NCBI GenBank assembly: GCA_965232885.1
Contig: CBDDQX010000002.1
Coordinates: 567,868 to 631,867, forward strand
Length of the DNA: 64,000 nt
From: Dehalococcoidia bacterium
GTDB lineage: Bacteria > Chloroflexota > Dehalococcoidia > Lucifugimonadales > UBA3495
Direction of reading: 5' to 3'
Under the pieces are notes generated by a model, which did no database searches, had not been told where the DNA came from, and saw only the letters and a program-made list of their open reading frames with translations. The translations under genes and the position numbers were made by a program. Positions 1 through 64,000 of the stretch are shown here, one piece after another (position 1 is the stretch's first letter; each line of letters begins with the position of its first letter).

Positions 1-349
1 TGCTGGAAGGCACTTCCTGCTGAATCTCGCGGCCCATGCTGCCCAGAGGGTGCTGTCCCATCAGCAGCAGCACCGGGATGTTGTCGGCGTAGGCTCCGGC
101 GATGCCGGTCAGGGTGTTAGTGGCGCCCGGTCCGGTGCCGGTCAAGGCGACACCGACCTGCCCGGTGGCGCGGGCGTAGCCGTCGGCTATCTCGACGCCC
201 ATACGCTCGTGGCGGGCGGAGAAGACGGTTATCTGCTCAGATGCCCGCAGCGCAGGCCACAGGGGGGCTTCGCCGCCGCCCGCGAAACCGGAGATGTATC
301 GGACTCCTTCCTTTTCAAGAGCGTGGACTACTGCGTCGCCGCCTCTCAT
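1..349 (-). CDS. Thiamine pyrophosphate-binding protein (acetolactate synthase-like), N-terminal part; runs off the window edge
   Basis: Manual minus-strand translation MRGGDAVVHALEKEGVRYISGF...RHERMGVEIADGYARATG...GTGPGATN, the TPP enzyme N-terminal signature. Confidence 0.85.
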   Translation of the reverse strand, partial: MRGGDAVVHALEKEGVRYISGFAGGGEAPLWPALRASEQITVFSARHERMGVEIADGYARATGQVGVALTGTGPGATNTLTGIAGAYADNIPVLLLMGQHPLGSMGREIQQEVPSS

Positions 350-496
350 GGTCGTTCTCCCACCGTAGCGTTTATGTCTAGCGCAACGGGGGGATGATAC
401 GCCCGCCCCGGTTAGCGGTCAAGGCGAAGGTGAAGGGGAAAGGGAGGGAACGCTCGTAGTGAAGGCACGGAGGAGTTCGCCCGGACAGGCTCCGTT

Positions 497-1654
497 TCAG
501 TCCTGTATCGGCTCGTCGCGTTCGGGGAGAAGCATCACGGAAACCTGTCCCGTAGGCAAGCCAAGGGCAACGTCGGTCCCAATGACCGCTGCAACCGCTC
601 TGACTCCGGTCGCCCGGGCTAGAATATCCGCCCTTACTTCCGCCCTTTCAATATCGTCGGCATGGATGGTAATTGAGACCTCTGCGGCGATATAGACTGG
701 CTGACCGTCTTCATCCTGTCCTAGCAATATCAGGTCGGCAATCTCCAGTTCTTCAGACTCTTCATAGGTTATCAGGCCGCTAGACGAGGCGGCGCGAGCC
801 AAGGATGCCGCTTGCGAGAAGTCGTACCGGGACGACAGCAGATCAGCATTGATGATGTTGAGGTTTCTTCTTAGCAACCGCCGGGCCAATCTCGCGGCAA
901 AACCTTCGTAGTCTGTTCCCTTGAGTGACCTAACGTCGCCATCCATGCGGGTTACTCTTCTCTCTAATCGTTCATACCCGGTCTTGAGTTCTTTAACGTC
1001 AGCCCTGAGTTCCGAATACCCGGTCTTGAGTTCTTTAACGTCAGCGCTGAGTTCCGAATACCCGGTCTTGAGTTCTTTAACGTCAGCGCTGAGTTCCGAA
1101 TACCCGGTCTTGAGTTCTTTAACGTCAGCCCTGAGTTCCGAATACCCGCTCTTGAGTTCTTCAACGTCAGCCTTGAGTTCCGCTTGCCCGCCCCTGAGTT
1201 CCGCTTGCCCGGTCTTGAGTTCTTCAACGTCAGCCTTGAGTTCCGCTTGCCCGCCCCTGAGTTCCGCCTGTCCAGTCTTGAGTTCTTCAACGTCAGCCTT
1301 GAGTTCCGCTTGCCCGCCCCTGAGTTCCGCCTGTCCAGTCTTGAGTTCTTCAACGTCAGCCTTGAGTTCCGCTTGCCCGCCCCTGAGTTCCGCCTGCCCG
1401 GTCTTGAGTTCTTCAACGTCAGCCTTGAGTTCCGCTTGCCCTGCAATAAGTTCCGCTTGCCCGGTCTCCAGGGCTTCCAGCCTCCGGTTAACTGTGCGGA
1501 AGTTGTCGTTGGTGGCAGCCACGAACTCGGCGAATTTCTCCGGGAGTTCGAGCAGTTCGGGAGACAGCAGGATGCTCCTGAGAGCGTTGGCCCATTGGGG
1601 CTGTTGCTCAAGTATGCGTATCAGGTCGGTTATGTCGTTGATGGTGGTGGTCAT
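497..1654 (-). CDS. Coiled-coil heptad-repeat protein with a C-terminal PD-(D/E)xK-like domain
   Basis: Likely start MTTTINDITDL; central tandem heptads; C-terminal ADLILLG...AEVS resembles a restriction-fold nuclease motif. Confidence 0.65.
   Translation of the reverse strand: MTTTINDITDLIRILEQQPQWANALRSILLSPELLELPEKFAEFVAATNDNFRTVNRRLEALETGQAELIAGQAELKADVEELKTGQAELRGGQAELKADVEELKTGQAELRGGQAELKADVEELKTGQAELRGGQAELKADVEELKTGQAELRGGQAELKADVEELKSGYSELRADVKELKTGYSELSADVKELKTGYSELSADVKELKTGYSELRADVKELKTGYERLERRVTRMDGDVRSLKGTDYEGFAARLARRLLRRNLNIINADLLSSRYDFSQAASLARAASSSGLITYEESEELEIADLILLGQDEDGQPVYIAAEVSITIHADDIERAEVRADILARATGVRAVAAVIGTDVALGLPTGQVSVMLLPERDEPIQD
975..1466. repeat. Intragenic tandem repeat: five ~63-nt units plus four 42-nt units
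   Basis: Encodes (GQAELRGGQAELKADVEELKT)x5, first unit variant, then (GYSELxADVKELKT)x4. Confidence 0.95.
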
Positions 1655-1751
1655 AGCTTGCCGCGCCGGTTCAATCTCCCTAGCAGGATGGAACTCTTTG
1701 TTCCATTGTATCCTCTTTGCAGTTTGACGGGTAGGCCCTGACGGGCGGCTC

Positions 1752-4700
1752 CTATGCTGTCGCCAGCAGCGCCGCCACCGCCGTCTCGATCGCCTGCGCC
1801 GTCTCGCTGCCGGGCTGCCAGCCGTTGCGTATGCTGGAGCGGGCATTGGTGACGGTCAGCCAGTCCTCGCCGTTCAGCGCCGCCAGCTTGTTCAGCAGGG
1901 CCTTGCACTCTCGCTCTGCCGTCCGACCCAGACGGGACAGCGCGGCGTGGCTTTCGTTACCGGCGTCGTATTCCGGGATAGGCAGTTTCCACAGGTGCTT
2001 TTCCAAATCCCGCGCCCCGAAAAGACCCTTCGGCATAAAATGGCTAACTTCCCGCTCTAGAGTCCGGCTGTTGATAATTGCCAGGAGGTAGCGCGCTTCT
2101 TCTAAGTTTCGGCATGTTACCTGGTAGAGCTTGCGATCCAGAATCGCCTGGTTATCTACAATTAATGCCGCCGTAGGTCGCCCGCTCTGCGAATATGCGA
2201 TGCGTATCGGGCGACGGCGAAGAGGGCAGTTGTTCAATCTGTTGAGCCAGTCCTGATAGGCCATTTCGTCTTCATCGTTAACCCAAGCAAGATATTCCAG
2301 TTGGCTGGTGAGCTTGTTGAGCCAGTTCAGGTTTTGAGTCAGTGATTTGGTGTCGGTTTTGCCCCGGTTAGCCTCCCAGAGCCGCTCCATCTTCTCCCAA
2401 CGCGAGCGCATCCTGTCGTCCAGTTCCTGCTTGTCAACCTCGCAGGCGTCGTGGCGGATGAATCCGCTGGGCAATTCTTCGCAATCGGAATGGTCCAGCG
2501 TCATTTCCAATGTGGCTTTGCTTACCGGCAAAACGGCGATTAAAGGTGGAAGCGTAACGTAGGGAGCAATGGATTCACCAAGATACACGTTAAAGAGGTT
2601 GTCGCCACTCACCAGGTGCCCATCAAGCTCAGCGACGCTGTATGCCTTCTTGTCCAGCGAACCTTCGCGGGGATAGGTAGCGAAAGTGTCCGGCAAAGCG
2701 AACGGTCCTTCGTTGGGATGCACAGTAACGAAGAACAGGCGGCGGTCGGTTATGGTAGGGCCCTGGTTGGCAAAGGGTTCGTAAGGCGACCGGAGTGTGC
2801 CGTCATCGTGAATCAGGTCAGCCATTCTACGGCTAACTTGCGGGGTGCCGGTAGGGCCGCTCCAGATTTCTACTTGCCCAGGCGCGAGGGGTTTGGCCTC
2901 TTGCCCGTGGAGCACGGCGTCGCCCCGATAGCCGGGCATTTGAGCGAAAACTACGCAACTGGTTATGGGAAAGAAGTTGTTGGGGTTCAGGCTTTCCAAG
3001 TCCCATGCTGGCTTGATGCTGAAATCGAGGCTGATGGCTTGCTTGGCGGCGCGGGAACGGGAAGGGCGTTTGGTTTCGTAATAACCGCCCCGGAACTTGA
3101 GATGATGCCCGGTGCGCAGGACGCTGTGGGGCAGCACCATGCCGATTTTGCCTCTCCCTTTCAGGTACAACTCAGCTACGCGGACATAGAACAGCGTCGC
3201 CAGATCCTGGTGCGGTGAGTTAGGACCGCCGGCCCAAATCTGGTAGCGGCTCTGGCTCAACGACCTCAGTTCCTCGCGGATGATGTCGGCGCTCTGGTCA
3301 TAGGTCAGCCAGGGAGGGTTGCCGATGATGGCGTCAACTTTCTGTTGGGAGATAACCATGGGCCGGGTCATGTTGCGGAGATAGTAGGCCCAGACGTGGT
3401 TGCGGTTGTCGCGGTGCAGGGCCTGCATATCCGCGGCGACGGCGGACATGGTGTCACGCTCGGCGGGCTCGGTGACTTCGTGCCTGTCCAGCACACGCTG
3501 AAGATCGTCGCCCCGCTCGATGGCGCCGGACAGGTCTATCATCAGGTTGTCGAATTTCTCGGTTTGCCGGGCCAGGGAAAGGGGTATCTGGAAGCGGACG
3601 CTGCCGGTCTGTCCGGGCAGAGTCTCGCCGGTGTCCAGCGTTATGTAACCTTGGGCGTCCAGTTGGCTGTTGTCGTAGCGCAACTGCATCGAATCGCCCA
3701 AGTGAACCGGGGCAGTGATGGTCCCGCCGGACTGGCCGTCGCGGCGGGCGGCCATGATGACATCGTGGCAGGCTATAACCCAGGTGGCCTTGGCAAGCTG
3801 TACCGCCACGGGATGCAGGTCTATGCCAGCGATGTTCTCCTGCAATTTCGCCAGTTGCTCGCCGGGCGTCAAATCTCCGGCGTGGGCGATGAGGTGGCGG
3901 ACGGCGGCGGCGAGGAAAGTGCCGGAGCCGCAGGACGGGTCGAGAACCCGGGCGTTCACCGGGTCGTCTACCAGTTCTTCGGTGATGGCTTGGGCCAGCC
4001 AGGGCGGAGTGTAATACTCGCCCATTCGCTTGCGCTCGTCGGCGGTGATGGTGTTCTGGTAAAGGGTGGCGGCCAGATCGTCCGGGTTGTCCCGCCAGTC
4101 GAATTTCGCCACCTGCCGGGCGATGACGCCGAGATAGGAATGGTCGCCGGTTTCCAGCGTCCAGGTAAAAAGGTCGGACTCGGTGATTCCTTTCAGCCCG
4201 GTATGCTGGCGCAGGATTTCGCCGTTGAGCAGGTTGTCCGGCTCGGCTTCGGCGTAGCGTTCAACGTCAATGCCGAAGTGGGCCTGAACGATGACGCCGA
4301 CCAGGGCGGTGAGGTAGGTGTGGCGGACGTAGAGCCAGTCGTATTCCGGCGAATCGCCCACGGAGTTCTGGCCGATGGCGACCTGCAACAGCTCGCGCCA
4401 CAGCTTGCGCTTGACCGCGACGGTGGGGCTGTCGCGGTTCTCGCGGTGGGCCTCGGTCAGCAGGGCAGTGGCGGTCTTGAAGACATCACTGGCGGGGCCG
4501 AAATACTTGAGCAGGTTGTCAGCCGACGGCGTGATGCTTTCGGCTTGAGTGTCTATTATGTCGTACAGGTACTCATACAGACGGATGCCCTGTTGTGGGT
4601 TGTCAAAGACCCGGCGGTTCCTATCCACAGCGACGTCACGCTGGCCGTCGCCGACGGAGCGCTTGAGGTAATTCAGGCCGTCGGTGAGGATTCCGTTCTG

Positions 4701-5039
4701 GATGCCGTTGCCGGCCCTGGCGTTTTCAAGGATGTAGCCGTCCAGTTGCGCGATGGCTTCCGGGTCAATTGCGCCGCCGCTGATGATGCTGCGCTTGAAC
4801 TCAACGTAGGTGTTGCGCAGGTACAGGTCAACCTTGCGGCGGCTGTCAGCGGCGGGGCGTGTCTCGGTGACAATCTCGCTCTCATCGTCGGCGATGCCGG
4901 TGCGCAGCAGGAAATCGCGGAAAGCGCTGCGAATGTCGTTCTCGGACGCGCCGAGGCGGTGGCGCTCCAGCAGCTTGCCCAAGTATTCGCGGGCCAGCCT
5001 TTCGCGCCTTTCGCCGGTTACCGTGTCCGCTGTCGCCAC
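1752..5039 (-). CDS. Type IIG-like restriction-modification enzyme (N6-adenine MTase with N-terminal nuclease)
   Basis: GEYYTPPWLA, DPSCGSGTFL (motif I), GNPPW (motif IV); N-terminal VDLY...VEFK nuclease motif; GTG start assumed. Confidence 0.85.
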   Translation of the reverse strand: MATADTVTGERRERLAREYLGKLLERHRLGASENDIRSAFRDFLLRTGIADDESEIVTETRPAADSRRKVDLYLRNTYVEFKRSIISGGAIDPEAIAQLDGYILENARAGNGIQNGILTDGLNYLKRSVGDGQRDVAVDRNRRVFDNPQQGIRLYEYLYDIIDTQAESITPSADNLLKYFGPASDVFKTATALLTEAHRENRDSPTVAVKRKLWRELLQVAIGQNSVGDSPEYDWLYVRHTYLTALVGVIVQAHFGIDVERYAEAEPDNLLNGEILRQHTGLKGITESDLFTWTLETGDHSYLGVIARQVAKFDWRDNPDDLAATLYQNTITADERKRMGEYYTPPWLAQAITEELVDDPVNARVLDPSCGSGTFLAAAVRHLIAHAGDLTPGEQLAKLQENIAGIDLHPVAVQLAKATWVIACHDVIMAARRDGQSGGTITAPVHLGDSMQLRYDNSQLDAQGYITLDTGETLPGQTGSVRFQIPLSLARQTEKFDNLMIDLSGAIERGDDLQRVLDRHEVTEPAERDTMSAVAADMQALHRDNRNHVWAYYLRNMTRPMVISQQKVDAIIGNPPWLTYDQSADIIREELRSLSQSRYQIWAGGPNSPHQDLATLFYVRVAELYLKGRGKIGMVLPHSVLRTGHHLKFRGGYYETKRPSRSRAAKQAISLDFSIKPAWDLESLNPNNFFPITSCVVFAQMPGYRGDAVLHGQEAKPLAPGQVEIWSGPTGTPQVSRRMADLIHDDGTLRSPYEPFANQGPTITDRRLFFVTVHPNEGPFALPDTFATYPREGSLDKKAYSVAELDGHLVSGDNLFNVYLGESIAPYVTLPPLIAVLPVSKATLEMTLDHSDCEELPSGFIRHDACEVDKQELDDRMRSRWEKMERLWEANRGKTDTKSLTQNLNWLNKLTSQLEYLAWVNDEDEMAYQDWLNRLNNCPLRRRPIRIAYSQSGRPTAALIVDNQAILDRKLYQVTCRNLEEARYLLAIINSRTLEREVSHFMPKGLFGARDLEKHLWKLPIPEYDAGNESHAALSRLGRTAERECKALLNKLAALNGEDWLTVTNARSSIRNGWQPGSETAQAIETAVAALLATA

Positions 5040-5192
5040 GCCGTTGCCTCCTGGTGCCAGTGCGGGGATTCTAGCACAGGGGCAGAAGGCCGGGCGAGGG
5101 GCGATTGTCAGGGAATCCGGAATGACGCAAAGGCGCAAAGATGCTAAGGGGAGGGAATACATGCAAGTGTCCGGGCGTCTCGGCTTCTTTCT

Positions 5193-5221
5193 TGACCCTT
5201 ATATAGGGCGGGGGTATCATC
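5193..5221 (+). promoter_or_regulatory. Putative sigma70 promoter for the downstream TPP-enzyme operon
   Basis: TTGACC-17 nt-TATCAT. Confidence 0.5.
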
Positions 5222-5329
5222 CGAACCGCGGGGCGGGCCGGAATGCCGCCCTTTCCTTATAATAAGGGACGCGGGATAACAGGGGACACGGGAACATTGT
5301 AAGAGAATGAAGGCAGAGCAGGAGGCGGT

Positions 5330-7048
5330 ATGCCGACAGCCAGCGAGATGATTGTGCAGACTTTGGAGGAAGCCGGAGTCGAGTATGTCTTCGGCATACC
5401 CGGCGGGGGAACAGGGCAGATTTTCCAACTGCTCTATGGGCGGGAGGACCGCATCAAGACCATCCTGGTGCGGCACGAGCAGGCCGCCGCCATCATGGCC
5501 GACGCCTACGGGCGGGCCACGGGCAAGCCCGCGGTGGTCATGGGGCAAGGGCTGTTCATCGGCTCCAACGCCTCCTTCGGCATCATGGAGGCGATGCTGA
5601 GCAGCTCGCCGATGCTGGTGCTTACCGACACCTCCGACGGCGGTTCAGCCCAGCGTCCGGCCAACCAGTCGGGGGCCGGCGAGTACGGCAGCATAGACCT
5701 GCCTAACATCTTCAAGTCCATGAGTAAGTATACCGCCCTGGCTGCCAGTCCCAAGGAGGCGGTGCTGGCGACGCAGATGGCCATCAAGCACGCGATCAGC
5801 GGGCGGCCGGGGCCGTCGTCGGTGGTGATGCGGTCGGCCGCCATCGGCGGCGAGGTGGACGTGGAGTCGCCGCCCTTCATCCACAACGCCGCCGGGTTCC
5901 TGAACACCACCAAGCCGGAGAGCGCGCCATCGGACGTGCAGCGGGTCATCGAGATACTTTCGGAGTCGCGCCGCCCGGTGCTGGTGGCGGGCAACGGAGT
6001 CCACGTGGCACGCGCCCACGCGCAGTTGCAGGAACTGGCCGAATTGTGGGGTATGCCCGTTGCGACGTCATATAAAGGAAAGAGCGCCATCGCCGAGACG
6101 CATCCGCTGTCGGTCGGGATGGTCGGGACTTACGGACAGGCCGTCGCCAACCGGGTGGTGGGAGAGGCCGATACGGTCATTGTCGTGGGGGCGTTGCTCC
6201 GCTCGCAGGAAACCGTCCGCGAGCGTCCTGACATCTTCGACCCACGGCGGCAGCGCGTGGTGCAGATTGACATTGACGAGCGCAACGCCGGGTGGAGCTT
6301 CCCAGTGGAAATCGGACTGGTGGGCGACGCTGGCAGCATTCTCAATCAACTGGTGGCCGCGTCGAAAGAGGCTGCCGAGGCCAGCGCAGGTCAGCGCAGT
6401 GAGTGGACCGCCTCGATGGCGCCGCGAAAGGATGCGATGGCTTTCTATGATGACCCTGAGATGCACCGGGACAGCTCGCCGGTCACCCCGCAGCGGCTGG
6501 TATCCGTACTGAACGAAGTGTCTGACCCGTCCACAGTCTACGCGCTGGACGCGGGCAACAACCGGACGTGGATGGCGCACCTGTACCAAGCGCAGGAGGC
6601 GGCGACGTTCTACTGTCCGGGCGGAACGGCGGGCATGGGGTGGGCGCTGCCGGCGGCGGTGGGGCTGAAGCTGGTGTACCCTGACCGTCCGGTGACGGCT
6701 GTGACCGGCGACGGCGGATACATGATGACCGTCAACGCCCTGTCCACGGCGATGCAGTACGACCTGCCGATGACCTGCGTGGTCTTCAACGACAACGCGC
6801 TGGGGATGGTGCTGGACCACCAGCCGAGGGGGCAGGAAATTGCCTCGGAATTCTACCCGACGGACAACGCGGCCATAGCGCGGGGGTTCGGCTGCTTCGG
6901 GGTGCGCGTCGAGGACTCCCGCGACCTGCCGGACGCGCTGCGGGAGGCGCAGGCGTCAGGGCTGCCGGCCGTGGTGGACGTCGCCGTAGACCGCGAGCCC
7001 AGCCCGGACGACTGGCGCGCCGACGCCCGCCGCGCTGGCGAGACGTAG
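5330..7048 (+). CDS. Thiamine pyrophosphate-binding protein (acetolactate synthase large subunit-like)
   Basis: RHEQAAAIMADAYGRATG; GDGG...NDN TPP motif; RBS AGGAGG. Confidence 0.9.
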   Translation: MPTASEMIVQTLEEAGVEYVFGIPGGGTGQIFQLLYGREDRIKTILVRHEQAAAIMADAYGRATGKPAVVMGQGLFIGSNASFGIMEAMLSSSPMLVLTDTSDGGSAQRPANQSGAGEYGSIDLPNIFKSMSKYTALAASPKEAVLATQMAIKHAISGRPGPSSVVMRSAAIGGEVDVESPPFIHNAAGFLNTTKPESAPSDVQRVIEILSESRRPVLVAGNGVHVARAHAQLQELAELWGMPVATSYKGKSAIAETHPLSVGMVGTYGQAVANRVVGEADTVIVVGALLRSQETVRERPDIFDPRRQRVVQIDIDERNAGWSFPVEIGLVGDAGSILNQLVAASKEAAEASAGQRSEWTASMAPRKDAMAFYDDPEMHRDSSPVTPQRLVSVLNEVSDPSTVYALDAGNNRTWMAHLYQAQEAATFYCPGGTAGMGWALPAAVGLKLVYPDRPVTAVTGDGGYMMTVNALSTAMQYDLPMTCVVFNDNALGMVLDHQPRGQEIASEFYPTDNAAIARGFGCFGVRVEDSRDLPDALREAQASGLPAVVDVAVDREPSPDDWRADARRAGET

Positions 7049-7062
7049 GCAAAGAGGGAGGA

Positions 7063-7626
7063 ATGATGACTACTCTGCAAACCGGAACCAAACTTACCTA
7101 CGAGGAATATCTGGAAACACCAGAGACAATGGTTCGCTGCGAAGTCGTGGATGGTGAGGTAATAATGGCTGGCCCCAGCCTCTATCACCAGATAATTTCG
7201 GGAAACATCAACGAGCCGCTCAGGGTATTCGTTCGCAACAATCGGTTAGGGCGTGTAGTTTATGCTCCCGTCGACGTTATCGTTCGGCGCGACCCCTTGC
7301 GAGTACGGCAACCTGATCTACTGTTCGTTAGCAACGAGCGAGCAGACATCATGGGCGAGCGGATTGAGGGCGGTCCTGACCTTGTAGTAGAAATCATTTC
7401 GCCCAGCAACACCCGGTCCGAAATAGATGCCAGGTTAGCCGATTACAGCGACCTCCAGGTCCGCGAGTGCTGGCTGGTCTACCCTCAGCTCCACGCCGTC
7501 GAGGTGCTCCAGATGGAGGGCGGCCAATGGAGTCGGGTATACATCCGCGGTGCTGGTGAGACAATCGAGTCGGCCGTACTTCCCGGGCTAGAGTTGGACA
7601 TCGCTGGGATTTTCGAGGGCGAATAA
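7063..7626 (+). CDS. Uma2 family endonuclease
   Basis: QPDLLFVS...PDLVVEIISPSN motifs. Confidence 0.9.
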   Translation: MMTTLQTGTKLTYEEYLETPETMVRCEVVDGEVIMAGPSLYHQIISGNINEPLRVFVRNNRLGRVVYAPVDVIVRRDPLRVRQPDLLFVSNERADIMGERIEGGPDLVVEIISPSNTRSEIDARLADYSDLQVRECWLVYPQLHAVEVLQMEGGQWSRVYIRGAGETIESAVLPGLELDIAGIFEGE

Positions 7627-7672
7627 CTCCGGAAACCCGAGGCAATTGACCCGAAATAAGGAGAATCGAGCA

Positions 7673-8440
7673 ATGGCGGGATTGCTGGAAGGGAAGGTTT
7701 CGCTGGTTACGGGCGCAGGATCGGGCATCGGACGGGCGACGTCGCTGGTCATGGCGCGAGAGGGAGCGACCCTCGTGGTCTCCGATATAAACGCGGACGG
7801 GGCAGAAGAAACCCTGAGCGCCATCAAGGAGGCGGGCGGCGACGGGATATTCGTCCACGCCGACGTTTCGCGGCCCGACGACGTGGCCGCGTTGGTATCC
7901 CAAGTGGTGTCGGCCTACGGGCGGCTGGACTGCGCCTACAACAACGCCGGTGTGGAAGGCTTCATGGCCGGGCGTCTCCATGAATACCCGGAAGACCAGT
8001 GGGACCGGCTGATGGACGTCAATCTGAAAGGCGTGTGGCTCTGCCTGAAGCATGAAATACCGCAGATGATTCAGCAGGGCGGCGGCGCAATCGTCAACAC
8101 CGCATCGGCAGCGGGACTGGTGGGGTCGCGGCGGCTATCGGCCTACGTTGCCAGCAAGCACGCGGTGGTCGGGCTGACCAAGGCCGCCGCGCTGGAATAC
8201 GCCCGCGACGGCATCCGGGTGAACGCCGTTTGCCCCGGCATCATTGACACGCCCATGGTGGGGCGGCTTATCGGAGGTCGCGACGCGGACTACGAGGCCA
8301 CCATCCCGGCGCGCCAACCGATCGGGCGGTTGGGAACGCCGGAGGAAATCGCTGAGTCGGTGGCCTGGCTGTGCTCGGACGCCGCTTCGCTGGTCACCGG
8401 GCTGGCGATGGCGGTGGACGGCGGGTTCACGGCACAGTAG
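7673..8440 (+). CDS. Short-chain dehydrogenase/reductase
   Basis: TGAGSGIG, NNAG, YVASKH. Confidence 0.92.
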   Translation: MAGLLEGKVSLVTGAGSGIGRATSLVMAREGATLVVSDINADGAEETLSAIKEAGGDGIFVHADVSRPDDVAALVSQVVSAYGRLDCAYNNAGVEGFMAGRLHEYPEDQWDRLMDVNLKGVWLCLKHEIPQMIQQGGGAIVNTASAAGLVGSRRLSAYVASKHAVVGLTKAAALEYARDGIRVNAVCPGIIDTPMVGRLIGGRDADYEATIPARQPIGRLGTPEEIAESVAWLCSDAASLVTGLAMAVDGGFTAQ

Positions 8441-8639
8441 CTTTCGTGCTTGCATCGCCGGATGTTCGTTGGACGGGGTATGCGGGCGATGATAGTATAG
8501 GGGCCGAACTGGAGAAGCGGGGTATTGGCCCTTCCTTAATATGCAGGCAAAGTTGCTGCTAGCTGCGATTTCGCCGCCACCCCAACCCTCTCGATAGATG
8601 GAGAGGGAGAATTAAGAAGCCCCGCGCCCGGAGGACTGC

Positions 8640-11600
8640 TTGGCCGACACGCTGGAAATTCTGGACTTGCCGGAAACCGGGCAGGTCCAGCTTTCATTCA
8701 TTCACGATTCAGGCATTAAAGAATCGGGCACTGACGAATCGGGCAGACGCGAAAGCGCTCCCGCCGTTTCTTTCCCATTCCCGCTGACAGATTCCGAGCT
8801 TCTGGAGATAGCCTGGTTCTTCACAGAATTCGGCCATGATCCTTTCGGTGAGTCCCGCGCCCGGGCAGAGGCCGTGGAGTCGGGACTTCGCGACCTCGGC
8901 AGGCTGATGATGGAGACCTTGTTCCGATCCAGCGCCGAGGCAACCGGGATGTTAGAGCGCATCGTCTCGGGGCAGATCCCTGCCTTTCGATTGTCCGTTG
9001 TTTCGTCACGGCCGGAGTTTCTATCGCTGCCGTGGGAGCTGTTGAACAGTCCCGATGTCGGCTACCTGGTCTCTCGCGCAACCGGGGTGGCGCGTCACTC
9101 AACGGCCTTCGGGGACCTGCCACTGATAGACGATCTCAGCCAAACGGACTCACGTTTCAATGTCCTGATGTTATGTCCCGAAAGCGCCGGAGGAATCTCA
9201 ACTGAAGCCTTGGCAGCTATGGAATCGCTGGCAGTGGACGTTTCTCTGGACTGCCTGCGTCCTACAAGCGTAGAGGCGTTAGAGGAGCATCTGGCTGAAC
9301 GGGCGGGCCACTACCACCTCATACATCTCGACGGCATTGAAATTGGCGACGCGGGTGAGTCGCTGCAAGACATTGGTCCGGTGTTGCGGGTTGCGGAGGC
9401 CATTGCAAATTCCCGCACTCCCGTTGTCTTGATGACTTGCTCGACGTTGGGGTATTTCCATATAGCGGCGGAGACCATGGCCCGCGCCGGAATCCCAGAG
9501 GTGACCGTCGCACCGGCCCCGCTGGGCGGAGCCGGACGCAAGCTGTTCGCTGACGCCTTCTACCCTGGCATAGCCGCCGGCGATGGGGCCGCCAACGCGG
9601 TCGCCTTGGCCCGCCGCGCTCTCATGGAGCATCCGCATCGCCCGTCCAACGCAGGACCGATGGTGTCATGGGACTGGATTTCTCCGCTGGTATACCAGTC
9701 TGCGCGATATACAGCGGTGGCAATTAAGCCCGAGGAACCGGAAGCGGCGATACCAGGAATGCTGCCCGCCACGCCGGAAGCGCCGCCGCGTCAGCTTCCC
9801 CGGGGCGGCCCCTACGGACTGATGGGCCGCCGCCGGGAAATCCTGGAACTGGAACGGGCGCTAGGGGACAACGCGGTCGTGCTGCTCAGTGGAGCGGTAG
9901 GCGTCGGCAAGTCTGAAATTGCCCTGGGTATTGCCGCGTGGCTGGAAAAGAGCGGCGGCAGGCCCGACGGAGTGTTTCATACCAACTTCGACGTGGGCGC
10001 GGGTCTGGACAAGGCGCTGCACGAGGTTGGCACGGCACTGGCCGGGCTGGAGTTCGGCGACCTGCCTTCCGCAGCGCGGCGCAACTGGCTGCTGGGCTAC
10101 CTGCGAGAACACCAATCACTGCTGGTTTGGGACGGCGTAGAGAATCTAGCGGGTTTTCCCAACGCAGGGACGGGGCTGCTGGATGATGGCGAGTTGACAG
10201 AGCTGGATGAGTTTCTGTCGGAGCTGGCCGCCGAGGGCGGAAATTCACAAGTTCTGCTAATCAGCCGCCGAGAGTCTGAGCCTTGGCTGTCCACTACCCA
10301 CGGGAGCTATTTACTGAAGGGACTTGCCGGTCAAGACAGGATGGAGTTCGCCACTCGTCTGATAGAGGAGTGCGGCATTGACCCGGCACGGTTGGGGCCG
10401 GAGTTCATCGAGCTGCTGGACTTGGTGGAAGGCCATCCACTGGCGATGGAAGTGGCGATACCGTTGCTGAAGGACGTTCCGGCGTCGGTGCTGGTTGCGG
10501 AGCTGCGCCGCGAAATCGAATCATACCAGCCGGGGCCCGGAGAAGAGAGCCGCCCGCCTTACCTGACGGTGGCGCTGGACCACGCCTTCGGACGGATGCC
10601 CCGCCGTAGCCGGACGCATCTGCCCTTCCTCTCGCTGTTCCGCAGCCGGGTGATGATGGACATACTGACGCATATCACCCAAGAGAACCTCTATCGCACG
10701 GTGATAGGCGAGCAACTGGGCTGGGGGGCTTGTCGCACTCTGCTGCGCTCTGCGCGAGAAGGGGGCTTCCTTGAACCCATCACGCCCAGCGTATACCAGA
10801 TTCACCCGGCAATGGGGTGGTTCTACGGGCGGGCTCTGTACCGTCAACTGTCGCCAGCCCGCGTAGCCGAGCTGGAAAACGAGTTCGTACGGGTCTATGC
10901 GGACACCGCCGACTACTTTATGGAAACCCTCTATGAAAACCAGGAGTCCGGCACCAACGCCATCCTTGCCGAGGAAGGGAACCTGACCCAAGCCCTGGCC
11001 CTGTCGCTGGAATCCGGGCAATGGGACAACGCACAACTGCTGACCCAGCCGCTGGCGCAGGTATACCGGATGCAAAAGCGCTACCCGGAGTTGCGCCGCC
11101 TGCGCCGTCAACTGTTGGACGTGACAGGAGTCACCGCCGCCGAGGCAGAGGCCAACGGCGCTACCGAGCTGTGGCTCTATCTGCTGGGTACCGAGGCATC
11201 TGAGTGCATCGAGACTAGCGAACTGGGGCGGGCCGACGAACTGAACCGGCAACTGCTGGACTATTTCGAGTCGCAGGCGGACGCCGGGAACGATCCCCGG
11301 ACGGCTGCCGTATATCACCAGATGGGTGAGGTCGCACTGAAACGCTGGCAGCTTGACCCGGCGGAGGAGTGGTACACCAAATCGCTGGCAATCATTGAGT
11401 CCGGAGAAGACCGGGCATCGGTGGCCGATGACTACTACGGCATGGGGCTGGTGCGCCAGTACCAGCGCCGCTACACGGAGGCGCGGGACTGGTTCTCAAA
11501 GTCGCTGGACATTCACCAACGGCTGGAAGACGTTGAGGAGATGGTGAAGGACTACCGGTCTCTTGGACTTTGCGCCCAGTTCCGCTTCGAATACCAGGAG

Positions 11601-12275
11601 GCGGAGAGCTGGTATCACCGTGCGCGGGAGATATTGGAAGAAGCGCGAGACGAAGAAACTTCGGTGCTGGTCTATCATGCCCTTGGCACCGTGGCCCACG
11701 CGCAATACCAACTGGACGATGCGGAGAACTGGTACAAGCAGGCGCTGACTCTGAGTGACCGCATGGGCAACGAGGGCCAGATGGCGGTGGAGTTCCACTA
11801 CCTCGGTCTGCTTGAACAGGGGCGTCAGATGTTCCCTGAGGACGCTGAACACTGGTATGTCCTGGCCTTGGAGAAGTACGAAAAGCTGGGCGACTGGCGC
11901 AGCGCTGGCGACGAATGCCGCCAACTCGGTGTTTTGTTCCACGAGCAGGAAAAGCTGGAGGAAGCGGAGAGCTGGTATCACCGCGCCCGGGAGATTTTCG
12001 AGGAGATCCAGGACATCAGCCGCACGGCCCGCACTTATGGCCAGTTGGGTATGACCGCCGAAGACCGCGATGACATTGGAACCGCCCTCATGTGGGCCGC
12101 CCGCACCTACCAACTGGCGACCAATCACGGCCTGCCAGTGATTGCCCAAGCCCGCGTCCACCTGGCCCGCCTGCGCGACAAGCACGGGGCCGAAGCGTTC
12201 GTCGAGTGGTGGCGCGGCTTCGCCGGGGAGGAGCCGCCTACGGATTTGGATGCGGAGGAGGGAGAGATTTTGTAG
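8640..12275 (+). CDS. CHAT-like + STAND/NB-ARC-like NTPase + TPR protein
   Basis: LPWELL CHAT motif; Walker A GAVGVGKS; Walker B LLVWD; GHPLA; C-terminal TPR array. Confidence 0.8.
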   Translation: MADTLEILDLPETGQVQLSFIHDSGIKESGTDESGRRESAPAVSFPFPLTDSELLEIAWFFTEFGHDPFGESRARAEAVESGLRDLGRLMMETLFRSSAEATGMLERIVSGQIPAFRLSVVSSRPEFLSLPWELLNSPDVGYLVSRATGVARHSTAFGDLPLIDDLSQTDSRFNVLMLCPESAGGISTEALAAMESLAVDVSLDCLRPTSVEALEEHLAERAGHYHLIHLDGIEIGDAGESLQDIGPVLRVAEAIANSRTPVVLMTCSTLGYFHIAAETMARAGIPEVTVAPAPLGGAGRKLFADAFYPGIAAGDGAANAVALARRALMEHPHRPSNAGPMVSWDWISPLVYQSARYTAVAIKPEEPEAAIPGMLPATPEAPPRQLPRGGPYGLMGRRREILELERALGDNAVVLLSGAVGVGKSEIALGIAAWLEKSGGRPDGVFHTNFDVGAGLDKALHEVGTALAGLEFGDLPSAARRNWLLGYLREHQSLLVWDGVENLAGFPNAGTGLLDDGELTELDEFLSELAAEGGNSQVLLISRRESEPWLSTTHGSYLLKGLAGQDRMEFATRLIEECGIDPARLGPEFIELLDLVEGHPLAMEVAIPLLKDVPASVLVAELRREIESYQPGPGEESRPPYLTVALDHAFGRMPRRSRTHLPFLSLFRSRVMMDILTHITQENLYRTVIGEQLGWGACRTLLRSAREGGFLEPITPSVYQIHPAMGWFYGRALYRQLSPARVAELENEFVRVYADTADYFMETLYENQESGTNAILAEEGNLTQALALSLESGQWDNAQLLTQPLAQVYRMQKRYPELRRLRRQLLDVTGVTAAEAEANGATELWLYLLGTEASECIETSELGRADELNRQLLDYFESQADAGNDPRTAAVYHQMGEVALKRWQLDPAEEWYTKSLAIIESGEDRASVADDYYGMGLVRQYQRRYTEARDWFSKSLDIHQRLEDVEEMVKDYRSLGLCAQFRFEYQEAESWYHRAREILEEARDEETSVLVYHALGTVAHAQYQLDDAENWYKQALTLSDRMGNEGQMAVEFHYLGLLEQGRQMFPEDAEHWYVLALEKYEKLGDWRSAGDECRQLGVLFHEQEKLEEAESWYHRAREIFEEIQDISRTARTYGQLGMTAEDRDDIGTALMWAARTYQLATNHGLPVIAQARVHLARLRDKHGAEAFVEWWRGFAGEEPPTDLDAEEGEIL

Positions 12276-12312
12276 GCGAGAAGTGAGGCTAAGCGATTAG
12301 CGGAGAGCCGGG

Positions 12313-12621
12313 TTGGCTGAAAGGGGAGATGAGATTCTTGCCCACGGGCGGGCCTATACTTTCTCACGGCATCTGAGAAATAACCTCCATAGACACCCGG
12401 AGGCTACTAAAGAAAACGTCGAACATGTCCTCCTGAATCCAGCCAGACAGGAGCCGGAGGGCAACAGGCGATTCATTTACTGGGGCTATCTGTCCCAGAT
12501 GGACCAATTCATGATAGTAGTGGAAGACCGGCTGCCAACAGGGGAATATCAGGTACTCTCAGCTTATTGCCCAGTACAGCAACCAACTTGGGAGGAAATA
12601 TATGGACGAAACGCAACTTAA
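12313..12621 (+). CDS. Putative RelE/BrnT-fold (DUF4258-like) toxin
   Basis: Small ORF with FSRH...VLLNP...VLSAY pattern; overlaps a DUF2283-like gene. Confidence 0.5.
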   Translation: MAERGDEILAHGRAYTFSRHLRNNLHRHPEATKENVEHVLLNPARQEPEGNRRFIYWGYLSQMDQFMIVVEDRLPTGEYQVLSAYCPVQQPTWEEIYGRNAT

Positions 12622-13054
12622 AGTTTCATACCTCTCAAATGTCGTGGATTTGCATACCGGAGAAGTTACAAAGGGAGCTTGGACAATTTCTGACAGCTTG
12701 GCGGTGTATGTCGCCAGGGATGACCGTAACCGATTCGTCGAAATCGAGCTGCTGGACGGCGCTGAAACCCTGCTGCCTTACTTCCTGCCCGAAGAGTTTG
12801 CGGATGCTTGGGACTGGATGCCTATAAAGGGAACGCCCCAAGTGTACTATGACCGCGAACGCGATTTTCTCCGCCTGTTCAATTGGGGAACCCAACTTTC
12901 GTCACACCCCATCGCCGATAGCCTAACCATAGGCTGCGACGAAACGGGGCGGCCGGTCGCCGTAGAATTGACTGGAGCCGCTACCTTGCTGCTACCCTAT
13001 CTGCTGCCACTGTCCGAAGAAGTTACGCCGATAAATCAGGAGATGAACGCATGA
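12602..13054 (+). CDS. Tandem DUF2283-like domain protein (putative antitoxin)
   Basis: Two similar halves ending in IELLDGAETLLPY and VELTGAATLLLPY; YYDRERDFLRL motif. Confidence 0.6.
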   Translation: MDETQLKVSYLSNVVDLHTGEVTKGAWTISDSLAVYVARDDRNRFVEIELLDGAETLLPYFLPEEFADAWDWMPIKGTPQVYYDRERDFLRLFNWGTQLSSHPIADSLTIGCDETGRPVAVELTGAATLLLPYLLPLSEEVTPINQEMNA

Positions 13055-13896
13055 GCGTTGGAGTTTCGACACCGCTGCCGGCATATACCGTTGACCCGGC
13101 CTTTATGGCGAAGAAGGCGGAGGAACTGGGCTTCGAGTCCGTCTGGTACGCCGAGCATCCGGCGGTGCCAGTGGAGAGCGACAGCCCCTTCCCGGCCACC
13201 GGCGGAGAAATACCGTGGACCTATTCCCACTTCACCGACCCATACATCGCCCTCGCCCGGGCGTCCGGCGCCACCAGCAGCATCAAGCTGGGCACTGGCA
13301 TCACGTTGGTGCCTGAACGCAACCCGTTGCTCCTGGCCAAGGAAATCGCCACGCTCGACAGGTTCAGCGGAGGACGCTTCCTGTTCGGCATAGGCACAGG
13401 GTGGCTGCGCGAGGAAACCGAGATTTTCGGCGGAGATTTCGAGCACCGCTGGACTCAGACCCGTGAAGCCCTGGAAGTGATGAAGGAACTCTGGACCAAG
13501 GACGAGGCGGAATACCACGGGAAGTACTTCAACTTCCCGCCGGTGAAGTCGTATCCCAAGCCCGCCCAGCAACCGCACCCGCCTATCATCATTGGCGGGA
13601 TGGCCCGCAACGTGCTGCGCCGCGTTGTGTCCCACGCGGACGGCTGGCTGCCGAACCGGGTTACGCCCGCCGAGGTTGAGGACAGCCGCCGCCGTCTGGA
13701 CGCCATGGCCGCAGAGGTGGGGCGCGACCCCAAGTCCATCACAATCAGCGTATACGGCCAGCCCGCAGACGGCGATCTCGTTCGCTCATACCTGAACGCC
13801 GGGGCCGACCGGGTGGTGGTGCGCCCCGACCATGTAGCCAACGAGTACGAGATGGGCAAGCAGCTTGAGAGTATGGCCGAGGCCGTGCTGCGCTAA
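13051..13896 (+). CDS. Luciferase-like (LLM) F420-dependent oxidoreductase
   Basis: GFESVWYAEH, LAKEIATLDRFSGGR, PKPAQQPHPPIIIGG. Confidence 0.9.
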   Translation: MSVGVSTPLPAYTVDPAFMAKKAEELGFESVWYAEHPAVPVESDSPFPATGGEIPWTYSHFTDPYIALARASGATSSIKLGTGITLVPERNPLLLAKEIATLDRFSGGRFLFGIGTGWLREETEIFGGDFEHRWTQTREALEVMKELWTKDEAEYHGKYFNFPPVKSYPKPAQQPHPPIIIGGMARNVLRRVVSHADGWLPNRVTPAEVEDSRRRLDAMAAEVGRDPKSITISVYGQPADGDLVRSYLNAGADRVVVRPDHVANEYEMGKQLESMAEAVLR

Positions 13897-13920
13897 CCAG
13901 CCGCTTGTCTGAATCGGGAC

Positions 13921-14040
13921 AGGGCTTACGAGTTCGCTACAATTCCCTCCCCCTTGAGGGGGAGGGTTAGGGTGGGGTGGGATTTCGCATCCGTCGAGAC
14001 TGAATGGCAGACACAATTCCATAGCCAACTGCGAAGTCCT
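13921..14040. mobile_element. MITE-like element, family A (ends AGG[A/G]CTTACG...TGCG[T]AAGTCCT, internal REP hairpin)
   Basis: Imperfect terminal inverted repeats; the same right end CAACTGCGTAAGTCC recurs near 36110 and 44117. Confidence 0.55.
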
Positions 14041-14068
14041 GCCTGATTTGAACAATGCGAGGGAATCC

Positions 14069-15445
14069 ATGGATCGCACGACCGAGATGTTGAGCGCCTA
14101 CACTTGCGGCCTGACCTACGAAGAGTTGGGGACGACAGTGGTGGAGCAGGTGAAGCGCACCTTGGTTGACACCATGGGCTGCGGCATCGGCGGCTATGAT
14201 TCGGAGCCGGCGGAAATCGCCCGCAGCATGGCCGATGGTGTGCAGGGGCGTCTGGCGTCGCGGGTGCTGGGGACTTCTGCCCATACCACGCCCGACCTGG
14301 CAGCCTTCGCCAATGGCGTGGCGGTGCGTTACCTGGACTGCAATGATTCTTACTTCTCGCCGGGAGGTGGGCACCCCAGCGATATGATCCCCGCCGTGCT
14401 GGCCGTTGCCGACCCGCTGCAAGCCGACGGCCCAACAGTGATTACAGCGGTCGCACTGGCCTACGAAGTGTTTTGCCGGTTGTCGGATGAAGTGGTGACC
14501 AGCGATCTGGGCTGGGATCAAGCCATCTTCAGTGTCATCGGCGCAGTCTGCGGAGCGGCGAAGGTGCTGGGGTTGGACCAGGAACAGACGGGCAACGCCA
14601 TATCGCTGGCTATATCCCCACACCTTCCATTGGGAGTCACCCGCACCGGGGAGCTCTCCATGTGGAAGGGCTGCGCCACGGCCAGCGCTTCCCGCTCTGC
14701 GGTGTTCGCCGCGCAACTGGCGGGCAAAGGTATGTCCGGCCCCGGCGAACCCTTCGAGGGACGGCGAGGACTATGGGAGCAGGCAACGGGAAGAGAGGTC
14801 TTGATACCCGGCTTTCCACTGGGAGATATGCGTGAAGGAGACGACCCATTTCGGATTACTCGTACAATCTTCAAGGCATACCCTTCTCAGATTCATACTC
14901 AGGCTCCCATAGGCCTGGCTCTGCAATTGCGGGAAAAAGTCCAGGCGGAGAACATAAGTTCCGTTCACATTGATACCTACAAAGTGGCGGCTAGCACAGC
15001 ATCGAGCGAGCCGGAGAAGTGGGACCCGAAGACCCGGGAGACCGCCGACCACAGCATCCCGTGGCTGGTGGCCTCGGCATTACTTGACGGTCCAGTGACA
15101 CCGGCCAGCTTTGGCGATGAGCGCATCGCCAGCGATGCAATACGGGATATTATGTCGCGTATGACACTGGTCGAGGAAGCGGACTTCACAGCCAGATACC
15201 CCGGCGAATACAACTGCCGCATCACCCTGACAGACTCAGACGGAGCAAGGCACAGCGTACACACCGCTTGGCCCAGAGGCCATCGCAGCAATCCGATGAC
15301 CGACGCCGAGGTGGAAGCCAAGTTCCGAAACTTTGCAGGCGTGGCTCTTTCCGGCGACCAATGCGACCGGGCCCTGGAGACCATCTGGTCGCTGGATGAG
15401 TTGCCGAACTTGGAGCCAGTGTTTGACGCTGTGACAATTCATTAG
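14069..15445 (+). CDS. MmgE/PrpD family protein
   Basis: RYLDCND, GGHPSD, ETADHSIP motifs. Confidence 0.9.
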   Translation: MDRTTEMLSAYTCGLTYEELGTTVVEQVKRTLVDTMGCGIGGYDSEPAEIARSMADGVQGRLASRVLGTSAHTTPDLAAFANGVAVRYLDCNDSYFSPGGGHPSDMIPAVLAVADPLQADGPTVITAVALAYEVFCRLSDEVVTSDLGWDQAIFSVIGAVCGAAKVLGLDQEQTGNAISLAISPHLPLGVTRTGELSMWKGCATASASRSAVFAAQLAGKGMSGPGEPFEGRRGLWEQATGREVLIPGFPLGDMREGDDPFRITRTIFKAYPSQIHTQAPIGLALQLREKVQAENISSVHIDTYKVAASTASSEPEKWDPKTRETADHSIPWLVASALLDGPVTPASFGDERIASDAIRDIMSRMTLVEEADFTARYPGEYNCRITLTDSDGARHSVHTAWPRGHRSNPMTDAEVEAKFRNFAGVALSGDQCDRALETIWSLDELPNLEPVFDAVTIH

Positions 15446-15503
15446 CGATTGGCGCATTTCCCTTGACGCAGGGCCGTTTCAAAGCCGCCCAGGCAAGCAG
15501 AAG

Positions 15504-16358
15504 ATGAAAGAGTTCGACAGCGGCCCGTCCAGGGCCGACGGCTTTCGCGAAGACTTTGCCCGAATGATAGCCCGACCTGAAGAAGATATGGACCTAGGAC
15601 AGGCTGCATTACTGGTGGCTGGGGAAGAATATCCTGAACTGGATGTGGCGGGGCATCTGAAGAGACTGGATGACTTCGCCGACGCCGTACGCCAACGCGC
15701 TTCAGAAAAGCTGAGGCCGGAAGGGTTGGCCAAGTTGGTGGGGCGCTATCTATTCGAGGAACAAGGATTTCAGGGAAATTCCTCCGACTATTACAATCCT
15801 GACAACAGCTATTTCAATCGGGTACTGGATACCCATAAAGGGATACCTATTACGTTGTCGCTGCTGTTTCTGGAGGTTGCGCGCCGCGTTGGCCTGCGCT
15901 GCCGGGGCGTGGGTATGCCGGGCCACTTCCTTGTGGGACTGGAGGGGGAAGAAATCTACTTCGACGTATTCAACGGCGGCACGACTCTCAGCGTCGCGGA
16001 TTGCCGCCGACTGGCCGAGGGGATGTTCGGTCCGCGGATGACGTGGCGGGACGATTATCTCACCCCCTGCACCAAGTACGAGTTCCTGTTCCGCCTGCTG
16101 AATAATCTCAAGGTGGTATACGAGCGAACCGGAGCCCCGGGAAAAGCGGTTGGCGTGACCCAACGCATGATTCTGGTGAACCCACAGGCAACGCCGCTGT
16201 ATAAGGACCTGGCGGAAATGCAGTATCAACTTCAGCAGTACCGGGCAGCCATTCGCAGTCTGGAAACTTACCTGAGAGAAGCCCCTGATGCCCAGGACAC
16301 TCCGCAGGTCAAGTCGTGGATCGAATCCATCCGCATCACCCTAAACCGGCTCAACTGA
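15504..16358 (+). CDS. SirB1/transglutaminase-like protein with C-terminal TPR
   Basis: YYNPDNSY, GIPITLS, PGHFL motifs. Confidence 0.85.
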   Translation: MKEFDSGPSRADGFREDFARMIARPEEDMDLGQAALLVAGEEYPELDVAGHLKRLDDFADAVRQRASEKLRPEGLAKLVGRYLFEEQGFQGNSSDYYNPDNSYFNRVLDTHKGIPITLSLLFLEVARRVGLRCRGVGMPGHFLVGLEGEEIYFDVFNGGTTLSVADCRRLAEGMFGPRMTWRDDYLTPCTKYEFLFRLLNNLKVVYERTGAPGKAVGVTQRMILVNPQATPLYKDLAEMQYQLQQYRAAIRSLETYLREAPDAQDTPQVKSWIESIRITLNRLN

Positions 16359-16402
16359 CTCTGCCGCGCAAATCCGGCCATGCGCAACCGGCGTATACTC
16401 TG

Positions 16403-17020
16403 ATGGGTGAAGAATTGGATGCCCAGCGTCCGCGAGCAGACCATACGCCCGCGCCGGATGAACCGGACGATCAAAAGCTGTTGGAGCGGATCGCCGCCAA
16501 AGACAAGGACGCTCTGAATACGCTGTACAACCGCTATATGACGCCAGTGTATTCCCTGTCTTTGCATATGCTAAAACAACCGCCATTGGCGGAAGAAGTG
16601 ACCCAGGACGTATTTCTGAATATATGGCTGAAGGCCGAGAGTTTTAACGCCAGCAGGGGAAATCCGCGCTCCTGGATAATGAGCGTAACGCACCACCGGG
16701 TGGTGGACGTGATACGCTCCCGCCGCCGCGCCATCACCATGACAGACACGGAAGGGTACGACACTCTGGAGCGAATCCCATCGTCGGAGCCGCCGGTGGA
16801 GGCCCAGGTGACGCGGAGTCTCGACCGGGAGCGAATAATGCGGGCGCTCGCAACGCTGCCCGACAATCAACGGGAAGTCATTGAGTTGGCCTACTTCGAG
16901 GGGTATTCGCAATCGGAAATGGCGGAAAAGCTGTCTCAACCGCTGGGTACAGTAAAAACCAGGGTGCGCTTGGCAATGCAAAAGCTGCGGATGGTGTTGC
17001 AGGAAGATGACGACGAGTAG
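16403..17020 (+). CDS. ECF sigma factor (SigK-like)
   Basis: AEEVTQDVF (region 2); LAYFEGYSQSE...PLGTVKTR (region 4). Confidence 0.9.
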   Translation: MGEELDAQRPRADHTPAPDEPDDQKLLERIAAKDKDALNTLYNRYMTPVYSLSLHMLKQPPLAEEVTQDVFLNIWLKAESFNASRGNPRSWIMSVTHHRVVDVIRSRRRAITMTDTEGYDTLERIPSSEPPVEAQVTRSLDRERIMRALATLPDNQREVIELAYFEGYSQSEMAEKLSQPLGTVKTRVRLAMQKLRMVLQEDDDE

Positions 17021-17894
17021 GGTGACACATCCGGAAGACCTGCTGGAAGCGTTCGCTCTTGACGCTTTGGAGCCGGATGAGGAGCAGGTGGTCCTTGACC
17101 ACATTGAGGACTGCCTGGAATGTGCCGGGCTGGTGGAAGATTATCTGCTGACGTCTGCGGCGCTGGCCTGTTCCGTTCCGGTACAGCCGGTCCCGGAGTG
17201 GCTGCGAGGAAGCGTTCTGGCCTCCATAGAATCATCCGAGCCGGAAGCGACAAGGGTATCGGTAACCTCACGACGACCGTCCCCAAGCTGGGCCGGAGCA
17301 TACTCAGCACTGGGGAAGCGCTGGGCCCGTCTGCTTATGCCGGTCACTGCTGTCGCGGCAGCGGCAGTGGTAGCTGTCGTGATAGCCCTCAACGTCCAGA
17401 TTTCCGGCCAGATGGACGATATGGCGGCAGAGAACAACCTGTTGCGGCAGGAAGCAGACCAGAGCCGGGCGACTGCTACGGCACAACTAGCGCTGGCGTC
17501 GGATGCAGTTTCACAAATGCAGGGCAGCCTCCAATTGTTGCAAACGACGCTGGCCCAGCCGGGAAATCAGTCCCTATTGATGGATCCGGCACAGTCAGAC
17601 AGCCAGGCGAGGGGTGTGCTGGTAATGTCGGCTGAAGGTGATATGGGCGTCATAATGGCCTCGCGCCTGGAGCCAGTGGAAGCCGGTTCCGCATATCATG
17701 TATGGCTCATGCAGAACGGTGAGAGGACATGGGCCGGAGACATGGATGTAGACGAAAACGGCTGGGGAACCCTGGCTTTGGATATGGAAGACTCCCTATC
17801 GCAATTCGACGCGGTGCAGTTGACACGCGGCCCCCTTTCCTTAGCGTCGGCAGGCATTGTGAGCAACATCGTGCTCGAGGCCGCGCTTCCGTAG
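17007..17894 (+). CDS. Anti-sigma factor (RskA-like)
   Basis: HIEDCLEC (HxxxCxxC) zinc motif, one TM helix, YHVWL C-terminal domain; overlaps the sigma gene. Confidence 0.85.
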   Translation: MTTSRVTHPEDLLEAFALDALEPDEEQVVLDHIEDCLECAGLVEDYLLTSAALACSVPVQPVPEWLRGSVLASIESSEPEATRVSVTSRRPSPSWAGAYSALGKRWARLLMPVTAVAAAAVVAVVIALNVQISGQMDDMAAENNLLRQEADQSRATATAQLALASDAVSQMQGSLQLLQTTLAQPGNQSLLMDPAQSDSQARGVLVMSAEGDMGVIMASRLEPVEAGSAYHVWLMQNGERTWAGDMDVDENGWGTLALDMEDSLSQFDAVQLTRGPLSLASAGIVSNIVLEAALP

Positions 17895-18016
17895 CCCGGT
17901 ATGTCTAAGGCTTGGCCGTCGGCATAGGCATTGTCGCAGCCAAGGAATGACAGTCTGCCGGTTGGCCGACAATCCGGGCTATTGTTATACTTGCAGCATC
18001 ACGGAGGGCTATCCTG

Positions 18017-18139
18017 ATGCCCTACGATTCTGCCGTGCATGACCTCACTCGCGATATCTGCGGCTCCCCAATGTTAGAGCAGAAGTGCAAGATATGCTGC
18101 CCCAACTGCGGCTACACCCGCGACTGCTCGGACCCGTAG
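18017..18139 (+). CDS. 40-aa zinc-finger microprotein (below the ORF-track cutoff)
   Basis: MPYDSAVHDLTRDICGSPMLEQKCKICCPNCGYTRDCSDP*; RBS GGAGG at 18003; six Cys with a CPxCG motif. Confidence 0.7.
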   Translation: MPYDSAVHDLTRDICGSPMLEQKCKICCPNCGYTRDCSDP

Positions 18140-18160
18140 CCCGGACTGTTGGATTCAGGA

Positions 18161-18676
18161 ATGTCCTCTCCCTACACTGTACTCGTACTCTATGACGCCA
18201 AAGGCCGAAGCATCGAGAGCATGGCTCGGGCCGTTGCAGAAGGCGTAGAGATGTCGGCTGTGGCTATACCGTCGCTCAAGACGGTAGAAGAGGCGTCTCG
18301 GGACGACCTGCTGGCAGCCGACGGGTTGGTTCTGGGTTCCCCCAACTGGAGCGGTATCACTGGCTCATTCAAGCAGTGGCTGGACGACCAGGGCGACCTG
18401 TGGGAAGAGTTGGCGCTCGCCGGACGGCCCGGCGCAGCATTCACGACCGGAACTGGGCGGCACTCCGGCCTTGAGACTACCCTGCGTCAACTGATTCACT
18501 GGATGATGGCTTGTGGAATGGTCATAGTGGGGCTGCCGTGGTCGGAGCGGATGCGCGTCTCGGGATCGTACTACGGCGCAACCGCAGCCGGAGCGGTTAA
18601 TGAAGACGACCTGGCGCAAGCACGGGAGTTGGGAAGGCGGCTGGCCGGATTCGCGGCGCAGTTGAAAGCCCTCTAA
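18161..18676 (+). CDS. Flavodoxin/WrbA-like NAD(P)H-dependent oxidoreductase
   Basis: LGSPNW, GAAFTT, SYYGA motifs. Confidence 0.85.
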   Translation: MSSPYTVLVLYDAKGRSIESMARAVAEGVEMSAVAIPSLKTVEEASRDDLLAADGLVLGSPNWSGITGSFKQWLDDQGDLWEELALAGRPGAAFTTGTGRHSGLETTLRQLIHWMMACGMVIVGLPWSERMRVSGSYYGATAAGAVNEDDLAQARELGRRLAGFAAQLKAL

Positions 18677-20109
18677 TCCCTTAGCTGTAGGTGCCGGAAG
18701 AACTGCGGGTGTGTTTCCGATACCAGCCTCAGGGCTTCAAGCATCGGCTCTCGGATGGACTCGTGAGCCATCTTTGAGGTACGCAGCTTGAACAAGTGAA
18801 AGCACTCCCGCAGGTTCAACTTGGAAAGCAGCCGCCGATTGTGTGCGTGGGTGACGACGTACTGGGCCACGACCGGGGACACTTCCTCGCTGATCTTGTG
18901 GAAAGTGCGCTCTGCAACGCCAATGGAATCGGCGAACAGCGTTTCCAGCCCTGCGTCAGTAATCACCGACGGAGTGCGGACACCGTGGGCCACGATCAGC
19001 GGCTGCGGCAGGTAGGTCTGCATACGGTGGCGCCGGAACTCGCGAAACGCGCCGTAGTCCATCAGGAACTCGATGGTGTAATCCACCACTTCCAACTCCC
19101 GCGGGGGCGCTTCGTGAGGGCCGATCCCGGAGAGGGAATCGTCTATTATCCGCTGACGCTGCTCCGCCGTCATATCCTCCACCAAGCGCCAGATCGAGGG
19201 GTAGTCCAACCCAGACGCTCCGTACAGCAGAGCCGCCGCCAGCTTTTCTTCGGCCTGCGGGTCCCAATGGAGCAGGCGAACCTCGACGGAGGGCTGTGCA
19301 TTCTCTCCGGTGTCGTCCAGATTTCCCGCCACACCCCTCTGGACAAGGGGGCGCTGTTTCAAGTAAGGCACTTCGTCGGCGTATTTGATGAGGGTGGGCG
19401 TGACCTCCCGGCCCTGCTCCCGCACTGCCTCGCCGAGCTGCCGCTCTTCCTCCAGTTCCGATGACATCAACTTGGAAATGCCGTGTTCCAGGGTGCGGGC
19501 GTTGGCGGTGACTCCAACGTTGGTCAACGTGGCTGCGGGCAGCACGGAACGGCAGCCATCTGTGGCTATCCGGCGCAACCGCAGATGATAGGCGGAATCG
19601 CTCTCCCGTCCCCGCTGTGGATGGACACCCCGAAGATAGTCAATGCAGCCGTCAATGAGTTGCTGGTAGACGGTAAAGAGATACCGGCAGGTGGCTTCGT
19701 ATTCCCGCTTCAGGGGAGGATGGCAGGCAAGTTCAGCGGGAGTGTGAAAGCAGTCCGCATCCATCACCTGGTAGCGCGACGACTTCTCAGTGTATGAAGC
19801 GAGGCGGTTGTCTTCCAGCCCATCGCAGGCGAGGCGAGATATATTCTCGACGGCCAGATGCACCACGGCGTGTTCGGCTACGGAGGCGTGCCCGTATCCC
19901 AGCACCCAGCGCTCATGGAAGTCGGCGGCCTTCTCCTCGCTGACTCGTTGGGCGATTACGTCGAAAGGGTCCGGCACCCTGGAGGTCATGGCGAAGGCGA
20001 CGGCAATCTGCTCCTCGGTCAGCAGACGGGCATCGAGGGGATATACGCGGCGGAGGTACTGGTTCCCCCCATCGTTCTGCGTGTCGGGAATGCTGGCAAG
20101 GTCGGTCAT
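18673..20109 (-). CDS. thyX: FAD-dependent thymidylate synthase, tandem Thy1-domain form
   Basis: GHASVAEH, EKSSRY, FRRHR; about twice the length of single-domain ThyX. Confidence 0.85.
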   Translation of the reverse strand: MTDLASIPDTQNDGGNQYLRRVYPLDARLLTEEQIAVAFAMTSRVPDPFDVIAQRVSEEKAADFHERWVLGYGHASVAEHAVVHLAVENISRLACDGLEDNRLASYTEKSSRYQVMDADCFHTPAELACHPPLKREYEATCRYLFTVYQQLIDGCIDYLRGVHPQRGRESDSAYHLRLRRIATDGCRSVLPAATLTNVGVTANARTLEHGISKLMSSELEEERQLGEAVREQGREVTPTLIKYADEVPYLKQRPLVQRGVAGNLDDTGENAQPSVEVRLLHWDPQAEEKLAAALLYGASGLDYPSIWRLVEDMTAEQRQRIIDDSLSGIGPHEAPPRELEVVDYTIEFLMDYGAFREFRRHRMQTYLPQPLIVAHGVRTPSVITDAGLETLFADSIGVAERTFHKISEEVSPVVAQYVVTHAHNRRLLSKLNLRECFHLFKLRTSKMAHESIREPMLEALRLVSETHPQFFRHLQLRD

Positions 20110-20259
20110 AGGCCCAACAATCAACAAATAGATTAGGTGTCAGTGTATAGCGTAGGGGAGCGCCGTTGAATAATCTGCCAGGGCAATTTCCCCCGGTGAC
20201 GCCGCAGGGGCGGGTTTCAAACCCGCCCCTGCGGCAAAGATTCCTATGCAACGGGCAGT

Positions 20260-21897
20260 CTACACCAGCGCGCCGAAGCCGTCCGGTATTGCTACCTCGA
20301 CGAGGTGGGTCTTGCCCGAGGCAATAGCGGACTCCAGGGCCGGGCCAAGTTCGGCCACGGAAGACACGCGGGTTGCGCCGAAGCCGTAGGAGTCGAACAG
20401 CTTGGCGAAGTCGGGGTTGACCAGATCGGTGGCGAAGAGGCGGTCGCCGAAGCGGTCCTGCTGGTACTTCTTCAGCACGCCCCAAGCGTTGTCGTTGAAC
20501 ATCAGGATGACCGGGTGGATGTCGTACTGGGCCGCGGTGGCCAGTTCCTGGAAATTGTACTGGAAGCCGCCATCGCCGGTAACGCAGACTACCGGGCTGT
20601 CGGGTTGACCTACCTTTGCGCCAAGCCCCGCAGGGAAAGCGAATCCGAGGCCAGCCCAGCCGTGGGGGTGCATATATTTGCGCGGGCCGTAGATGGGCAG
20701 GCAGCGGGCGGCGCGGCTGGCGGGGACCGTCGGGTCCAGCGAGAATACGGTTTCCCTCGGAGTCGCCTCGCGGACAGCCTCAAACACCCTCAGCTCATTG
20801 CCCCACGTTTCTTGCAGGTTGCGGTGGATGTCCTTCTTCACCGATGCCACTTCGTCAACGTAGGACTGGCCTTTGCTGACGTCGCTGTCGCCGATGGCGT
20901 CGAGCCACTGGCGGGCCACGGCCTGAGAGTTGGCGACTATGGGGATGGTAGCGTCGTAGTTCCTGCCGATGGACTCGCCGTCCAGCAGAACATGAACGAC
21001 GGCCTCCGGCAGCTTCAACTGGACGCCTGTGGTGGAGCGGTGGGGCATTACGGAGCCGAGGATGACTACGGCATCGCAGGTGGACAACCAGTCCTGCGCC
21101 GGGTTTTCGCCCCAGATGCGCCGCCCCAGCATCTGACCGAGGGATAGCGGATGATCTTCGGGGAAAGCGCCCTTGGCTCCGTCAGTGGTAACGACCGGCG
21201 CGCCCAGCGTCTCAGCCAAGCGGACAATCTCTTCCGTGCCGCCGAGCATCTGGACTTCTTCGCCCACGATGATGGCGGGCCGTCTGGCCTTGAGCAGCAA
21301 CTGTAGGGCTTGCTCCACCATAGCCGGGTCGCCTTGGGGTACGCCGGCGTCGCGGGGGCCAAGAACTTCGATATCGGCGCTGTTGCCCAGCAGATCGGTG
21401 GGCAGCTCCAGCTCGATGGGGCGGGGGCGACGGTTCTGGAAACGCTGGAACGCTTCCAGAAGATGGTCGGGGATGGCTTCGATTTCGCCAATCATGGCGT
21501 TCCAGTCGGTTACGGCTTCGAACATGCCCAACTGGTTCTTGGTCTCGTGGGTGGTGTTGCGGCCTTGAGCGATGAAGTCGCTCTCCACGTTGGTGGTGAC
21601 CTGAAGCAGGGGTGAGCCTGAGAAGTACGCCTCGCCCATAGCGCCCACCGAGTCGGCTGCCCCGGGGCCGGTGCTGGTGATGAGAACACCGGGCTTGCCT
21701 GTGGCGCGGGCGTAACCGTCGGCCATGAAGCCGCAGCCCAGCTCCAGCCGTCCGCCGATGAACCGCAGGCTGTCCTGCCGGTCAAACAAGGCGTCGAAGA
21801 GGTCGAGATTATGTATGCTGATGATACCGAATACGGTATCAACGCCCTGGGCCTTCAGGGACTCGGCAATGGCTTGGCCGCCAGTGAGGTTGGGCAC
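20260..21897 (-). CDS. Thiamine pyrophosphate-binding protein
   Basis: MADGYARATG, TGPG, GDGG...NDN. Confidence 0.9.
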   Translation of the reverse strand: MPNLTGGQAIAESLKAQGVDTVFGIISIHNLDLFDALFDRQDSLRFIGGRLELGCGFMADGYARATGKPGVLITSTGPGAADSVGAMGEAYFSGSPLLQVTTNVESDFIAQGRNTTHETKNQLGMFEAVTDWNAMIGEIEAIPDHLLEAFQRFQNRRPRPIELELPTDLLGNSADIEVLGPRDAGVPQGDPAMVEQALQLLLKARRPAIIVGEEVQMLGGTEEIVRLAETLGAPVVTTDGAKGAFPEDHPLSLGQMLGRRIWGENPAQDWLSTCDAVVILGSVMPHRSTTGVQLKLPEAVVHVLLDGESIGRNYDATIPIVANSQAVARQWLDAIGDSDVSKGQSYVDEVASVKKDIHRNLQETWGNELRVFEAVREATPRETVFSLDPTVPASRAARCLPIYGPRKYMHPHGWAGLGFAFPAGLGAKVGQPDSPVVCVTGDGGFQYNFQELATAAQYDIHPVILMFNDNAWGVLKKYQQDRFGDRLFATDLVNPDFAKLFDSYGFGATRVSSVAELGPALESAIASGKTHLVEVAIPDGFGALV

Positions 21898-21912
21898 GGC
21901 TATTCTCCTTAG

Positions 21913-22332
21913 CTATATGGTGAGTTCGGCAGGAATCAAGCGGCGATATTTGGCGTCGGCGGCCAAGGCAAAGGTCTCCAGGGCCATTGCCCCGAGCAGA
22001 ACTTTACGGCTGTCCGGGCCGAATATGACTTGGACATTATCACGTTCCCCTTGCAGCTCCATTTCCGCCCACGCGATGGGAAGTTCCCGCCTGGAACCGT
22101 CGGCAAAACTGAATAACAGCGTTTCTTCGCGTTCTATGCCCAACTCATCCAGGATTGGCGCTGGAATTACGGTATACGACGCGCCAGTGTCCACCACTCC
22201 GCGTAAGGCTCTGGTTCGCGTCCTGTCGCGGTTCCCAATCACGAAGTCAACGCTGAAGGTTCCCACTTCACCTCCGACCGTGGTTCCAGGCAGGATAATC
22301 CAATCCGCAGGGGTTTGCTGTGTTTGCGTCAT
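21913..22332 (-). CDS. Clan AA (retropepsin-like) aspartyl protease
   Basis: VDTGA catalytic motif; LLGAMALE. Confidence 0.85.
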   Translation of the reverse strand: MTQTQQTPADWIILPGTTVGGEVGTFSVDFVIGNRDRTRTRALRGVVDTGASYTVIPAPILDELGIEREETLLFSFADGSRRELPIAWAEMELQGERDNVQVIFGPDSRKVLLGAMALETFALAADAKYRRLIPAELTI

Positions 22333-22348
22333 ATTACCTTCATGCCCT

Positions 22349-23713
22349 CTACAACAGCAGGCTTACGGGCTTTTCCAGCAGACGTTTGATCTCCATCAGG
22401 AACTGGGCGGCCTCGGCTCCATCAGCCACACGGTGGTCAACCGACAGGGTCGCCTTCATAATCTCGGCGATGGCTAACTGGCCGTCGCGGGCTACGGGCT
22501 GCTCTTTCACGGCGCCCACGGCGAGAATGGCCGCGTGGGGCGGGAAGATGATGGCGGTGAAGCTGTCCACGTCGAACATACCCAGGTTGCTGACGCTGTA
22601 TGTCGTGCCGGTGTATTCCTCGGCCTGCAACCTGCCGTTGTTGGCGCGGTCTATCAGGTCGCGGCTGGCGGCGGCAATCTGGGACAGCGTTTTGCTCTCG
22701 CATTCCGGTATGCCGGGAACGATGAGGCCCGACTCTAGGGCAATAGCGATGCCCACGTTGATTGACGGATTCATCTGCAGATAGTCGCCGCGGTAGAAGG
22801 AGTTGAACTTCGGATGTTTGCCGATGGCCAAGGCCGACGCCTTGACGATGAGGTCATTAACGCTGACCCGGCTGGAGGCCGGCAACTCGTCGTTTATGTC
22901 GCGTCGCAGGGCCATCGCGGCAGTCATATCAACGTCAACGGCGACGTAGAAATGCGGGGCCTCGCGCTTGCTGCCGGAGGTGACGCTGGCGATGGCCTGG
23001 CGCATACGAGAGAGATCATCTCGTCCCGTTCCTTCAGGCGCAGGCGGCGCTTCCGCGGGAGCCGGAGCGAGATCAGCGGTCGGCTGCGGCGCGGAGGCAG
23101 CGGCGTTAATGTCGGCTTCAACAATGCGTCCGCCGGGACCGGTGCCGGTTACAGAGGCCAGGTCTATGTCCCGCTCGCGTGCCAGGCGGCGGGCCAGTGG
23201 CGACGCGAGGACACGGCCAGCTTCGGCAGCAACACGAGCCTGGTCGGCAGCAGCGATGACGTCTGCTTCAACGATGCGCCCACCGGGTCCGCTGCCGGTT
23301 ACCGCCGCCAAGTCTACTCCACGCTCGCGGGCCAGGCGGCGGGCTATGGGCGAGGCGCGAACTTCCCCGGCGGGAGCGGCTGCAGCGGGCGCAGGCGCAG
23401 TGGGAGCGGGCTCAGAGGCAGGGTCAGACGGCGCGGCCTCGGCAGGAGCGGCGAGGTCATCGGGCAGGGCTTCGTCGGCGTCGCCGATGACGGCTATGAG
23501 CTGGCCAACCGGCACGGCTTCACCCTCACCGGCGACAATACGGCGCAACACGCCCCCGGTGGTGGGTTTGAATTCTACAACCGCCTTGTCGGTCTCAATC
23601 TCTGCTATGACTTCGTTGGCAACAACCTCGTCGCCTTCCTGCTTGACCCAGCGCACGACGGTGCCTTCGCGCATATCGTATCCCAACTGCGGCATGACAA
23701 TGGACGTAGCCAA
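22349..23713 (-). CDS. Dihydrolipoamide acyltransferase (E2) with two E3-binding domains
   Basis: Lipoyl ETDKA; two ASPxARRLARE...GPGGRI repeats; catalytic DHRVADG. Confidence 0.92.
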   Translation of the reverse strand: MATSIVMPQLGYDMREGTVVRWVKQEGDEVVANEVIAEIETDKAVVEFKPTTGGVLRRIVAGEGEAVPVGQLIAVIGDADEALPDDLAAPAEAAPSDPASEPAPTAPAPAAAAPAGEVRASPIARRLARERGVDLAAVTGSGPGGRIVEADVIAAADQARVAAEAGRVLASPLARRLARERDIDLASVTGTGPGGRIVEADINAAASAPQPTADLAPAPAEAPPAPEGTGRDDLSRMRQAIASVTSGSKREAPHFYVAVDVDMTAAMALRRDINDELPASSRVSVNDLIVKASALAIGKHPKFNSFYRGDYLQMNPSINVGIAIALESGLIVPGIPECESKTLSQIAAASRDLIDRANNGRLQAEEYTGTTYSVSNLGMFDVDSFTAIIFPPHAAILAVGAVKEQPVARDGQLAIAEIMKATLSVDHRVADGAEAAQFLMEIKRLLEKPVSLLL

Positions 23714-23846
23714 CGCTGTCTCCTTTCCCGTTCACAGACCGTACTTTGGAGTCTGGGAGTGTTTTGGTAGATATTAAAGCAAGGCGCAGGTATGGGCAAC
23801 CGCAACGGGCGGCTCCTGCTCGCTGGTGTTCCTCGCCCAAAAGAAA

Positions 23847-23868
23847 GGAGCGCCTCAGTGGGCGCTCC
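23847..23868 (-). terminator. Intrinsic terminator after korB
   Basis: GGAGCGCC-loop-GGCGCTCC followed by TTTCTTTT on the minus strand. Confidence 0.6.
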
Positions 23869-23898
23869 TCAACGATTCCCCGAAAAGCCCGTAGCCTA

Positions 23899-24804
23899 CT
23901 ACATCATGCGCTGGATGATGCGCTGGGCCTGGTCTTCGCTTAAGCCGAGAGGGCGGTGAGCCAACGGCCCTTCCTTGGACAACACCGGCTCGGCTTCAAC
24001 CAGCGAGACGGATTCCTTCTGGAAGAACAGGCCGGTGTAGATGGTGTCGCCCCACTGCAATGCTTTTTCGCAAGCGGTTTTCCAGTCAGATGGGTTGTGC
24101 TCTTCGTCTTCCAGCTTGACGATGCGGTCCTTGAAGAAATCGTGGGTATTGTCCCGATTAAAGGTGACGCATGGGCTGAACACGTCAATGAGGGCGAATC
24201 CCTTGTGATTGACAGCCCCCTTGATGAGCTCGGTCAACTGACGGACGTCGCCGCTGTAGCCGCGGGCAACATAGGTCGCGCCGTTCATAATGGAGCTGGT
24301 GATGGGGTTGACAGGGGCTTCCACGCTGCCGTGGGGAGTGCTCTTGGTGCTCATTCCATAGCTGCTGGTAGGCGAGACCTGTCCGGTCGTAAGGCCGTAG
24401 ATCTGGTTGTTCATCACGACGTAGGTCAGGTCTATGTTGCGGCGGGCGGAGTGGGCGAAGTGGTTGCCGCCAATGCCATATCCATCGCCGTCGCCTCCGG
24501 TGACGAACACGGTCAGATCATGATTCGCCAGCTTTGCGCCGGTCGCCACCGCCAAGGATCGCCCGTGGAGGGTGTGCATCCCGTAGGAGTTGAAATAGCC
24601 CGGCAGGTTAGAGGAGCAACCGATGCCGCTGACGGTCAGTATCTCATGGGGTTGCAACCCCATCTCAGCGCAGGCGCGTTGCAGTGAGTTGAGCACTCCG
24701 AAGTCACCGCATCCCGGGCACCAGTCGGGATTGACCTGCCCTCTGAAATCTCTGGCAGTCAACTGAATTTCGGGCCTGCCGTTAGCCACACCTACGGTTG
24801 CCAT
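23899..24804 (-). CDS. korB: 2-oxoacid:ferredoxin oxidoreductase beta subunit
   Basis: WCPGCGD, GIGCS, LHGR, GGDGD, SPC; substrate not determined. Confidence 0.9.
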   Translation of the reverse strand: MATVGVANGRPEIQLTARDFRGQVNPDWCPGCGDFGVLNSLQRACAEMGLQPHEILTVSGIGCSSNLPGYFNSYGMHTLHGRSLAVATGAKLANHDLTVFVTGGDGDGYGIGGNHFAHSARRNIDLTYVVMNNQIYGLTTGQVSPTSSYGMSTKSTPHGSVEAPVNPITSSIMNGATYVARGYSGDVRQLTELIKGAVNHKGFALIDVFSPCVTFNRDNTHDFFKDRIVKLEDEEHNPSDWKTACEKALQWGDTIYTGLFFQKESVSLVEAEPVLSKEGPLAHRPLGLSEDQAQRIIQRMM

Positions 24805-24955
24805 TGCATCACCTCTTTCGCCAAAACTTGCGGACTCCGCCGCCGGGTTCCGCACTGTTGCATTTCACCTGTTCATCCTGAGCCTGTCGAAGGATAAATA
24901 GGTGATGACCTTCACCCTCTCTCTTGATGGAGAAGGGTATTTTCTTTACATCTGC

Positions 24956-26731
24956 CTAGACGATTACTTCCTGGTAAGGTACGTAGCTGCTTACCTTATC
25001 CGCTACTTGTTCCATCACCCCGTCGGCGATGTGGTGGGGCATGAACGGTTCTCCGTCGTACTTCCGAATGTGACCGTGAGCGGCAAATCCGGTCTCGCTG
25101 CGCAGGAAGCGGGCGAACTGGCCGGAGTAGCTGTTTTCCACAATGATTACGCGCTTCGCACTGGTCAGGATGCCATTTACATGGTCGGCGTGGAAAGGAA
25201 TTATCCACTTGATGGCTAACTGGTTGGCGGTTACGCCCCGCTCGGTCAGCAGTTCAATGGCTTCCTTGATAGTGCCTTGAGTGGAACCCCAACCAACAAG
25301 AGTCACCTCTGCGTCTTCCGGGCCTTCCAACTCAGGTGGGGCGACCAGGGAATGCGCGTTCTGCATCTTGCGGCCACGCTTTTCCACCATCATCCGGCGC
25401 TTGTGGGGGTTGGTGAACTCGTCGCTGATAAGGGTGGAGTCCTCGTCGTGCTCGTCGGTGGCAACGACGTGAACGTGTCCTTCAAGGCCGGGAATCGCGC
25501 GGGGAGAGACGCCGCTTTCGGTGTTCTGGTAGCGTTTGTAGCCGTTGGCGGGGGAAGGCTCGGTGATGAGCTGGCCCCGGTCAATAGTGGGGTGCATATC
25601 TATGGCGTCCGGGTCAACGCTGTACCGGCCTTCGGAAATGAGCAGGTCGGAAATCAGGATACCCGGGCACTGGAGTTTGTCGGTGAGGTTGAACAATTCC
25701 GGCGTGGTGTTAAAGGCGTCCAGCGCGTTGTAGGGGGCCACCACCAGCCGTTCGTAATCACCCTGGCTGGCTCCCAGCACCTGCCAGAGATCGCCCTGCT
25801 CCGTTTTGGTGGGAACGCCAGTGGATGGCCCAGCGCGCTGAACATCGATGTATACGACCGGAATTTCCATCATGCCGGCTGCGCCGACGGCCTCGGTCAT
25901 CAAGGCGAAGCCGCCGCCGGAGGTGGCGCACATGGAGCGGACGCCGGTGTGAGCCGCTCCAATGACCATGTTGGAGACGCCGATTTCGTCCTCCACCTGG
26001 CGAACCATGATGCCCAGGTTGCGGGCGTTGGAGGCCATCCAGTGCAGGACGCCGGAGGCCGGGCTCATTGGGTAGGCGGCATAGAACTTGACGCCGGCCG
26101 CGGCTCCTCCCATAGCGATGGCCTCGTTGCCGGACCACACGGCGAGAGGTTTGCCGCCCACGGGCATGGGCTGCGCGAAAGGCTGGAAATTCGTCTCTGA
26201 GTAATCGAAGCCGGCGCGGGCAACCTCAATGTTCTGGTCCACCACCTGCTGGCCTTGACGGGCGAAACGCAACTCCAGGCTGTCTTGCAGTATCTGGAAG
26301 TCGAGGCCCATCAGGGAAACCACCGCGCCCATCATCACGGTATTCTGGATGAGACGGTTGCGGCTCTGGGTCAGTTCACCGACAGGAATGGCGCAGAGGT
26401 CACCTCCGCTGGACTCTCCGGGAGTAACCGAGTCGCCGTTGAACAGCACCCGGCCGCCGGAACCGATATGCCGCTGGTGCCGGTCCATGGTGTCCTGGTT
26501 CAGGCACAGCAAAAGGTCCATCTTGTCGCCGTGGCTGAAAACTTCCTGGTCGCAGATACGGAGGGTAAGGAAGATGTGTCCGCCGCGGATGATGGACTGG
26601 TAGGCGTTGTAGGTGCTGAGATGCAGCCCTCGCCGGACGATAATGCGGGCGAAAATGTCGCCGGGGGTAGCAATACCCTGCCCGGCTTCGCCGCCGATGC
26701 CCATTGCGAAATCAAACTTGCCCGATGCCAT
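24956..26731 (-). CDS. korA: 2-oxoacid:acceptor oxidoreductase alpha subunit (fused gamma-alpha)
   Basis: GGEAGQG, IRGG, YPMSP, EDEI, TSGGGF, QRAGPSTGVPT. Confidence 0.9.
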   Translation of the reverse strand: MASGKFDFAMGIGGEAGQGIATPGDIFARIIVRRGLHLSTYNAYQSIIRGGHIFLTLRICDQEVFSHGDKMDLLLCLNQDTMDRHQRHIGSGGRVLFNGDSVTPGESSGGDLCAIPVGELTQSRNRLIQNTVMMGAVVSLMGLDFQILQDSLELRFARQGQQVVDQNIEVARAGFDYSETNFQPFAQPMPVGGKPLAVWSGNEAIAMGGAAAGVKFYAAYPMSPASGVLHWMASNARNLGIMVRQVEDEIGVSNMVIGAAHTGVRSMCATSGGGFALMTEAVGAAGMMEIPVVYIDVQRAGPSTGVPTKTEQGDLWQVLGASQGDYERLVVAPYNALDAFNTTPELFNLTDKLQCPGILISDLLISEGRYSVDPDAIDMHPTIDRGQLITEPSPANGYKRYQNTESGVSPRAIPGLEGHVHVVATDEHDEDSTLISDEFTNPHKRRMMVEKRGRKMQNAHSLVAPPELEGPEDAEVTLVGWGSTQGTIKEAIELLTERGVTANQLAIKWIIPFHADHVNGILTSAKRVIIVENSYSGQFARFLRSETGFAAHGHIRKYDGEPFMPHHIADGVMEQVADKVSSYVPYQEVIV

Positions 26732-26933
26732 CTAAACGCTCCTCCAATCCGTACCGCGTCTACGCATTCACGTAGACGGAACTTTTCGGTTGAATACCGT
26801 TTGTGCCTAGAACGGCCTCAGTATACCGCCGCTCTCAACCCTAGACAAATGATTTGCCGGATACTGCCAAAATCAACGTCTTTGTTTACGAAATTCATAT
26901 ACAGCATCCCGTCATTGCGCTCCGCCTGTATCG

Positions 26934-28325
26934 CTACATATGAACGGCCCGGCCCTGAGCCGATAACGCGGCCTCCTTGAGCATCTCGGACAAGGACGGG
27001 TGCGGGTGCACCGTCCAGCCCAATTCCAGGGTGGTGCCCTCCAGCATTCGGGTCATGGACAACTCGCCCAACAACTCGGTGACTTCCGGCCCGATCATGT
27101 GGCCACCAAGAAGTTCGCCGTAGCGGGAATCCACCACCAGCTTGACCATGCCCTCTGTCTCTCCCATGGCCAGGGCCTTTCCGTTGGCAAGAGCGTTGAA
27201 TACGCCGACGCTGACTTCGTAACCTTGTTCCCGGGCCTGTGCTTCGGTCAGGCCGAAGCTGGCAATCTGTGGGTTGCAGTAGGTGGTGCGAGGCATATTC
27301 ACGTAGTCCATCGGCTGAGGTTCCATGCCCATGATGTGCTCAACGGCGGTGACAGCCTGGGCAGAAGCCACGTGGGCCAAAGGCATCTTGCCGGTGACAT
27401 CGCCGATGGCGTAGACCCCCGGCGCGCCGGTCGCTAGGAATTCGTCAACGACGATTCCCGTGCGGTCAACGGCTACGCCTGCCGCATCCAGCCCCATATC
27501 TTCCACATTGGGCTGAACGCCCACAGCCACCAATACCATACCGGCCTCAATGGACTGCGTCTCTCCGCCCTGTTCCACCGACACTGTTACTCCGCCGGGC
27601 CGGGTCTGGACTCCGGTGACCCCGGCGCCGGTGAGGATGTTCATGCCCAGGCCCTTGAATGAGCGTTCCAGTTGGGCGCTGATGTCCTCATCTTCGTTGG
27701 GCACCAGCCGGGGCAGAAGTTCGACGATGGTGACGTCTACGCCGTACATCGCGTAGATGTAGGCAAACTCCACGCCGATGGCGCCGCCGCCAACGATAAC
27801 CATGGATGAGGGCAGGTCTGTGAGGATGATGGACTCGCGGCTGGATATGATGCGGTTGCCATCCACGGGCAGGGAGGGGATGGAGCGGGGGCGGGAGCCG
27901 GTGGCGATTATGACGTTCTTGGCTTCGATGACGGTTCCCTGCGGCTCTACCGATACCCGGTTGGGGGCGACCAAGCGTCCCGTGCCTTCAATATGCTCCA
28001 CGCCGTTCTTCCGCAGCAGGAAGCGCACTCCCCGGGTGTTGCGGTCCACCACCCGGCGGCTGCGAGACATGGCAACTTCGTAGTCGGCGTGGAATCCATC
28101 GAACTTCAACCCGAATTCCTCGGAACGCCGGACGTAGGAAACTATCTCCGCATTCTTTAGCAGGGCCTTGGTGGGGATGCAGCCCCAGTTGAGGCAGGTG
28201 CCGCCCAGCGCTTCCCTTTCTATGATGGCGGCCTTCAGTCCGAGTTGTCCCGCCCTTATGGCCGCGACGTATCCGCCAGGGCCTGAGCCGATTACCACAA
28301 GGTCATAACTAGATTCCATCCCCAT
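26934..28325 (-). CDS. lpdA: Dihydrolipoyl dehydrogenase (E3)
   Basis: GSGPGG, GGTCLNWGCIP, HPHPSLSE. Confidence 0.95.
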   Translation of the reverse strand: MGMESSYDLVVIGSGPGGYVAAIRAGQLGLKAAIIEREALGGTCLNWGCIPTKALLKNAEIVSYVRRSEEFGLKFDGFHADYEVAMSRSRRVVDRNTRGVRFLLRKNGVEHIEGTGRLVAPNRVSVEPQGTVIEAKNVIIATGSRPRSIPSLPVDGNRIISSRESIILTDLPSSMVIVGGGAIGVEFAYIYAMYGVDVTIVELLPRLVPNEDEDISAQLERSFKGLGMNILTGAGVTGVQTRPGGVTVSVEQGGETQSIEAGMVLVAVGVQPNVEDMGLDAAGVAVDRTGIVVDEFLATGAPGVYAIGDVTGKMPLAHVASAQAVTAVEHIMGMEPQPMDYVNMPRTTYCNPQIASFGLTEAQAREQGYEVSVGVFNALANGKALAMGETEGMVKLVVDSRYGELLGGHMIGPEVTELLGELSMTRMLEGTTLELGWTVHPHPSLSEMLKEAALSAQGRAVHM

Positions 28326-28490
28326 CCTCAGAAGGCGCGTCCGCGTCGCAGAAGTCCTGAACTGTCAAACCAACAGGCGGATTATAGCCGCGCCCCGGCA
28401 AATGGCACAATACGAATAAGCTAGAATACGATTTCAACATATACTTGTAAGAGTGCGTTTGAAACCTGCCTCCATGCTGACGGAGTCCGC

Positions 28491-30842
28491 TTGACCCATC
28501 CATGCCATTCCGCCCTTTGGCTGGCCGCAGCCTTTCCCGGCATCGTCCTGGCCGCGATATTGTCGGCGTGCGGCGGGCCAACACCTTCGCCGGCTGGACA
28601 ACCGCCACAGGCAACGGCAGCGTCGTCAGCAGCCCATACCGCCGTGCCGTTCGCTACGCCCTCGGTTTCGCCCCCCAGTCCACCGCTCGCTGTAACCTCC
28701 GCAGCGCCTGCCTCTATCCCGGCCCAGACGCTTATTCTCCCGGCCCCAAGTCCGACGCCAAGCCCTTTACTAAATAGTCCCTTGCCTGCTCCGGCGTTCC
28801 CTAGCCCCACTCTGCACCCATACATCTCGGATTGGGTCAAGGAGCGCATTGAAACCGTGATCGGACTCTACCGCCCCACTCCGGCCGGCGAGGCCCTGCT
28901 CCGCAGCCTGGACCTGCGGCAGATGCGGGGCGAACCGGGCTTTTTCGGCAGCTACGGGTTCGGGCAGTGGGCTGGCGTCGGCGAAGCAAAGCCCGTTCCC
29001 ACAATGCACGAGATGATGCACTCATACTGGGGCGGCTTTCCGGTAATCGGACGGCCCGAATTAGGTTGGGACCGGGAGGAAGGACAGCACACAGCGCCAG
29101 CGATGGCCAGCTATCATCGGGACATACTGACCTTTATGGCACAGCCGCCGGATGATTACGAAATGCTGAGGCAGCGGCTCCGCAACATCCCGGGGATTTC
29201 CCGCGAAAACACCAAACCGCTGTTTCACAGTCTTGAGGCCGACCTTCCATACACCACCGGCGGAGACCTGGGGCTGGTTCCACCCATCCTGCGCAAGTAT
29301 TGGGGCTATTTTCTCGCCGACGGACCATTTCATACCTGGGAGCGAGCGGCGGGCTGGTACCGGTCGTTGTCCCATGATCAACGTTCCATTGCTGACAAAT
29401 TCCTGGGATTTCAGCACTTCGACCTGCAGGAATACGTCAACGACATGACCTACCCGACGACCGGCGAGCCGCTGTCCACTGCCGCCCCAAAACTAGCAGG
29501 AGAGGAGCGGCAGCGTCTCACCGACTTGGCGGAACAGTTCGACCTGTTGCTGGGCGATGCGCAACTGGAGGAAGACTTCCAGTTCTGGCGGGTTTATCTG
29601 CAAGACAAAATGCACCTGCATCGCGCTCATCCAGGGCATCTCGATTCCCTGGATTTGCCGAGGGCCGGGGACATCGCGGACGCTCTGGAGTTCCTGTCTG
29701 CTCTGGAAGGAAGCCCAGAGGAGCAGGCTTCGATTCTGGCAGGAGGTATCTCAAACCAGCCGTTCCTCGTGAATTTCCTGCCCGCAGTGGACAACGGAAC
29801 GCTGGTGAGGCTGTTCGCGGACGGGGCGGACTTGCCCGACGGCCCAACGCTGCAAGCCACTGCCAGCTTCGTGGAGCGGCTCCGGCGTTTCTCAGCCGAA
29901 GTAGACCGCGCCCTGGCCGAGGGCCGGGAATTGCCGGAAAACGGAGCACGGGCGGTGGAGGTATTTCTGGCTGAAACCGGGGTTGAGCAGGAGCAGGACC
30001 TGCGGTTGTTCTTCGACCTGTTCCACGAGGCAGCCCCGGTTACTGCTCGAAGCACGATGGCATCTGCCAGCAAGGAGACGGTTCGCAAACTGATGCCCGT
30101 GGTTCCGGCACAGTTGCGCGCAATGCTGGGACCGGAGGCGCTGCTGGAAAAGCTGGACGTCACAGCGGACGCCCATGAAGCGAACCTCAAACGGGGAATC
30201 CGTCTGCTTATTGAGGAAGCATCCGGCAACTACCGGATTGAAGAGCCGTTCCTGGAGCGCCTCTACGAGGTGATGGCGAATAAAGCGCAACTCTCCCCGG
30301 GCGAGACGGCTCGAGTGGTGTCCGAAACGCCGTTCCCGCTGGAAGGTATGATCACGAATCAGCCAGACGCGGCGGTTGCCATACTCTCCGACAATCCCGC
30401 GCTGTCCATTGAGCTGATAAGGTACAGCGACAAGATCGTTGCTCCGTCCGCCCGCATCATCTACCGTCTGGTGCAGGCAAACCCTGACTTTGCTGCCGAC
30501 ATGATAGTCGCCTTAGACCGAGCCGGAGAGCAAGATATTGTCGTGGAGGCACTGGCATACTTCGCTTATGACAAAGCGCGGTCCGAGAAGTATCCGAAAC
30601 TCCCCATTTCATTGAGCCGGGACGGAGCTTTCCTGGAATCGCTGATGGAGAGGCAAGGAGCTGAATGGCTGCAAACCAGGCTCGGCGAATCAGCGGAGCT
30701 TTACCGCCTGCGAGAGTCAGCAGGAGAGGTAACGCCGGATTTCCTGGAGCGTTACCGCCAGACGTTGGAAGCTGCCGCAGACACCCTCAGCCTGAAATCC
30801 AGGGAGCGGATGATGGCGGTTATCCGTACCGAGTTCGATTAG
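28491..30842 (+). CDS. Hypothetical lipoprotein with Pro/Ser-rich linker and HExxH motif
   Basis: Lipobox LSAC; low-complexity linker; HEMMH. Confidence 0.6.
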   Translation: MTHPCHSALWLAAAFPGIVLAAILSACGGPTPSPAGQPPQATAASSAAHTAVPFATPSVSPPSPPLAVTSAAPASIPAQTLILPAPSPTPSPLLNSPLPAPAFPSPTLHPYISDWVKERIETVIGLYRPTPAGEALLRSLDLRQMRGEPGFFGSYGFGQWAGVGEAKPVPTMHEMMHSYWGGFPVIGRPELGWDREEGQHTAPAMASYHRDILTFMAQPPDDYEMLRQRLRNIPGISRENTKPLFHSLEADLPYTTGGDLGLVPPILRKYWGYFLADGPFHTWERAAGWYRSLSHDQRSIADKFLGFQHFDLQEYVNDMTYPTTGEPLSTAAPKLAGEERQRLTDLAEQFDLLLGDAQLEEDFQFWRVYLQDKMHLHRAHPGHLDSLDLPRAGDIADALEFLSALEGSPEEQASILAGGISNQPFLVNFLPAVDNGTLVRLFADGADLPDGPTLQATASFVERLRRFSAEVDRALAEGRELPENGARAVEVFLAETGVEQEQDLRLFFDLFHEAAPVTARSTMASASKETVRKLMPVVPAQLRAMLGPEALLEKLDVTADAHEANLKRGIRLLIEEASGNYRIEEPFLERLYEVMANKAQLSPGETARVVSETPFPLEGMITNQPDAAVAILSDNPALSIELIRYSDKIVAPSARIIYRLVQANPDFAADMIVALDRAGEQDIVVEALAYFAYDKARSEKYPKLPISLSRDGAFLESLMERQGAEWLQTRLGESAELYRLRESAGEVTPDFLERYRQTLEAAADTLSLKSRERMMAVIRTEFD

Positions 30843-30911
30843 GCGGAATTGTTACGGTGCGGCGTTTCTGTTAACATTGGCACTGCTTGGTTCGTACTCT
30901 ATCGCGCGAGG

Positions 30912-31127
30912 ATGCGAATGGGATTCCTGCGAGGCATCGGCCCTCTTGAGATTATCATAATACTCGGACTGATCCTGCTCATTTTCGGGTGGCGGCGTAT
31001 GCCCGAAATCGGCAGTTCCATGGGCAAGGGAATCCGCACTTTCAAGTCTGCCCTGCTGGGCGATGATGACAAGAACAAGCAGGACCCGCCCATGGCCAAG
31101 GGCGGCGATGAGCGCAACCCATATTAA
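30912..31127 (+). CDS. tatA: Twin-arginine translocase TatA
   Basis: TM helix, FG hinge, then amphipathic helix (MPEIGSSMGKGIRTFK). Confidence 0.9.
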   Translation: MRMGFLRGIGPLEIIIILGLILLIFGWRRMPEIGSSMGKGIRTFKSALLGDDDKNKQDPPMAKGGDERNPY

Positions 31128-31156
31128 GGCAAGCGCAGGAAAGGCAATAGACGACG

Positions 31157-31185
31157 AGAACCGGCTTAAGGGGCCGGTTCTTTTC
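31157..31185 (+). terminator. Terminator between convergent tatA and tatC
   Basis: AGAACCGGC...GCCGGTTCT followed by TTT. Confidence 0.6.
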
Positions 31186-31226
31186 GTTATCAGGAGTTAC
31201 ATTCAGGACCGGATTACATCGCTGGA

Positions 31227-31976
31227 CTACTGTTGGGCGATGGCGGCCTCAGCCTTGCGCCGGTTGCGTTCCGCCAGGCGGGCCAGCAACACGCCGAACT
31301 CATAGAGAGCCAGCAGAGGCAGGGCGACCAGGGTCTGGTTCACGGGGTCGAAGGTGGGCGTGATGAGCGCACCCAGGATGAAGGCGATGACCACCCACAC
31401 TCGCCGGAAGCGCGACAGGCGCCGCGACGACACAATTCCGAGCTGGGCCAGCAGAAACATTATCAGCGGCGTCTCGAAGGCAACGCCCATCCAGAAAAGC
31501 AAGCGCACCATCAGATTGACGATATTGCTCACCCGAATGAGTGGAGTTACTACGTCTTCGCCGAAGTTAAGAAGAAAGTGAAGAGCCGGGGGCGTCAGAA
31601 CGAAATACGCGAAAGCCATGCCCGAAACAAAGGCAAGCAAGACCAGCGGCAGGAATCCGAATAGCAGGCGGCGCTCCCGGCGGGTCAGTCCCGGGGCAAC
31701 GAACATTATGACCTGGTAGATGACTACGGGCAGAGCCAGCACGAATCCCGACAGCACAGAAACCTTGAAGGCGGTCGTCAGAAACTCAGTCACTTCCGTG
31801 ATGATTAGCTGACCGTCTTTGCCGGTTTCCAAGCCTGAAGGGCGCACCAGGAACTCGATGATTTCATCGAAGAAGACGAAGGAAGCGCCCGTACCCACTA
31901 TGATAGCCAGTGAGCAAATGAGCACTCGGCGGCGCAACTCGCCCAAGTGCTCCATGAAGCTGAGTTCGCGGGCCAT
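31227..31976 (-). CDS. tatC: Twin-arginine translocase TatC
   Basis: EHLGELRRR, FVAPGL, FETP, ITPTFDP. Confidence 0.95.
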   Translation of the reverse strand: MARELSFMEHLGELRRRVLICSLAIIVGTGASFVFFDEIIEFLVRPSGLETGKDGQLIITEVTEFLTTAFKVSVLSGFVLALPVVIYQVIMFVAPGLTRRERRLLFGFLPLVLLAFVSGMAFAYFVLTPPALHFLLNFGEDVVTPLIRVSNIVNLMVRLLFWMGVAFETPLIMFLLAQLGIVSSRRLSRFRRVWVVIAFILGALITPTFDPVNQTLVALPLLALYEFGVLLARLAERNRRKAEAAIAQQ

Positions 31977-32299
31977 CAGCCTCGGCCGTTCTCTTCGCGG
32001 CTGGGAGAAGGCTGCGATTCCTGTACGTTATCGCCGGGCCCGTTGTCGTTGGGGGTGACTGGCTCATCGTCCGGCAGGTCGGGGCGGGAAGGCACGCCGG
32101 GCGGCGGTTGCTGTGCATGAGAGCGCTGGCGTTCCTCAGTGGATATGGCGTCGGTCACTTCGCTGAAGGTGCGCCGCAGGTCGCCAAGGACTTTGCCCGT
32201 CCGTTTTGCCATATCAATGGAGCGCCCCGGCCCCAGCACCAGAAAGGCCACCAGAAAGACTACGGCCAGCTCCATTAGGCCCATGCCCATTATGTTCAT
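31976..32299 (-). CDS. tatB: Twin-arginine translocase TatB-like
   Basis: ELAVVFLVAFLVLGP; abuts tatC. Confidence 0.75.
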   Translation of the reverse strand: MNIMGMGLMELAVVFLVAFLVLGPGRSIDMAKRTGKVLGDLRRTFSEVTDAISTEERQRSHAQQPPPGVPSRPDLPDDEPVTPNDNGPGDNVQESQPSPSREENGRG

Positions 32300-34239
32300 T
32301 GAGAGTGCTCCCACCCTGACCTTTCCCCAGAGGGAGAGGGAACTATGAGATGGTTTGGGCAACTGGGGCCGCAGTTGGCGGTTTCAGGCAGAGTCCAGCC
32401 CTCGGGGGGGTTCCAACCCAGCTCGGCCAGCATTTGCAAGAGGCGGCAGGTGGGCAGGCCAACAATGTTGTTATAGCATCCATCCCAATCGGAAGCGGGG
32501 CAAAGTTCGGTGTCCTGAACTGCGTAGGCCCCGGCCTTGTCCCGCGGCGTGCCAGTGGCGATGCTGGCCTCGATCTCGTCGTCGGAGAAATCGCGAAGGG
32601 TTATCTGTGATGTCATGCTGCCGGTCAGTCGGTGGCCGGTAGCGGCGTCAACCACCGTCAGACCAGTGCAGACGTGGTGAGTTGTGCCGCGCAGGCGGCG
32701 CAGCATGGCGCGGGCCTCGCCGTCGTCCACTGGCTTGCCCAAGGATTCCCCCAAGTGGACAACGGTGCTGTCGGCGCCGATGACAAACCCCTGCTGCATT
32801 GAGGAAGCCACCTTCGCTGCTTTGTCCTGCGACAGGCGCTCAACCATAGCCTGTGGGGGCTCGCCGGGTAGCGGGTCTTCCGGCACGTCGGCTGGCAGAA
32901 TGTCGAAGGACAACCCCAGCCTGGTCATCAGTTCGCGGCGGCGGGGCGACGCGGATGCGAGAACCAGGTTATCCGACCCGGCTTTCCCTTCCCAATGGAG
33001 AAGGGCAACGCACTCCACATGATGCGTCTGCGGGAACATATCAATGGGTACAACCCGCTGAAGGGAGTATCCGCCTCCGCACAGAATCTTCAGGTCTCGG
33101 GCCAAAGTCTCGGCATCGCAGGAAACGTAAGCCACTCGAGATGGAGCCAGCGAGAGCAGGCTGGCAAGGGCCTGCGGCTGGCAACCGGAACGCGGAGGAT
33201 CCAACACCACCACATCGGGGCTGCCCTTCGACAAGCTCAGGATGGACGGATCTCCCAGCACGTTTTCTGTACGGCCCAATACGAACTCCACACCGGGAAA
33301 CCCTGCGGCATTCTCCTTGGCATCAGCCACCGCCGCGGAGGATTCCTCGACCGCGATGACCTTGCCAACGTAGGGGGCTAACAGCACGGCAAAGGTCCCA
33401 ACACCGGTGTAGGCGTCCAGCAACACGTCGTCCGGCCCTAGCGACAATCCTTCGCGCACCACCTCCGCCGCTTGCGCGGCCTGCTCCACGTTGACTTGGA
33501 AGAAGGAAGGCGACGATACGAAGAAGCGGTTATCTCCGACGGTCTCCACGTAGCGCTTCTGCCCAGTGGGAACCGGGACTTCGGGATTGAGCAGCGGGGG
33601 CTGCACCAGGTACTCGTCCGGATTTCCTGGGCCGCCAACCCCGGCTCTAATGGAAAGCTGGGTTGTTTCCTGGCAGCGATCCTGCAATTGTTCCAACACC
33701 GCGTTGACGCTGGGCCGCATCAGCATACATTGGTCAATTCGCACGAAGCTGCGGGTTTCACGGTTGACGAATCCCAAGACGCCACTCCGGCTGACAGTGA
33801 AACGGGCATGGTTCCGGTAGCCGTAGCGGTTGGCCGAGGGAAGCGTGTCGGCAACCGGAGCATCGGACGGGTCTGAGTACAGGCCGCCAACGCGGACAAG
33901 GGCGTCAATCACCCTTTCACGCTTGATTGCCAATTGCGCGCCATAGTCCAGGTGTTGCCACTGACAGCCAGTGCACTCACCGAAGTATCGGCAGGGCGGG
34001 GAAATCCGTTCCGGAGCAGCATCCAATACACCGACAACGCTGGCGGAGGCATACTTGCGGTGAACTCGCACCACCTCCGCTGTCACCCGCTCGCCGGGGA
34101 CGCCGCCGAAGACGAATACGGGCGAGCCATTATGCCAAGCCATGGCTTCACCCAAGCGGCCCCAGGATTCCAGGGTCAGCTCCAGACGGTCGCCGGGCTT
34201 GAGCGCGTCCTGTTGTGCGACTGGTTGCATAGAACTCAT
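32296..34239 (-). CDS. rlmD: 23S rRNA m5U methyltransferase (RlmD/TrmA family) fused to a Maf nucleotide pyrophosphatase
   Basis: TRAM domain; C..CTGCQWQH; FFQVN, LDPPR, YVSC, DMFPQTHHVE; then LASASPRR, GADS, DKAGAY (Maf). Confidence 0.88.
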   Translation of the reverse strand: MSSMQPVAQQDALKPGDRLELTLESWGRLGEAMAWHNGSPVFVFGGVPGERVTAEVVRVHRKYASASVVGVLDAAPERISPPCRYFGECTGCQWQHLDYGAQLAIKRERVIDALVRVGGLYSDPSDAPVADTLPSANRYGYRNHARFTVSRSGVLGFVNRETRSFVRIDQCMLMRPSVNAVLEQLQDRCQETTQLSIRAGVGGPGNPDEYLVQPPLLNPEVPVPTGQKRYVETVGDNRFFVSSPSFFQVNVEQAAQAAEVVREGLSLGPDDVLLDAYTGVGTFAVLLAPYVGKVIAVEESSAAVADAKENAAGFPGVEFVLGRTENVLGDPSILSLSKGSPDVVVLDPPRSGCQPQALASLLSLAPSRVAYVSCDAETLARDLKILCGGGYSLQRVVPIDMFPQTHHVECVALLHWEGKAGSDNLVLASASPRRRELMTRLGLSFDILPADVPEDPLPGEPPQAMVERLSQDKAAKVASSMQQGFVIGADSTVVHLGESLGKPVDDGEARAMLRRLRGTTHHVCTGLTVVDAATGHRLTGSMTSQITLRDFSDDEIEASIATGTPRDKAGAYAVQDTELCPASDWDGCYNNIVGLPTCRLLQMLAELGWNPPEGWTLPETANCGPSCPNHLIVPSPSGERSGWEHSQ

Positions 34240-34362
34240 ATTTACCAGACACTATACAGGCTAGGGCGCGATGATTCCAACCTGCCTGCAAGTGGTCACA
34301 GGGTCTTGTAATAGTCCCCTCTCCCTCCGTGGAAGGGACAGGGAACGCTGGCCCGGTGACGA

Positions 34363-35194
34363 GGTATTCTTAATATGCGGGGATATTGGATTTTAGCCAC
34401 TGGCGCCAGCAGACCAATGCCAGGGAATACACCAACATCTCTACGCTTTTGGTGTACCCTTTGGTTCGCCGCATCAGCCGGTTCAGCTTGCTCCGCCACA
34501 CCGAATGCAGCCCTTCGTTCCAATTCACTGCGCTGCCCTTTCCCGCCACGTGCCGCTGCGGAGGAAACCATCCCAAGTACACCTGATAAGCGTCGCTGCG
34601 GTACAGACCAGCTTCCGGCAGCCTTTCGTACAGCCGCAGAAACGGCCCCTCGCTGCGGTCTCCCACCTCAAAATCCACCCAGCGGCTGCCGTCAGCCTCC
34701 CTTACCACCGCCGTCCAGATCCAGCAGTTTTTCCGATTCTCCCCGCGCCTGGCGCCCCGGTAAGTCCACATCTCATCGCAGGATACCGCCACTGCCGGCC
34801 GATCACCCATCGTCCGGCGCTCATTGCGCTCCCGCAGTTGGCTCAAGGCAGCGCGCCCCCTTTTTTCACCCAGCCCAACACTGCCGGAGCACTGTAGCCC
34901 AACACCCGGCCGATGGCGCTTAAACTGCTCCCTTCGACATACATGGCCAAGGCACGCTCCTTCACCTCCGGTCCAGGACGGCGGTAGGCCCCGCCAGGCG
35001 CGCTGCGCCGACGGCAGTCGCCGCAACTGTATGCCTGCCGGCCAGCCACATGGCCGTCCTTGCGCATCCAGTTGGAGCCGCAGCTGGGACAACGGACGTC
35101 GTGGCGGTAAACTCGGCTTCGCGCCATCAGCAACCCTCCTGACATGGTGCTCTATGACATTGTAAATCCAATATCCACTTATGTTAAGAATACC
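34363..35194 (-). mobile_element. Complete IS1-family element (832 bp)
   Basis: ~31-bp imperfect terminal IRs (GGTATTCTTAA...GGATATTGGATTT); 8-bp target duplication GGTGACGA at 34355-34362 and 35195-35202. Confidence 0.95.
34370..35145 (-). CDS. IS1 transposase InsA/InsB joined by a -1 programmed frameshift
   Basis: InsA zinc finger CPSCGS...CGDC plus HTH; InsB DEMW...SD...NEG; slippery AAAAAAG at ~34860-34866. Confidence 0.9.
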
Positions 35195-35350
35195 GGTGAC
35201 GATGGCCGGTTGACCTGCCGCTGTTGCGGAATTAAACTGAACCGGACACCCCAAATTATTCGCTGCGCGCGAGTCCAGGTCGCCAGCGGCCACGCTTGTT
35301 CCGGTACGGGGCATAGACTAGGGCAGCGGAAGACATTTCCGGAGGATAGT

Positions 35351-35680
35351 ATGGCAGAACCCATTGAGGTTACCGATCAGAACTGGGAGTCCGAAGTGCT
35401 CAACTCCGATCTGCCCGTGCTGGTCGACTTCTGGGCGGAATGGTGCGGCCCGTGCAAGATGATTGCCCCGTCGGTTCATGACATGGCGGTGGAGTACGAC
35501 GGCAAGCTGACAGTTGGCAAGCTGGATGTTGACAACAGTCCCAATGTCGCCATGCAGTACGGCATTCGCAGCATTCCCGCGCTGATTTTCTTCAAGAACG
35601 GCCAGCCCGTAGACCAGATCGTCGGCGCGGTTCCCAAGGGTGCCCTCAAGAAGAAGATTGACTCCGTGCTCGGCAGCTAG
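35351..35680 (+). CDS. trxA: Thioredoxin
   Basis: WCGPC. Confidence 0.95.
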   Translation: MAEPIEVTDQNWESEVLNSDLPVLVDFWAEWCGPCKMIAPSVHDMAVEYDGKLTVGKLDVDNSPNVAMQYGIRSIPALIFFKNGQPVDQIVGAVPKGALKKKIDSVLGS

Positions 35681-35703
35681 CCACCGGAACGGACCAAACC
35701 AAC

Positions 35704-35741
35704 AGACGCCGCTCCCCTGATTTTCAGAGGCGGCGTTTTTG
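35704..35741 (+). terminator. Intrinsic terminator after trxA
   Basis: ACGCCGC...GCGGCGT followed by TTTT. Confidence 0.6.
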
Positions 35742-35849
35742 CTGTGTGGAGCATGGGCTTGGAAATCGCCGACGATGGATTGAGCCACAGTACCATAGTG
35801 GCTACCAATGATTTATACTCTCTCTTGTACTGACGGCCTTGAGACTCTT

Positions 35850-35946
35850 GGGAGTGGATGGGGCCCGGTGGCCCTTGCGGTCTTCAAAACCGTTATGCCT
35901 CGTTAAGAGCGGGGTAGGTGGGTTCGACTCCCTCGCACTCCCGCCA
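35850..35946 (+). tRNA. selC: tRNA-Sec (anticodon UCA)
   Basis: 97 nt; GGGAGTG/CACTCCC acceptor stem; anticodon loop CTTCAAA; long variable arm; GTTCGACT T-loop; encoded CCA. Confidence 0.93.
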
Positions 35947-36023
35947 CCATCAAAGCCATACTGCCGCTTAAAAGGGCATCTCAAGGTTAACCAGCTTGAA
36001 ATGCCCGATTTTTGTCCTAATTT

Positions 36024-36124
36024 AGGAGATACGCCGTTGCGAGGTTCGCCCTCACCCTCGCTTTCACGGGACAGCTAGTCCTCTCCCAGAGGGACAGGGA
36101 ATTGTAGCCAACTGCGTAAGTCCC
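36024..36124. repeat. Degenerate MITE family A copy with REP hairpin
   Basis: Right end CAACTGCGTAAGTCC; internal CCCTCACCCT...CCTCTCCCAGAGGGA. Confidence 0.5.
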
Positions 36125-36197
36125 ACATAAATTGTCCGAGTTCATGCGCTGGATTCCGTTTAAGCGCTGCCGCTCACTTCGAGACTTATTTGAACCT

Positions 36198-37004
36198 CTA
36201 AATACCCGCGGCAGCCGCTTGCTCATCGGCTACCCTCAGGTAGCTGGCGGGGAGCTCCTTGAAATCGGTCATCAGTGAGCCGAAGCCCTCGATAACGTCG
36301 TCCATCCCATTGGCCCGCATGGCGTACCAGTAGGTCGCGGTGTTGATGGCGACAACCGGCTTTTTGAGCCACTTTTCCGCCTCTCCGGCCAAGCGCGCCA
36401 TTGCCAGGTTGGTGCCGCACTGCACCAAAGCCTCAACGTCGTGCTCGTTCAGTTCGAGGAGAGCATCCAGTAATTGCTTTTCCGGGACTTTGGACATGGC
36501 AGTGGGACTATCGCAGCAAAGCCCCTTGATAGCCACAACATCGAAACCGCAGTCTTCGAGGAAGCGGGCCACGTTCTCATCGGCCACCGGCCAATATGGT
36601 GTCAAGACGCCAATGCGCTTGATGTCTCCGTAACAGCGTAGAGCCGCCTGGCAGGCATCGGACCCCATTGCCACGCCCCGTCCGGTCAGTTGCATCATGT
36701 GTTTCTTCAGTTCTAGGCTGCGCTGCAATCCCCCCCAGAATGTTTCCGAAGACATACCCATCACGAGGTAGTCCGGATCGCAGGTCATGACCCGGAGCAA
36801 GGCGTTATCCCACTCCAGACGGATGTTTTCCATCAGGCGATTGAAGTCATCATTGCTGCCAACTGGCGCGTTGGGAATCCAGATGCGCACAATGTGGTTG
36901 GTCACGCCTCTGGGCCGCATCTCGTCAAATTCAGGCTGGACCGACGTGTTGGTGGAAGGCACCACAACACCCCAGTTCGCCCGCCACCCCAAGCAGTCTG
37001 GCAT
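36198..37004 (-). CDS. Asp/Glu racemase superfamily protein (maleate isomerase/arylmalonate decarboxylase-like)
   Basis: VPSTNTSVQPEF, LTPY, GTNL, KPVVAIN. Confidence 0.8.
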   Translation of the reverse strand: MPDCLGWRANWGVVVPSTNTSVQPEFDEMRPRGVTNHIVRIWIPNAPVGSNDDFNRLMENIRLEWDNALLRVMTCDPDYLVMGMSSETFWGGLQRSLELKKHMMQLTGRGVAMGSDACQAALRCYGDIKRIGVLTPYWPVADENVARFLEDCGFDVVAIKGLCCDSPTAMSKVPEKQLLDALLELNEHDVEALVQCGTNLAMARLAGEAEKWLKKPVVAINTATYWYAMRANGMDDVIEGFGSLMTDFKELPASYLRVADEQAAAAGI

Positions 37005-37054
37005 TGGTCTACGCTCCTGTTTGGATTGACGCAGCGGCCCTTCGCCGCCGCAGA

Positions 37055-37705
37055 TTACTGCCGGCCGGCTGATGTCCCGGTTGGGGCTCTTTCATACAGG
37101 ATCGCGATGATTTCGGAAGAAGACATCAGATCGGCGTATTTTTGCTCCATGTCGAACAGGTTCGCGTCGTGGGGGCCAAGGGCCCGATCGCCGACGCAAT
37201 CGGTAGCCACCACGGTCCTGAAGTTGTAGCTCATCGAGTCTATCACCGAAGCCCTGACGCACCCGGAGGTGGTGCACCCGGTCACGATCACAGTGTCCAC
37301 GCCCTTGCTGACGTACCAGGCCGTCAGGTTGGTGCCGAAGAAAGCCGAGGGCTGGGTCTTGCGCACTATGTATTCGCCATCGCACGGCTTCAACTGCTCC
37401 ACGATCTGGCTGCCGAAGGCCCTTTCAGTGAGTTGGGTTAACGCCGGAGCCTTCAATGTGAAAACGCCAGCGTCGGAGCCGTCATCGGCGTAGACCACCC
37501 GGGTGAAGGCGATGGGTAGACCCAGGACGCGGGCTTCGGCCAATAAGCCCCGGGTATTCTCAATAGCTTCTCCGATGTTGCCACCGCCGAACTGGTCCGG
37601 GTTGGCGAAACTATTGACAAAATCGATTATCAAGAGAGCAGGCCGCTGGCCTATCCCGCTGCTGTTGCCAAAACCCTGTTTTTGATAGATTTCCAGCTCA
37701 CTCAT
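37055..37705 (-). CDS. Isochorismatase-family amidohydrolase (maleamate amidohydrolase-like)
   Basis: Catalytic D-K-C triad: IIDF, RKTQPSAF, TTSGCVRAS. Confidence 0.85.
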   Translation of the reverse strand: MSELEIYQKQGFGNSSGIGQRPALLIIDFVNSFANPDQFGGGNIGEAIENTRGLLAEARVLGLPIAFTRVVYADDGSDAGVFTLKAPALTQLTERAFGSQIVEQLKPCDGEYIVRKTQPSAFFGTNLTAWYVSKGVDTVIVTGCTTSGCVRASVIDSMSYNFRTVVATDCVGDRALGPHDANLFDMEQKYADLMSSSEIIAILYERAPTGTSAGRQ

Positions 37706-37812
37706 AGTTATCCCTTATTTTTGGGATTTATATCGTATTTTACCCACACACCGTTAAAGCAGGCACTCCTGCCAAAGACAATGGCATCCTCAAGCCCCGG
37801 AGGCCTTATAAA

Positions 37813-37909
37813 CCGTCATTCCCGCGAAAGCGAGTATCCATGTTGCCGGGTTTCAGCTTATTTGCCGGAGCCGGGGGTCTCTGAATTCCCGCTTTCGCGG
37901 GAATGACGG
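37813..37909. repeat. Inverted REP pair (GTCATTCCCGCGAAAGCGGGAATCC family)
   Basis: CCGTCATTCCCGCGAAAGCG...CGCTTTCGCGGGAATGACGG; second copy at 52094-52189. Confidence 0.85.
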
Positions 37910-37955
37910 GATTTTCCTAACGCTGGGTAAAATTCGATATAATTCCCTTATTTTT

Positions 37956-38642
37956 CTATTCATCCCTGCGGTGTAGCAGCGTTTCCAACTCTCGGATGCG
38001 TTCCTCGGCCGCGTCAGCGCGTTGCCGCTCGGATTCCAGGCTGGGGATATAGTCCTCGGCGTTGGAGTCGTACCAGTCCAGTTGGCCCTGCCGCCAGCAG
38101 AAGTACAGCCCCAGCGCTTCGCTGTACCCTCGCAGCTCACCGCCGGGCAGTTCGTCCACTGCAATGGGCCTGTACCGGCCCTCCACCAGCCGGTCGCCAG
38201 CCAGGCGGGTTCCGTGAAACTCGCCCGTCTCGTCAAAACGCCAGTATTCCCGCACCCCCAGACTCGCGTAGAAGCCGGGTTTCACCCCGATGTCAATATG
38301 CCCGGTGCGGCGGGAGGCGATTTCCAGCGCCAGATCGGGCGGCTTGCCCTGGAACGACACCACGTAGCCGTTGTTGGCTTCGTACAGTTCCGGGTCGGCG
38401 TCGAAGGCCACCAGCAGGTCCGGGTAGCGAATGGGCGCGCCCGGCGCGGCGCAGATGTACCGGTCGCCGGATACGATGGTGGTTTCGGGATTGACTAGGT
38501 AATGAGCCACCCGGTAGGCATTGCCGTTCCTAGCCAACTGTTTGAAACTGGTCATATCGTCAGGATGCTTCTCCGGGATGTCGGGCAGGCGGTAGGCCAG
38601 GGGGTTCTGCTTGGCCGCCTGGGTAGTGGGGATGCTGGTCAT
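37956..38642 (-). CDS. Uma2 family endonuclease with C-terminal coiled coil
   Basis: YPDLLVAF, PPDLALEIAS, EYWRFD. Confidence 0.85.
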   Translation of the reverse strand: MTSIPTTQAAKQNPLAYRLPDIPEKHPDDMTSFKQLARNGNAYRVAHYLVNPETTIVSGDRYICAAPGAPIRYPDLLVAFDADPELYEANNGYVVSFQGKPPDLALEIASRRTGHIDIGVKPGFYASLGVREYWRFDETGEFHGTRLAGDRLVEGRYRPIAVDELPGGELRGYSEALGLYFCWRQGQLDWYDSNAEDYIPSLESERQRADAAEERIRELETLLHRRDE

Positions 38643-38802
38643 GGGAATTTCTCCCGGGGAGTTTCGGTTGCTCCATTGTGGGCAGTCGGGCGGGCCGCTG
38701 TCAACGAGACGGTTCGCAGGGGGCAGCGTTCCGATTACAGTCAACTCAACGTACTTTCTCAATACGAACACCACGTTAGGAGCGCATCCATGGGCGGTCT
38801 TC

Positions 38803-39474
38803 TTACTCCGTGTCCAACATTTCCCGCACTATCGCTGTGACCTCCTCGCGGGTGATGGAGCCGGTCCATAAACGGAACACTTCGCCCTCAGCGGTGATGA
38901 AGGCTGTGGTAGGCATTGCCCGAATCCGGTAATCACGGACTACCTGTGCGTCGTCGGTGTATCCCGCCGGGTATGTAATGCCAAGGGAATCCAACAGCTT
39001 GCCGGCATCTCTATGTGAACCCAGCCCGGTAAACTGGCCCACATCTATGCCTAGCAGCCGTACCCGGTCGGCATATTCTTCGTAGAAGTCCTGCAATTCC
39101 GGCATTTCAGACCAGCAGGGGGTGCATAACCGCGCCCAGAAATTGAGCACCAAGGGTCGCCCTTCCAATTCGGACAAGGCCATCTCGGTTGCCCCGAGCG
39201 CATCGTCGCCCTGAAACAGCACAAACCGGAAGTCGGCAGCCTGACGGTCCGTATCCGAGCGTTCCACAGCGCGAGGTGGAGTGGCGGCATCCATCGAAGC
39301 CAACGATGGCGTTGGAGTGAGATTCGATGTCGGGGTAGCCGTCGGAGCCAAGGCGGTGGAGGGTCCAGGCGTTGGGGTTTGCAAAAGCAGATTTGAAGCA
39401 TCGCCCGAGCACGCCATCACGAGTACGACGCAAGCTATCAGACCCACGCTTGCAGCCAACCAACTTATCTTCAT
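38803..39474 (-). CDS. TlpA-like thiol:disulfide oxidoreductase lipoprotein
   Basis: Lipobox VMAC; LNFWARLCTPC; MPTT. Confidence 0.85.
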   Translation of the reverse strand: MKISWLAASVGLIACVVLVMACSGDASNLLLQTPTPGPSTALAPTATPTSNLTPTPSLASMDAATPPRAVERSDTDRQAADFRFVLFQGDDALGATEMALSELEGRPLVLNFWARLCTPCWSEMPELQDFYEEYADRVRLLGIDVGQFTGLGSHRDAGKLLDSLGITYPAGYTDDAQVVRDYRIRAMPTTAFITAEGEVFRLWTGSITREEVTAIVREMLDTE

Positions 39475-39481
39475 GGAATTA

Positions 39482-39575
39482 GGTTCTGTTGACATTTTCC
39501 TGTCATTCCGGCTTTCGCCGGAATGACAGGAAAGGAGTTACCGGACTGCTGTATATTGCAAATGTCAACACGACC
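39482..39575. mobile_element. MITE family B (~94 bp, 16-bp terminal IRs, TA-flanked)
   Basis: GGTTCTGTTGACATTT...AAATGTCAACACGACC; near-identical copy at 48971-49062. Confidence 0.8.
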
Positions 39576-39676
39576 TAGTGAAGCGTAAACCGTAACCGGG
39601 GCGCAATCTCAAGGTGGTAGGGATGTTCCAAACTAATTGGCATTAGAATAACAGAAACAGCCGGAGGAGGCCTGTG

Positions 39677-40429
39677 ATGCGATTGGAGAACAAAGTAGCG
39701 CTGATCAGTGGCGGGGCCAGGGGTATGGGTGCAGTGGAAGCCCGCTTGTTTGCCAGCGAGGGGGCGAAAGTGGTCATTGGAGACGTCTTGGAAGAAGAAG
39801 GGCGCCAGACCGAGGCCGCAGTGAACGAGGCCGGCGGGGAATGCGTCTTCGTGCGCCTCGACGTTACGAGCGAGGACGACTGGGCGGCGGCAGTCAGCGA
39901 GGCCGTAGCGCGATACGGCAAGCTGGACATACTGGTCAACAACGCTGGCATATCCAGCACCGGGGGCATTGAGGAACTCACCGTCGCGGACTGGGACCGC
40001 ACTCTCAACATCAACACCAAAGGGGTGTTCCTGGGCACCAAGTCCGCCATCCCTGAGATGCGTAAGGCCGGAGGTGGAAGCATTGTCAACATATCATCCG
40101 GGGCGGGCATCGCTCCTGCTCCCGGCACCTCCGGGGCATATGCCGCCAGCAAGGGCGCGGTGCGTATCTTCAGCAAGTCCACCGCGGTGCAGTACGCCAG
40201 AGAGAACATCCGCTGCAACTCGGTGCATCCGGGGCCGATAGAGACGCCGATGCTCCGCTCCGCCCGCGGCGCCGGGTCGCAGCTTGGAGACACCATAGCG
40301 CGGGTGCCGCTGGGAAGAATCGGGACGCCTGAGGAAATAGCCTACGGAGTGCTCTACCTCGCCTCCGATGAGTCGTCTTTCGTAACCGGCTCCGAACTGG
40401 TGATAGATGGGGGCAGGACGGCACAATAG
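39677..40429 (+). CDS. Short-chain dehydrogenase/reductase
   Basis: SGGARGMG, NNAG, YAASK. Confidence 0.92.
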   Translation: MRLENKVALISGGARGMGAVEARLFASEGAKVVIGDVLEEEGRQTEAAVNEAGGECVFVRLDVTSEDDWAAAVSEAVARYGKLDILVNNAGISSTGGIEELTVADWDRTLNINTKGVFLGTKSAIPEMRKAGGGSIVNISSGAGIAPAPGTSGAYAASKGAVRIFSKSTAVQYARENIRCNSVHPGPIETPMLRSARGAGSQLGDTIARVPLGRIGTPEEIAYGVLYLASDESSFVTGSELVIDGGRTAQ

Positions 40430-40448
40430 AGGACTGGTCATCAATCCC

Positions 40449-40482
40449 AAAGGCCCCCTCTTCACTATGAGAGGGGGCCCTT
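40449..40482. terminator. Terminator between convergent SDR and dctP-like genes
   Basis: GGCCCCCTCT...AGAGGGGGCC hairpin. Confidence 0.6.
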
Positions 40483-40508
40483 CGGTTTCCTGTGATTGCC
40501 TTACCGAA

Positions 40509-41930
40509 CTACTGGGTGCGGGTGATGGTGCCGTCCGCTTCGATGGTGATGCCGACGACGGTGCCTATCCCTTCATTGAAGACTTCCTGGACGAAGAATT
40601 CCCCCGGGCCGCCTACGCGGTCAACCCAGTTGGGCAAGACACTCTCTTCTACTGCGGTGTCGCTTAAAGCTCGCATCTCCGGTCCGAATTCGATGTATTC
40701 CAAACCGGCATCAATGTTTTTCTGGAGACCCAATTGGTTTTGGATCGAGCCGAGCCGCAGGGCCTCCAGCTCCATCCTGGCCGACTCCTCTTCGAAGATG
40801 GCCTTCAGGTCGTCGGGAATGGAAGCCCAAACATCACCGTTGATGACGTTATGGCTGGTAGGCCAACTGGTCAGCGGACCGTTAATGTAGTTGACCACCT
40901 CGTACCAACGCTGTCCGTGCCCTGCGTCACCGCCGGTCACGCCAGCCTCTAGGATGCCCCGCTCCAGCGCAGTGTACACCTCCGAGAAGGCCAGGAACTG
41001 AGCTTCTCCACCCATTCCGCGAATCCAGTCGGAAATGGATGTGCCGAAGGCGCGGGTCTTCATGCCCTCAAAATCCCCTGGCGTGTTAAGAGGATCCTTG
41101 GTGAAAAGGAAGATGTCGTCGCCGTTATGCCAGTTGATGCTTATGACATGTCCGCCCCCACTGTTATCCACCAACAATTTCTGCAGGTGCGGGTCTATGT
41201 TGACGGTGGCGCTGAACTGCTGCTCACGCTCGGTGTAAATACCGAAAAGCGACTGGATTTCCAGTTGCGGCAGCTCGCCAGCAACATAGACACCGAGGAT
41301 GCTGGCCATGTCGAGAGTGCCGTCCCGTACCTGAGTGAGAGAATCAGGGCCGGCGATGCCCAGTTCAGGGAAGGACGTGGGCAGAATCTGCAACTGCCCG
41401 TTGGTGCGCGCCTCCAAGTTGGGAGCGAGGAAATTCTCCACTATCTTGCAAAACACCAGTGCCCGGTTCACGCAGGCGTGCTGTATTTCAATGCTTTCCC
41501 CGCTGCTGGTCAGTTCTGTGGGATTGTCGAAGTTGGCCCGCTCGATTACAGACTTGTAATAATCGGACTCATACACGTACCGATGGTTCTCTAGGGCCGA
41601 GAGAGGCACGATCCCGTCCGCGTCTCCTTCGTCCGGAGTAGGCGCATCGCCGACCAGGGAGTTGAGGTCACCTACGTAAAAAGCGCCGGGACCGTTGGCC
41701 CGCTCAGCGGCAGCAGCCAGCACTGCCTCACTGAACTCGCTTTCCATGGCCGCCGGTTCCTCGGTAGCTTCCTCAACCTCAGTTGGCTCGACAGTTGGCG
41801 CCGCCGTGGGAGCCGCCGGGGCTTCTGTGGGTGCGGTGGTGGCTGTGGGAACCGGTGTAGCGGCCTCGCCGCAAGCCACCAGCAATACGCTTACGATTCC
41901 CAAAAGAAAGATTGCCAGGAATTTTCGCAT
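40509..41930 (-). CDS. TRAP transporter substrate-binding lipoprotein (DctP-like), copy 1
   Basis: Lipobox LVAC; MKTR; FSEVYTALERG; WYEV. Confidence 0.85.
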   Translation of the reverse strand: MRKFLAIFLLGIVSVLLVACGEAATPVPTATTAPTEAPAAPTAAPTVEPTEVEEATEEPAAMESEFSEAVLAAAAERANGPGAFYVGDLNSLVGDAPTPDEGDADGIVPLSALENHRYVYESDYYKSVIERANFDNPTELTSSGESIEIQHACVNRALVFCKIVENFLAPNLEARTNGQLQILPTSFPELGIAGPDSLTQVRDGTLDMASILGVYVAGELPQLEIQSLFGIYTEREQQFSATVNIDPHLQKLLVDNSGGGHVISINWHNGDDIFLFTKDPLNTPGDFEGMKTRAFGTSISDWIRGMGGEAQFLAFSEVYTALERGILEAGVTGGDAGHGQRWYEVVNYINGPLTSWPTSHNVINGDVWASIPDDLKAIFEEESARMELEALRLGSIQNQLGLQKNIDAGLEYIEFGPEMRALSDTAVEESVLPNWVDRVGGPGEFFVQEVFNEGIGTVVGITIEADGTITRTQ

Positions 41931-42270
41931 AGACACGCTCCTGTAAATTAAAATCACCGCTGTTTGCCTGGTCCGGCCTCGGATGCCGGATTCAATAGCG
42001 AACAAGGCGCGATTATAGGAACGTCACGAAAAGTCGTCAATACAGTTGGGTTAGCGAACTGAAAGCGTTATTACTGCAACATGCAACTCATAAATTGCAT
42101 CAAATCATAGCGAATTACGGAAAACTCCACCCGAACGCAGTGTAGTGGCCGTTCTTGCCAGTGTTGCTCCAGACCATTCCCTTTGTTGCTGAAGGCGTCT
42201 CAACAATGGCAACGGCCCCATCTCACATGGAGACGGGGCCGTTGGTGTCCCTTTTGATTGCCTTACTGAA

Positions 42271-43695
42271 CTACTGGTCTCGGGTGATGGTGCCATCAGC
42301 TTCAATGGTGATGCCGACGACGGGCCCGATGGCCCGGTTGAACACCTGAACGAAGTGAGAGTCCACGCCAACGCGGTCCACCCAGTTGGGCACCACCGAG
42401 TTGGACACTGCGTTATCGCTGTGGGCGCGCATTTCGGGGCCGAACTCGACGTAGGTCATTCCGGCATCTATGTTCTTTTGCAGACCCAACTCGTTTTGGA
42501 TCGAGCCCACACGCAGGGCCTCCAATTCCAGCTTGGCGGCCTCTTCCTTCATGATTTCCTTGAGGTCGTCAGGAATGGAAGACCAAACCTCGCCGTTGAT
42601 GACGTTATGGCTGGAGGGCCACGAAGTCAGGGGGCCGTTGATGTAACCGGTAACCTCGTACCAGCGCTGTCCGTAGCCCGCATCGCCACCGGTCACGCCA
42701 GCTTCCAGGATGCCTCGCTCCAGAGCGGTGTAGACTTCGGTAAAGGCTAGGAACTGAGCTGCCCCGCCCATGCCGTTGATCCAGTCTGAAATTGATGTGC
42801 CAAAGGCGCGAGTCTTCATTTCACTGACGTCTTCGGGCAGGTTAAGGGGCTTCTTGGTGAACAGGAAAATGTCGTCCCCATTGTGCCAATTGACATTTAT
42901 GGGGTAGCCGCCGGTTTCGTCAATCAGAAGCTGCTCAATATCCTCAAGCATTTCCACGGTAGACCCATATTGTTGCGACCGTTGGGTGTAAAGGCCGAAC
43001 AGGTACTGAATTTCCAGTTCCGGCAGTTCGCCGGCCACATAAGGGCCGATTATGTTGACCATGTCCAGAGTACCATCACCCACCAGGCCGAGGGAGTCAG
43101 GCCCGGCTATGCCCAGTTCTGGGAAGGAAGTCGCTTCCAGCAGCAACTTGCCGTTGGTGCGTTTTTCCAAGTTGGGCCCCCAGAAGGTTTCCATGATCTT
43201 ACAGAAGACCAAGGCCCGGTTTACGCAGGCGTTCTGAATTACGATGGGATCTCCGTCGTAGGTCATTTCCGTCGGGTTGGTGAACTTGGCCCGTTCAATT
43301 ACGCTCCGGTAGTAATCGGACTCATAGACGAAGCGATGCTTTTCCAGCGCGTCCAGCGGAACGATACCGTTGGCGTCGCCTTCATCCGGCGTGGGGGCCG
43401 GCCCTACCAGGTCGTTCAGGTCGCCAGTATAAATAGCGCCGGGGCCGTTGGCCCGCTCGGCGGCGATGGCCAGCAACTCCGGGCTGTAGTCGCCTTCCAT
43501 CTGTGCCGGTTCGTCTGTTGCGGACGGGGCCTCGGTGGCTGCCGGAGCGGTGGTGGCTGTCGGGGCTGCTGTGGGGGCGGCGGTAGGCTCGGGCGCAGCC
43601 GTATTGGTCGGTGGCACCGCCGTCGCAGAACTGCCGCAGGCGACGACCAGTAGCGCTACGATTCCCAATAATATGAATGCTAAGTATGTTCTCAT
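42271..43695 (-). CDS. TRAP transporter substrate-binding lipoprotein (DctP-like), copy 2
   Basis: Lipobox VVAC; MKTR; FTEVYTALERG; close paralog of copy 1. Confidence 0.85.
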   Translation of the reverse strand: MRTYLAFILLGIVALLVVACGSSATAVPPTNTAAPEPTAAPTAAPTATTAPAATEAPSATDEPAQMEGDYSPELLAIAAERANGPGAIYTGDLNDLVGPAPTPDEGDANGIVPLDALEKHRFVYESDYYRSVIERAKFTNPTEMTYDGDPIVIQNACVNRALVFCKIMETFWGPNLEKRTNGKLLLEATSFPELGIAGPDSLGLVGDGTLDMVNIIGPYVAGELPELEIQYLFGLYTQRSQQYGSTVEMLEDIEQLLIDETGGYPINVNWHNGDDIFLFTKKPLNLPEDVSEMKTRAFGTSISDWINGMGGAAQFLAFTEVYTALERGILEAGVTGGDAGYGQRWYEVTGYINGPLTSWPSSHNVINGEVWSSIPDDLKEIMKEEAAKLELEALRVGSIQNELGLQKNIDAGMTYVEFGPEMRAHSDNAVSNSVVPNWVDRVGVDSHFVQVFNRAIGPVVGITIEADGTITRDQ

Positions 43696-44139
43696 CTTTT
43701 TAATTCTCCTATTATTATCGACTTATTGCTCACGGAGTTTTCGCAACTATCGCTGCGTCCGTCCGCAGTTAAGCCGGAATTATAGGAATGCCTGCTAAAG
43801 GTGTCAACGCCGTTATGGAATAGTAAAATCGGTTTCTTCTTCTACTAGAAACGATAATCTACATATTGCTGCTGTTATAATACTAGAATTTAAGAAATCA
43901 TATTCTTAAATCGTAAAAATATGTATCGCTATCCGTAGATTAGACTACTGGAAAGCAATCTGAAAGAACCATGCCGGCCGACAACGGCTGCGGAGAATCA
44001 AGCCTCAAAAATAAACGCAGTGGGGAGGCGAGAGCCAGTTCTCCACTGCGTTCACAAGCGGTTGCCTACAATCCCCTCTGCCTCTAGGAGAGGGTTAGGG
44101 TGAGGGCAAACCACTCAACTGCGTAAGTCCTATTGAGAG

Positions 44140-44760
44140 TTAGGGCCAGCTCCACTCGAAAGCGGCGTAGTGGCCGTTCTTGCCGGTATTGTCCCAGACC
44201 ATCCCCTGGTCATGGTACTCGGCGCGCACACCCCGGGCTAGATAGAGGTCCCGGTTGACGCCGTGTCCCGTGTTGGAGAGAAGCATGGCATCGTCGCGGC
44301 CCGGAATCTGGATCGGCTCGACGCTGAAGTCCATCACGTCCGGCACGGTGACCGAGTGGACCTTCCCCTCGACGCGAAAGTCTATGGGAACGAAGTGGAC
44401 GCCCCTGAAGTCGGTGGTCATCGCCCTCCAACGTTCGGCAGGGCCACCCATGTCGCCCGACAGGATTTGCTCCAGCGCGGCCCGCTGCGGCCCGTCGGCC
44501 CGCTCGTCAATGTACATGGCGGAAGTCCAGCCTCCAGCAGCCATAGGTCCCGGGGTGAAATTGGCCGCGATGAAATTCAAGCCCGCCAGCGATACGCCGT
44601 CCAGTTCCCCCTCCTCAATGTGGAAGGCCAAGGCGACGTCGCAATGCCCCTCGGTAGGCTCGATGTTGGTCCCACGCACGATGCAGGGACACAGGATTTC
44701 GCAGTTGCAACTCTCGAAATACTCGCCCTTGAGCCGCCAGCGGCTGCCTGTGGTGGTCAT
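44140..44760 (-). CDS. DUF1326 domain protein
   Basis: ESCNC...CPC, PTEGHC, YIDERA. Confidence 0.85.
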   Translation of the reverse strand: MTTTGSRWRLKGEYFESCNCEILCPCIVRGTNIEPTEGHCDVALAFHIEEGELDGVSLAGLNFIAANFTPGPMAAGGWTSAMYIDERADGPQRAALEQILSGDMGGPAERWRAMTTDFRGVHFVPIDFRVEGKVHSVTVPDVMDFSVEPIQIPGRDDAMLLSNTGHGVNRDLYLARGVRAEYHDQGMVWDNTGKNGHYAAFEWSWP

Positions 44761-44968
44761 GGCGCGCCTCCTGCTCTCAATTTGTTACCGGAATTTTATT
44801 ACCGGAATTGTAACTCAAATGACATCAGGGTGTGCCGTTTCTGCCATCGCAATATACAATTGCGAGCGCGTTACGGTCAGACCGCAAGGAAAGGCAGGGA
44901 AACCGTACCAGGTAAGCCGCACCGGGATTACAATACCGCGAAGTGAACTTTGAGCAGGCCACAAGGAG

Positions 44969-45727
44969 ATGGACAAAATGAGGCTTGAAGGAAAGGTTGC
45001 CCTGATAAGCGGCGGGGCCAGGGGCATGGGCGCGACGGAAGCGCGGATGTTCGCGCAGGAAGGGGCGAAGGTAGTCATCGGCGACGTGCTGGAAGAGGAA
45101 GGACGCCAGACAGAGGCCGCCATCAACGAAAACGGCGGCGAGTGCGTTTTCGTGCGCCTCGACGTCACCGACGAATCGGCGTGGGAGCAGGCGGTGGACA
45201 CTGCGGTGAGCCGGTTCGGCAAGCTCGACATCCTAGTCAACAACGCGGGCATCGCCCGCATCAACAACGTGGAGGGCACCAGCGCCGACGAGTGGGACCT
45301 GGTGATGGACATCAACGCCAAGGGTGTATTCCTCGGCACCAAGGCTGCCATCCCGGCCATGCGGGACGCGGGCGGCGGCTCCATCGTCAACATCTCGTCC
45401 ATCGCCGGACTGGTGGGCGGGCGCACCTCAGCCTACACCGCCAGCAAAGGCGCGGTGCGGCTGCTTACCAAGTCCACGGCCATCCAGTACGCCCGAGACG
45501 GCATCCGCTGCAATTCCGTGCATCCGGGCGTCATCGAGTCGCCGATGACGCTGCCCATCATGCTGGACACCGAGTCGGGACGCGAGGAATCGGCAGCCCG
45601 CCACCCCATGGGCCGCATCGGGCAGCCGGAGGACATCGCCTACGGCGTCCTGTTCCTGGCATCGGACGAAGCGTCCTTTATGACCGGAAGCGAGCTGGTC
45701 ATAGACGGCGGTTTAACCGCTCAATAA
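44969..45727 (+). CDS. Short-chain dehydrogenase/reductase (paralog of 39677-40429)
   Basis: SGGARGMG, NNAG, YTASK. Confidence 0.92.
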   Translation: MDKMRLEGKVALISGGARGMGATEARMFAQEGAKVVIGDVLEEEGRQTEAAINENGGECVFVRLDVTDESAWEQAVDTAVSRFGKLDILVNNAGIARINNVEGTSADEWDLVMDINAKGVFLGTKAAIPAMRDAGGGSIVNISSIAGLVGGRTSAYTASKGAVRLLTKSTAIQYARDGIRCNSVHPGVIESPMTLPIMLDTESGREESAARHPMGRIGQPEDIAYGVLFLASDEASFMTGSELVIDGGLTAQ

Positions 45728-45814
45728 AGTCTCAGCATGATTGCCCTCGCGAGTTTCACCCCCACCCTAACCCTCCCCCTGAAGGGGAGGGGACAGATGA
45801 GAGGAGTAAGAGCC

Positions 45815-46405
45815 ATGACTACCGCCAGCCCTATTGACCCGAATCGCCTGTTGCTCACCGGCGAGAATCCGTACATCCGGCTCAGCGAGACCGACGACGG
45901 CCCGGTAACCAGCGACGCCAGCTTCTGGCGCATCCTGTTTTCGCCGGGCGGCCCGGGGCACGTGCTGTTCCTGCAAAGCGAGCTGACCGGGAGCGAGCCG
46001 CGCATCTATACCGACAATATCCAGATGACCCGCTGGCTGCAGGGGGAGATTCAGGGCAGGATCAACGCCACCTTCGGCAACCAGGAGATTCCGGCCACCG
46101 AAGCCAGCTTCCGAAGTTCCGGCGACCTTCGTTCCTTCTGGACGGAGTGGGTCAGCGCCCACGGAGAGGACATCGCCCTGACGTGGCACGACCTGGGCGA
46201 ACCGTTTATGAGCCACAGCTTCCCCGGCGCCAACCCGGAGCGGCCCCATGGCGTGTGCACCGTGCTGATTCCCGCCAACGGCGCGAGAATCACCCTCAAC
46301 GGCAAGCAGGCCTCGGGCCAGCCCTTCCCCCGACAGCGCGACGCCCGGGTTCACAGCACCTGCGCCCTAGCCTTCTCCGAGTCGTGGACGCTGCCTTACG
46401 AGTAA
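45815..46405 (+). CDS. Hypothetical protein
   Basis: RBS GAGGAG; host-like codon usage; no family recognised. Confidence 0.7.
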   Translation: MTTASPIDPNRLLLTGENPYIRLSETDDGPVTSDASFWRILFSPGGPGHVLFLQSELTGSEPRIYTDNIQMTRWLQGEIQGRINATFGNQEIPATEASFRSSGDLRSFWTEWVSAHGEDIALTWHDLGEPFMSHSFPGANPERPHGVCTVLIPANGARITLNGKQASGQPFPRQRDARVHSTCALAFSESWTLPYE

Positions 46406-46467
46406 ACCGTGGCCGGATAGGATAGGTAGCGAACTGAGGGGCGTCTGATTGGACGCCCCTCAACCTC

Positions 46468-47427
46468 TCAGCCCAGTAGCTTACGGGAGAGGTTCTCGTA
46501 CATATCGTCCACCATGGCCTCCAGACCATAGTCGGGGCGCCAGCTCCACTCCTGGCGGGCCGCGGTGTCGTCTAGGGAGTTGGGCCAAGAGTCGGCGATG
46601 TACTGTCGCAGGGGGTCTACGTCGTAGTCCATTGCGAAGTCCGGCACTCGCCGCCGGATGGCTGCGGCCAGTTCCTCCGGCTCGAAGCTCATGGAGTTTA
46701 CGTTATAGTCGGCGTGGCGCTTCAAGCCTTCGACGTCCACCTCCGCCACTTCGATGAGGGCCTTGATGGCGTCGGGGACGTACATCATGGGCAGGTAGGT
46801 TCCGGGGCGCAGGTAGCAGGTGTAGCGCCCATCCCGGATTGCGCCGTAGAAGGCGTCAACGGCGTAGTCGGTGGTGCCGCCGCCCGGCTCGACCTTCCAG
46901 CTCACCACGCCCGGGAGCCGCACGCCGCGAACGTCCAGCCCCACGCGCTCGAAGAAGTAGTTACCCATCAACTCGCCGAACACCTTGGAGATGCCGTAAA
47001 GCGACGTGGGGCGTTGCAGCGTCTCGTTGGGGGTGTTGTCGTGAGGGGTATCCACCCCGAAGGCGGCGATGGAGCTGGGGATGACCACCCGCTCCAACCC
47101 GGTAGCGCAGGCAGCTTCCAGCACGTTGAGCAAACCGATTATGTTCACCCGGTGGGCCAGAGGGCGGTTGGATTCTGCAGCCACCGAGAGCAACGAGCCC
47201 AGGTGATACAGGGAATCTATGCCATTGTCCCGTATGGCTCGCTCTATAGGTTCCTGCCCGGTTACGTTGAGTTGAACAGACGGGCCAGTGTTCGCCACCT
47301 CGTCTGTGAGAGTAGTGCGGTGCCACGCGGCAACTACGTTGTCGTTGCCGTACCGTTCGCGCAAGGCGGGTATCAGTTCGGAGCCAAGCTGTCCGGCTGC
47401 GCCGGTGACCAGTATGCGCTTCATCAT
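46468..47427 (-). CDS. NAD-dependent epimerase/dehydratase family (L-threonine 3-dehydrogenase-like)
   Basis: TGAAGQLG, YGISK, PGGGTTDYA, LPMMY. Confidence 0.85.
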   Translation of the reverse strand: MMKRILVTGAAGQLGSELIPALRERYGNDNVVAAWHRTTLTDEVANTGPSVQLNVTGQEPIERAIRDNGIDSLYHLGSLLSVAAESNRPLAHRVNIIGLLNVLEAACATGLERVVIPSSIAAFGVDTPHDNTPNETLQRPTSLYGISKVFGELMGNYFFERVGLDVRGVRLPGVVSWKVEPGGGTTDYAVDAFYGAIRDGRYTCYLRPGTYLPMMYVPDAIKALIEVAEVDVEGLKRHADYNVNSMSFEPEELAAAIRRRVPDFAMDYDVDPLRQYIADSWPNSLDDTAARQEWSWRPDYGLEAMVDDMYENLSRKLLG

Positions 47428-47480
47428 TTCACTATAATAACCGGGATTAGAATAACGGCATCGGCACAGGAGGAGCAAGG

Positions 47481-48110
47481 ATGTCCAGCCAAGAATCCGT
47501 CAAGGAAGCATGGGTGACTATTCCCAGCGAGGAAGAACACCGCGCCAGCCTGCCGACCGGCGCGCCCGCTGGCAACTACGATTTCGGCTACCTGCCCGCG
47601 ATGGGACGACTGCAAGCCAGGCACAAGCAGATTGGGCCGCTGTTCGGGGCGCTGTACCGGCAGGTCATGTTCGGCCCCGGCGAGCTGGACCGGCAGGAAC
47701 GGGAGATGGTGGCGGCGGTGGCCGCCGCGGCCCAGGACTGCCGGTATTGAACGGTATCTCACGCAGAGTTTCTGCGTTCGGAAGACGGCGACCCGGCCGT
47801 CGTGGAGGCGGTGACCCACCGGCGCTGGCGGGAGCTTGCCACGCTTACGCCTCGTCAGCGGGCGCTGTGCACCGTGGCGGAGAAGTTGAGCGAGACGCCC
47901 ACGCGCATGGTCGAGACCGACTGGCAACCACTGCGGGACCTGGGTTTCGACGACGTGGCGCTGCTGGAGGTGGGCCACATTGTGGGCATCTTCAATTACC
48001 TGACGCGGCTGGCGGACGGGTTCGGCCTGCAATTGGACCAACGCACCATAGACGCTTCGGAGACAGGCGTTGCGCTGCGCCGCCCGGCGGAACAGGCGGC
48101 GGGAAGGTAG
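47481..48110 (+). CDS. AhpD/CMD-family selenoprotein with in-frame UGA = Sec (CRYU)
   Basis: ORFs 47481-47750 and 47802-48110 share a frame, separated only by TGA 47748-50; CxxU followed by H; SECIS-like hairpin; selC present in window. Confidence 0.88.
47761..47777 (+). promoter_or_regulatory. Putative bacterial SECIS element
   Basis: ACGCAGA-GTT-TCTGCGT; loop G lies 18 nt after the UGA. Confidence 0.7.
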
Positions 48111-48119
48111 GAGAGAACC

Positions 48120-48557
48120 ATGATACAGCTTACAGAAGAGATGACGTCCCTGATTAACCGAGCTCGGGACGACGGGTTTCCCAGCATAGTAGCCACCGCA
48201 TCACCGGACGGGACGCCTAACGCAGGCTACATCGGCACGGTGTTGTGCGTGGGCGGCTCGACCTTCGTTTACCGCGACAGGACCAGGCGCCAGCCGCTGG
48301 AGCACATCGAGGAGAACCCCAAGGTCGTCGTGCTGTTCCGCAACGCCGCCGTGGATGCCGGGTGGAAGTTCCGCTGCACCGCCAGCGTCGTGCGGGAAGG
48401 CGAGGTCTATGACGATATGACCAGCCGGCTGGCCGAGTCGGGGCTGATCAGCGACCCCGAAATGCAGGGAGCAGCGATAGTTATTCTGCAGATAGACCAG
48501 GTGCTGACCCTGTTCGGCGAGGTGTTGCAGGAGCGCGAGCCGGGTATGCGCTGGTAG
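48120..48557 (+). CDS. Pyridoxamine 5'-phosphate oxidase-like (split-barrel) protein
   Basis: VATASPDGTPN, HIEENPKV. Confidence 0.75.
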   Translation: MIQLTEEMTSLINRARDDGFPSIVATASPDGTPNAGYIGTVLCVGGSTFVYRDRTRRQPLEHIEENPKVVVLFRNAAVDAGWKFRCTASVVREGEVYDDMTSRLAESGLISDPEMQGAAIVILQIDQVLTLFGEVLQEREPGMRW

Positions 48558-48644
48558 AGGAGTTTTCAACACAGAGCGCACAGAGGCCACAGGGTTTTTA
48601 TCTTTCTTGTGTTCTCCGCGCGCTCTGTGTTTGATTCGTGGCCT

Positions 48645-48890
48645 CTAATCGGCGATTTTCACCAAGCCGAACTGGTCGGGGTTGAGGTTGAAGGTACGGC
48701 CCAGACGCTGCCACCGGATTACCAGCCAGTGCAGGCCCGCCCCGGTGCGGCGAACAGTGGTGACTTCGCCGATATCGCCGACCTGGATCATGTGGCCGGC
48801 CCCTTCGACGGGGGCTCCCATGTTCACCTTCACCGGAATTTCGGCCACCGCCTCGACCTTGGTTCCTGCCTCAAATGCTTCGCAACTCAT
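48645..48890 (-). CDS. Small hypothetical protein (possibly SH3-like)
   Basis: 81 aa, beta-rich, GDIGEV; purine-rich RBS upstream. Confidence 0.5.
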   Translation of the reverse strand: MSCEAFEAGTKVEAVAEIPVKVNMGAPVEGAGHMIQVGDIGEVTTVRRTGAGLHWLVIRWQRLGRTFNLNPDQFGLVKIAD

Positions 48891-48970
48891 ACTTTTCCCT
48901 CCGTTTTCCTTCCATCATCGCCGTAAAACAGGGGACGCCCTCACTCTCTCCCTCTGGGAGAGGGAAACTG

Positions 48971-49062
48971 GGTTTTGTTGACATTTTCCCGTCATTCCGG
49001 CTTCCGCCGGGATACGGGAAGGAATTCCCGGACTACTGTATATTGCAAATGTCAACACGCCC
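48971..49062. mobile_element. MITE family B, second copy
   Basis: GGTTTTGTTGACATTT...AAATGTCAACACGCCC. Confidence 0.8.
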
Positions 49063-49090
49063 TAGAATCAAGTCAGGCCAGGTTCGGCGG

Positions 49091-50134
49091 TCATGCGAGA
49101 TTGGGGGCCACCTCTTCCATCATCAGGCGCAGGCTGTTGGACTGATTTTCCAAGGGAATCAGGTTGCCGAAGTTAATCTCGAACATCATCTGGTTCAGTC
49201 CCAGCTCTTCGGCCAAGGAGTTCAGCTTCCCGGCAACGGCCTCGGGCGTGCCGTAGGCCACCTTGTCCCGCAGCCAGTCGTCGTAGGTCATGTTGCGGAC
49301 CCGCTCGGCCTGAGCTCCCCAGTCGCCCAGGGTTCCGGAGCGTCCGGCATAGCTGCCCACCCGGTCAGACAAGCGTCCCATGGAGAACAGGGCGCTTTCC
49401 ATCGGTTCATCGTGGGCTTTCTGCGCGTCGTGGGAAAGGTAGACGGGTATACGCAGCCCCACCTGCCCATCTCCCTCGTGCCCGGCTTCCTTCCAGGCCC
49501 GGCGATAGTCGTCAATGGACGGCTTCAATTCCGCTAACGTGAACACGCGGGAAGGGTTGATCAGGATGTTGAAGCCCATGCGTCCGAGGATGGGGAAGCT
49601 CTCGGCGGAGGTGACACCCACCAGGATGGGAGGGTGCGGAGTCTGGAAGGGCTTGGGGTTCACCGAAAGTTCAGGTATGTTGAAATGCTCGCCCTCGAAG
49701 GAAAAGCTGTCGGTGGTCCAGGACTTCACTATGATTTCAATGCTCTCCTCGAAGCGGCCCCGGCTTTCCTCGAAGGGCACGCCGAATCCCTCGTGGACGT
49801 TGGGGAAGGTGCCCCGCCCGATGCCGAACTCGACGCGCCCGTCGCTAATCTGGTCGAGGGTGGCGATTTCCTCGGCGACTCGCACCGGGTTGGCCAGCGG
49901 CAGGAGCATCACGGCGGTGCCCAAGCGGATCTGCCGGGTGCGGGCCGCGATGGCGCTGAGTATCGTTATCGGGCTGGCCAGCACCCGGCCGGGGTTGAAG
50001 TGGTACTCGGCCATCCAAACCGAAGAAACGCCCAACTCTTCAGCCCGGTCAACCAGCGCAAAGGATTCCTTGAACGCCTCGTTTTCATTGGAGCCTTCAC
50101 GCACCGGGAATTCCAGGAACAGTCCAAGTTCCAT
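49091..50134 (-). CDS. Luciferase-like (LLM) flavin-dependent monooxygenase
   Basis: WMAEYHF, VAEEIATLDQISDGR, GIGRG. Confidence 0.9.
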   Translation of the reverse strand: MELGLFLEFPVREGSNENEAFKESFALVDRAEELGVSSVWMAEYHFNPGRVLASPITILSAIAARTRQIRLGTAVMLLPLANPVRVAEEIATLDQISDGRVEFGIGRGTFPNVHEGFGVPFEESRGRFEESIEIIVKSWTTDSFSFEGEHFNIPELSVNPKPFQTPHPPILVGVTSAESFPILGRMGFNILINPSRVFTLAELKPSIDDYRRAWKEAGHEGDGQVGLRIPVYLSHDAQKAHDEPMESALFSMGRLSDRVGSYAGRSGTLGDWGAQAERVRNMTYDDWLRDKVAYGTPEAVAGKLNSLAEELGLNQMMFEINFGNLIPLENQSNSLRLMMEEVAPNLA

Positions 50135-50340
50135 AGCAACCTCCGCCGCAGAGCCGGATAAGTGCGCTTGATTGTACAGCGATGGCTACGGGCGTCAAGC
50201 GGAGGTGTATTCCCAACATGGATGGACAGGATATACAGGATGGCATGGCATCCCTAGCCGGAATTCGTCCTTTCGCCTAGAATGACTGGCAGTGAAAGTT
50301 ATTTCGCAATGCCTCCCGGCAGGGCAATGGATATCAACAG

Positions 50341-50817
50341 GTGTTAGAAATGAACCGGCCTAACGGGGAATCAGCAAAGTACGCCGAACTGAGCCGACGC
50401 TACATTGAGAGAGCGGACGAATACTTACGGGCGGGGGACAGCGTACAGGCGTCGGAGAAAGGCTGGGGCGCTGTGGCAGAGGCCGTAAAGTCCATAGCCG
50501 AACAACGGGGGTGGAACCATTGGGGACACCATCTGCTGAATGATGTCGCATTCCAGCTATCCGAAGAATGGGATCGTCCAGACTTGCTGTCCATGTACGA
50601 CACTGTGGAAAAACTGCACATCAATTTTTACGAAGACGCCATGGAACTGGACGAAATAGGGTCCAGAATAGACGCGGCCAAGAACCTCTTGGGAGAACTG
50701 GCAGACCTGCGCAATCAGCCGCTGCGGACTCTCCCCATAGCAACTCGCGGACAACGCAACCGCTGGCGCAGGCTCACCGGCGAGCTGTTGCCCATAGAGC
50801 CGGAAGCTGGCGGCTGA
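50341..50817 (+). CDS. PaREP1 (HEPN-like) family protein
   Basis: GDSVQASEKGWGA...LHINFYE. Confidence 0.8.
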   Translation: MLEMNRPNGESAKYAELSRRYIERADEYLRAGDSVQASEKGWGAVAEAVKSIAEQRGWNHWGHHLLNDVAFQLSEEWDRPDLLSMYDTVEKLHINFYEDAMELDEIGSRIDAAKNLLGELADLRNQPLRTLPIATRGQRNRWRRLTGELLPIEPEAGG

Positions 50818-50840
50818 CAGTCGGCGCCGGCGTCTGCTCC

Positions 50841-50998
50841 TCACTCCACGTACCCCCACGTCCCGCGGGCGGGCCTTGCCGCCGTGGACGGAGGGCTCGG
50901 CGCACCACTTGGCCGCCAGACGGCGCGCGGCGCGGTACACATCCTCGCCGAAGCCCGGCAGGGCGCAGATGACGCGGCGGTCCAGCAGGGCGCGGTTG
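50841..50998 (-). pseudogene. 3'-end fragment (copy 1, ~158 bp) of a large R-M-like gene
   Basis: NRALLDRRVICALPGFGEDVYRAARRLAAKWCAEPSVHGGKARPRD; homologous to 52853-53009. Confidence 0.85.
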
Positions 50999-51107
50999 GG
51001 GTGAACGGTACTGAATCCTGTATCACAGACACCACAGGCTACAAATTCCGGTATCCTGAGGTGTCATTCTAATTGCTCTGTATTAGGAGCTATGGTATTG
51101 TAAACGA

Positions 51108-51917
51108 ATGGACGTTCTACCCGCGTTTATTGACGAGACCGGCGCGCTTAATTCAGCCATCCAAAGGCAGCCTGTTTATGGAATAGGATTGCTTCTGGTC
51201 CGTGATCCTGAAAAGGTTACCGACGGGTTCTACCGGCTGCATTATGACTTCGCTTCCATAAGAGCCGCTCAACGGTCAAAGTTGCGGGAAGAAATTAGGC
51301 AGGGGAACTTGTCGCCAACTCCCGGCGAGTTGGATCGCTTGATGTGGAGCACTCGGCACCACGAGTACAAGTTTACAGATGTAACTCATTATAACCTTCA
51401 GCAGTACCTGAACCTGCTGAATTTGTATTTTTCCTACGACTGATTTGAGTTTCACGCCTTGCTCTTGGATAGAACCCAACCAGAGTTCAGGCTTTCCCGG
51501 TGGGACAACGATTCCTGGCGAGCCTATGTCAAGCTGGGGCGAGAGCTTCTGGAACGGCGGCTCAACAGTCCGGCCTTCGTGTTAGTGGATTTCCAAGAGA
51601 AACCCAACGCTGCCTCCGTTACGGTCGAAAGCGAGTTCTGCGCCGTGAAACAAGTCAAGGGTTGTTTGCGGGCATCGTCGGAAACCCAGGTATTTCTACA
51701 ATTGACCGACGTGTTGCTGGGATGTGTTGCCTTTGACCTGCGGGACAAGAACCACTTCTATGCCCAAGACTCCAAACGGGCCGAAGCCAAACGCAATTTG
51801 GTTTCCTTGATGCGCGAAAAGCTGGCGCTGATGGCTGGTCAGCCGATAGTTACCAGTCAGCAACAGGTTTGGGAAACGATGAAGCCTTTTCCCTTCACCG
51901 TATCCCTGTACCGCTGA
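51108..51917 (+). pseudogene. DUF3800-like protein interrupted by an in-frame UGA at 51441-51443
   Basis: N-terminal FIDETG and C-terminal LQLTDVLLG motifs; the two ORF halves are in the same frame. Confidence 0.75.
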
Positions 51918-51921
51918 AAAG

Positions 51922-51996
51922 GAAAATCCGTGGTTATGTCCGGCGCCCTTCCCGATTATCGGGACAAGCGTGCCTCCGGCCACTCCACAGATTTAC
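51922..51996 (-). ncRNA. Candidate DUF3800-associated structured small RNA
   Basis: Closing stem 51924-33/51985-94 with nested stems; TTGTCA-17-TAATCT promoter immediately upstream; U-rich 3' tail. Confidence 0.6.
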
Positions 51997-52093
51997 ATTG
52001 TCAGATTATCAGAAGTCGGCGGTTGTGACAATAGCAATTTGTCCCAGGGCAATCGCGTCTTAACCGAAGACAACCTTTTTCTGTGCCAGTCAA

Positions 52094-52189
52094 CCGTCAT
52101 TCCCGCGAAAGCGGGAATCCATACTGTCGGGTTTTGGAAAATCCATCCCTCCCTGAAACCGTGGATTCCCGCTTTCGCGGGAATGACGG
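52094..52189. repeat. Inverted REP pair (GTCATTCCCGCGAAAGCGGGAATCC family)
   Basis: Perfect ~28-bp inverted arms. Confidence 0.85.
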
Positions 52190-52295
52190 GTATGGGACGG
52201 CCCTGATATTAAGACGCAATCACCCTGCAATTTGTCCAGAGACAAACGTCTCGGGGTAAGGGCGACGACGCCTATGGTACTGCGCCATCTCCCGG

Positions 52296-52340
52296 CTACT
52301 CCACGTACCCCGCGTCCCGCGGCCGGGCCTTGCCGCCGTG
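52296..52340 (-). repeat. 3'-end fragment (copy 2, 45 bp) of the same R-M-like gene
   Basis: Encodes HGGKARPRDAGYVE*. Confidence 0.8.
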
Positions 52341-52359
52341 CGCCGCCGGCGCATCGTGA

Positions 52360-52557
52360 TCAGACGGAAATTTGCTCGAAGGAGAATCCGGGAATAGTCA
52401 TGCATTCCCGGGCGTGTTCAATGGTTATGGCGCAGAGACGACCGTCGCCGTCCAGATCCAGCAGCGTGTTCTCATTGAGGTCTCTCGTCTCGTCTACCTC
52501 GGCGGGATATAGCTCGATGTACAGAGTGTCCGTACTTTCAAAGTATCTGATTTTCAT
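52360..52557 (-). CDS. DUF2283 domain protein (putative antitoxin)
   Basis: MKIRYFESTDTLYIEL...LDLDGDGRLCAITIEHA. Confidence 0.85.
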   Translation of the reverse strand: MKIRYFESTDTLYIELYPAEVDETRDLNENTLLDLDGDGRLCAITIEHARECMTIPGFSFEQISV

Positions 52558-52786
52558 GGGTTGAAAGACCGGTCAAAGAAAGCGTTATGAACCGTTTGCC
52601 TATCCGGCAACAGAATTACCCTGAGATAACGTCCGTCTCTGAAATCGGTGCCCATAGCCGGCTCCGACCGTCAGCTTGTACTCTTTCCCTAGCCGGACTG
52701 TCAACCACGCGCTCAATCCAATCGAACTCGATAAATGAACGATCAGGACGCTGGCGCATATGCCAAAAGTAATCGGTGAACTCCAT
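52554..52786 (-). pseudogene. Frameshifted putative toxin partnered with DUF2283
   Basis: MEFTDYF...RLWAPISE, then another frame reads DGRYLRVILLPDRQTVHNAFFDRSFNP* with an ATGA overlap into DUF2283. Confidence 0.7.
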
Positions 52787-52852
52787 CTTCGGTTGACGTC
52801 CGCCTCTATTATAGACGCATCAGATCCTATACGCCCGACTCCAGCAACCCCG

Positions 52853-53140
52853 TCACTCCACGTACTCCGCGTCTCGCGGGCGGGCCTTGCCGCCGTGGAC
52901 GGAGGGCTCGGCGCACCACTTGGCCGCCAGGCGGCGCACGCCCCGGTAGACGTCCTCGCCGAAGCCCAGCAGGTCGCAGACCACGCGGCGATCCAGCAGG
53001 GCGCGGTTGACGTCGGCGTCGGCCAGGTAGGCGGGCATCAGGTCCAGCTCGCGGAACTCGTCGAAGATGCGCTCAGCGGTGGCAAGCTGCCCGTCGCTGA
53101 GGGTGCGGAAGTCTAGGATGGGGAGGGTTTCGGCTTGGCG
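52853..53140 (-). pseudogene. 3'-end fragment (copy 3, ~290 bp) of the large R-M-like gene
   Basis: AETLPILDFRTL...NRALLDRRVV...AKWCAEPSVHGGKARPRDAEYVE*. Confidence 0.8.
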
Positions 53141-53160
53141 GATACCTGTGGCTAGGATTG

Positions 53161-54369
53161 CTAGTCCAGCCGTGCAGATACGCAATATTCGAATAATTCC
53201 TTTTTACTGTTTCTCTTTCTTATTGGTCTAGAATTGACCTTGCCAAATCCTTGAGAGCGCAGCGATTCCATATAAAGCTCAGGGGTTGGCACGTGTATTC
53301 CGTAGAATGTGCTGTTGCCGATTATATATTGAACTTCTGCGTTTTCGTTCAAGGCCGGTTTTATGGAAGCAATATGCCGGTCTATGTCATGGAAGTACTT
53401 TTTAACGTAGACCGACAGCAATTCGCAGTTTGGACCGCCGGATTCGCGTATGTTCCGCACAGTGGAATCGAGAGTTGGCATTTGGCAATCGTGGCTTGGC
53501 GACCATTTGGCGAGTCGGCTCGTCGCGATTCCCCAAGTGCCTCCGATGGCCTGCCAATCCAGCTCACCTGCTTCCCTTGGCTCGTCCAAAAATCCCAACC
53601 AAAACATATATGGCCGCAACTCCCGAATGTAGCTGATTCGGTTTGGATAGGGAGGAGATGTGACGATGGCGTCAAAGGAAAATCCCTGGGGCAGTGGTTC
53701 TGAACTGTCCCGCAGATAAACTCTGCCGTCAGGATTTAATGGCACTAGGGCATCGTCGATAAATGATTCAGCAAAAGAAGCAAAGGAGAAAAGAATCTGA
53801 TGCAGAGAATAAGGCTTCGCAGCTTGGTGAAATGACACAGAGACGTGATTGAACGCGGCAGCAGAATGCTCGATAGTTACTCTCGCAAAAGCAACCCAAA
53901 GAGGCGCGAAACAAGAAGATTCCAGCGGTTCTTGAATCAACTCCGACAGGGATGCCCTCAGCTTGGCGAGATTTTCCAGAGTCTCGCTATCCCACCATCT
54001 TTCGATATTGCTAATTTGAGGATACCGTAGTTCATCTCTTGGGACTCTCTGGGCGCGGGCCGTTACTTCCCGAACTGCTTTACGCAATTCTGCTGCCTGC
54101 TCGCAAGTTAACGTTTGCAGCTTGACATTACCAAGCCACACCAGAAATGGGTTGATGTCTAACAGACTGCTGGAATGTCCGTATTCGCCAGCCACAATGC
54201 CTGTGGTCGCGGTGCCAGAGAAAGGGTCAAGTATGTGGCTTCCGTGGTGGAGTTGCTCGATAATCTCCCGAACCAGCTTCACTGAATAGGCCGGAGTAAG
54301 GCGAAGCCAGCCATGACGGCCTAGACGCAGGTTATACTTGAAAGTGTAATCCGCTCGCTGCGTAATCAT
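53161..54369 (-). CDS. Type II amino-DNA methyltransferase (probably N4-cytosine)
   Basis: DPFSGTATT (motif I) before TSPPY (motif IV); visibly lower GC than host genes. Confidence 0.85.
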   Translation of the reverse strand: MITQRADYTFKYNLRLGRHGWLRLTPAYSVKLVREIIEQLHHGSHILDPFSGTATTGIVAGEYGHSSSLLDINPFLVWLGNVKLQTLTCEQAAELRKAVREVTARAQRVPRDELRYPQISNIERWWDSETLENLAKLRASLSELIQEPLESSCFAPLWVAFARVTIEHSAAAFNHVSVSFHQAAKPYSLHQILFSFASFAESFIDDALVPLNPDGRVYLRDSSEPLPQGFSFDAIVTSPPYPNRISYIRELRPYMFWLGFLDEPREAGELDWQAIGGTWGIATSRLAKWSPSHDCQMPTLDSTVRNIRESGGPNCELLSVYVKKYFHDIDRHIASIKPALNENAEVQYIIGNSTFYGIHVPTPELYMESLRSQGFGKVNSRPIRKRNSKKELFEYCVSARLD

Positions 54370-55160
54370 TCCGACCGTAATAGCGCCTCCAATATTTGCT
54401 CAATCTCTGTTCTGATCGCATCGCAGTTCCTCTGGAAGAACCCCGCCAAATCATAGCCGATGACCTCAGCCATAAAATCGTATAGGGATTCACATGGGCC
54501 GTTACCTACGGTTCCAATCAGGATTCCGCAGCGGCTGTTGCGGTAGCGCAGAACTATGTCAGAATCTATCTGCCGGGAAAATACGGCGATTACCGGCAAA
54601 TAACCATGCGACCAAGCGACGGTTGCGTTGTCTATGTCTGCGTTCTGCCGCTTGGAATCTTTGCTCTTGTAGCCCTGACGTACCTCAAAAACTGCACCGT
54701 TGCGTGGAGTTTCAGGGACGCCGAGCTGACCGCAATACTCCCCTATCCAAGAAAGGGTACGATCCGCGACGTCCGGCACGGTTATATCGCTTATACCGAG
54801 CCGCCCGTCCAGAGTTAGAGTTTTCGTCCTCCCTGAAGGGGTCTGGGTAGTATATGACCAACTGGCCGCTTTGGGATCCTGATAGCCCGCCATATCCGCA
54901 AGTATCTGACGTAAAAGTCGCTCGCATCCCAGACCGATTTGGCGGTAAACGGAGGTCATACCCCCGGCTGCCTTGTGGGCAGCATACATTAAGTCTGAGT
55001 TCAACCCAATCCAGGCATAGAACAGGTCGCTGCCGTACATTTCTCGAAAATTCAGCAGTGATACCCCGCCCGCCTGCCTGATAGTCCCAAACTTTGGAAC
55101 GTAGTGTGCGCACTGCCTTACCGGATCGAGAAACATATCGAGGTATTCGAGGTCAGTCAT
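54366..55160 (-). CDS. Putative Type II restriction endonuclease
   Basis: LDG...FEVRQGYKS PD-(D/E)xK-like motif; ATGA-coupled to the MTase. Confidence 0.7.
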   Translation of the reverse strand: MTDLEYLDMFLDPVRQCAHYVPKFGTIRQAGGVSLLNFREMYGSDLFYAWIGLNSDLMYAAHKAAGGMTSVYRQIGLGCERLLRQILADMAGYQDPKAASWSYTTQTPSGRTKTLTLDGRLGISDITVPDVADRTLSWIGEYCGQLGVPETPRNGAVFEVRQGYKSKDSKRQNADIDNATVAWSHGYLPVIAVFSRQIDSDIVLRYRNSRCGILIGTVGNGPCESLYDFMAEVIGYDLAGFFQRNCDAIRTEIEQILEALLRSE

Positions 55161-55284
55161 ACCTTTTCCCAACAATCAGATACTGAAGCCTGAGTTGTGG
55201 CGATAAAGCTCCCATGGTTGCTACGGTAGCGGAATCACAATAATGCGTGCAACGGGCAATTGTCAGCAATTTACCTTCAGCCAT

Positions 55285-55719
55285 TCATTTTCGGAGGGCC
55301 AGATCGGTGACTGAGCCGTCCAGCCAGCCGGATTCCGGGAAGCGGAGGGCCTGGCCCCCCTCAGCGGTGAAGACGCAGTAGCGAAGGGTGGAGTCGCGCA
55401 GGGATGCGGTCAGGTCATCGGCTTCGGATAGGTCTTCGGGATAGCGCAGGGCGATGACGGCTTCGATGGGGCGGGGCTGACCGACCACCTTCAGGCCCAG
55501 CCGTTCCTTCGCTTCCGGCTCGACGGTGTGCGCCGGGTCGTACTCGGCCTCGATGACCACGGGCGAGCGTCCGGGGGCGGTGACCAGGATGTCGGGCTGG
55601 AGTCCGGCGCGGCCCTCGATAACCTGGGTGTTTTCCGGGCGCACGGCAGCCTTGCCCAGCATACCTTGCAGCAGGTTGCCGAGGGCGTTGTTGGCGCTGG
55701 GTTCGGTCTGGTGGGGCAT
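55285..55719 (-). pseudogene. N-terminal remnant of a large Type IIG-like R-M gene
   Basis: QPDILV...IEAE nuclease-like motif; host-like GC ends abruptly at ~55295. Confidence 0.6.
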
Positions 55720-55745
55720 AAGAAACTATCCCCAAACTTCCTCAT

Positions 55746-55826
55746 CATCCTGTATATCCTGTCTATCGATGTTAGAACACACAGGTGATGGTTTAATTAA
55801 CATGGATGGACAGGATATACAGGATA
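55746..55826. repeat. Inverted REP pair (AACATGGATGGACAGGATATACAGGAT family); a single copy also at ~50215
   Basis: 27-nt motif identical at 50215 and 55799; imperfect reverse complement at 55747. Confidence 0.75.
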
Positions 55827-55840
55827 AGGATTGCCCTGCG

Positions 55841-56869
55841 TTACCTCTGCGGTTCGATTACCACCTTGAGGGAGTCGGAAGCGCCGGCGGTTAGCTGGAA
55901 GCCGAGGCCCGTCTCCTCCAGCGGCAGGCGGTGCGAGATCATATCGCCCACCTGCACCCGGCCCGAGGCGATGAGGTCGAGGGCGATAGCAAGGTCGCCC
56001 GGGGCGGCGGCGTAGGTGGTGGTCAAGGTTGCGCCGTTGCGGAAGAAGACATCGTTGATGGACACCGGAATCTCGACGCCCGGCTCGGTGGGAGCGTAGA
56101 ACAACACGGTGCCGTCGCGGTCCACGGAATCGAGGGCCTGCATGAGGGCGGGCCGGGCCCCGGTGGCGACGATGACCAGGTCGGCCAGCAACCCGCCGTT
56201 GACCTCGCGCAGGCGGTCGGGGGTGAACTCATCGGCCCGAAGCGTGGCGTCGGCGCCCAGGCTGCGGGCGGCGGCGAGGCGGAAGTCGGACAGGTCGGTG
56301 GACACGATGCGCCCGGCTCCCAAGGCGCGGGCCAGGTTTATGTGAAGCATACCGGCCAGACCGCTGCCCAGAACCAGCACCGACTGGCCGGGCTGGATGT
56401 TGGCCCGCCGCTGCCCGCGGTAGACGCAGGCCAGCGGCTCGGCCACGGAGGCTTCGTCGAAGGGCACGCCATCGGGGATGGGGAACGCGCCACGGTCGAC
56501 GTTGATGGCGGGCAGGCGAACGTACTCGCAGAAGCCGCCGGGGTCGTAGTTGGTGGCGCGCAAGGTGTCGCAGACGGTGTGATGTCCGCTGAGGCAGTAG
56601 CGGCAGGCGTTGCAGGGGACGTGGTGGGTCACCACCAGGCGGTCGCCCTCGCGGAACTGCGACACGCCGGCTCCCACCTGGGCCACCGACCCGGCGACCT
56701 CATGCCCCAGCACCACGGGAGCGCGCTGGATGCGATACCATTCCATGACGTCGCTGCCGCAGATGCTGCTGGCTTCAATCTTGAGCAGCAGCTCGCCTAG
56801 GCCAACCTCGGGCGTCGGCATCTCCTCGATACGAACGTCGCTGTTGTTGTAATACATCGCTACGCGCAT
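55841..56869 (-). CDS. Zn-dependent alcohol/polyol dehydrogenase
   Basis: ICGSD, GHE, CNACRYC...C, GSGLAG. Confidence 0.9.
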   Translation of the reverse strand: MRVAMYYNNSDVRIEEMPTPEVGLGELLLKIEASSICGSDVMEWYRIQRAPVVLGHEVAGSVAQVGAGVSQFREGDRLVVTHHVPCNACRYCLSGHHTVCDTLRATNYDPGGFCEYVRLPAINVDRGAFPIPDGVPFDEASVAEPLACVYRGQRRANIQPGQSVLVLGSGLAGMLHINLARALGAGRIVSTDLSDFRLAAARSLGADATLRADEFTPDRLREVNGGLLADLVIVATGARPALMQALDSVDRDGTVLFYAPTEPGVEIPVSINDVFFRNGATLTTTYAAAPGDLAIALDLIASGRVQVGDMISHRLPLEETGLGFQLTAGASDSLKVVIEPQR

Positions 56870-56984
56870 GGTGGCCTGCCTTTTCCGTCAGTTTTCAACG
56901 CAGAGAACACAGAGAGGCGCAGAGGACGCAGAGATTGTTGGGACTGTTAAACGCTCTGCGCTCTCTGCCTTAAAATACCCCGCC

Positions 56985-57804
56985 TTAATCTGAAACGCCC
57001 ACCAGCTCGCCGGTCTCGGCGCGGGCGGCATCGAAGATTTCCTTCGCCTCTGCCACCGTGCCGTTACCGTGTACGATGTGTCGCAGGGCGCGAATTGTGG
57101 GTACGGGGTGCGGACTCTGCCAGATGTTGCGGCCCAGGTTGATGCCGATGGCGCCGTTCCGCATCCCGTCATGCACGAACTCCAGCACCTCCAGCTCGGT
57201 GTCGGCCCTGGGGCCGCCGGCCATCACCACCGGCACCGGGCAGCCGTCCACCACGCGGTCAAAGCCGTCGGCGCACCAGTAGGTCTTGACCACTTTTGCG
57301 CCCATCTCGGCGCAGATGCGGCAGGCCATCGCCAGGTAGCGGGAGTCGCGCTGGTCCAGCTCGCGGCCCACGGCGGTCACAGCCATCACCGGAATGCCGT
57401 AGCGCTCGCCCTCGTCCACCAGCTTGCCGAGGTTGAGTATGGACTGCTTCTGGTACTCGGAGCCGATGAACACGGAAATGCCAACGGCGGACACGTTGAG
57501 CCGGACGGCGTCTTCCATGGAGGTAGTCAGGCCCTCATCGGCCAGGTCGCCGGCGGTCATGCTGGTGCCGCCGGATACGCGGAGGATGAGCGGCTTGGTG
57601 TTGGCCGGGTCAACGACAGCGCGGACCACTCCGCGGGTGGCGAACAGGGCATCGGAGTAGGGCAGCAGCGGCGCAATGGTCTCGCCGGGGCCGCTCGAGG
57701 CTGCGCGTGGGGCCTTGAAAGTACCCGTGGTCAATGGGAAGGAACATACACTTCCCGTCGGATTGAATCAGTTGAGCCATGCGGTTGGCCATTCCCCAGT
57801 CCAT
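56985..57804 (-). pseudogene. lsrF: LsrF-like (class I aldolase fold) thiolase/aldolase with a single frameshift
   Basis: MDWGMANRM...IDHGYFQGPT...LERP switches frame at ~57687 to GETIAPLLPY...VKTY...AGGP...GRNIWQ. Confidence 0.8.
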
Positions 57805-57949
57805 GTGTTGCCTCCTGCGCATTGGGCGCGGTTCGAGTTACGTGGTTCGAGCTTATGAGGATATCGCACGCCATTATCGCCGGTACGGGCAGGCCGGGCA
57901 AGGACGGCGGCGCAGAGCAAGCCGCATTCGGATAAAGGCGAAGGTTAAG

Positions 57950-58609
57950 CTACCCTGTGAGCTCCGGCCCGGTGTAGCCGCACTGACCAACCCGAGGCGA
58001 GTTCACCACCGGCAGCAGCATCTCATCGTCGCAAGGGTGGCTGGCAACGCATTCGGCACACAGCAATCCTTCGCCTTCCCAGACGCATTCAGTACATATC
58101 TGATTGGACTCGGACTCACAATGGTTGCAGGTCAGCGCCGGAGGGTCGTTTCGGGCCAGCAGCCGGATTACTCCTGAGTCAACATCACCTCCCCATACTA
58201 CTCGCAGGGACAGTTCCGTCGTATCGCCAAAATCGTACTTGTAGTTGAACTGCATTCCCGGAGAGAGAATCCGGCTCAATTTAACCCTGGAACGCGGAGA
58301 GTATTCCCTGCCCTTGATGAAAAATGCGCTCAGATGCCCGCAACATTCCAGCCAGGTTTCTCTGAGATACCGGTCCAACACACCCAAAGGAGCCTCAGCC
58401 GCAATGTCTATATGCAACCAGTATTCGGGATAGTCACGGCCTTCCACGGCCAGATGGAAGCCCTTCTCGTTGATAGCTTCGCGGGATGCAATGGATCCCC
58501 GATTCGACCGTTCCTTTTCCCGGCAGGACTGCAAATGACTGGACATTCCGGATTTGCTGAAGGACTTGCCACAAAAACCGCACTTGCCTGTAGACTTCAG
58601 CCTTGCCAT
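57950..58609 (-). CDS. pRiA4b ORF-3-like protein with zinc fingers
   Basis: CGFC...H, WLECCGHLSAF, YDFGDTT, NSPRVGQCGY. Confidence 0.7.
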   Translation of the reverse strand: MARLKSTGKCGFCGKSFSKSGMSSHLQSCREKERSNRGSIASREAINEKGFHLAVEGRDYPEYWLHIDIAAEAPLGVLDRYLRETWLECCGHLSAFFIKGREYSPRSRVKLSRILSPGMQFNYKYDFGDTTELSLRVVWGGDVDSGVIRLLARNDPPALTCNHCESESNQICTECVWEGEGLLCAECVASHPCDDEMLLPVVNSPRVGQCGYTGPELTG

Positions 58610-58778
58610 TTTTCACCTCCTCCTCCGTTGGGCGATTATCTCCCTCGGACGGCTGAGCGGGCAAGCCGGAGCCTGGAACGGCATTTGTGAAGACCCTGTT
58701 GTTGATTTCGCCCGGCTGTAACTCCGGCGATTACGGGTTATAATCGCGCCAACAACCCATCGTTGCGGGAGGCTTATC

Positions 58779-59852
58779 ATGGCAGAGATTCTTGGCATCG
58801 GAGTCACTCATTCGCCGTCGCTAATCGCGCCCGACGAGTTGAAGAACTATTCGCTGACCCGCGCGCTGAGGAATGACCGCATCCCCGGCGAGCGGAAGAA
58901 CCCGGAGAACTGGCCCGACGCCATGCGCATGGAGTGGGGCGACGACGAGGGTTACACGTCGGCCTTGTACCAGCGCGAGAAGCTGGTGGCCGGGTTCCGC
59001 AAGGTGCGGGCCGAGCTGGACGCCTTCAATCCCGACGTCGTGCTGGTCTGGGGCGACGACCAGTACGAGAATTTCAAGGAAGACATCATCCCGGCCTTCT
59101 GCGTGATGGCTCACGAAGAGTACGAGTGCCGCCCGTTCACCACCAAGGACGGCGGGACACGGCCCAACGTCTGGGGCGAACCGGCCGACAAGACCTTCCG
59201 CTATAAGGGCCACCCGGCTGCCCGTCACCTGGCCGGAGCGCTGATTGACGACGGTTTCGACGTGGCTTACGCATACAAGCCGCTGCATGAGCCGGGATTG
59301 GGCCATGCCTTCCTGAACACGCTGCTCTATCTGGACTATGACCGCAAGGGCTTCGGCTATCCTGTGATCCCCTTCGCCATCAACTGCTACGGGAGCCGCG
59401 TCATCCGCAACCGGGGTGGCGCCAGTCCCCAGATAGTCAATGGCCCGGATGGAGTCCGGAGAGAAGTGCCCGCCGACCCGCCCGGCCCGTCGCCCAAGCG
59501 GTGCATGGAGCTGGGATCGTCCGCTGCCCGCGCCATGCTGGAAAGTCCCTGGCGCGTGGCGCTGATTGCGTCTTCAAGCTGGTCTCACGCCTTCCTGACC
59601 GAAAAGAACTGGTGGCTGTACTGCGACGTGGAGTCCGACCGTCAGCGCTTCGAGGAGTTCCAGGCGGGCAATTATGAAGCATGGCGAGGGCTGACCACCG
59701 CGCAGGTTGAGGACGCCGGACAGCAGGAGATGCTGAACTGGATGTGCCTTGCCGGAGTGTTGGCCGAACTGGACCGGAAGCCGGAAATCGTGGAGTTTCA
59801 GCAGACATACGTCCACAACTCCAGCAAGTGCCTGGCGCTGGCGAAGCCGTAG
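58779..59852 (+). CDS. Extradiol ring-cleavage dioxygenase (LigB family)
   Basis: THSP, WGDDQYENF, GHAF, SSSWSH, QQE. Confidence 0.8.
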   Translation: MAEILGIGVTHSPSLIAPDELKNYSLTRALRNDRIPGERKNPENWPDAMRMEWGDDEGYTSALYQREKLVAGFRKVRAELDAFNPDVVLVWGDDQYENFKEDIIPAFCVMAHEEYECRPFTTKDGGTRPNVWGEPADKTFRYKGHPAARHLAGALIDDGFDVAYAYKPLHEPGLGHAFLNTLLYLDYDRKGFGYPVIPFAINCYGSRVIRNRGGASPQIVNGPDGVRREVPADPPGPSPKRCMELGSSAARAMLESPWRVALIASSSWSHAFLTEKNWWLYCDVESDRQRFEEFQAGNYEAWRGLTTAQVEDAGQQEMLNWMCLAGVLAELDRKPEIVEFQQTYVHNSSKCLALAKP

Positions 59853-59862
59853 GAGTTGAAGG

Positions 59863-62800
59863 TTAGGAATAGTAGTCCGGCAGGATTGCCCGTACTGACT
59901 CATCAATGCTGGACAGGATGGGCAGCATGGCCCGGTCTCGCAGCACGTCATTGCGTTTGATGCGCTGGCGGCCTACCTGCCGCTCCATCACCAGCGCCTC
60001 TACCAGACGATGAGCCAAAACTGATTGAGATGACAGGTTAGCATGATGTCTGTTGCTGGTGTCGAACTTGGGAATCGGCAGATTTCTCACTGGGCCGGTA
60101 TGGAAGTCTCTGTCTGACAAACGCCCGGCGTTGCTGAAAAAATCCGCCAAGCAAGGGGCGTTAAAAATGGCGGCCAAGTAATGAAGCTCCCCAGCTTGGG
60201 AACTGGAATACCAGTACAAAGTGCCGTCAGCTATAAGATTTGCATCAACAACCGACGATTCCAGCCAAGAACCTGACTTTCGATATACTATCTTGTACGT
60301 CCCCGGCTCATTACCAAGTTGCGACGACAGCTTTCCTTGGTAATCCACTTGGCTAAGCAAAGTATCTGGCGGGCGAGGCCCGCTCAATCTGCGCCAATCC
60401 CTGTCGGCATTGTCCCAATACAACCGGAAATCCGCAGCTCCATCTCCTTGCGGCAAGCCGGTTTCCAGACTGCGGCCGTCCTCTGCGAAAGGAGCAATGA
60501 TATGGGATTGGCCTACTGTGCCAAAAGGCAGCAAAAGACGGGAGAAAATCGCCGGTTTCACAAATCTTTCTTCAACTTGGCCGTTCCGCGCTGAAGCAGC
60601 CCAAGCCCCTTTGCCGGTATTAGTTCTGAAGTAAATTTTTCCTAAAGCTCTGGAAAGAGATTGCTCGAAAACCACTAACGGTTGAGGGAAAAGGGTCGCC
60701 CCATTGCGAAAGGAATTCGCATAGGCTTCGCTAGGCTTTGTATCTTGTGTAGGGCGTGGAGTGAAGGTTAATTTGGGACTGACCTCATCCCACGGCATTT
60801 TAGGATTGACCGATTCAGTGTTAGCAATCCTCTGGATGCCGGACAATGGAACAGCCTGTGCTCTGCGGTGTCCGCCGGTGTTGAGCTTTGTTCCAAAAAC
60901 CACCGACGAATTTGCTTGAGGAAAGGGCGGGGAATTGAGATTCATCAAATCCCAGGCGTCCTTGCTGAGGTCTATCAGAGTTGGGAGGCGGCCTGAAGTT
61001 TCCGGAAGGCCCCAAACCCCGGCGCGAAAAGCCTCCCACTGCCTGGCTCGTAAAGCGGCATACGGCAGCACAAAACCAAACTTGCCTCCGTGCTCAAGAT
61101 AATAGTCAACGCAAGTAGCGGCGAAAGTGGCTGCTATATCATTCTGCGTCGCAAGATTGGCGGATGCCCATAGCTTCCGGTCTTGAGCCTGTTGCCGGAA
61201 AGCGTCCTGCCGCTCGTTGCTCATAGCGTTGTAAACCACCCACGGCGGGTTGCCCACTATCCGGGATGCTGGCTGCTGCGCCAGACGGTAGGGTTGTACT
61301 AAGTTGGAAATATACCAGTACCAGACATGATTGCGCCCTTCTTCTATGTACTGGCGAAACCTGCGGTAGGTCTCGATGAGAGCGCCCTTTTCGTCTTCGG
61401 TGTTGAGGTTTAGCACAGCCGCCAGATCATCTTCTATCCCTGGATACTCGGTGCGGCGAGCATAATCAAAGACCTGGTTCAGACGGGGCAGAAAGTAGTC
61501 GGACAGAAGAAAACTTCGGGGTAGCTGCAATGGCGCGTCCGGGTCATCAGTGGGTATGTCTAGAAGAGCGCCCAGCTCAAAGAGCGCGCTATTTCGTCGT
61601 ATTTCCCATTGCAGACTGTCGCCGAGGTAGACTCCGGCTGTCTCTTCCGACTTGGCATAAGACGCCAAATCCGAGAAGGCCAAAATTTTCGTGGTTTTCG
61701 CCAGCTCGACAGCTACCGGATGCAAATCTATCCCGGCAACCAGACCGTTGACAATCTCCACTTGAGCTTGCGGACTGTTTGCCAGTTTGGGATGTTTGCG
61801 GGCGTCTTCCAGTAACAGTTGGGTAGCGTGGTAAAGGAATGTGCCGGAGCCGCATGAGGGATCTAGCACTACCGGGCCTTGCGTCTGGCCCGCAACGGCC
61901 ATTTCAATGACTTCCCTCCGCCACTCCGCATCCATCACTTCCTCGCAAACGGCGCGGGCCAGCCAGTCAGGTGTGTAGTATTCGCCAAAATCGTGACGGA
62001 TGTTCCTGGGGATTACTGCATGGTACAGATCTTTAAGAGCATCTCGGTTTTGAGAACGCCATTCATACCTGTCTACTTCTGCAATGGTTTCGTTCAGCAG
62101 CGTTTTACCGGCCTCATCCGAAGCGTCCAGAACCCACGCGGCAAAGCCTTCCGTGTAAGAGCCATGGCGCATTTCTTGCCTGATACCCTGCTGCTCTGCA
62201 GGACGAATCGTTTCTGCCACCGCGCGGGCGACTACCACGAGCATGGTATGCCGGGCGAAAAGGTTGCGCTCGGCGGCGCTATCGCCAGGAGGTGCAAGAT
62301 AGGCGCCCCGTAACACGTCGCGCCATAGTGCCCTTTTCACATCGTAAGCCGGGGACTGCTCGCAGCTTGCGGCCAGAGCGATGTACTGCCGGGCCAAGCC
62401 TTCCACCCATATCTCATTATCAGTAGGTGGGGCCAGCTTCGTTGTGCGGTCTACAAACTGATATAGATACCCAAGAAGCTCATCGTCATCATGCGGCGTG
62501 TCAAGCCGAATATCCCTATCCAGAGTGAGGCGCCGCTCCAAGGGCATATCAAAACCTGGGCTGTAGTTATAGAAGCTCCATTCCTTTCCGTCGGTGACGC
62601 AGGCCCGCCGTCCAATACGGCCTGAGTCAAACAAACCGGGCCGGCTGGCAAGAGCATCTAGGTATCGAAGAGCTTGCTCTTCCGGAGTTTCAGTTGAACC
62701 GTTCGGTTTAGTGCGCGCGTCATCCTTCTTGCCCTGCCGTTTGGTCTCAAAAACCACGTTCCGGCAGTAAACATCTACCGGACTGTCCCCGGATGGATAT

Positions 62801-63075
62801 TGCGTGGCTATATCAGGGTATCGCAAGCCTGGGAACAGATGGCCTAAGATGGAACGCAAATGCGATTCCACTTCCGCTTCGGCTACGGAATCCGGCAATT
62901 CCCGCAGCCGGGCTATCCCTTCACGAGCCAAATCCCAATGTGGCTCCCCAGTAACGCTGAACGCTTGCATATAACCATCCAGCCCAGCCATGGATTGAGG
63001 GGATACTAGCGCAGATTCCGGCGGAATGACAACCACTGGTGAAACCCCACTGCGCCGTCGTGTATACTGTGCCAA
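59863..63075 (-). CDS. Type IIG-like R-M enzyme (N6-adenine MTase plus nuclease), paralog of 1752-5039; start uncertain
   Basis: VDVY...FETK, GEYYTPDWLA, DPSCGSGTFL, GNPPW. Confidence 0.85.
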   Translation of the reverse strand: MAQYTRRRSGVSPVVVIPPESALVSPQSMAGLDGYMQAFSVTGEPHWDLAREGIARLRELPDSVAEAEVESHLRSILGHLFPGLRYPDIATQYPSGDSPVDVYCRNVVFETKRQGKKDDARTKPNGSTETPEEQALRYLDALASRPGLFDSGRIGRRACVTDGKEWSFYNYSPGFDMPLERRLTLDRDIRLDTPHDDDELLGYLYQFVDRTTKLAPPTDNEIWVEGLARQYIALAASCEQSPAYDVKRALWRDVLRGAYLAPPGDSAAERNLFARHTMLVVVARAVAETIRPAEQQGIRQEMRHGSYTEGFAAWVLDASDEAGKTLLNETIAEVDRYEWRSQNRDALKDLYHAVIPRNIRHDFGEYYTPDWLARAVCEEVMDAEWRREVIEMAVAGQTQGPVVLDPSCGSGTFLYHATQLLLEDARKHPKLANSPQAQVEIVNGLVAGIDLHPVAVELAKTTKILAFSDLASYAKSEETAGVYLGDSLQWEIRRNSALFELGALLDIPTDDPDAPLQLPRSFLLSDYFLPRLNQVFDYARRTEYPGIEDDLAAVLNLNTEDEKGALIETYRRFRQYIEEGRNHVWYWYISNLVQPYRLAQQPASRIVGNPPWVVYNAMSNERQDAFRQQAQDRKLWASANLATQNDIAATFAATCVDYYLEHGGKFGFVLPYAALRARQWEAFRAGVWGLPETSGRLPTLIDLSKDAWDLMNLNSPPFPQANSSVVFGTKLNTGGHRRAQAVPLSGIQRIANTESVNPKMPWDEVSPKLTFTPRPTQDTKPSEAYANSFRNGATLFPQPLVVFEQSLSRALGKIYFRTNTGKGAWAASARNGQVEERFVKPAIFSRLLLPFGTVGQSHIIAPFAEDGRSLETGLPQGDGAADFRLYWDNADRDWRRLSGPRPPDTLLSQVDYQGKLSSQLGNEPGTYKIVYRKSGSWLESSVVDANLIADGTLYWYSSSQAGELHYLAAIFNAPCLADFFSNAGRLSDRDFHTGPVRNLPIPKFDTSNRHHANLSSQSVLAHRLVEALVMERQVGRQRIKRNDVLRDRAMLPILSSIDESVRAILPDYYS

Positions 63076-63104
63076 ACGGCAACCGCCTACTGGAGCGTGC
63101 CTTT

Positions 63105-64000
63105 ATGGCGACTACGACCAGCCCGACTTTAGGCAGTATCGTCAACCTCGACGAGGGGCAGATCAGCCGCGAGATATTCGTCAACGAAGACATCTACGCC
63201 CAGGAGCAGGAGCAGGTTTTCTCGAAGGCATGGCTCTTCGTCGGGCATGAGTCGCAAGTGCCCAAGCCGGGAGACTATTTCGTTTCCAGCATGGGCGAAG
63301 AGTCCGTCATTCTCTGCCGCGACCGGGACGGCGAGATTCACGTCTTCCTCAATTCCTGCACCCACCGGGGCATGAAGGTGTGCCGGTACGATGAGGGCAA
63401 CACCCCGGTGTTCAGTTGCCCCTACCACGGGTGGAGCTTCGCCACCGACGGCAAGCTGGTGGGTGTTCCATATTTCAAGGATGCCTATAAAGGTCAGTTA
63501 GACAAGTCCCAGTGGGGCCTTATCGAAGTTCCTCAGATGTACAACTACAAGGGCGGCATCTGGGCGTCGTGGGACAAGCATGGCCTGTCCTTTGCGGAAT
63601 ACCTGGGCGAGTTTACCGGGTATCTCGATCTGCTGATGGACGGACGGGATGGCAGCGAGGCAGGGTCCGAGATACTGGGCGGAGTCCAGAAGTGGACCAT
63701 GCCCAACAACTGGAAATTCGCCGCCGAGAACTTCGCTGGCGACGGCTACCACAACATCAGCCACCGCTCGGTAGATATGGTGGGCATCGGCCCCAGCGGG
63801 CTGGGACGCCGCGACGACTCCGAGTACAAGTCGGGGCGGCGCATCAACGTCTCAATTCCCCAGCGCGGCCACGCTGCTGTGGTCGAGCTGTTCCCGTCCG
63901 ATACGCCGCAGATATCCACCTACCAGAACACGGCGGATGTGGGTGAATACTTCCGGTACATGGAGGCCGAGCGTCGCCGGCGACTGGATGGCAAGACCAA
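63105..64000 (+). CDS. Rieske aromatic ring-hydroxylating dioxygenase alpha subunit; runs off the window edge
   Basis: Manual translation: CTHRG...CPYHGW Rieske motif; NWKFAAENF..DGYH...H. Confidence 0.92.
   Translation, partial: MATTTSPTLGSIVNLDEGQISREIFVNEDIYAQEQEQVFSKAWLFVGHESQVPKPGDYFVSSMGEESVILCRDRDGEIHVFLNSCTHRGMKVCRYDEGNTPVFSCPYHGWSFATDGKLVGVPYFKDAYKGQLDKSQWGLIEVPQMYNYKGGIWASWDKHGLSFAEYLGEFTGYLDLLMDGRDGSEAGSEILGGVQKWTMPNNWKFAAENFAGDGYHNISHRSVDMVGIGPSGLGRRDDSEYKSGRRINVSIPQRGHAAVVELFPSDTPQISTYQNTADVGEYFRYMEAERRRRLDGKT

Follow-up and report, generated by a model that had tools for sequence, protein, structure and literature searches.

Introduction

Integrons carry small accessory, toxin-antitoxin (TA) and defence cassettes and have IntI, palindromic attC sites, a single crossover point and one upstream promoter from which the cassettes are expressed. 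Defence genes also pile up beside restriction-modification (R-M) systems without integrases or transposases, but how this comes about is mostly taken for granted rather than demonstrated. According to Payne et al. (bioRxiv 10.1101/2024.01.29.577857), additional candidate defence genes accumulate within or next to defence systems; the terms 'recombination', 'truncated', 'fragment' and 'type IIG' are absent from the main text of that article, so no stub or mechanism is offered there. For the Rhs C-terminal displacement (Jackson et al. 2009, PMC2935791) and the displacement arrays of T6SS effector-immunity modules (Kirchberger et al. 2017, PMC5361080), a circle plus crossover or homology-facilitated illegitimate recombination (HFIR) was proposed; there, the fragments consist of a conserved core with a variable toxin tip attached, together with an immunity gene, and the incoming piece alters the protein. 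HFIR, with homology on one side and usually 3–10 bp of microhomology on the other, and circularisation followed by a single crossover, which gives 109–950 bp duplications of the homologous locus around the insert, were described by Amarir-Bouhram et al. 2011 (PMC3240628). According to that study these are laboratory events with selected markers and a very low rate, and HFIR usually deletes recipient DNA. Furuta, Abe and Kobayashi 2010 (PMC2853133) reported R-M insertion with long target duplication, mostly in competent species, as well as allelic substitution and TRD exchange in Type IIG genes.

Here, we describe an array of cargo genes and leftover ends (stubs) of an R-M gene within a window of 64,000 nucleotides, the whole stretch analysed, of a Dehalococcoidia bacterium. 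With the Rhs and T6SS arrays, as described in the papers cited, it shares co-oriented gene fragments of varying length that lie downstream of the gene and form direct repeats, low-GC cargo, old modules that appear pushed back and the lack of an integrase. In contrast, the window fragments derive from the conserved 3' end of an R-M gene, the C-terminus of the protein appears to be rebuilt and the cargo is unrelated neighbour genes, even housekeeping scraps from other sites; toxin tips with cognate immunity were not found on the window stubs, which end at the conserved stop, the cargo being separate genes. The duplication layout of the circle route (PMC3240628) is that of the window array. Common to the cases of PMC2853133 and the window are inserts within long variable direct repeats without a mobility gene, R-M systems that replace each other at one locus and a variable TRD in the Type IIG gene, but there the R-M system is the insert and other DNA the target, whereas in the window the R-M tail is the repeatedly duplicated target and events stack. 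With integrons the window shares an array of small accessory, TA and defence cassettes, likely with newest-first polarity, but it has no IntI, no single crossover point and cargo on both strands, and the borders are coding-sequence stubs (25–489 nt in the gene family), unlike attC. The integron-like stacking claimed in an earlier note on this DNA therefore holds only for the layout, since there is no fixed crossover site.

Results

The array lies in a slot (site A) between two conserved genes; its features are, in order of position:

49091..50134, minus strand: luciferase-like monooxygenase, conserved right flank of the slot (Pfam PF00296)
50341..50817, plus strand: PaREP1-family gene, 158 aa (Pfam PF05942, E 1.5e-21)
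50841..51002 (162 nt), minus strand: C-stub 3, decayed, 3'-terminal 161 nt of the R-M gene with a 1-nt insertion, 83% nt identity to the G009 gene
51006..51023, plus strand: donor tag, end of the site-D enoyl-CoA hydratase and adjoining spacer, 18-nt exact match to site D of G016 and G015
51108..51917, plus strand: DUF3800 gene, split by an in-frame stop at 51441-51443, ~75% aa identity to the G013 copy on either side of the stop
51925..51993, minus strand: candidate structured RNA, ~70-nt hairpin facing the DUF3800 gene, 23 predicted pairs
52094..52189, no strand: REP-type palindrome, very frequent genome-wide (50 exact arm copies)
52296..52340, minus strand: C-stub 2, 3'-terminal 45 nt of the R-M gene, extending weakly to ~52356
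52360..52557, minus strand: DUF2283 protein, 65 aa, putative antitoxin (Pfam PF10049, E 4.5e-16)
52554..52786, minus strand: putative small toxin gene, frameshifted, 60–73% aa identity to ORFs behind gene ends in G024, G006 and G023
52853..53144, minus strand: C-stub 1, last 292 nt of the R-M gene, 90% nt identity to the G009 gene
53161..54369, minus strand: cognate Type II methyltransferase (MTase), 402 aa, frame intact (PADLOC MTase_II)
54366..55160, minus strand: Type II restriction endonuclease (REase), 264 aa, frame intact (PADLOC REase_II PDLC03512, E 5e-70)
55297..55719, minus strand: N-stub, first 141 codons of the 967-aa R-M gene with a nuclease-like domain, ORF continues to 55285
55742..55830, no strand: REP-like inverted repeat, one arm again at 50215-50241
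55841..56869, minus strand: Zn-dependent dehydrogenase, conserved left flank of the slot (Pfam ADH_N/ADH_zinc_N)

The dehydrogenase has a single orthologue in 40 of 40 genomes of the genus and the monooxygenase an orthologue in 38 of 40. The REP-like repeat beside the N-stub is spread through the genome rather than particular to the array, with 4 exact copies and 15 when up to 2 mismatches are allowed. All pieces had been placed on the minus strand in the earlier note, which does not hold for the DUF3800 (51108-51917) and PaREP1 (50341-50817) genes; the remaining cargo genes are indeed on the minus strand.

The stubs were traced to a family of 967-aa, single-chain, Type IIG/IIL-like R-M genes. 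The N-stub matched nt 1–423 of the G009 copy (2,904 nt), which was used as reference for stub mapping, with 79.7% nt identity and was 79–81% identical to ~967-aa proteins at the amino acid level; a Pfam search of the N-stub gave no match. All three C-stubs matched the 3' end of the G009 gene and have the stop in common, with different 5' breakpoints (292, 45 and 162 nt), as had been noticed before. The suggestion that the N- and C-stubs come from one gene was borne out in so far as both map to the ends of one family; judged by sequence, the N-stub and the first C-stub are traced to one gene family, not to one physical allele. A profile of the tail detected C-stubs 1, 2 and 3 with E-values of 5e-86, 0.004 and 1e-35 and gave no match against shuffled loci. 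The motif ARPRD is common to the three window stubs and absent from the 25 ends of full relatives listed. Among the 25 longest inverted repeats listed, there is none with both arms within a stub.

In 16 sequences of the parent protein, D43 and E57 near the N-terminus were invariant, an acidic nuclease-type motif that places nuclease and MTase in one chain and which we take to be PD-(D/E)xK. Likewise invariant were motif I (D351-x-A-C-G-x-G357) and N486-P-P, the gamma order of an amino-MTase, and Pfam Eco57I was above cut-off. The variable specificity region follows the MTase and is lower in GC than the conserved, GC-rich tail, which comprises the last 220 nt. A comparison of 25 genes revealed a mean pairwise identity of 0.77–0.82 and a GC content of 0.67–0.73 for the last 216 nt, and an identity of 0.51–0.71 for the 1.1 kb before position -316. 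A PDB search with a single parent sequence found nothing at E<0.1, and the top Foldseek matches to the 967-aa model were DrdV (PDB 7LO5, 7LVV) and BpuSI (PDB 3S1S) with E-values of 4e-11 and 5e-11, at 10–14% identity and TM-scores of 0.26–0.30 on a mid-confidence model (pLDDT 66.7, pTM 0.44). Shared with DrdV and BpuSI are the nuclease-like N-terminus, the gamma-order MTase motifs and a variable C-terminal half; the parent protein is a predicted single-chain Type IIG/IIL-like R-M enzyme.

The family occupies at least 8 unrelated sites within the genus. A tail stub behind cargo was found at 6 of the 31 near-full parent genes (25 are without stub), and stubs were kept at 14 further loci where the gene is absent; two-stub arrays also occur in G027 and G016. 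Beyond the 40-genome set, a profile search detected a downstream stub at only 1 of 62 full genes, so that stubs do not characterise the family in general. Tail stubs upstream of near-full genes or on the opposite strand were found neither in the 40-genome set nor outside it.

The stub starts are scattered from -25 to -489 with more than 20 distinct positions, and breakpoints cluster within the tail, ~12 at -63 to -91 and 5 at -160 to -179, a distribution that is biased by short stubs near the detection limit; later trimming of stub starts could likewise scatter breakpoints. Such clusters could arise if the R-M protein or another resident nuclease cleaves its own gene or DNA close to it and stubs form when the break is repaired from a paralogue, which would turn the parent gene from a passive anchor into an active driver of capture. 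The presence of the family at many sites without a mobility gene would fit, as would the published R-M insertion with long target duplication (PMC2853133) and the variable duplications that cutting followed by re-circularisation produced in E. coli (PMC3240628). Nevertheless, we regard self-cutting as unlikely, since the clusters fall on the most conserved, GC-rich part of the gene where homology alone suffices, stubs also serve at the 14 loci where the gene is gone, and short stubs at the detection limit bias the distribution.

A comparison of stubs 1 and 3 over 49 codons showed 7 synonymous and 9 non-synonymous changes plus the 1-nt insertion (pS 0.17, pN 0.085). The earlier description as diverged alleles with largely synonymous differences is right as to the diverged allele but too strong as to the differences, of which only 7 of 16 are synonymous, a two-fold bias. 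The changes lie at family-variant residues, and by comparison with the family stub 3 is a diverged allele that has additionally decayed.

Short-read contigs of the runs X1, X3 and X4, which are from one study and possibly from the source sample, bear on the misassembly of strain variants raised in the earlier note. The contigs tile the array without differences, bridge all six joins of cargo and stubs and break only at a 56-nt core common to stubs 1 and 3 and at the REP palindrome. These two places are unbridged and no listed piece spans the array, as expected for a chimera of strain variants joined via the repeated tail; but every one of the six joins falls within a difference-free contig, depth is about doubled at the core, the block depths are of the same order with no consistent direction (X1 18–30, X3 23–35, X4 3–8) and G027 and G016 have two-stub arrays as well. 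A chimera is, thus, extremely improbable, and the array is confirmed to be real.

The REase and MTase genes have a GC content of ~49–55% compared to ~60–70% in the flanking genes and gave PADLOC REase_II and MTase_II matches, in agreement with the lower-GC Type II pair first noticed. REase orthologues lie ahead of a C-stub in G012, G038 and G015. The Pfam match of the MTase to N6_N4_Mtase stays below cut-off; from its SPPY motif, the modification is presumably m4C. Only this pair lies between the N-stub and a C-stub, and not between repeats as an R+M insert of the kind in PMC2853133 does; the other cassettes stand behind successive copies of the parent-gene stop, and in relatives cassettes of this second type follow intact genes. 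The idea of an array inside a dismantled R-M gene, therefore, applies to the pair alone. The TA block between stubs 1 and 2 and the DUF3800 block between stubs 2 and 3 are inserts flanked by a repeat of more than 30 bp without a mobility gene.

The toxin and DUF3800 genes reported before are present but damaged. The putative toxin has 56 aa versus ~78 in relatives because of the frameshift and has no Pfam or NCBIfam family; its role is putative and is suggested solely by pairing with DUF2283. The DUF3800 gene is split by the in-frame stop and its Pfam match is weak in the window (E 0.023), whereas the intact copy of a relative passes the cut-off, as do the window DUF2283 and PaREP1 genes. For the candidate RNA, the 23 pairs, 3 with two-sided changes, were predicted in 10 copies; a motif search found only one further copy in this genome, at site D. 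An Rfam search gave no match above chance in 49000-57000. By this search, the candidate RNA matches no described model of the DUF3800-associated motifs I–XI (Weinberg 2017) but, being a conserved hairpin beside DUF3800, is like them in kind. The inner TA and DUF3800 cargo is thus broken and the gene-proximal REase+MTase pair intact, but PaREP1, presumably the oldest cargo, is intact too and fits a simple age-decay gradient poorly. Several stub-adjacent cargos in the genus have no Pfam family.

For site A, 37 of the 40 genus genomes, those with both flanks on one contig, were compared. In 33 of them the gap is below 2 kb without a trace of the parent gene. As anticipated, this slot holds an intact gene in some relatives (G025, G001) and different cargo in others: G025 has the intact R-M gene and PaREP1, G012 the N-stub, REase+MTase and a C-stub, G007 other cargo, and G001 the gene, DUF2283, one stub and then PaREP1. 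The left join of the single G001 stub is that of window stub 2 (behind DUF2283) and its right join that of window stub 3; G001 thus equals the window minus the stub2-stub3 interval. Since the PaREP1 gene directly follows the intact R-M gene in G025, it is likely the oldest cargo.

The DUF3800+RNA cassette ends in the last codons of the enoyl-CoA hydratase that flanks another site (D). Only 9 nt of coding sequence are involved (51006-51014, the last two codons and the stop); the 18-nt donor tag is unique in this genome. Of the 6 relatives with the cassette, 5 have the cassette at site D. In the sixth, G024, a scrap of the hydratase is likewise present, together with a 25-nt stub. Comparable cross-site captures were found in three relatives (G024, G038 and G033): in G038, site G contains cargo and ~125 nt of this hydratase, the join being at -76 via GGCGG; in G033, a tract of ~340 nt that comes from behind a paralogue is cut off within an ORF and joined at ~-75. 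Cargo thus moves between sites together with bits of the donor-site flank. All four donor tracts have one-sided homology and an arbitrary other end: those of G033 and G038 stop within an ORF, those of the window and G024 at the end of the hydratase gene. Of the 4 joins with known donor, 1 shows a clean, exact microhomology, of 5 nt; at the G033 join the overlap is 2 nt or nil, according to which reference is used, and the window and G024 joins contain 3 and 7 unmatched bases, respectively. The donors are other species with one genome each, so no event was caught between close strains.

Without traffic between sites, local tandem duplication of the tail and its neighbour followed by divergence or replacement of the cargo could also give repeated stubs. 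This genome has many tandem paralogue arrays, among them an MmeI-type gene (C4:229305-232010) whose last 41 nt are repeated heading tandem two-gene units, and ARPRD is local to the window stubs relative to the 25 full ends listed. This explanation is weakened by the donor tags, which are pieces of a housekeeping gene of another site adjoining stubs in the window as well as in G024 and G038; nor are the cargos of the array related to each other, and stubs 1 and 3 differ at family-variant residues. We consider it quite unlikely.

The view that the conserved tail is a recurring cassette border with no integrase near was upheld: contig C2 encodes no tyrosine recombinase (PF00589), and the nearest serine recombinase is ~217 kb away. 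A site-specific recombinase encoded elsewhere might use a site in the tail, as islands use tRNA 3' ends, with the stubs trimmed later; all stubs are co-oriented 3' ends, and 6 tyrosine and 14 serine recombinase matches exist elsewhere in the genome. Against this, there are more than 20 stub starts between -25 and -489, donor tracts stop at arbitrary points within ORFs and no recombinase family was found among the cargo and flank genes scanned, making it very unlikely. recA, comEC and dprA are present in the genome; Ku was not found in this 89% complete genome.

Discussion

Since one gene block still carries a hydratase scrap from another site, ordinary recombination at the conserved tail likely stacks genes without an integrase, and we consider it probable that the array is a stack of unrelated cargo between leftover R-M tails, built without a dedicated enzyme. 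A donor fragment would run from the tail of the donor copy into its downstream genes. On one side, RecA would pair it with the resident gene at the conserved GC-rich tail; on the other, the join would use a few bases that the fragment has in common with the interior of the resident tail, and would be made directly, which is HFIR, or by circularisation followed by integration in a single crossover. The end of the gene would be rebuilt ahead of the new cargo and the old end left as a stub with the old cargo, and stubs could later act as direct repeats by which whole cassettes are gained or lost. HFIR and the circle route, both with published precedents (PMC3240628, PMC2935791, PMC5361080), are the routes proposed for these uncultured Dehalococcoidia. 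The array would have started with the gene and PaREP1, followed by the DUF3800/RNA and toxin-DUF2283 cassettes in either order; last, the REase+MTase unit, with a tail stub already attached, would have replaced nt 424 to ~2612 of the gene.

The stub effect is patchy among lineages and rests on known recombination chemistry. The seams keep the address of the donor and, therefore, the route is readable from sequence and could be rebuilt in a competent laboratory strain. The stacking probably serves to swap and store anti-phage and addiction genes in slots already occupied by R-M genes. More tentatively, the multi-site Type IIG-like family may possibly be a distributed, integrase-free cassette platform. 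The GC-rich tail, kept by selection, would serve as the common landing pad at the at least 8 slots, cassettes would pass from slot to slot and from species to species, bounded by tails or as circles, stubs would remain active after gene loss, and captures might be set off by cleavage by the enzyme itself; in that case, tail stubs would flag new defence genes as attC sites flag integron cassettes. If the stacking is general, stubs of R-M gene ends would be a searchable marker for newly acquired defence and TA genes.

The array at site A

Site A is the slot between a Zn-dehydrogenase gene and the gene for a luciferase-like monooxygenase (LLM). It holds remnants of a ~967-aa single-chain (Type IIG/IIL-like) restriction-modification (R-M) gene, the parent gene, together with cargo genes, in the order N-stub, REase+MTase pair, C-stub 1, toxin-like gene with DUF2283, C-stub 2, candidate RNA with DUF3800, C-stub 3 and PaREP1. 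C-stubs were detected with a nucleotide profile made from the last 480 nt of the parent family; shuffled loci, used as control, gave zero matches to it.

Flanks and C-stubs of the array (window coordinates)
49091-50134: LLM gene, opposite flank of the array
50841-51002: C-stub 3, same orientation and stop codon as the other repeats, profile E 1e-35
52296-52340: C-stub 2, same orientation and stop codon as the other repeats, profile E 0.004
52853-53144: C-stub 1, same orientation and same stop codon as the other two, profile E 5e-86
55841-56869: Zn-dehydrogenase gene, one flank of the array

The gene content agreed with the earlier note, but DUF3800 and PaREP1 are in fact encoded on the plus strand. 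The DUF3800 gene is interrupted by an in-frame stop, and a frameshift affects the small toxin-like gene. Differences between stubs 1 and 3 had been described as largely synonymous, which is overstated: over 49 codons there are 7 synonymous and 9 non-synonymous differences, and one insertion besides. Among the amino acid changes, three are family variants and four strike nearly fixed residues. In stub 3, the 5' part resembles alleles of sites D and E, two other chromosomal slots, and the 3' part is local.

The array in the window is real. Every cargo/stub join was reproduced without a difference in short-read contigs of one study, which cover the joins and not the block order past a REP palindrome or the 56-nt core common to stubs 1 and 3; this core had approximately double depth in these contigs. 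Among the matches listed at 97% likeness, none was a variant or an excision joint between stubs, contigs being prone to drop rare variants. Depth differences between blocks were inconsistent across runs and were left unused, and run X5, with parts of the array only, was left out of the habitat and strain evidence. Among the sequencing runs listed, no RNA run contained the array. Contigs of related organisms link the same flanks via 705 other letters (run X3, record 18) or with ~1 kb and the gene tail between them (run X5, record 25).

A 27-nt direct repeat flanking the array was considered as a target-site duplication and rejected, being a REP-like repeat that occurs throughout the genome. Two REP-like families are present at 52094-52189, 50215-50241 and 55742-55830; the arm of the first (52094-52189) is found in the genome in 50 exact and 132 near-exact copies.

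Site A in relatives

Both flanks lie on a single contig in 37 genomes; in 33 of these they are <2 kb apart and there is no trace of the parent gene. As the earlier note had anticipated, relatives carry an intact gene or other cargo in this slot: G025 has the intact parent gene followed by PaREP1, and G007 has different cargo. In G012, the REase+MTase pair known from the window lies between a 164-nt N-stub and a C-stub. The site of G001, split over two contigs, contains a near-full gene, DUF2283, one stub and PaREP1. The left join of this stub is that of stub 2 in the window and its right join that of stub 3; therefore, G001 corresponds to the window without the RNA+DUF3800 block. On both sides of the G012 island (L035) there is a 14-nt direct repeat derived from the end of the upstream LLM gene (~2680-2730 and 6100-6115), and a short internal R-M gene fragment precedes the right-hand copy.

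The parent R-M gene family

The N-stub and C-stubs correspond to the two ends of one gene family. Both match three distant paralogues of full length in the genome as well as the G009 gene, which is 79.7% identical to the N-stub (nt 1-423) and 90% to stub 1. Close relatives of the parent protein have ~967 aa and are recorded mainly from Dehalococcoidia MAGs, which suggests this class for the window too. In the family D43/E57 are invariant, MTase motif I is at 351-357 and NPP at 486-488, and the Pfam Eco57I cut-off is passed. DrdV and BpuSI were the top-ranked structure matches of the parent-protein model, with low TM-scores; a PDB search with a single parent sequence gave nothing at E<0.1. Conservation (0.77-0.82 identity) and high GC mark the last 216 nt of the 25 full genes compared; the region ahead of them is variable and lower in GC.

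Two further Type IIG-like genes are located in the window, at 59863-63075 (-) and 1755-5162 (-). The former is at site B, a slot that in G009 and G007 holds the 967-aa family instead; a scan for stubs of this gene found no copy elsewhere in the genome. A distant paralogue (G000:C3:1023803-1026817, L001; G000 being the genome of the window and C1-C4 its contigs) lies between the E1-alpha and E1-beta genes; in G038 and G006 this slot holds the close 967-aa family.

Tail stubs at other sites and beyond the genus

From relatives, 80 stretches were fetched, half of them (40) around site A and the other 40 around stronger matches, omitting distant paralogues and about six partial matches. The parent family was found at at least eight sites, each with different housekeeping flanks. 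A downstream tail stub follows 6 of 31 near-full genes by hand count (four from the profile, G024 from a 24-nt matrix and G001 from direct alignment), and no upstream or inverted tail stub was found beside the 31. At 14 more loci there are tail stubs and no gene; three of these loci have an N-stub as well and two have two tails. The stubs begin at points from -25 to -489, counted back from the parent-gene end. The cargo recurring between sites comprises toxin-like+DUF2283, VapC-like pairs, PaREP1, the RNA with or without DUF3800, and other R-M genes. Four genomes, at three sites between them, have the REase+MTase pair upstream of a C-stub, and the N-stubs there measure 423, 164, 94 and 0 nt; since the right joins of these units look related, the spread and erosion of a single old unit is just as probable as separate captures. 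In three genomes of two other genera that have the pair, no R-M gene remnant was found nearby.

In this genome, site D (G000:C3:539020-541773) contains a VapC-type gene and an MTase-HNH, site C (G000:C1:155337-158024) a DnaJ-DEAD helicase and site E (G000:C4:305457-308863) a DUF1156-like MTase and PaREP1. The genus often has 3-7 diverged paralogues in tandem (for example L079, L081; G000:C1:380188-382833, C1:1293546-1297523), among them PaREP1-like genes, and some of these arrays lie directly behind the R-M gene.

The wider set comprised 86 of the 130 loci returned by two collection scans, the 44 distant ones being omitted; it contained 70 full genes, of which 8 also belong to the genus set. 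Outside the genus set a stub was present in only 1 of 62 full genes, not all independent of their kin, and in one broken gene. This rarity speaks against generality. In a whole-genome control, the 3' end was repeated within 8 kb for 54 of 2,656 genes; inspection, in which 6 were opened, suggested tandem paralogues or REP overlaps for most, and true tail repeats were found for one R-M gene, of the MmeI type. The last 41 nt of this gene (locus G000:C4:227000-232010, L109) occur twice more, each heading one diverged copy of a two-gene unit.

Candidate RNA

A ~70-nt hairpin RNA candidate is located at 51925-51993 (-), with further copies at G000:C3:539212 and in L078, L082 and L075. Some copies accompany DUF3800 or other small genes and others stand alone; three relatives have it as a tandem pair. 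Site D has the only other copy found in this genome. An Rfam search of 49000-57000 returned two chance-level matches and nothing more.

Possible mechanism and known systems

Integron-like stacking without an integrase had been proposed. No tyrosine recombinase is encoded on the contig of the array; the array does not qualify as an integron, and stub starts are scattered. The nearest serine recombinase is ~217 kb from the array; ten similar large serine recombinase frames (545-638 aa) are on C1-C3, none near the array. The genome has recA, comEC and dprA; a search for Ku found none. In E. coli, circularisation plus a single crossover gave duplications of 109-950 bp around the insert (PMC3240628). 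Homology on one side, far ends at arbitrary points and the scatter of stub starts agree with homology-facilitated illegitimate recombination or with circularisation and a single crossover. Each capture would remake the gene end ahead of the new cargo, and the old end would stay behind as a stub; we infer a sequence of capture events in the array and a defence role of its cargo.

Rhs C-terminal displacement (PMC2935791) and T6SS displacement arrays (PMC5361080) parallel the array in layout and proposed routes. R-M insertion with long target duplication (PMC2853133) is related, but there the R-M genes are the insert. A literature search, mostly without subscription papers or supplements, found no account of R-M gene tails as repeated cassette borders.

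Donor tags at the junctions

The third cassette of the window terminates in 18 nt identical to site D of G016 and G015, and 9 of these make up the two final codons and the stop of the enoyl-CoA hydratase gene flanking site D. The RNA+DUF3800 cassette is at site D in five of the six relatives having it; the sixth, G024, has it at another place, together with a scrap of the hydratase gene and a 25-nt stub resembling G024's own gene. At site G of G038, cargo and ~125 nt of the hydratase end are joined to -76 through GGCGG. In G033, ~340 nt from behind a paralogue, cut within an ORF, are joined at about -75. Clean exact microhomology was seen at only one of these four junctions (window, G024, G038, G033). 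The donor-tagged junctions show traffic between sites, which is the new contribution of the window locus.
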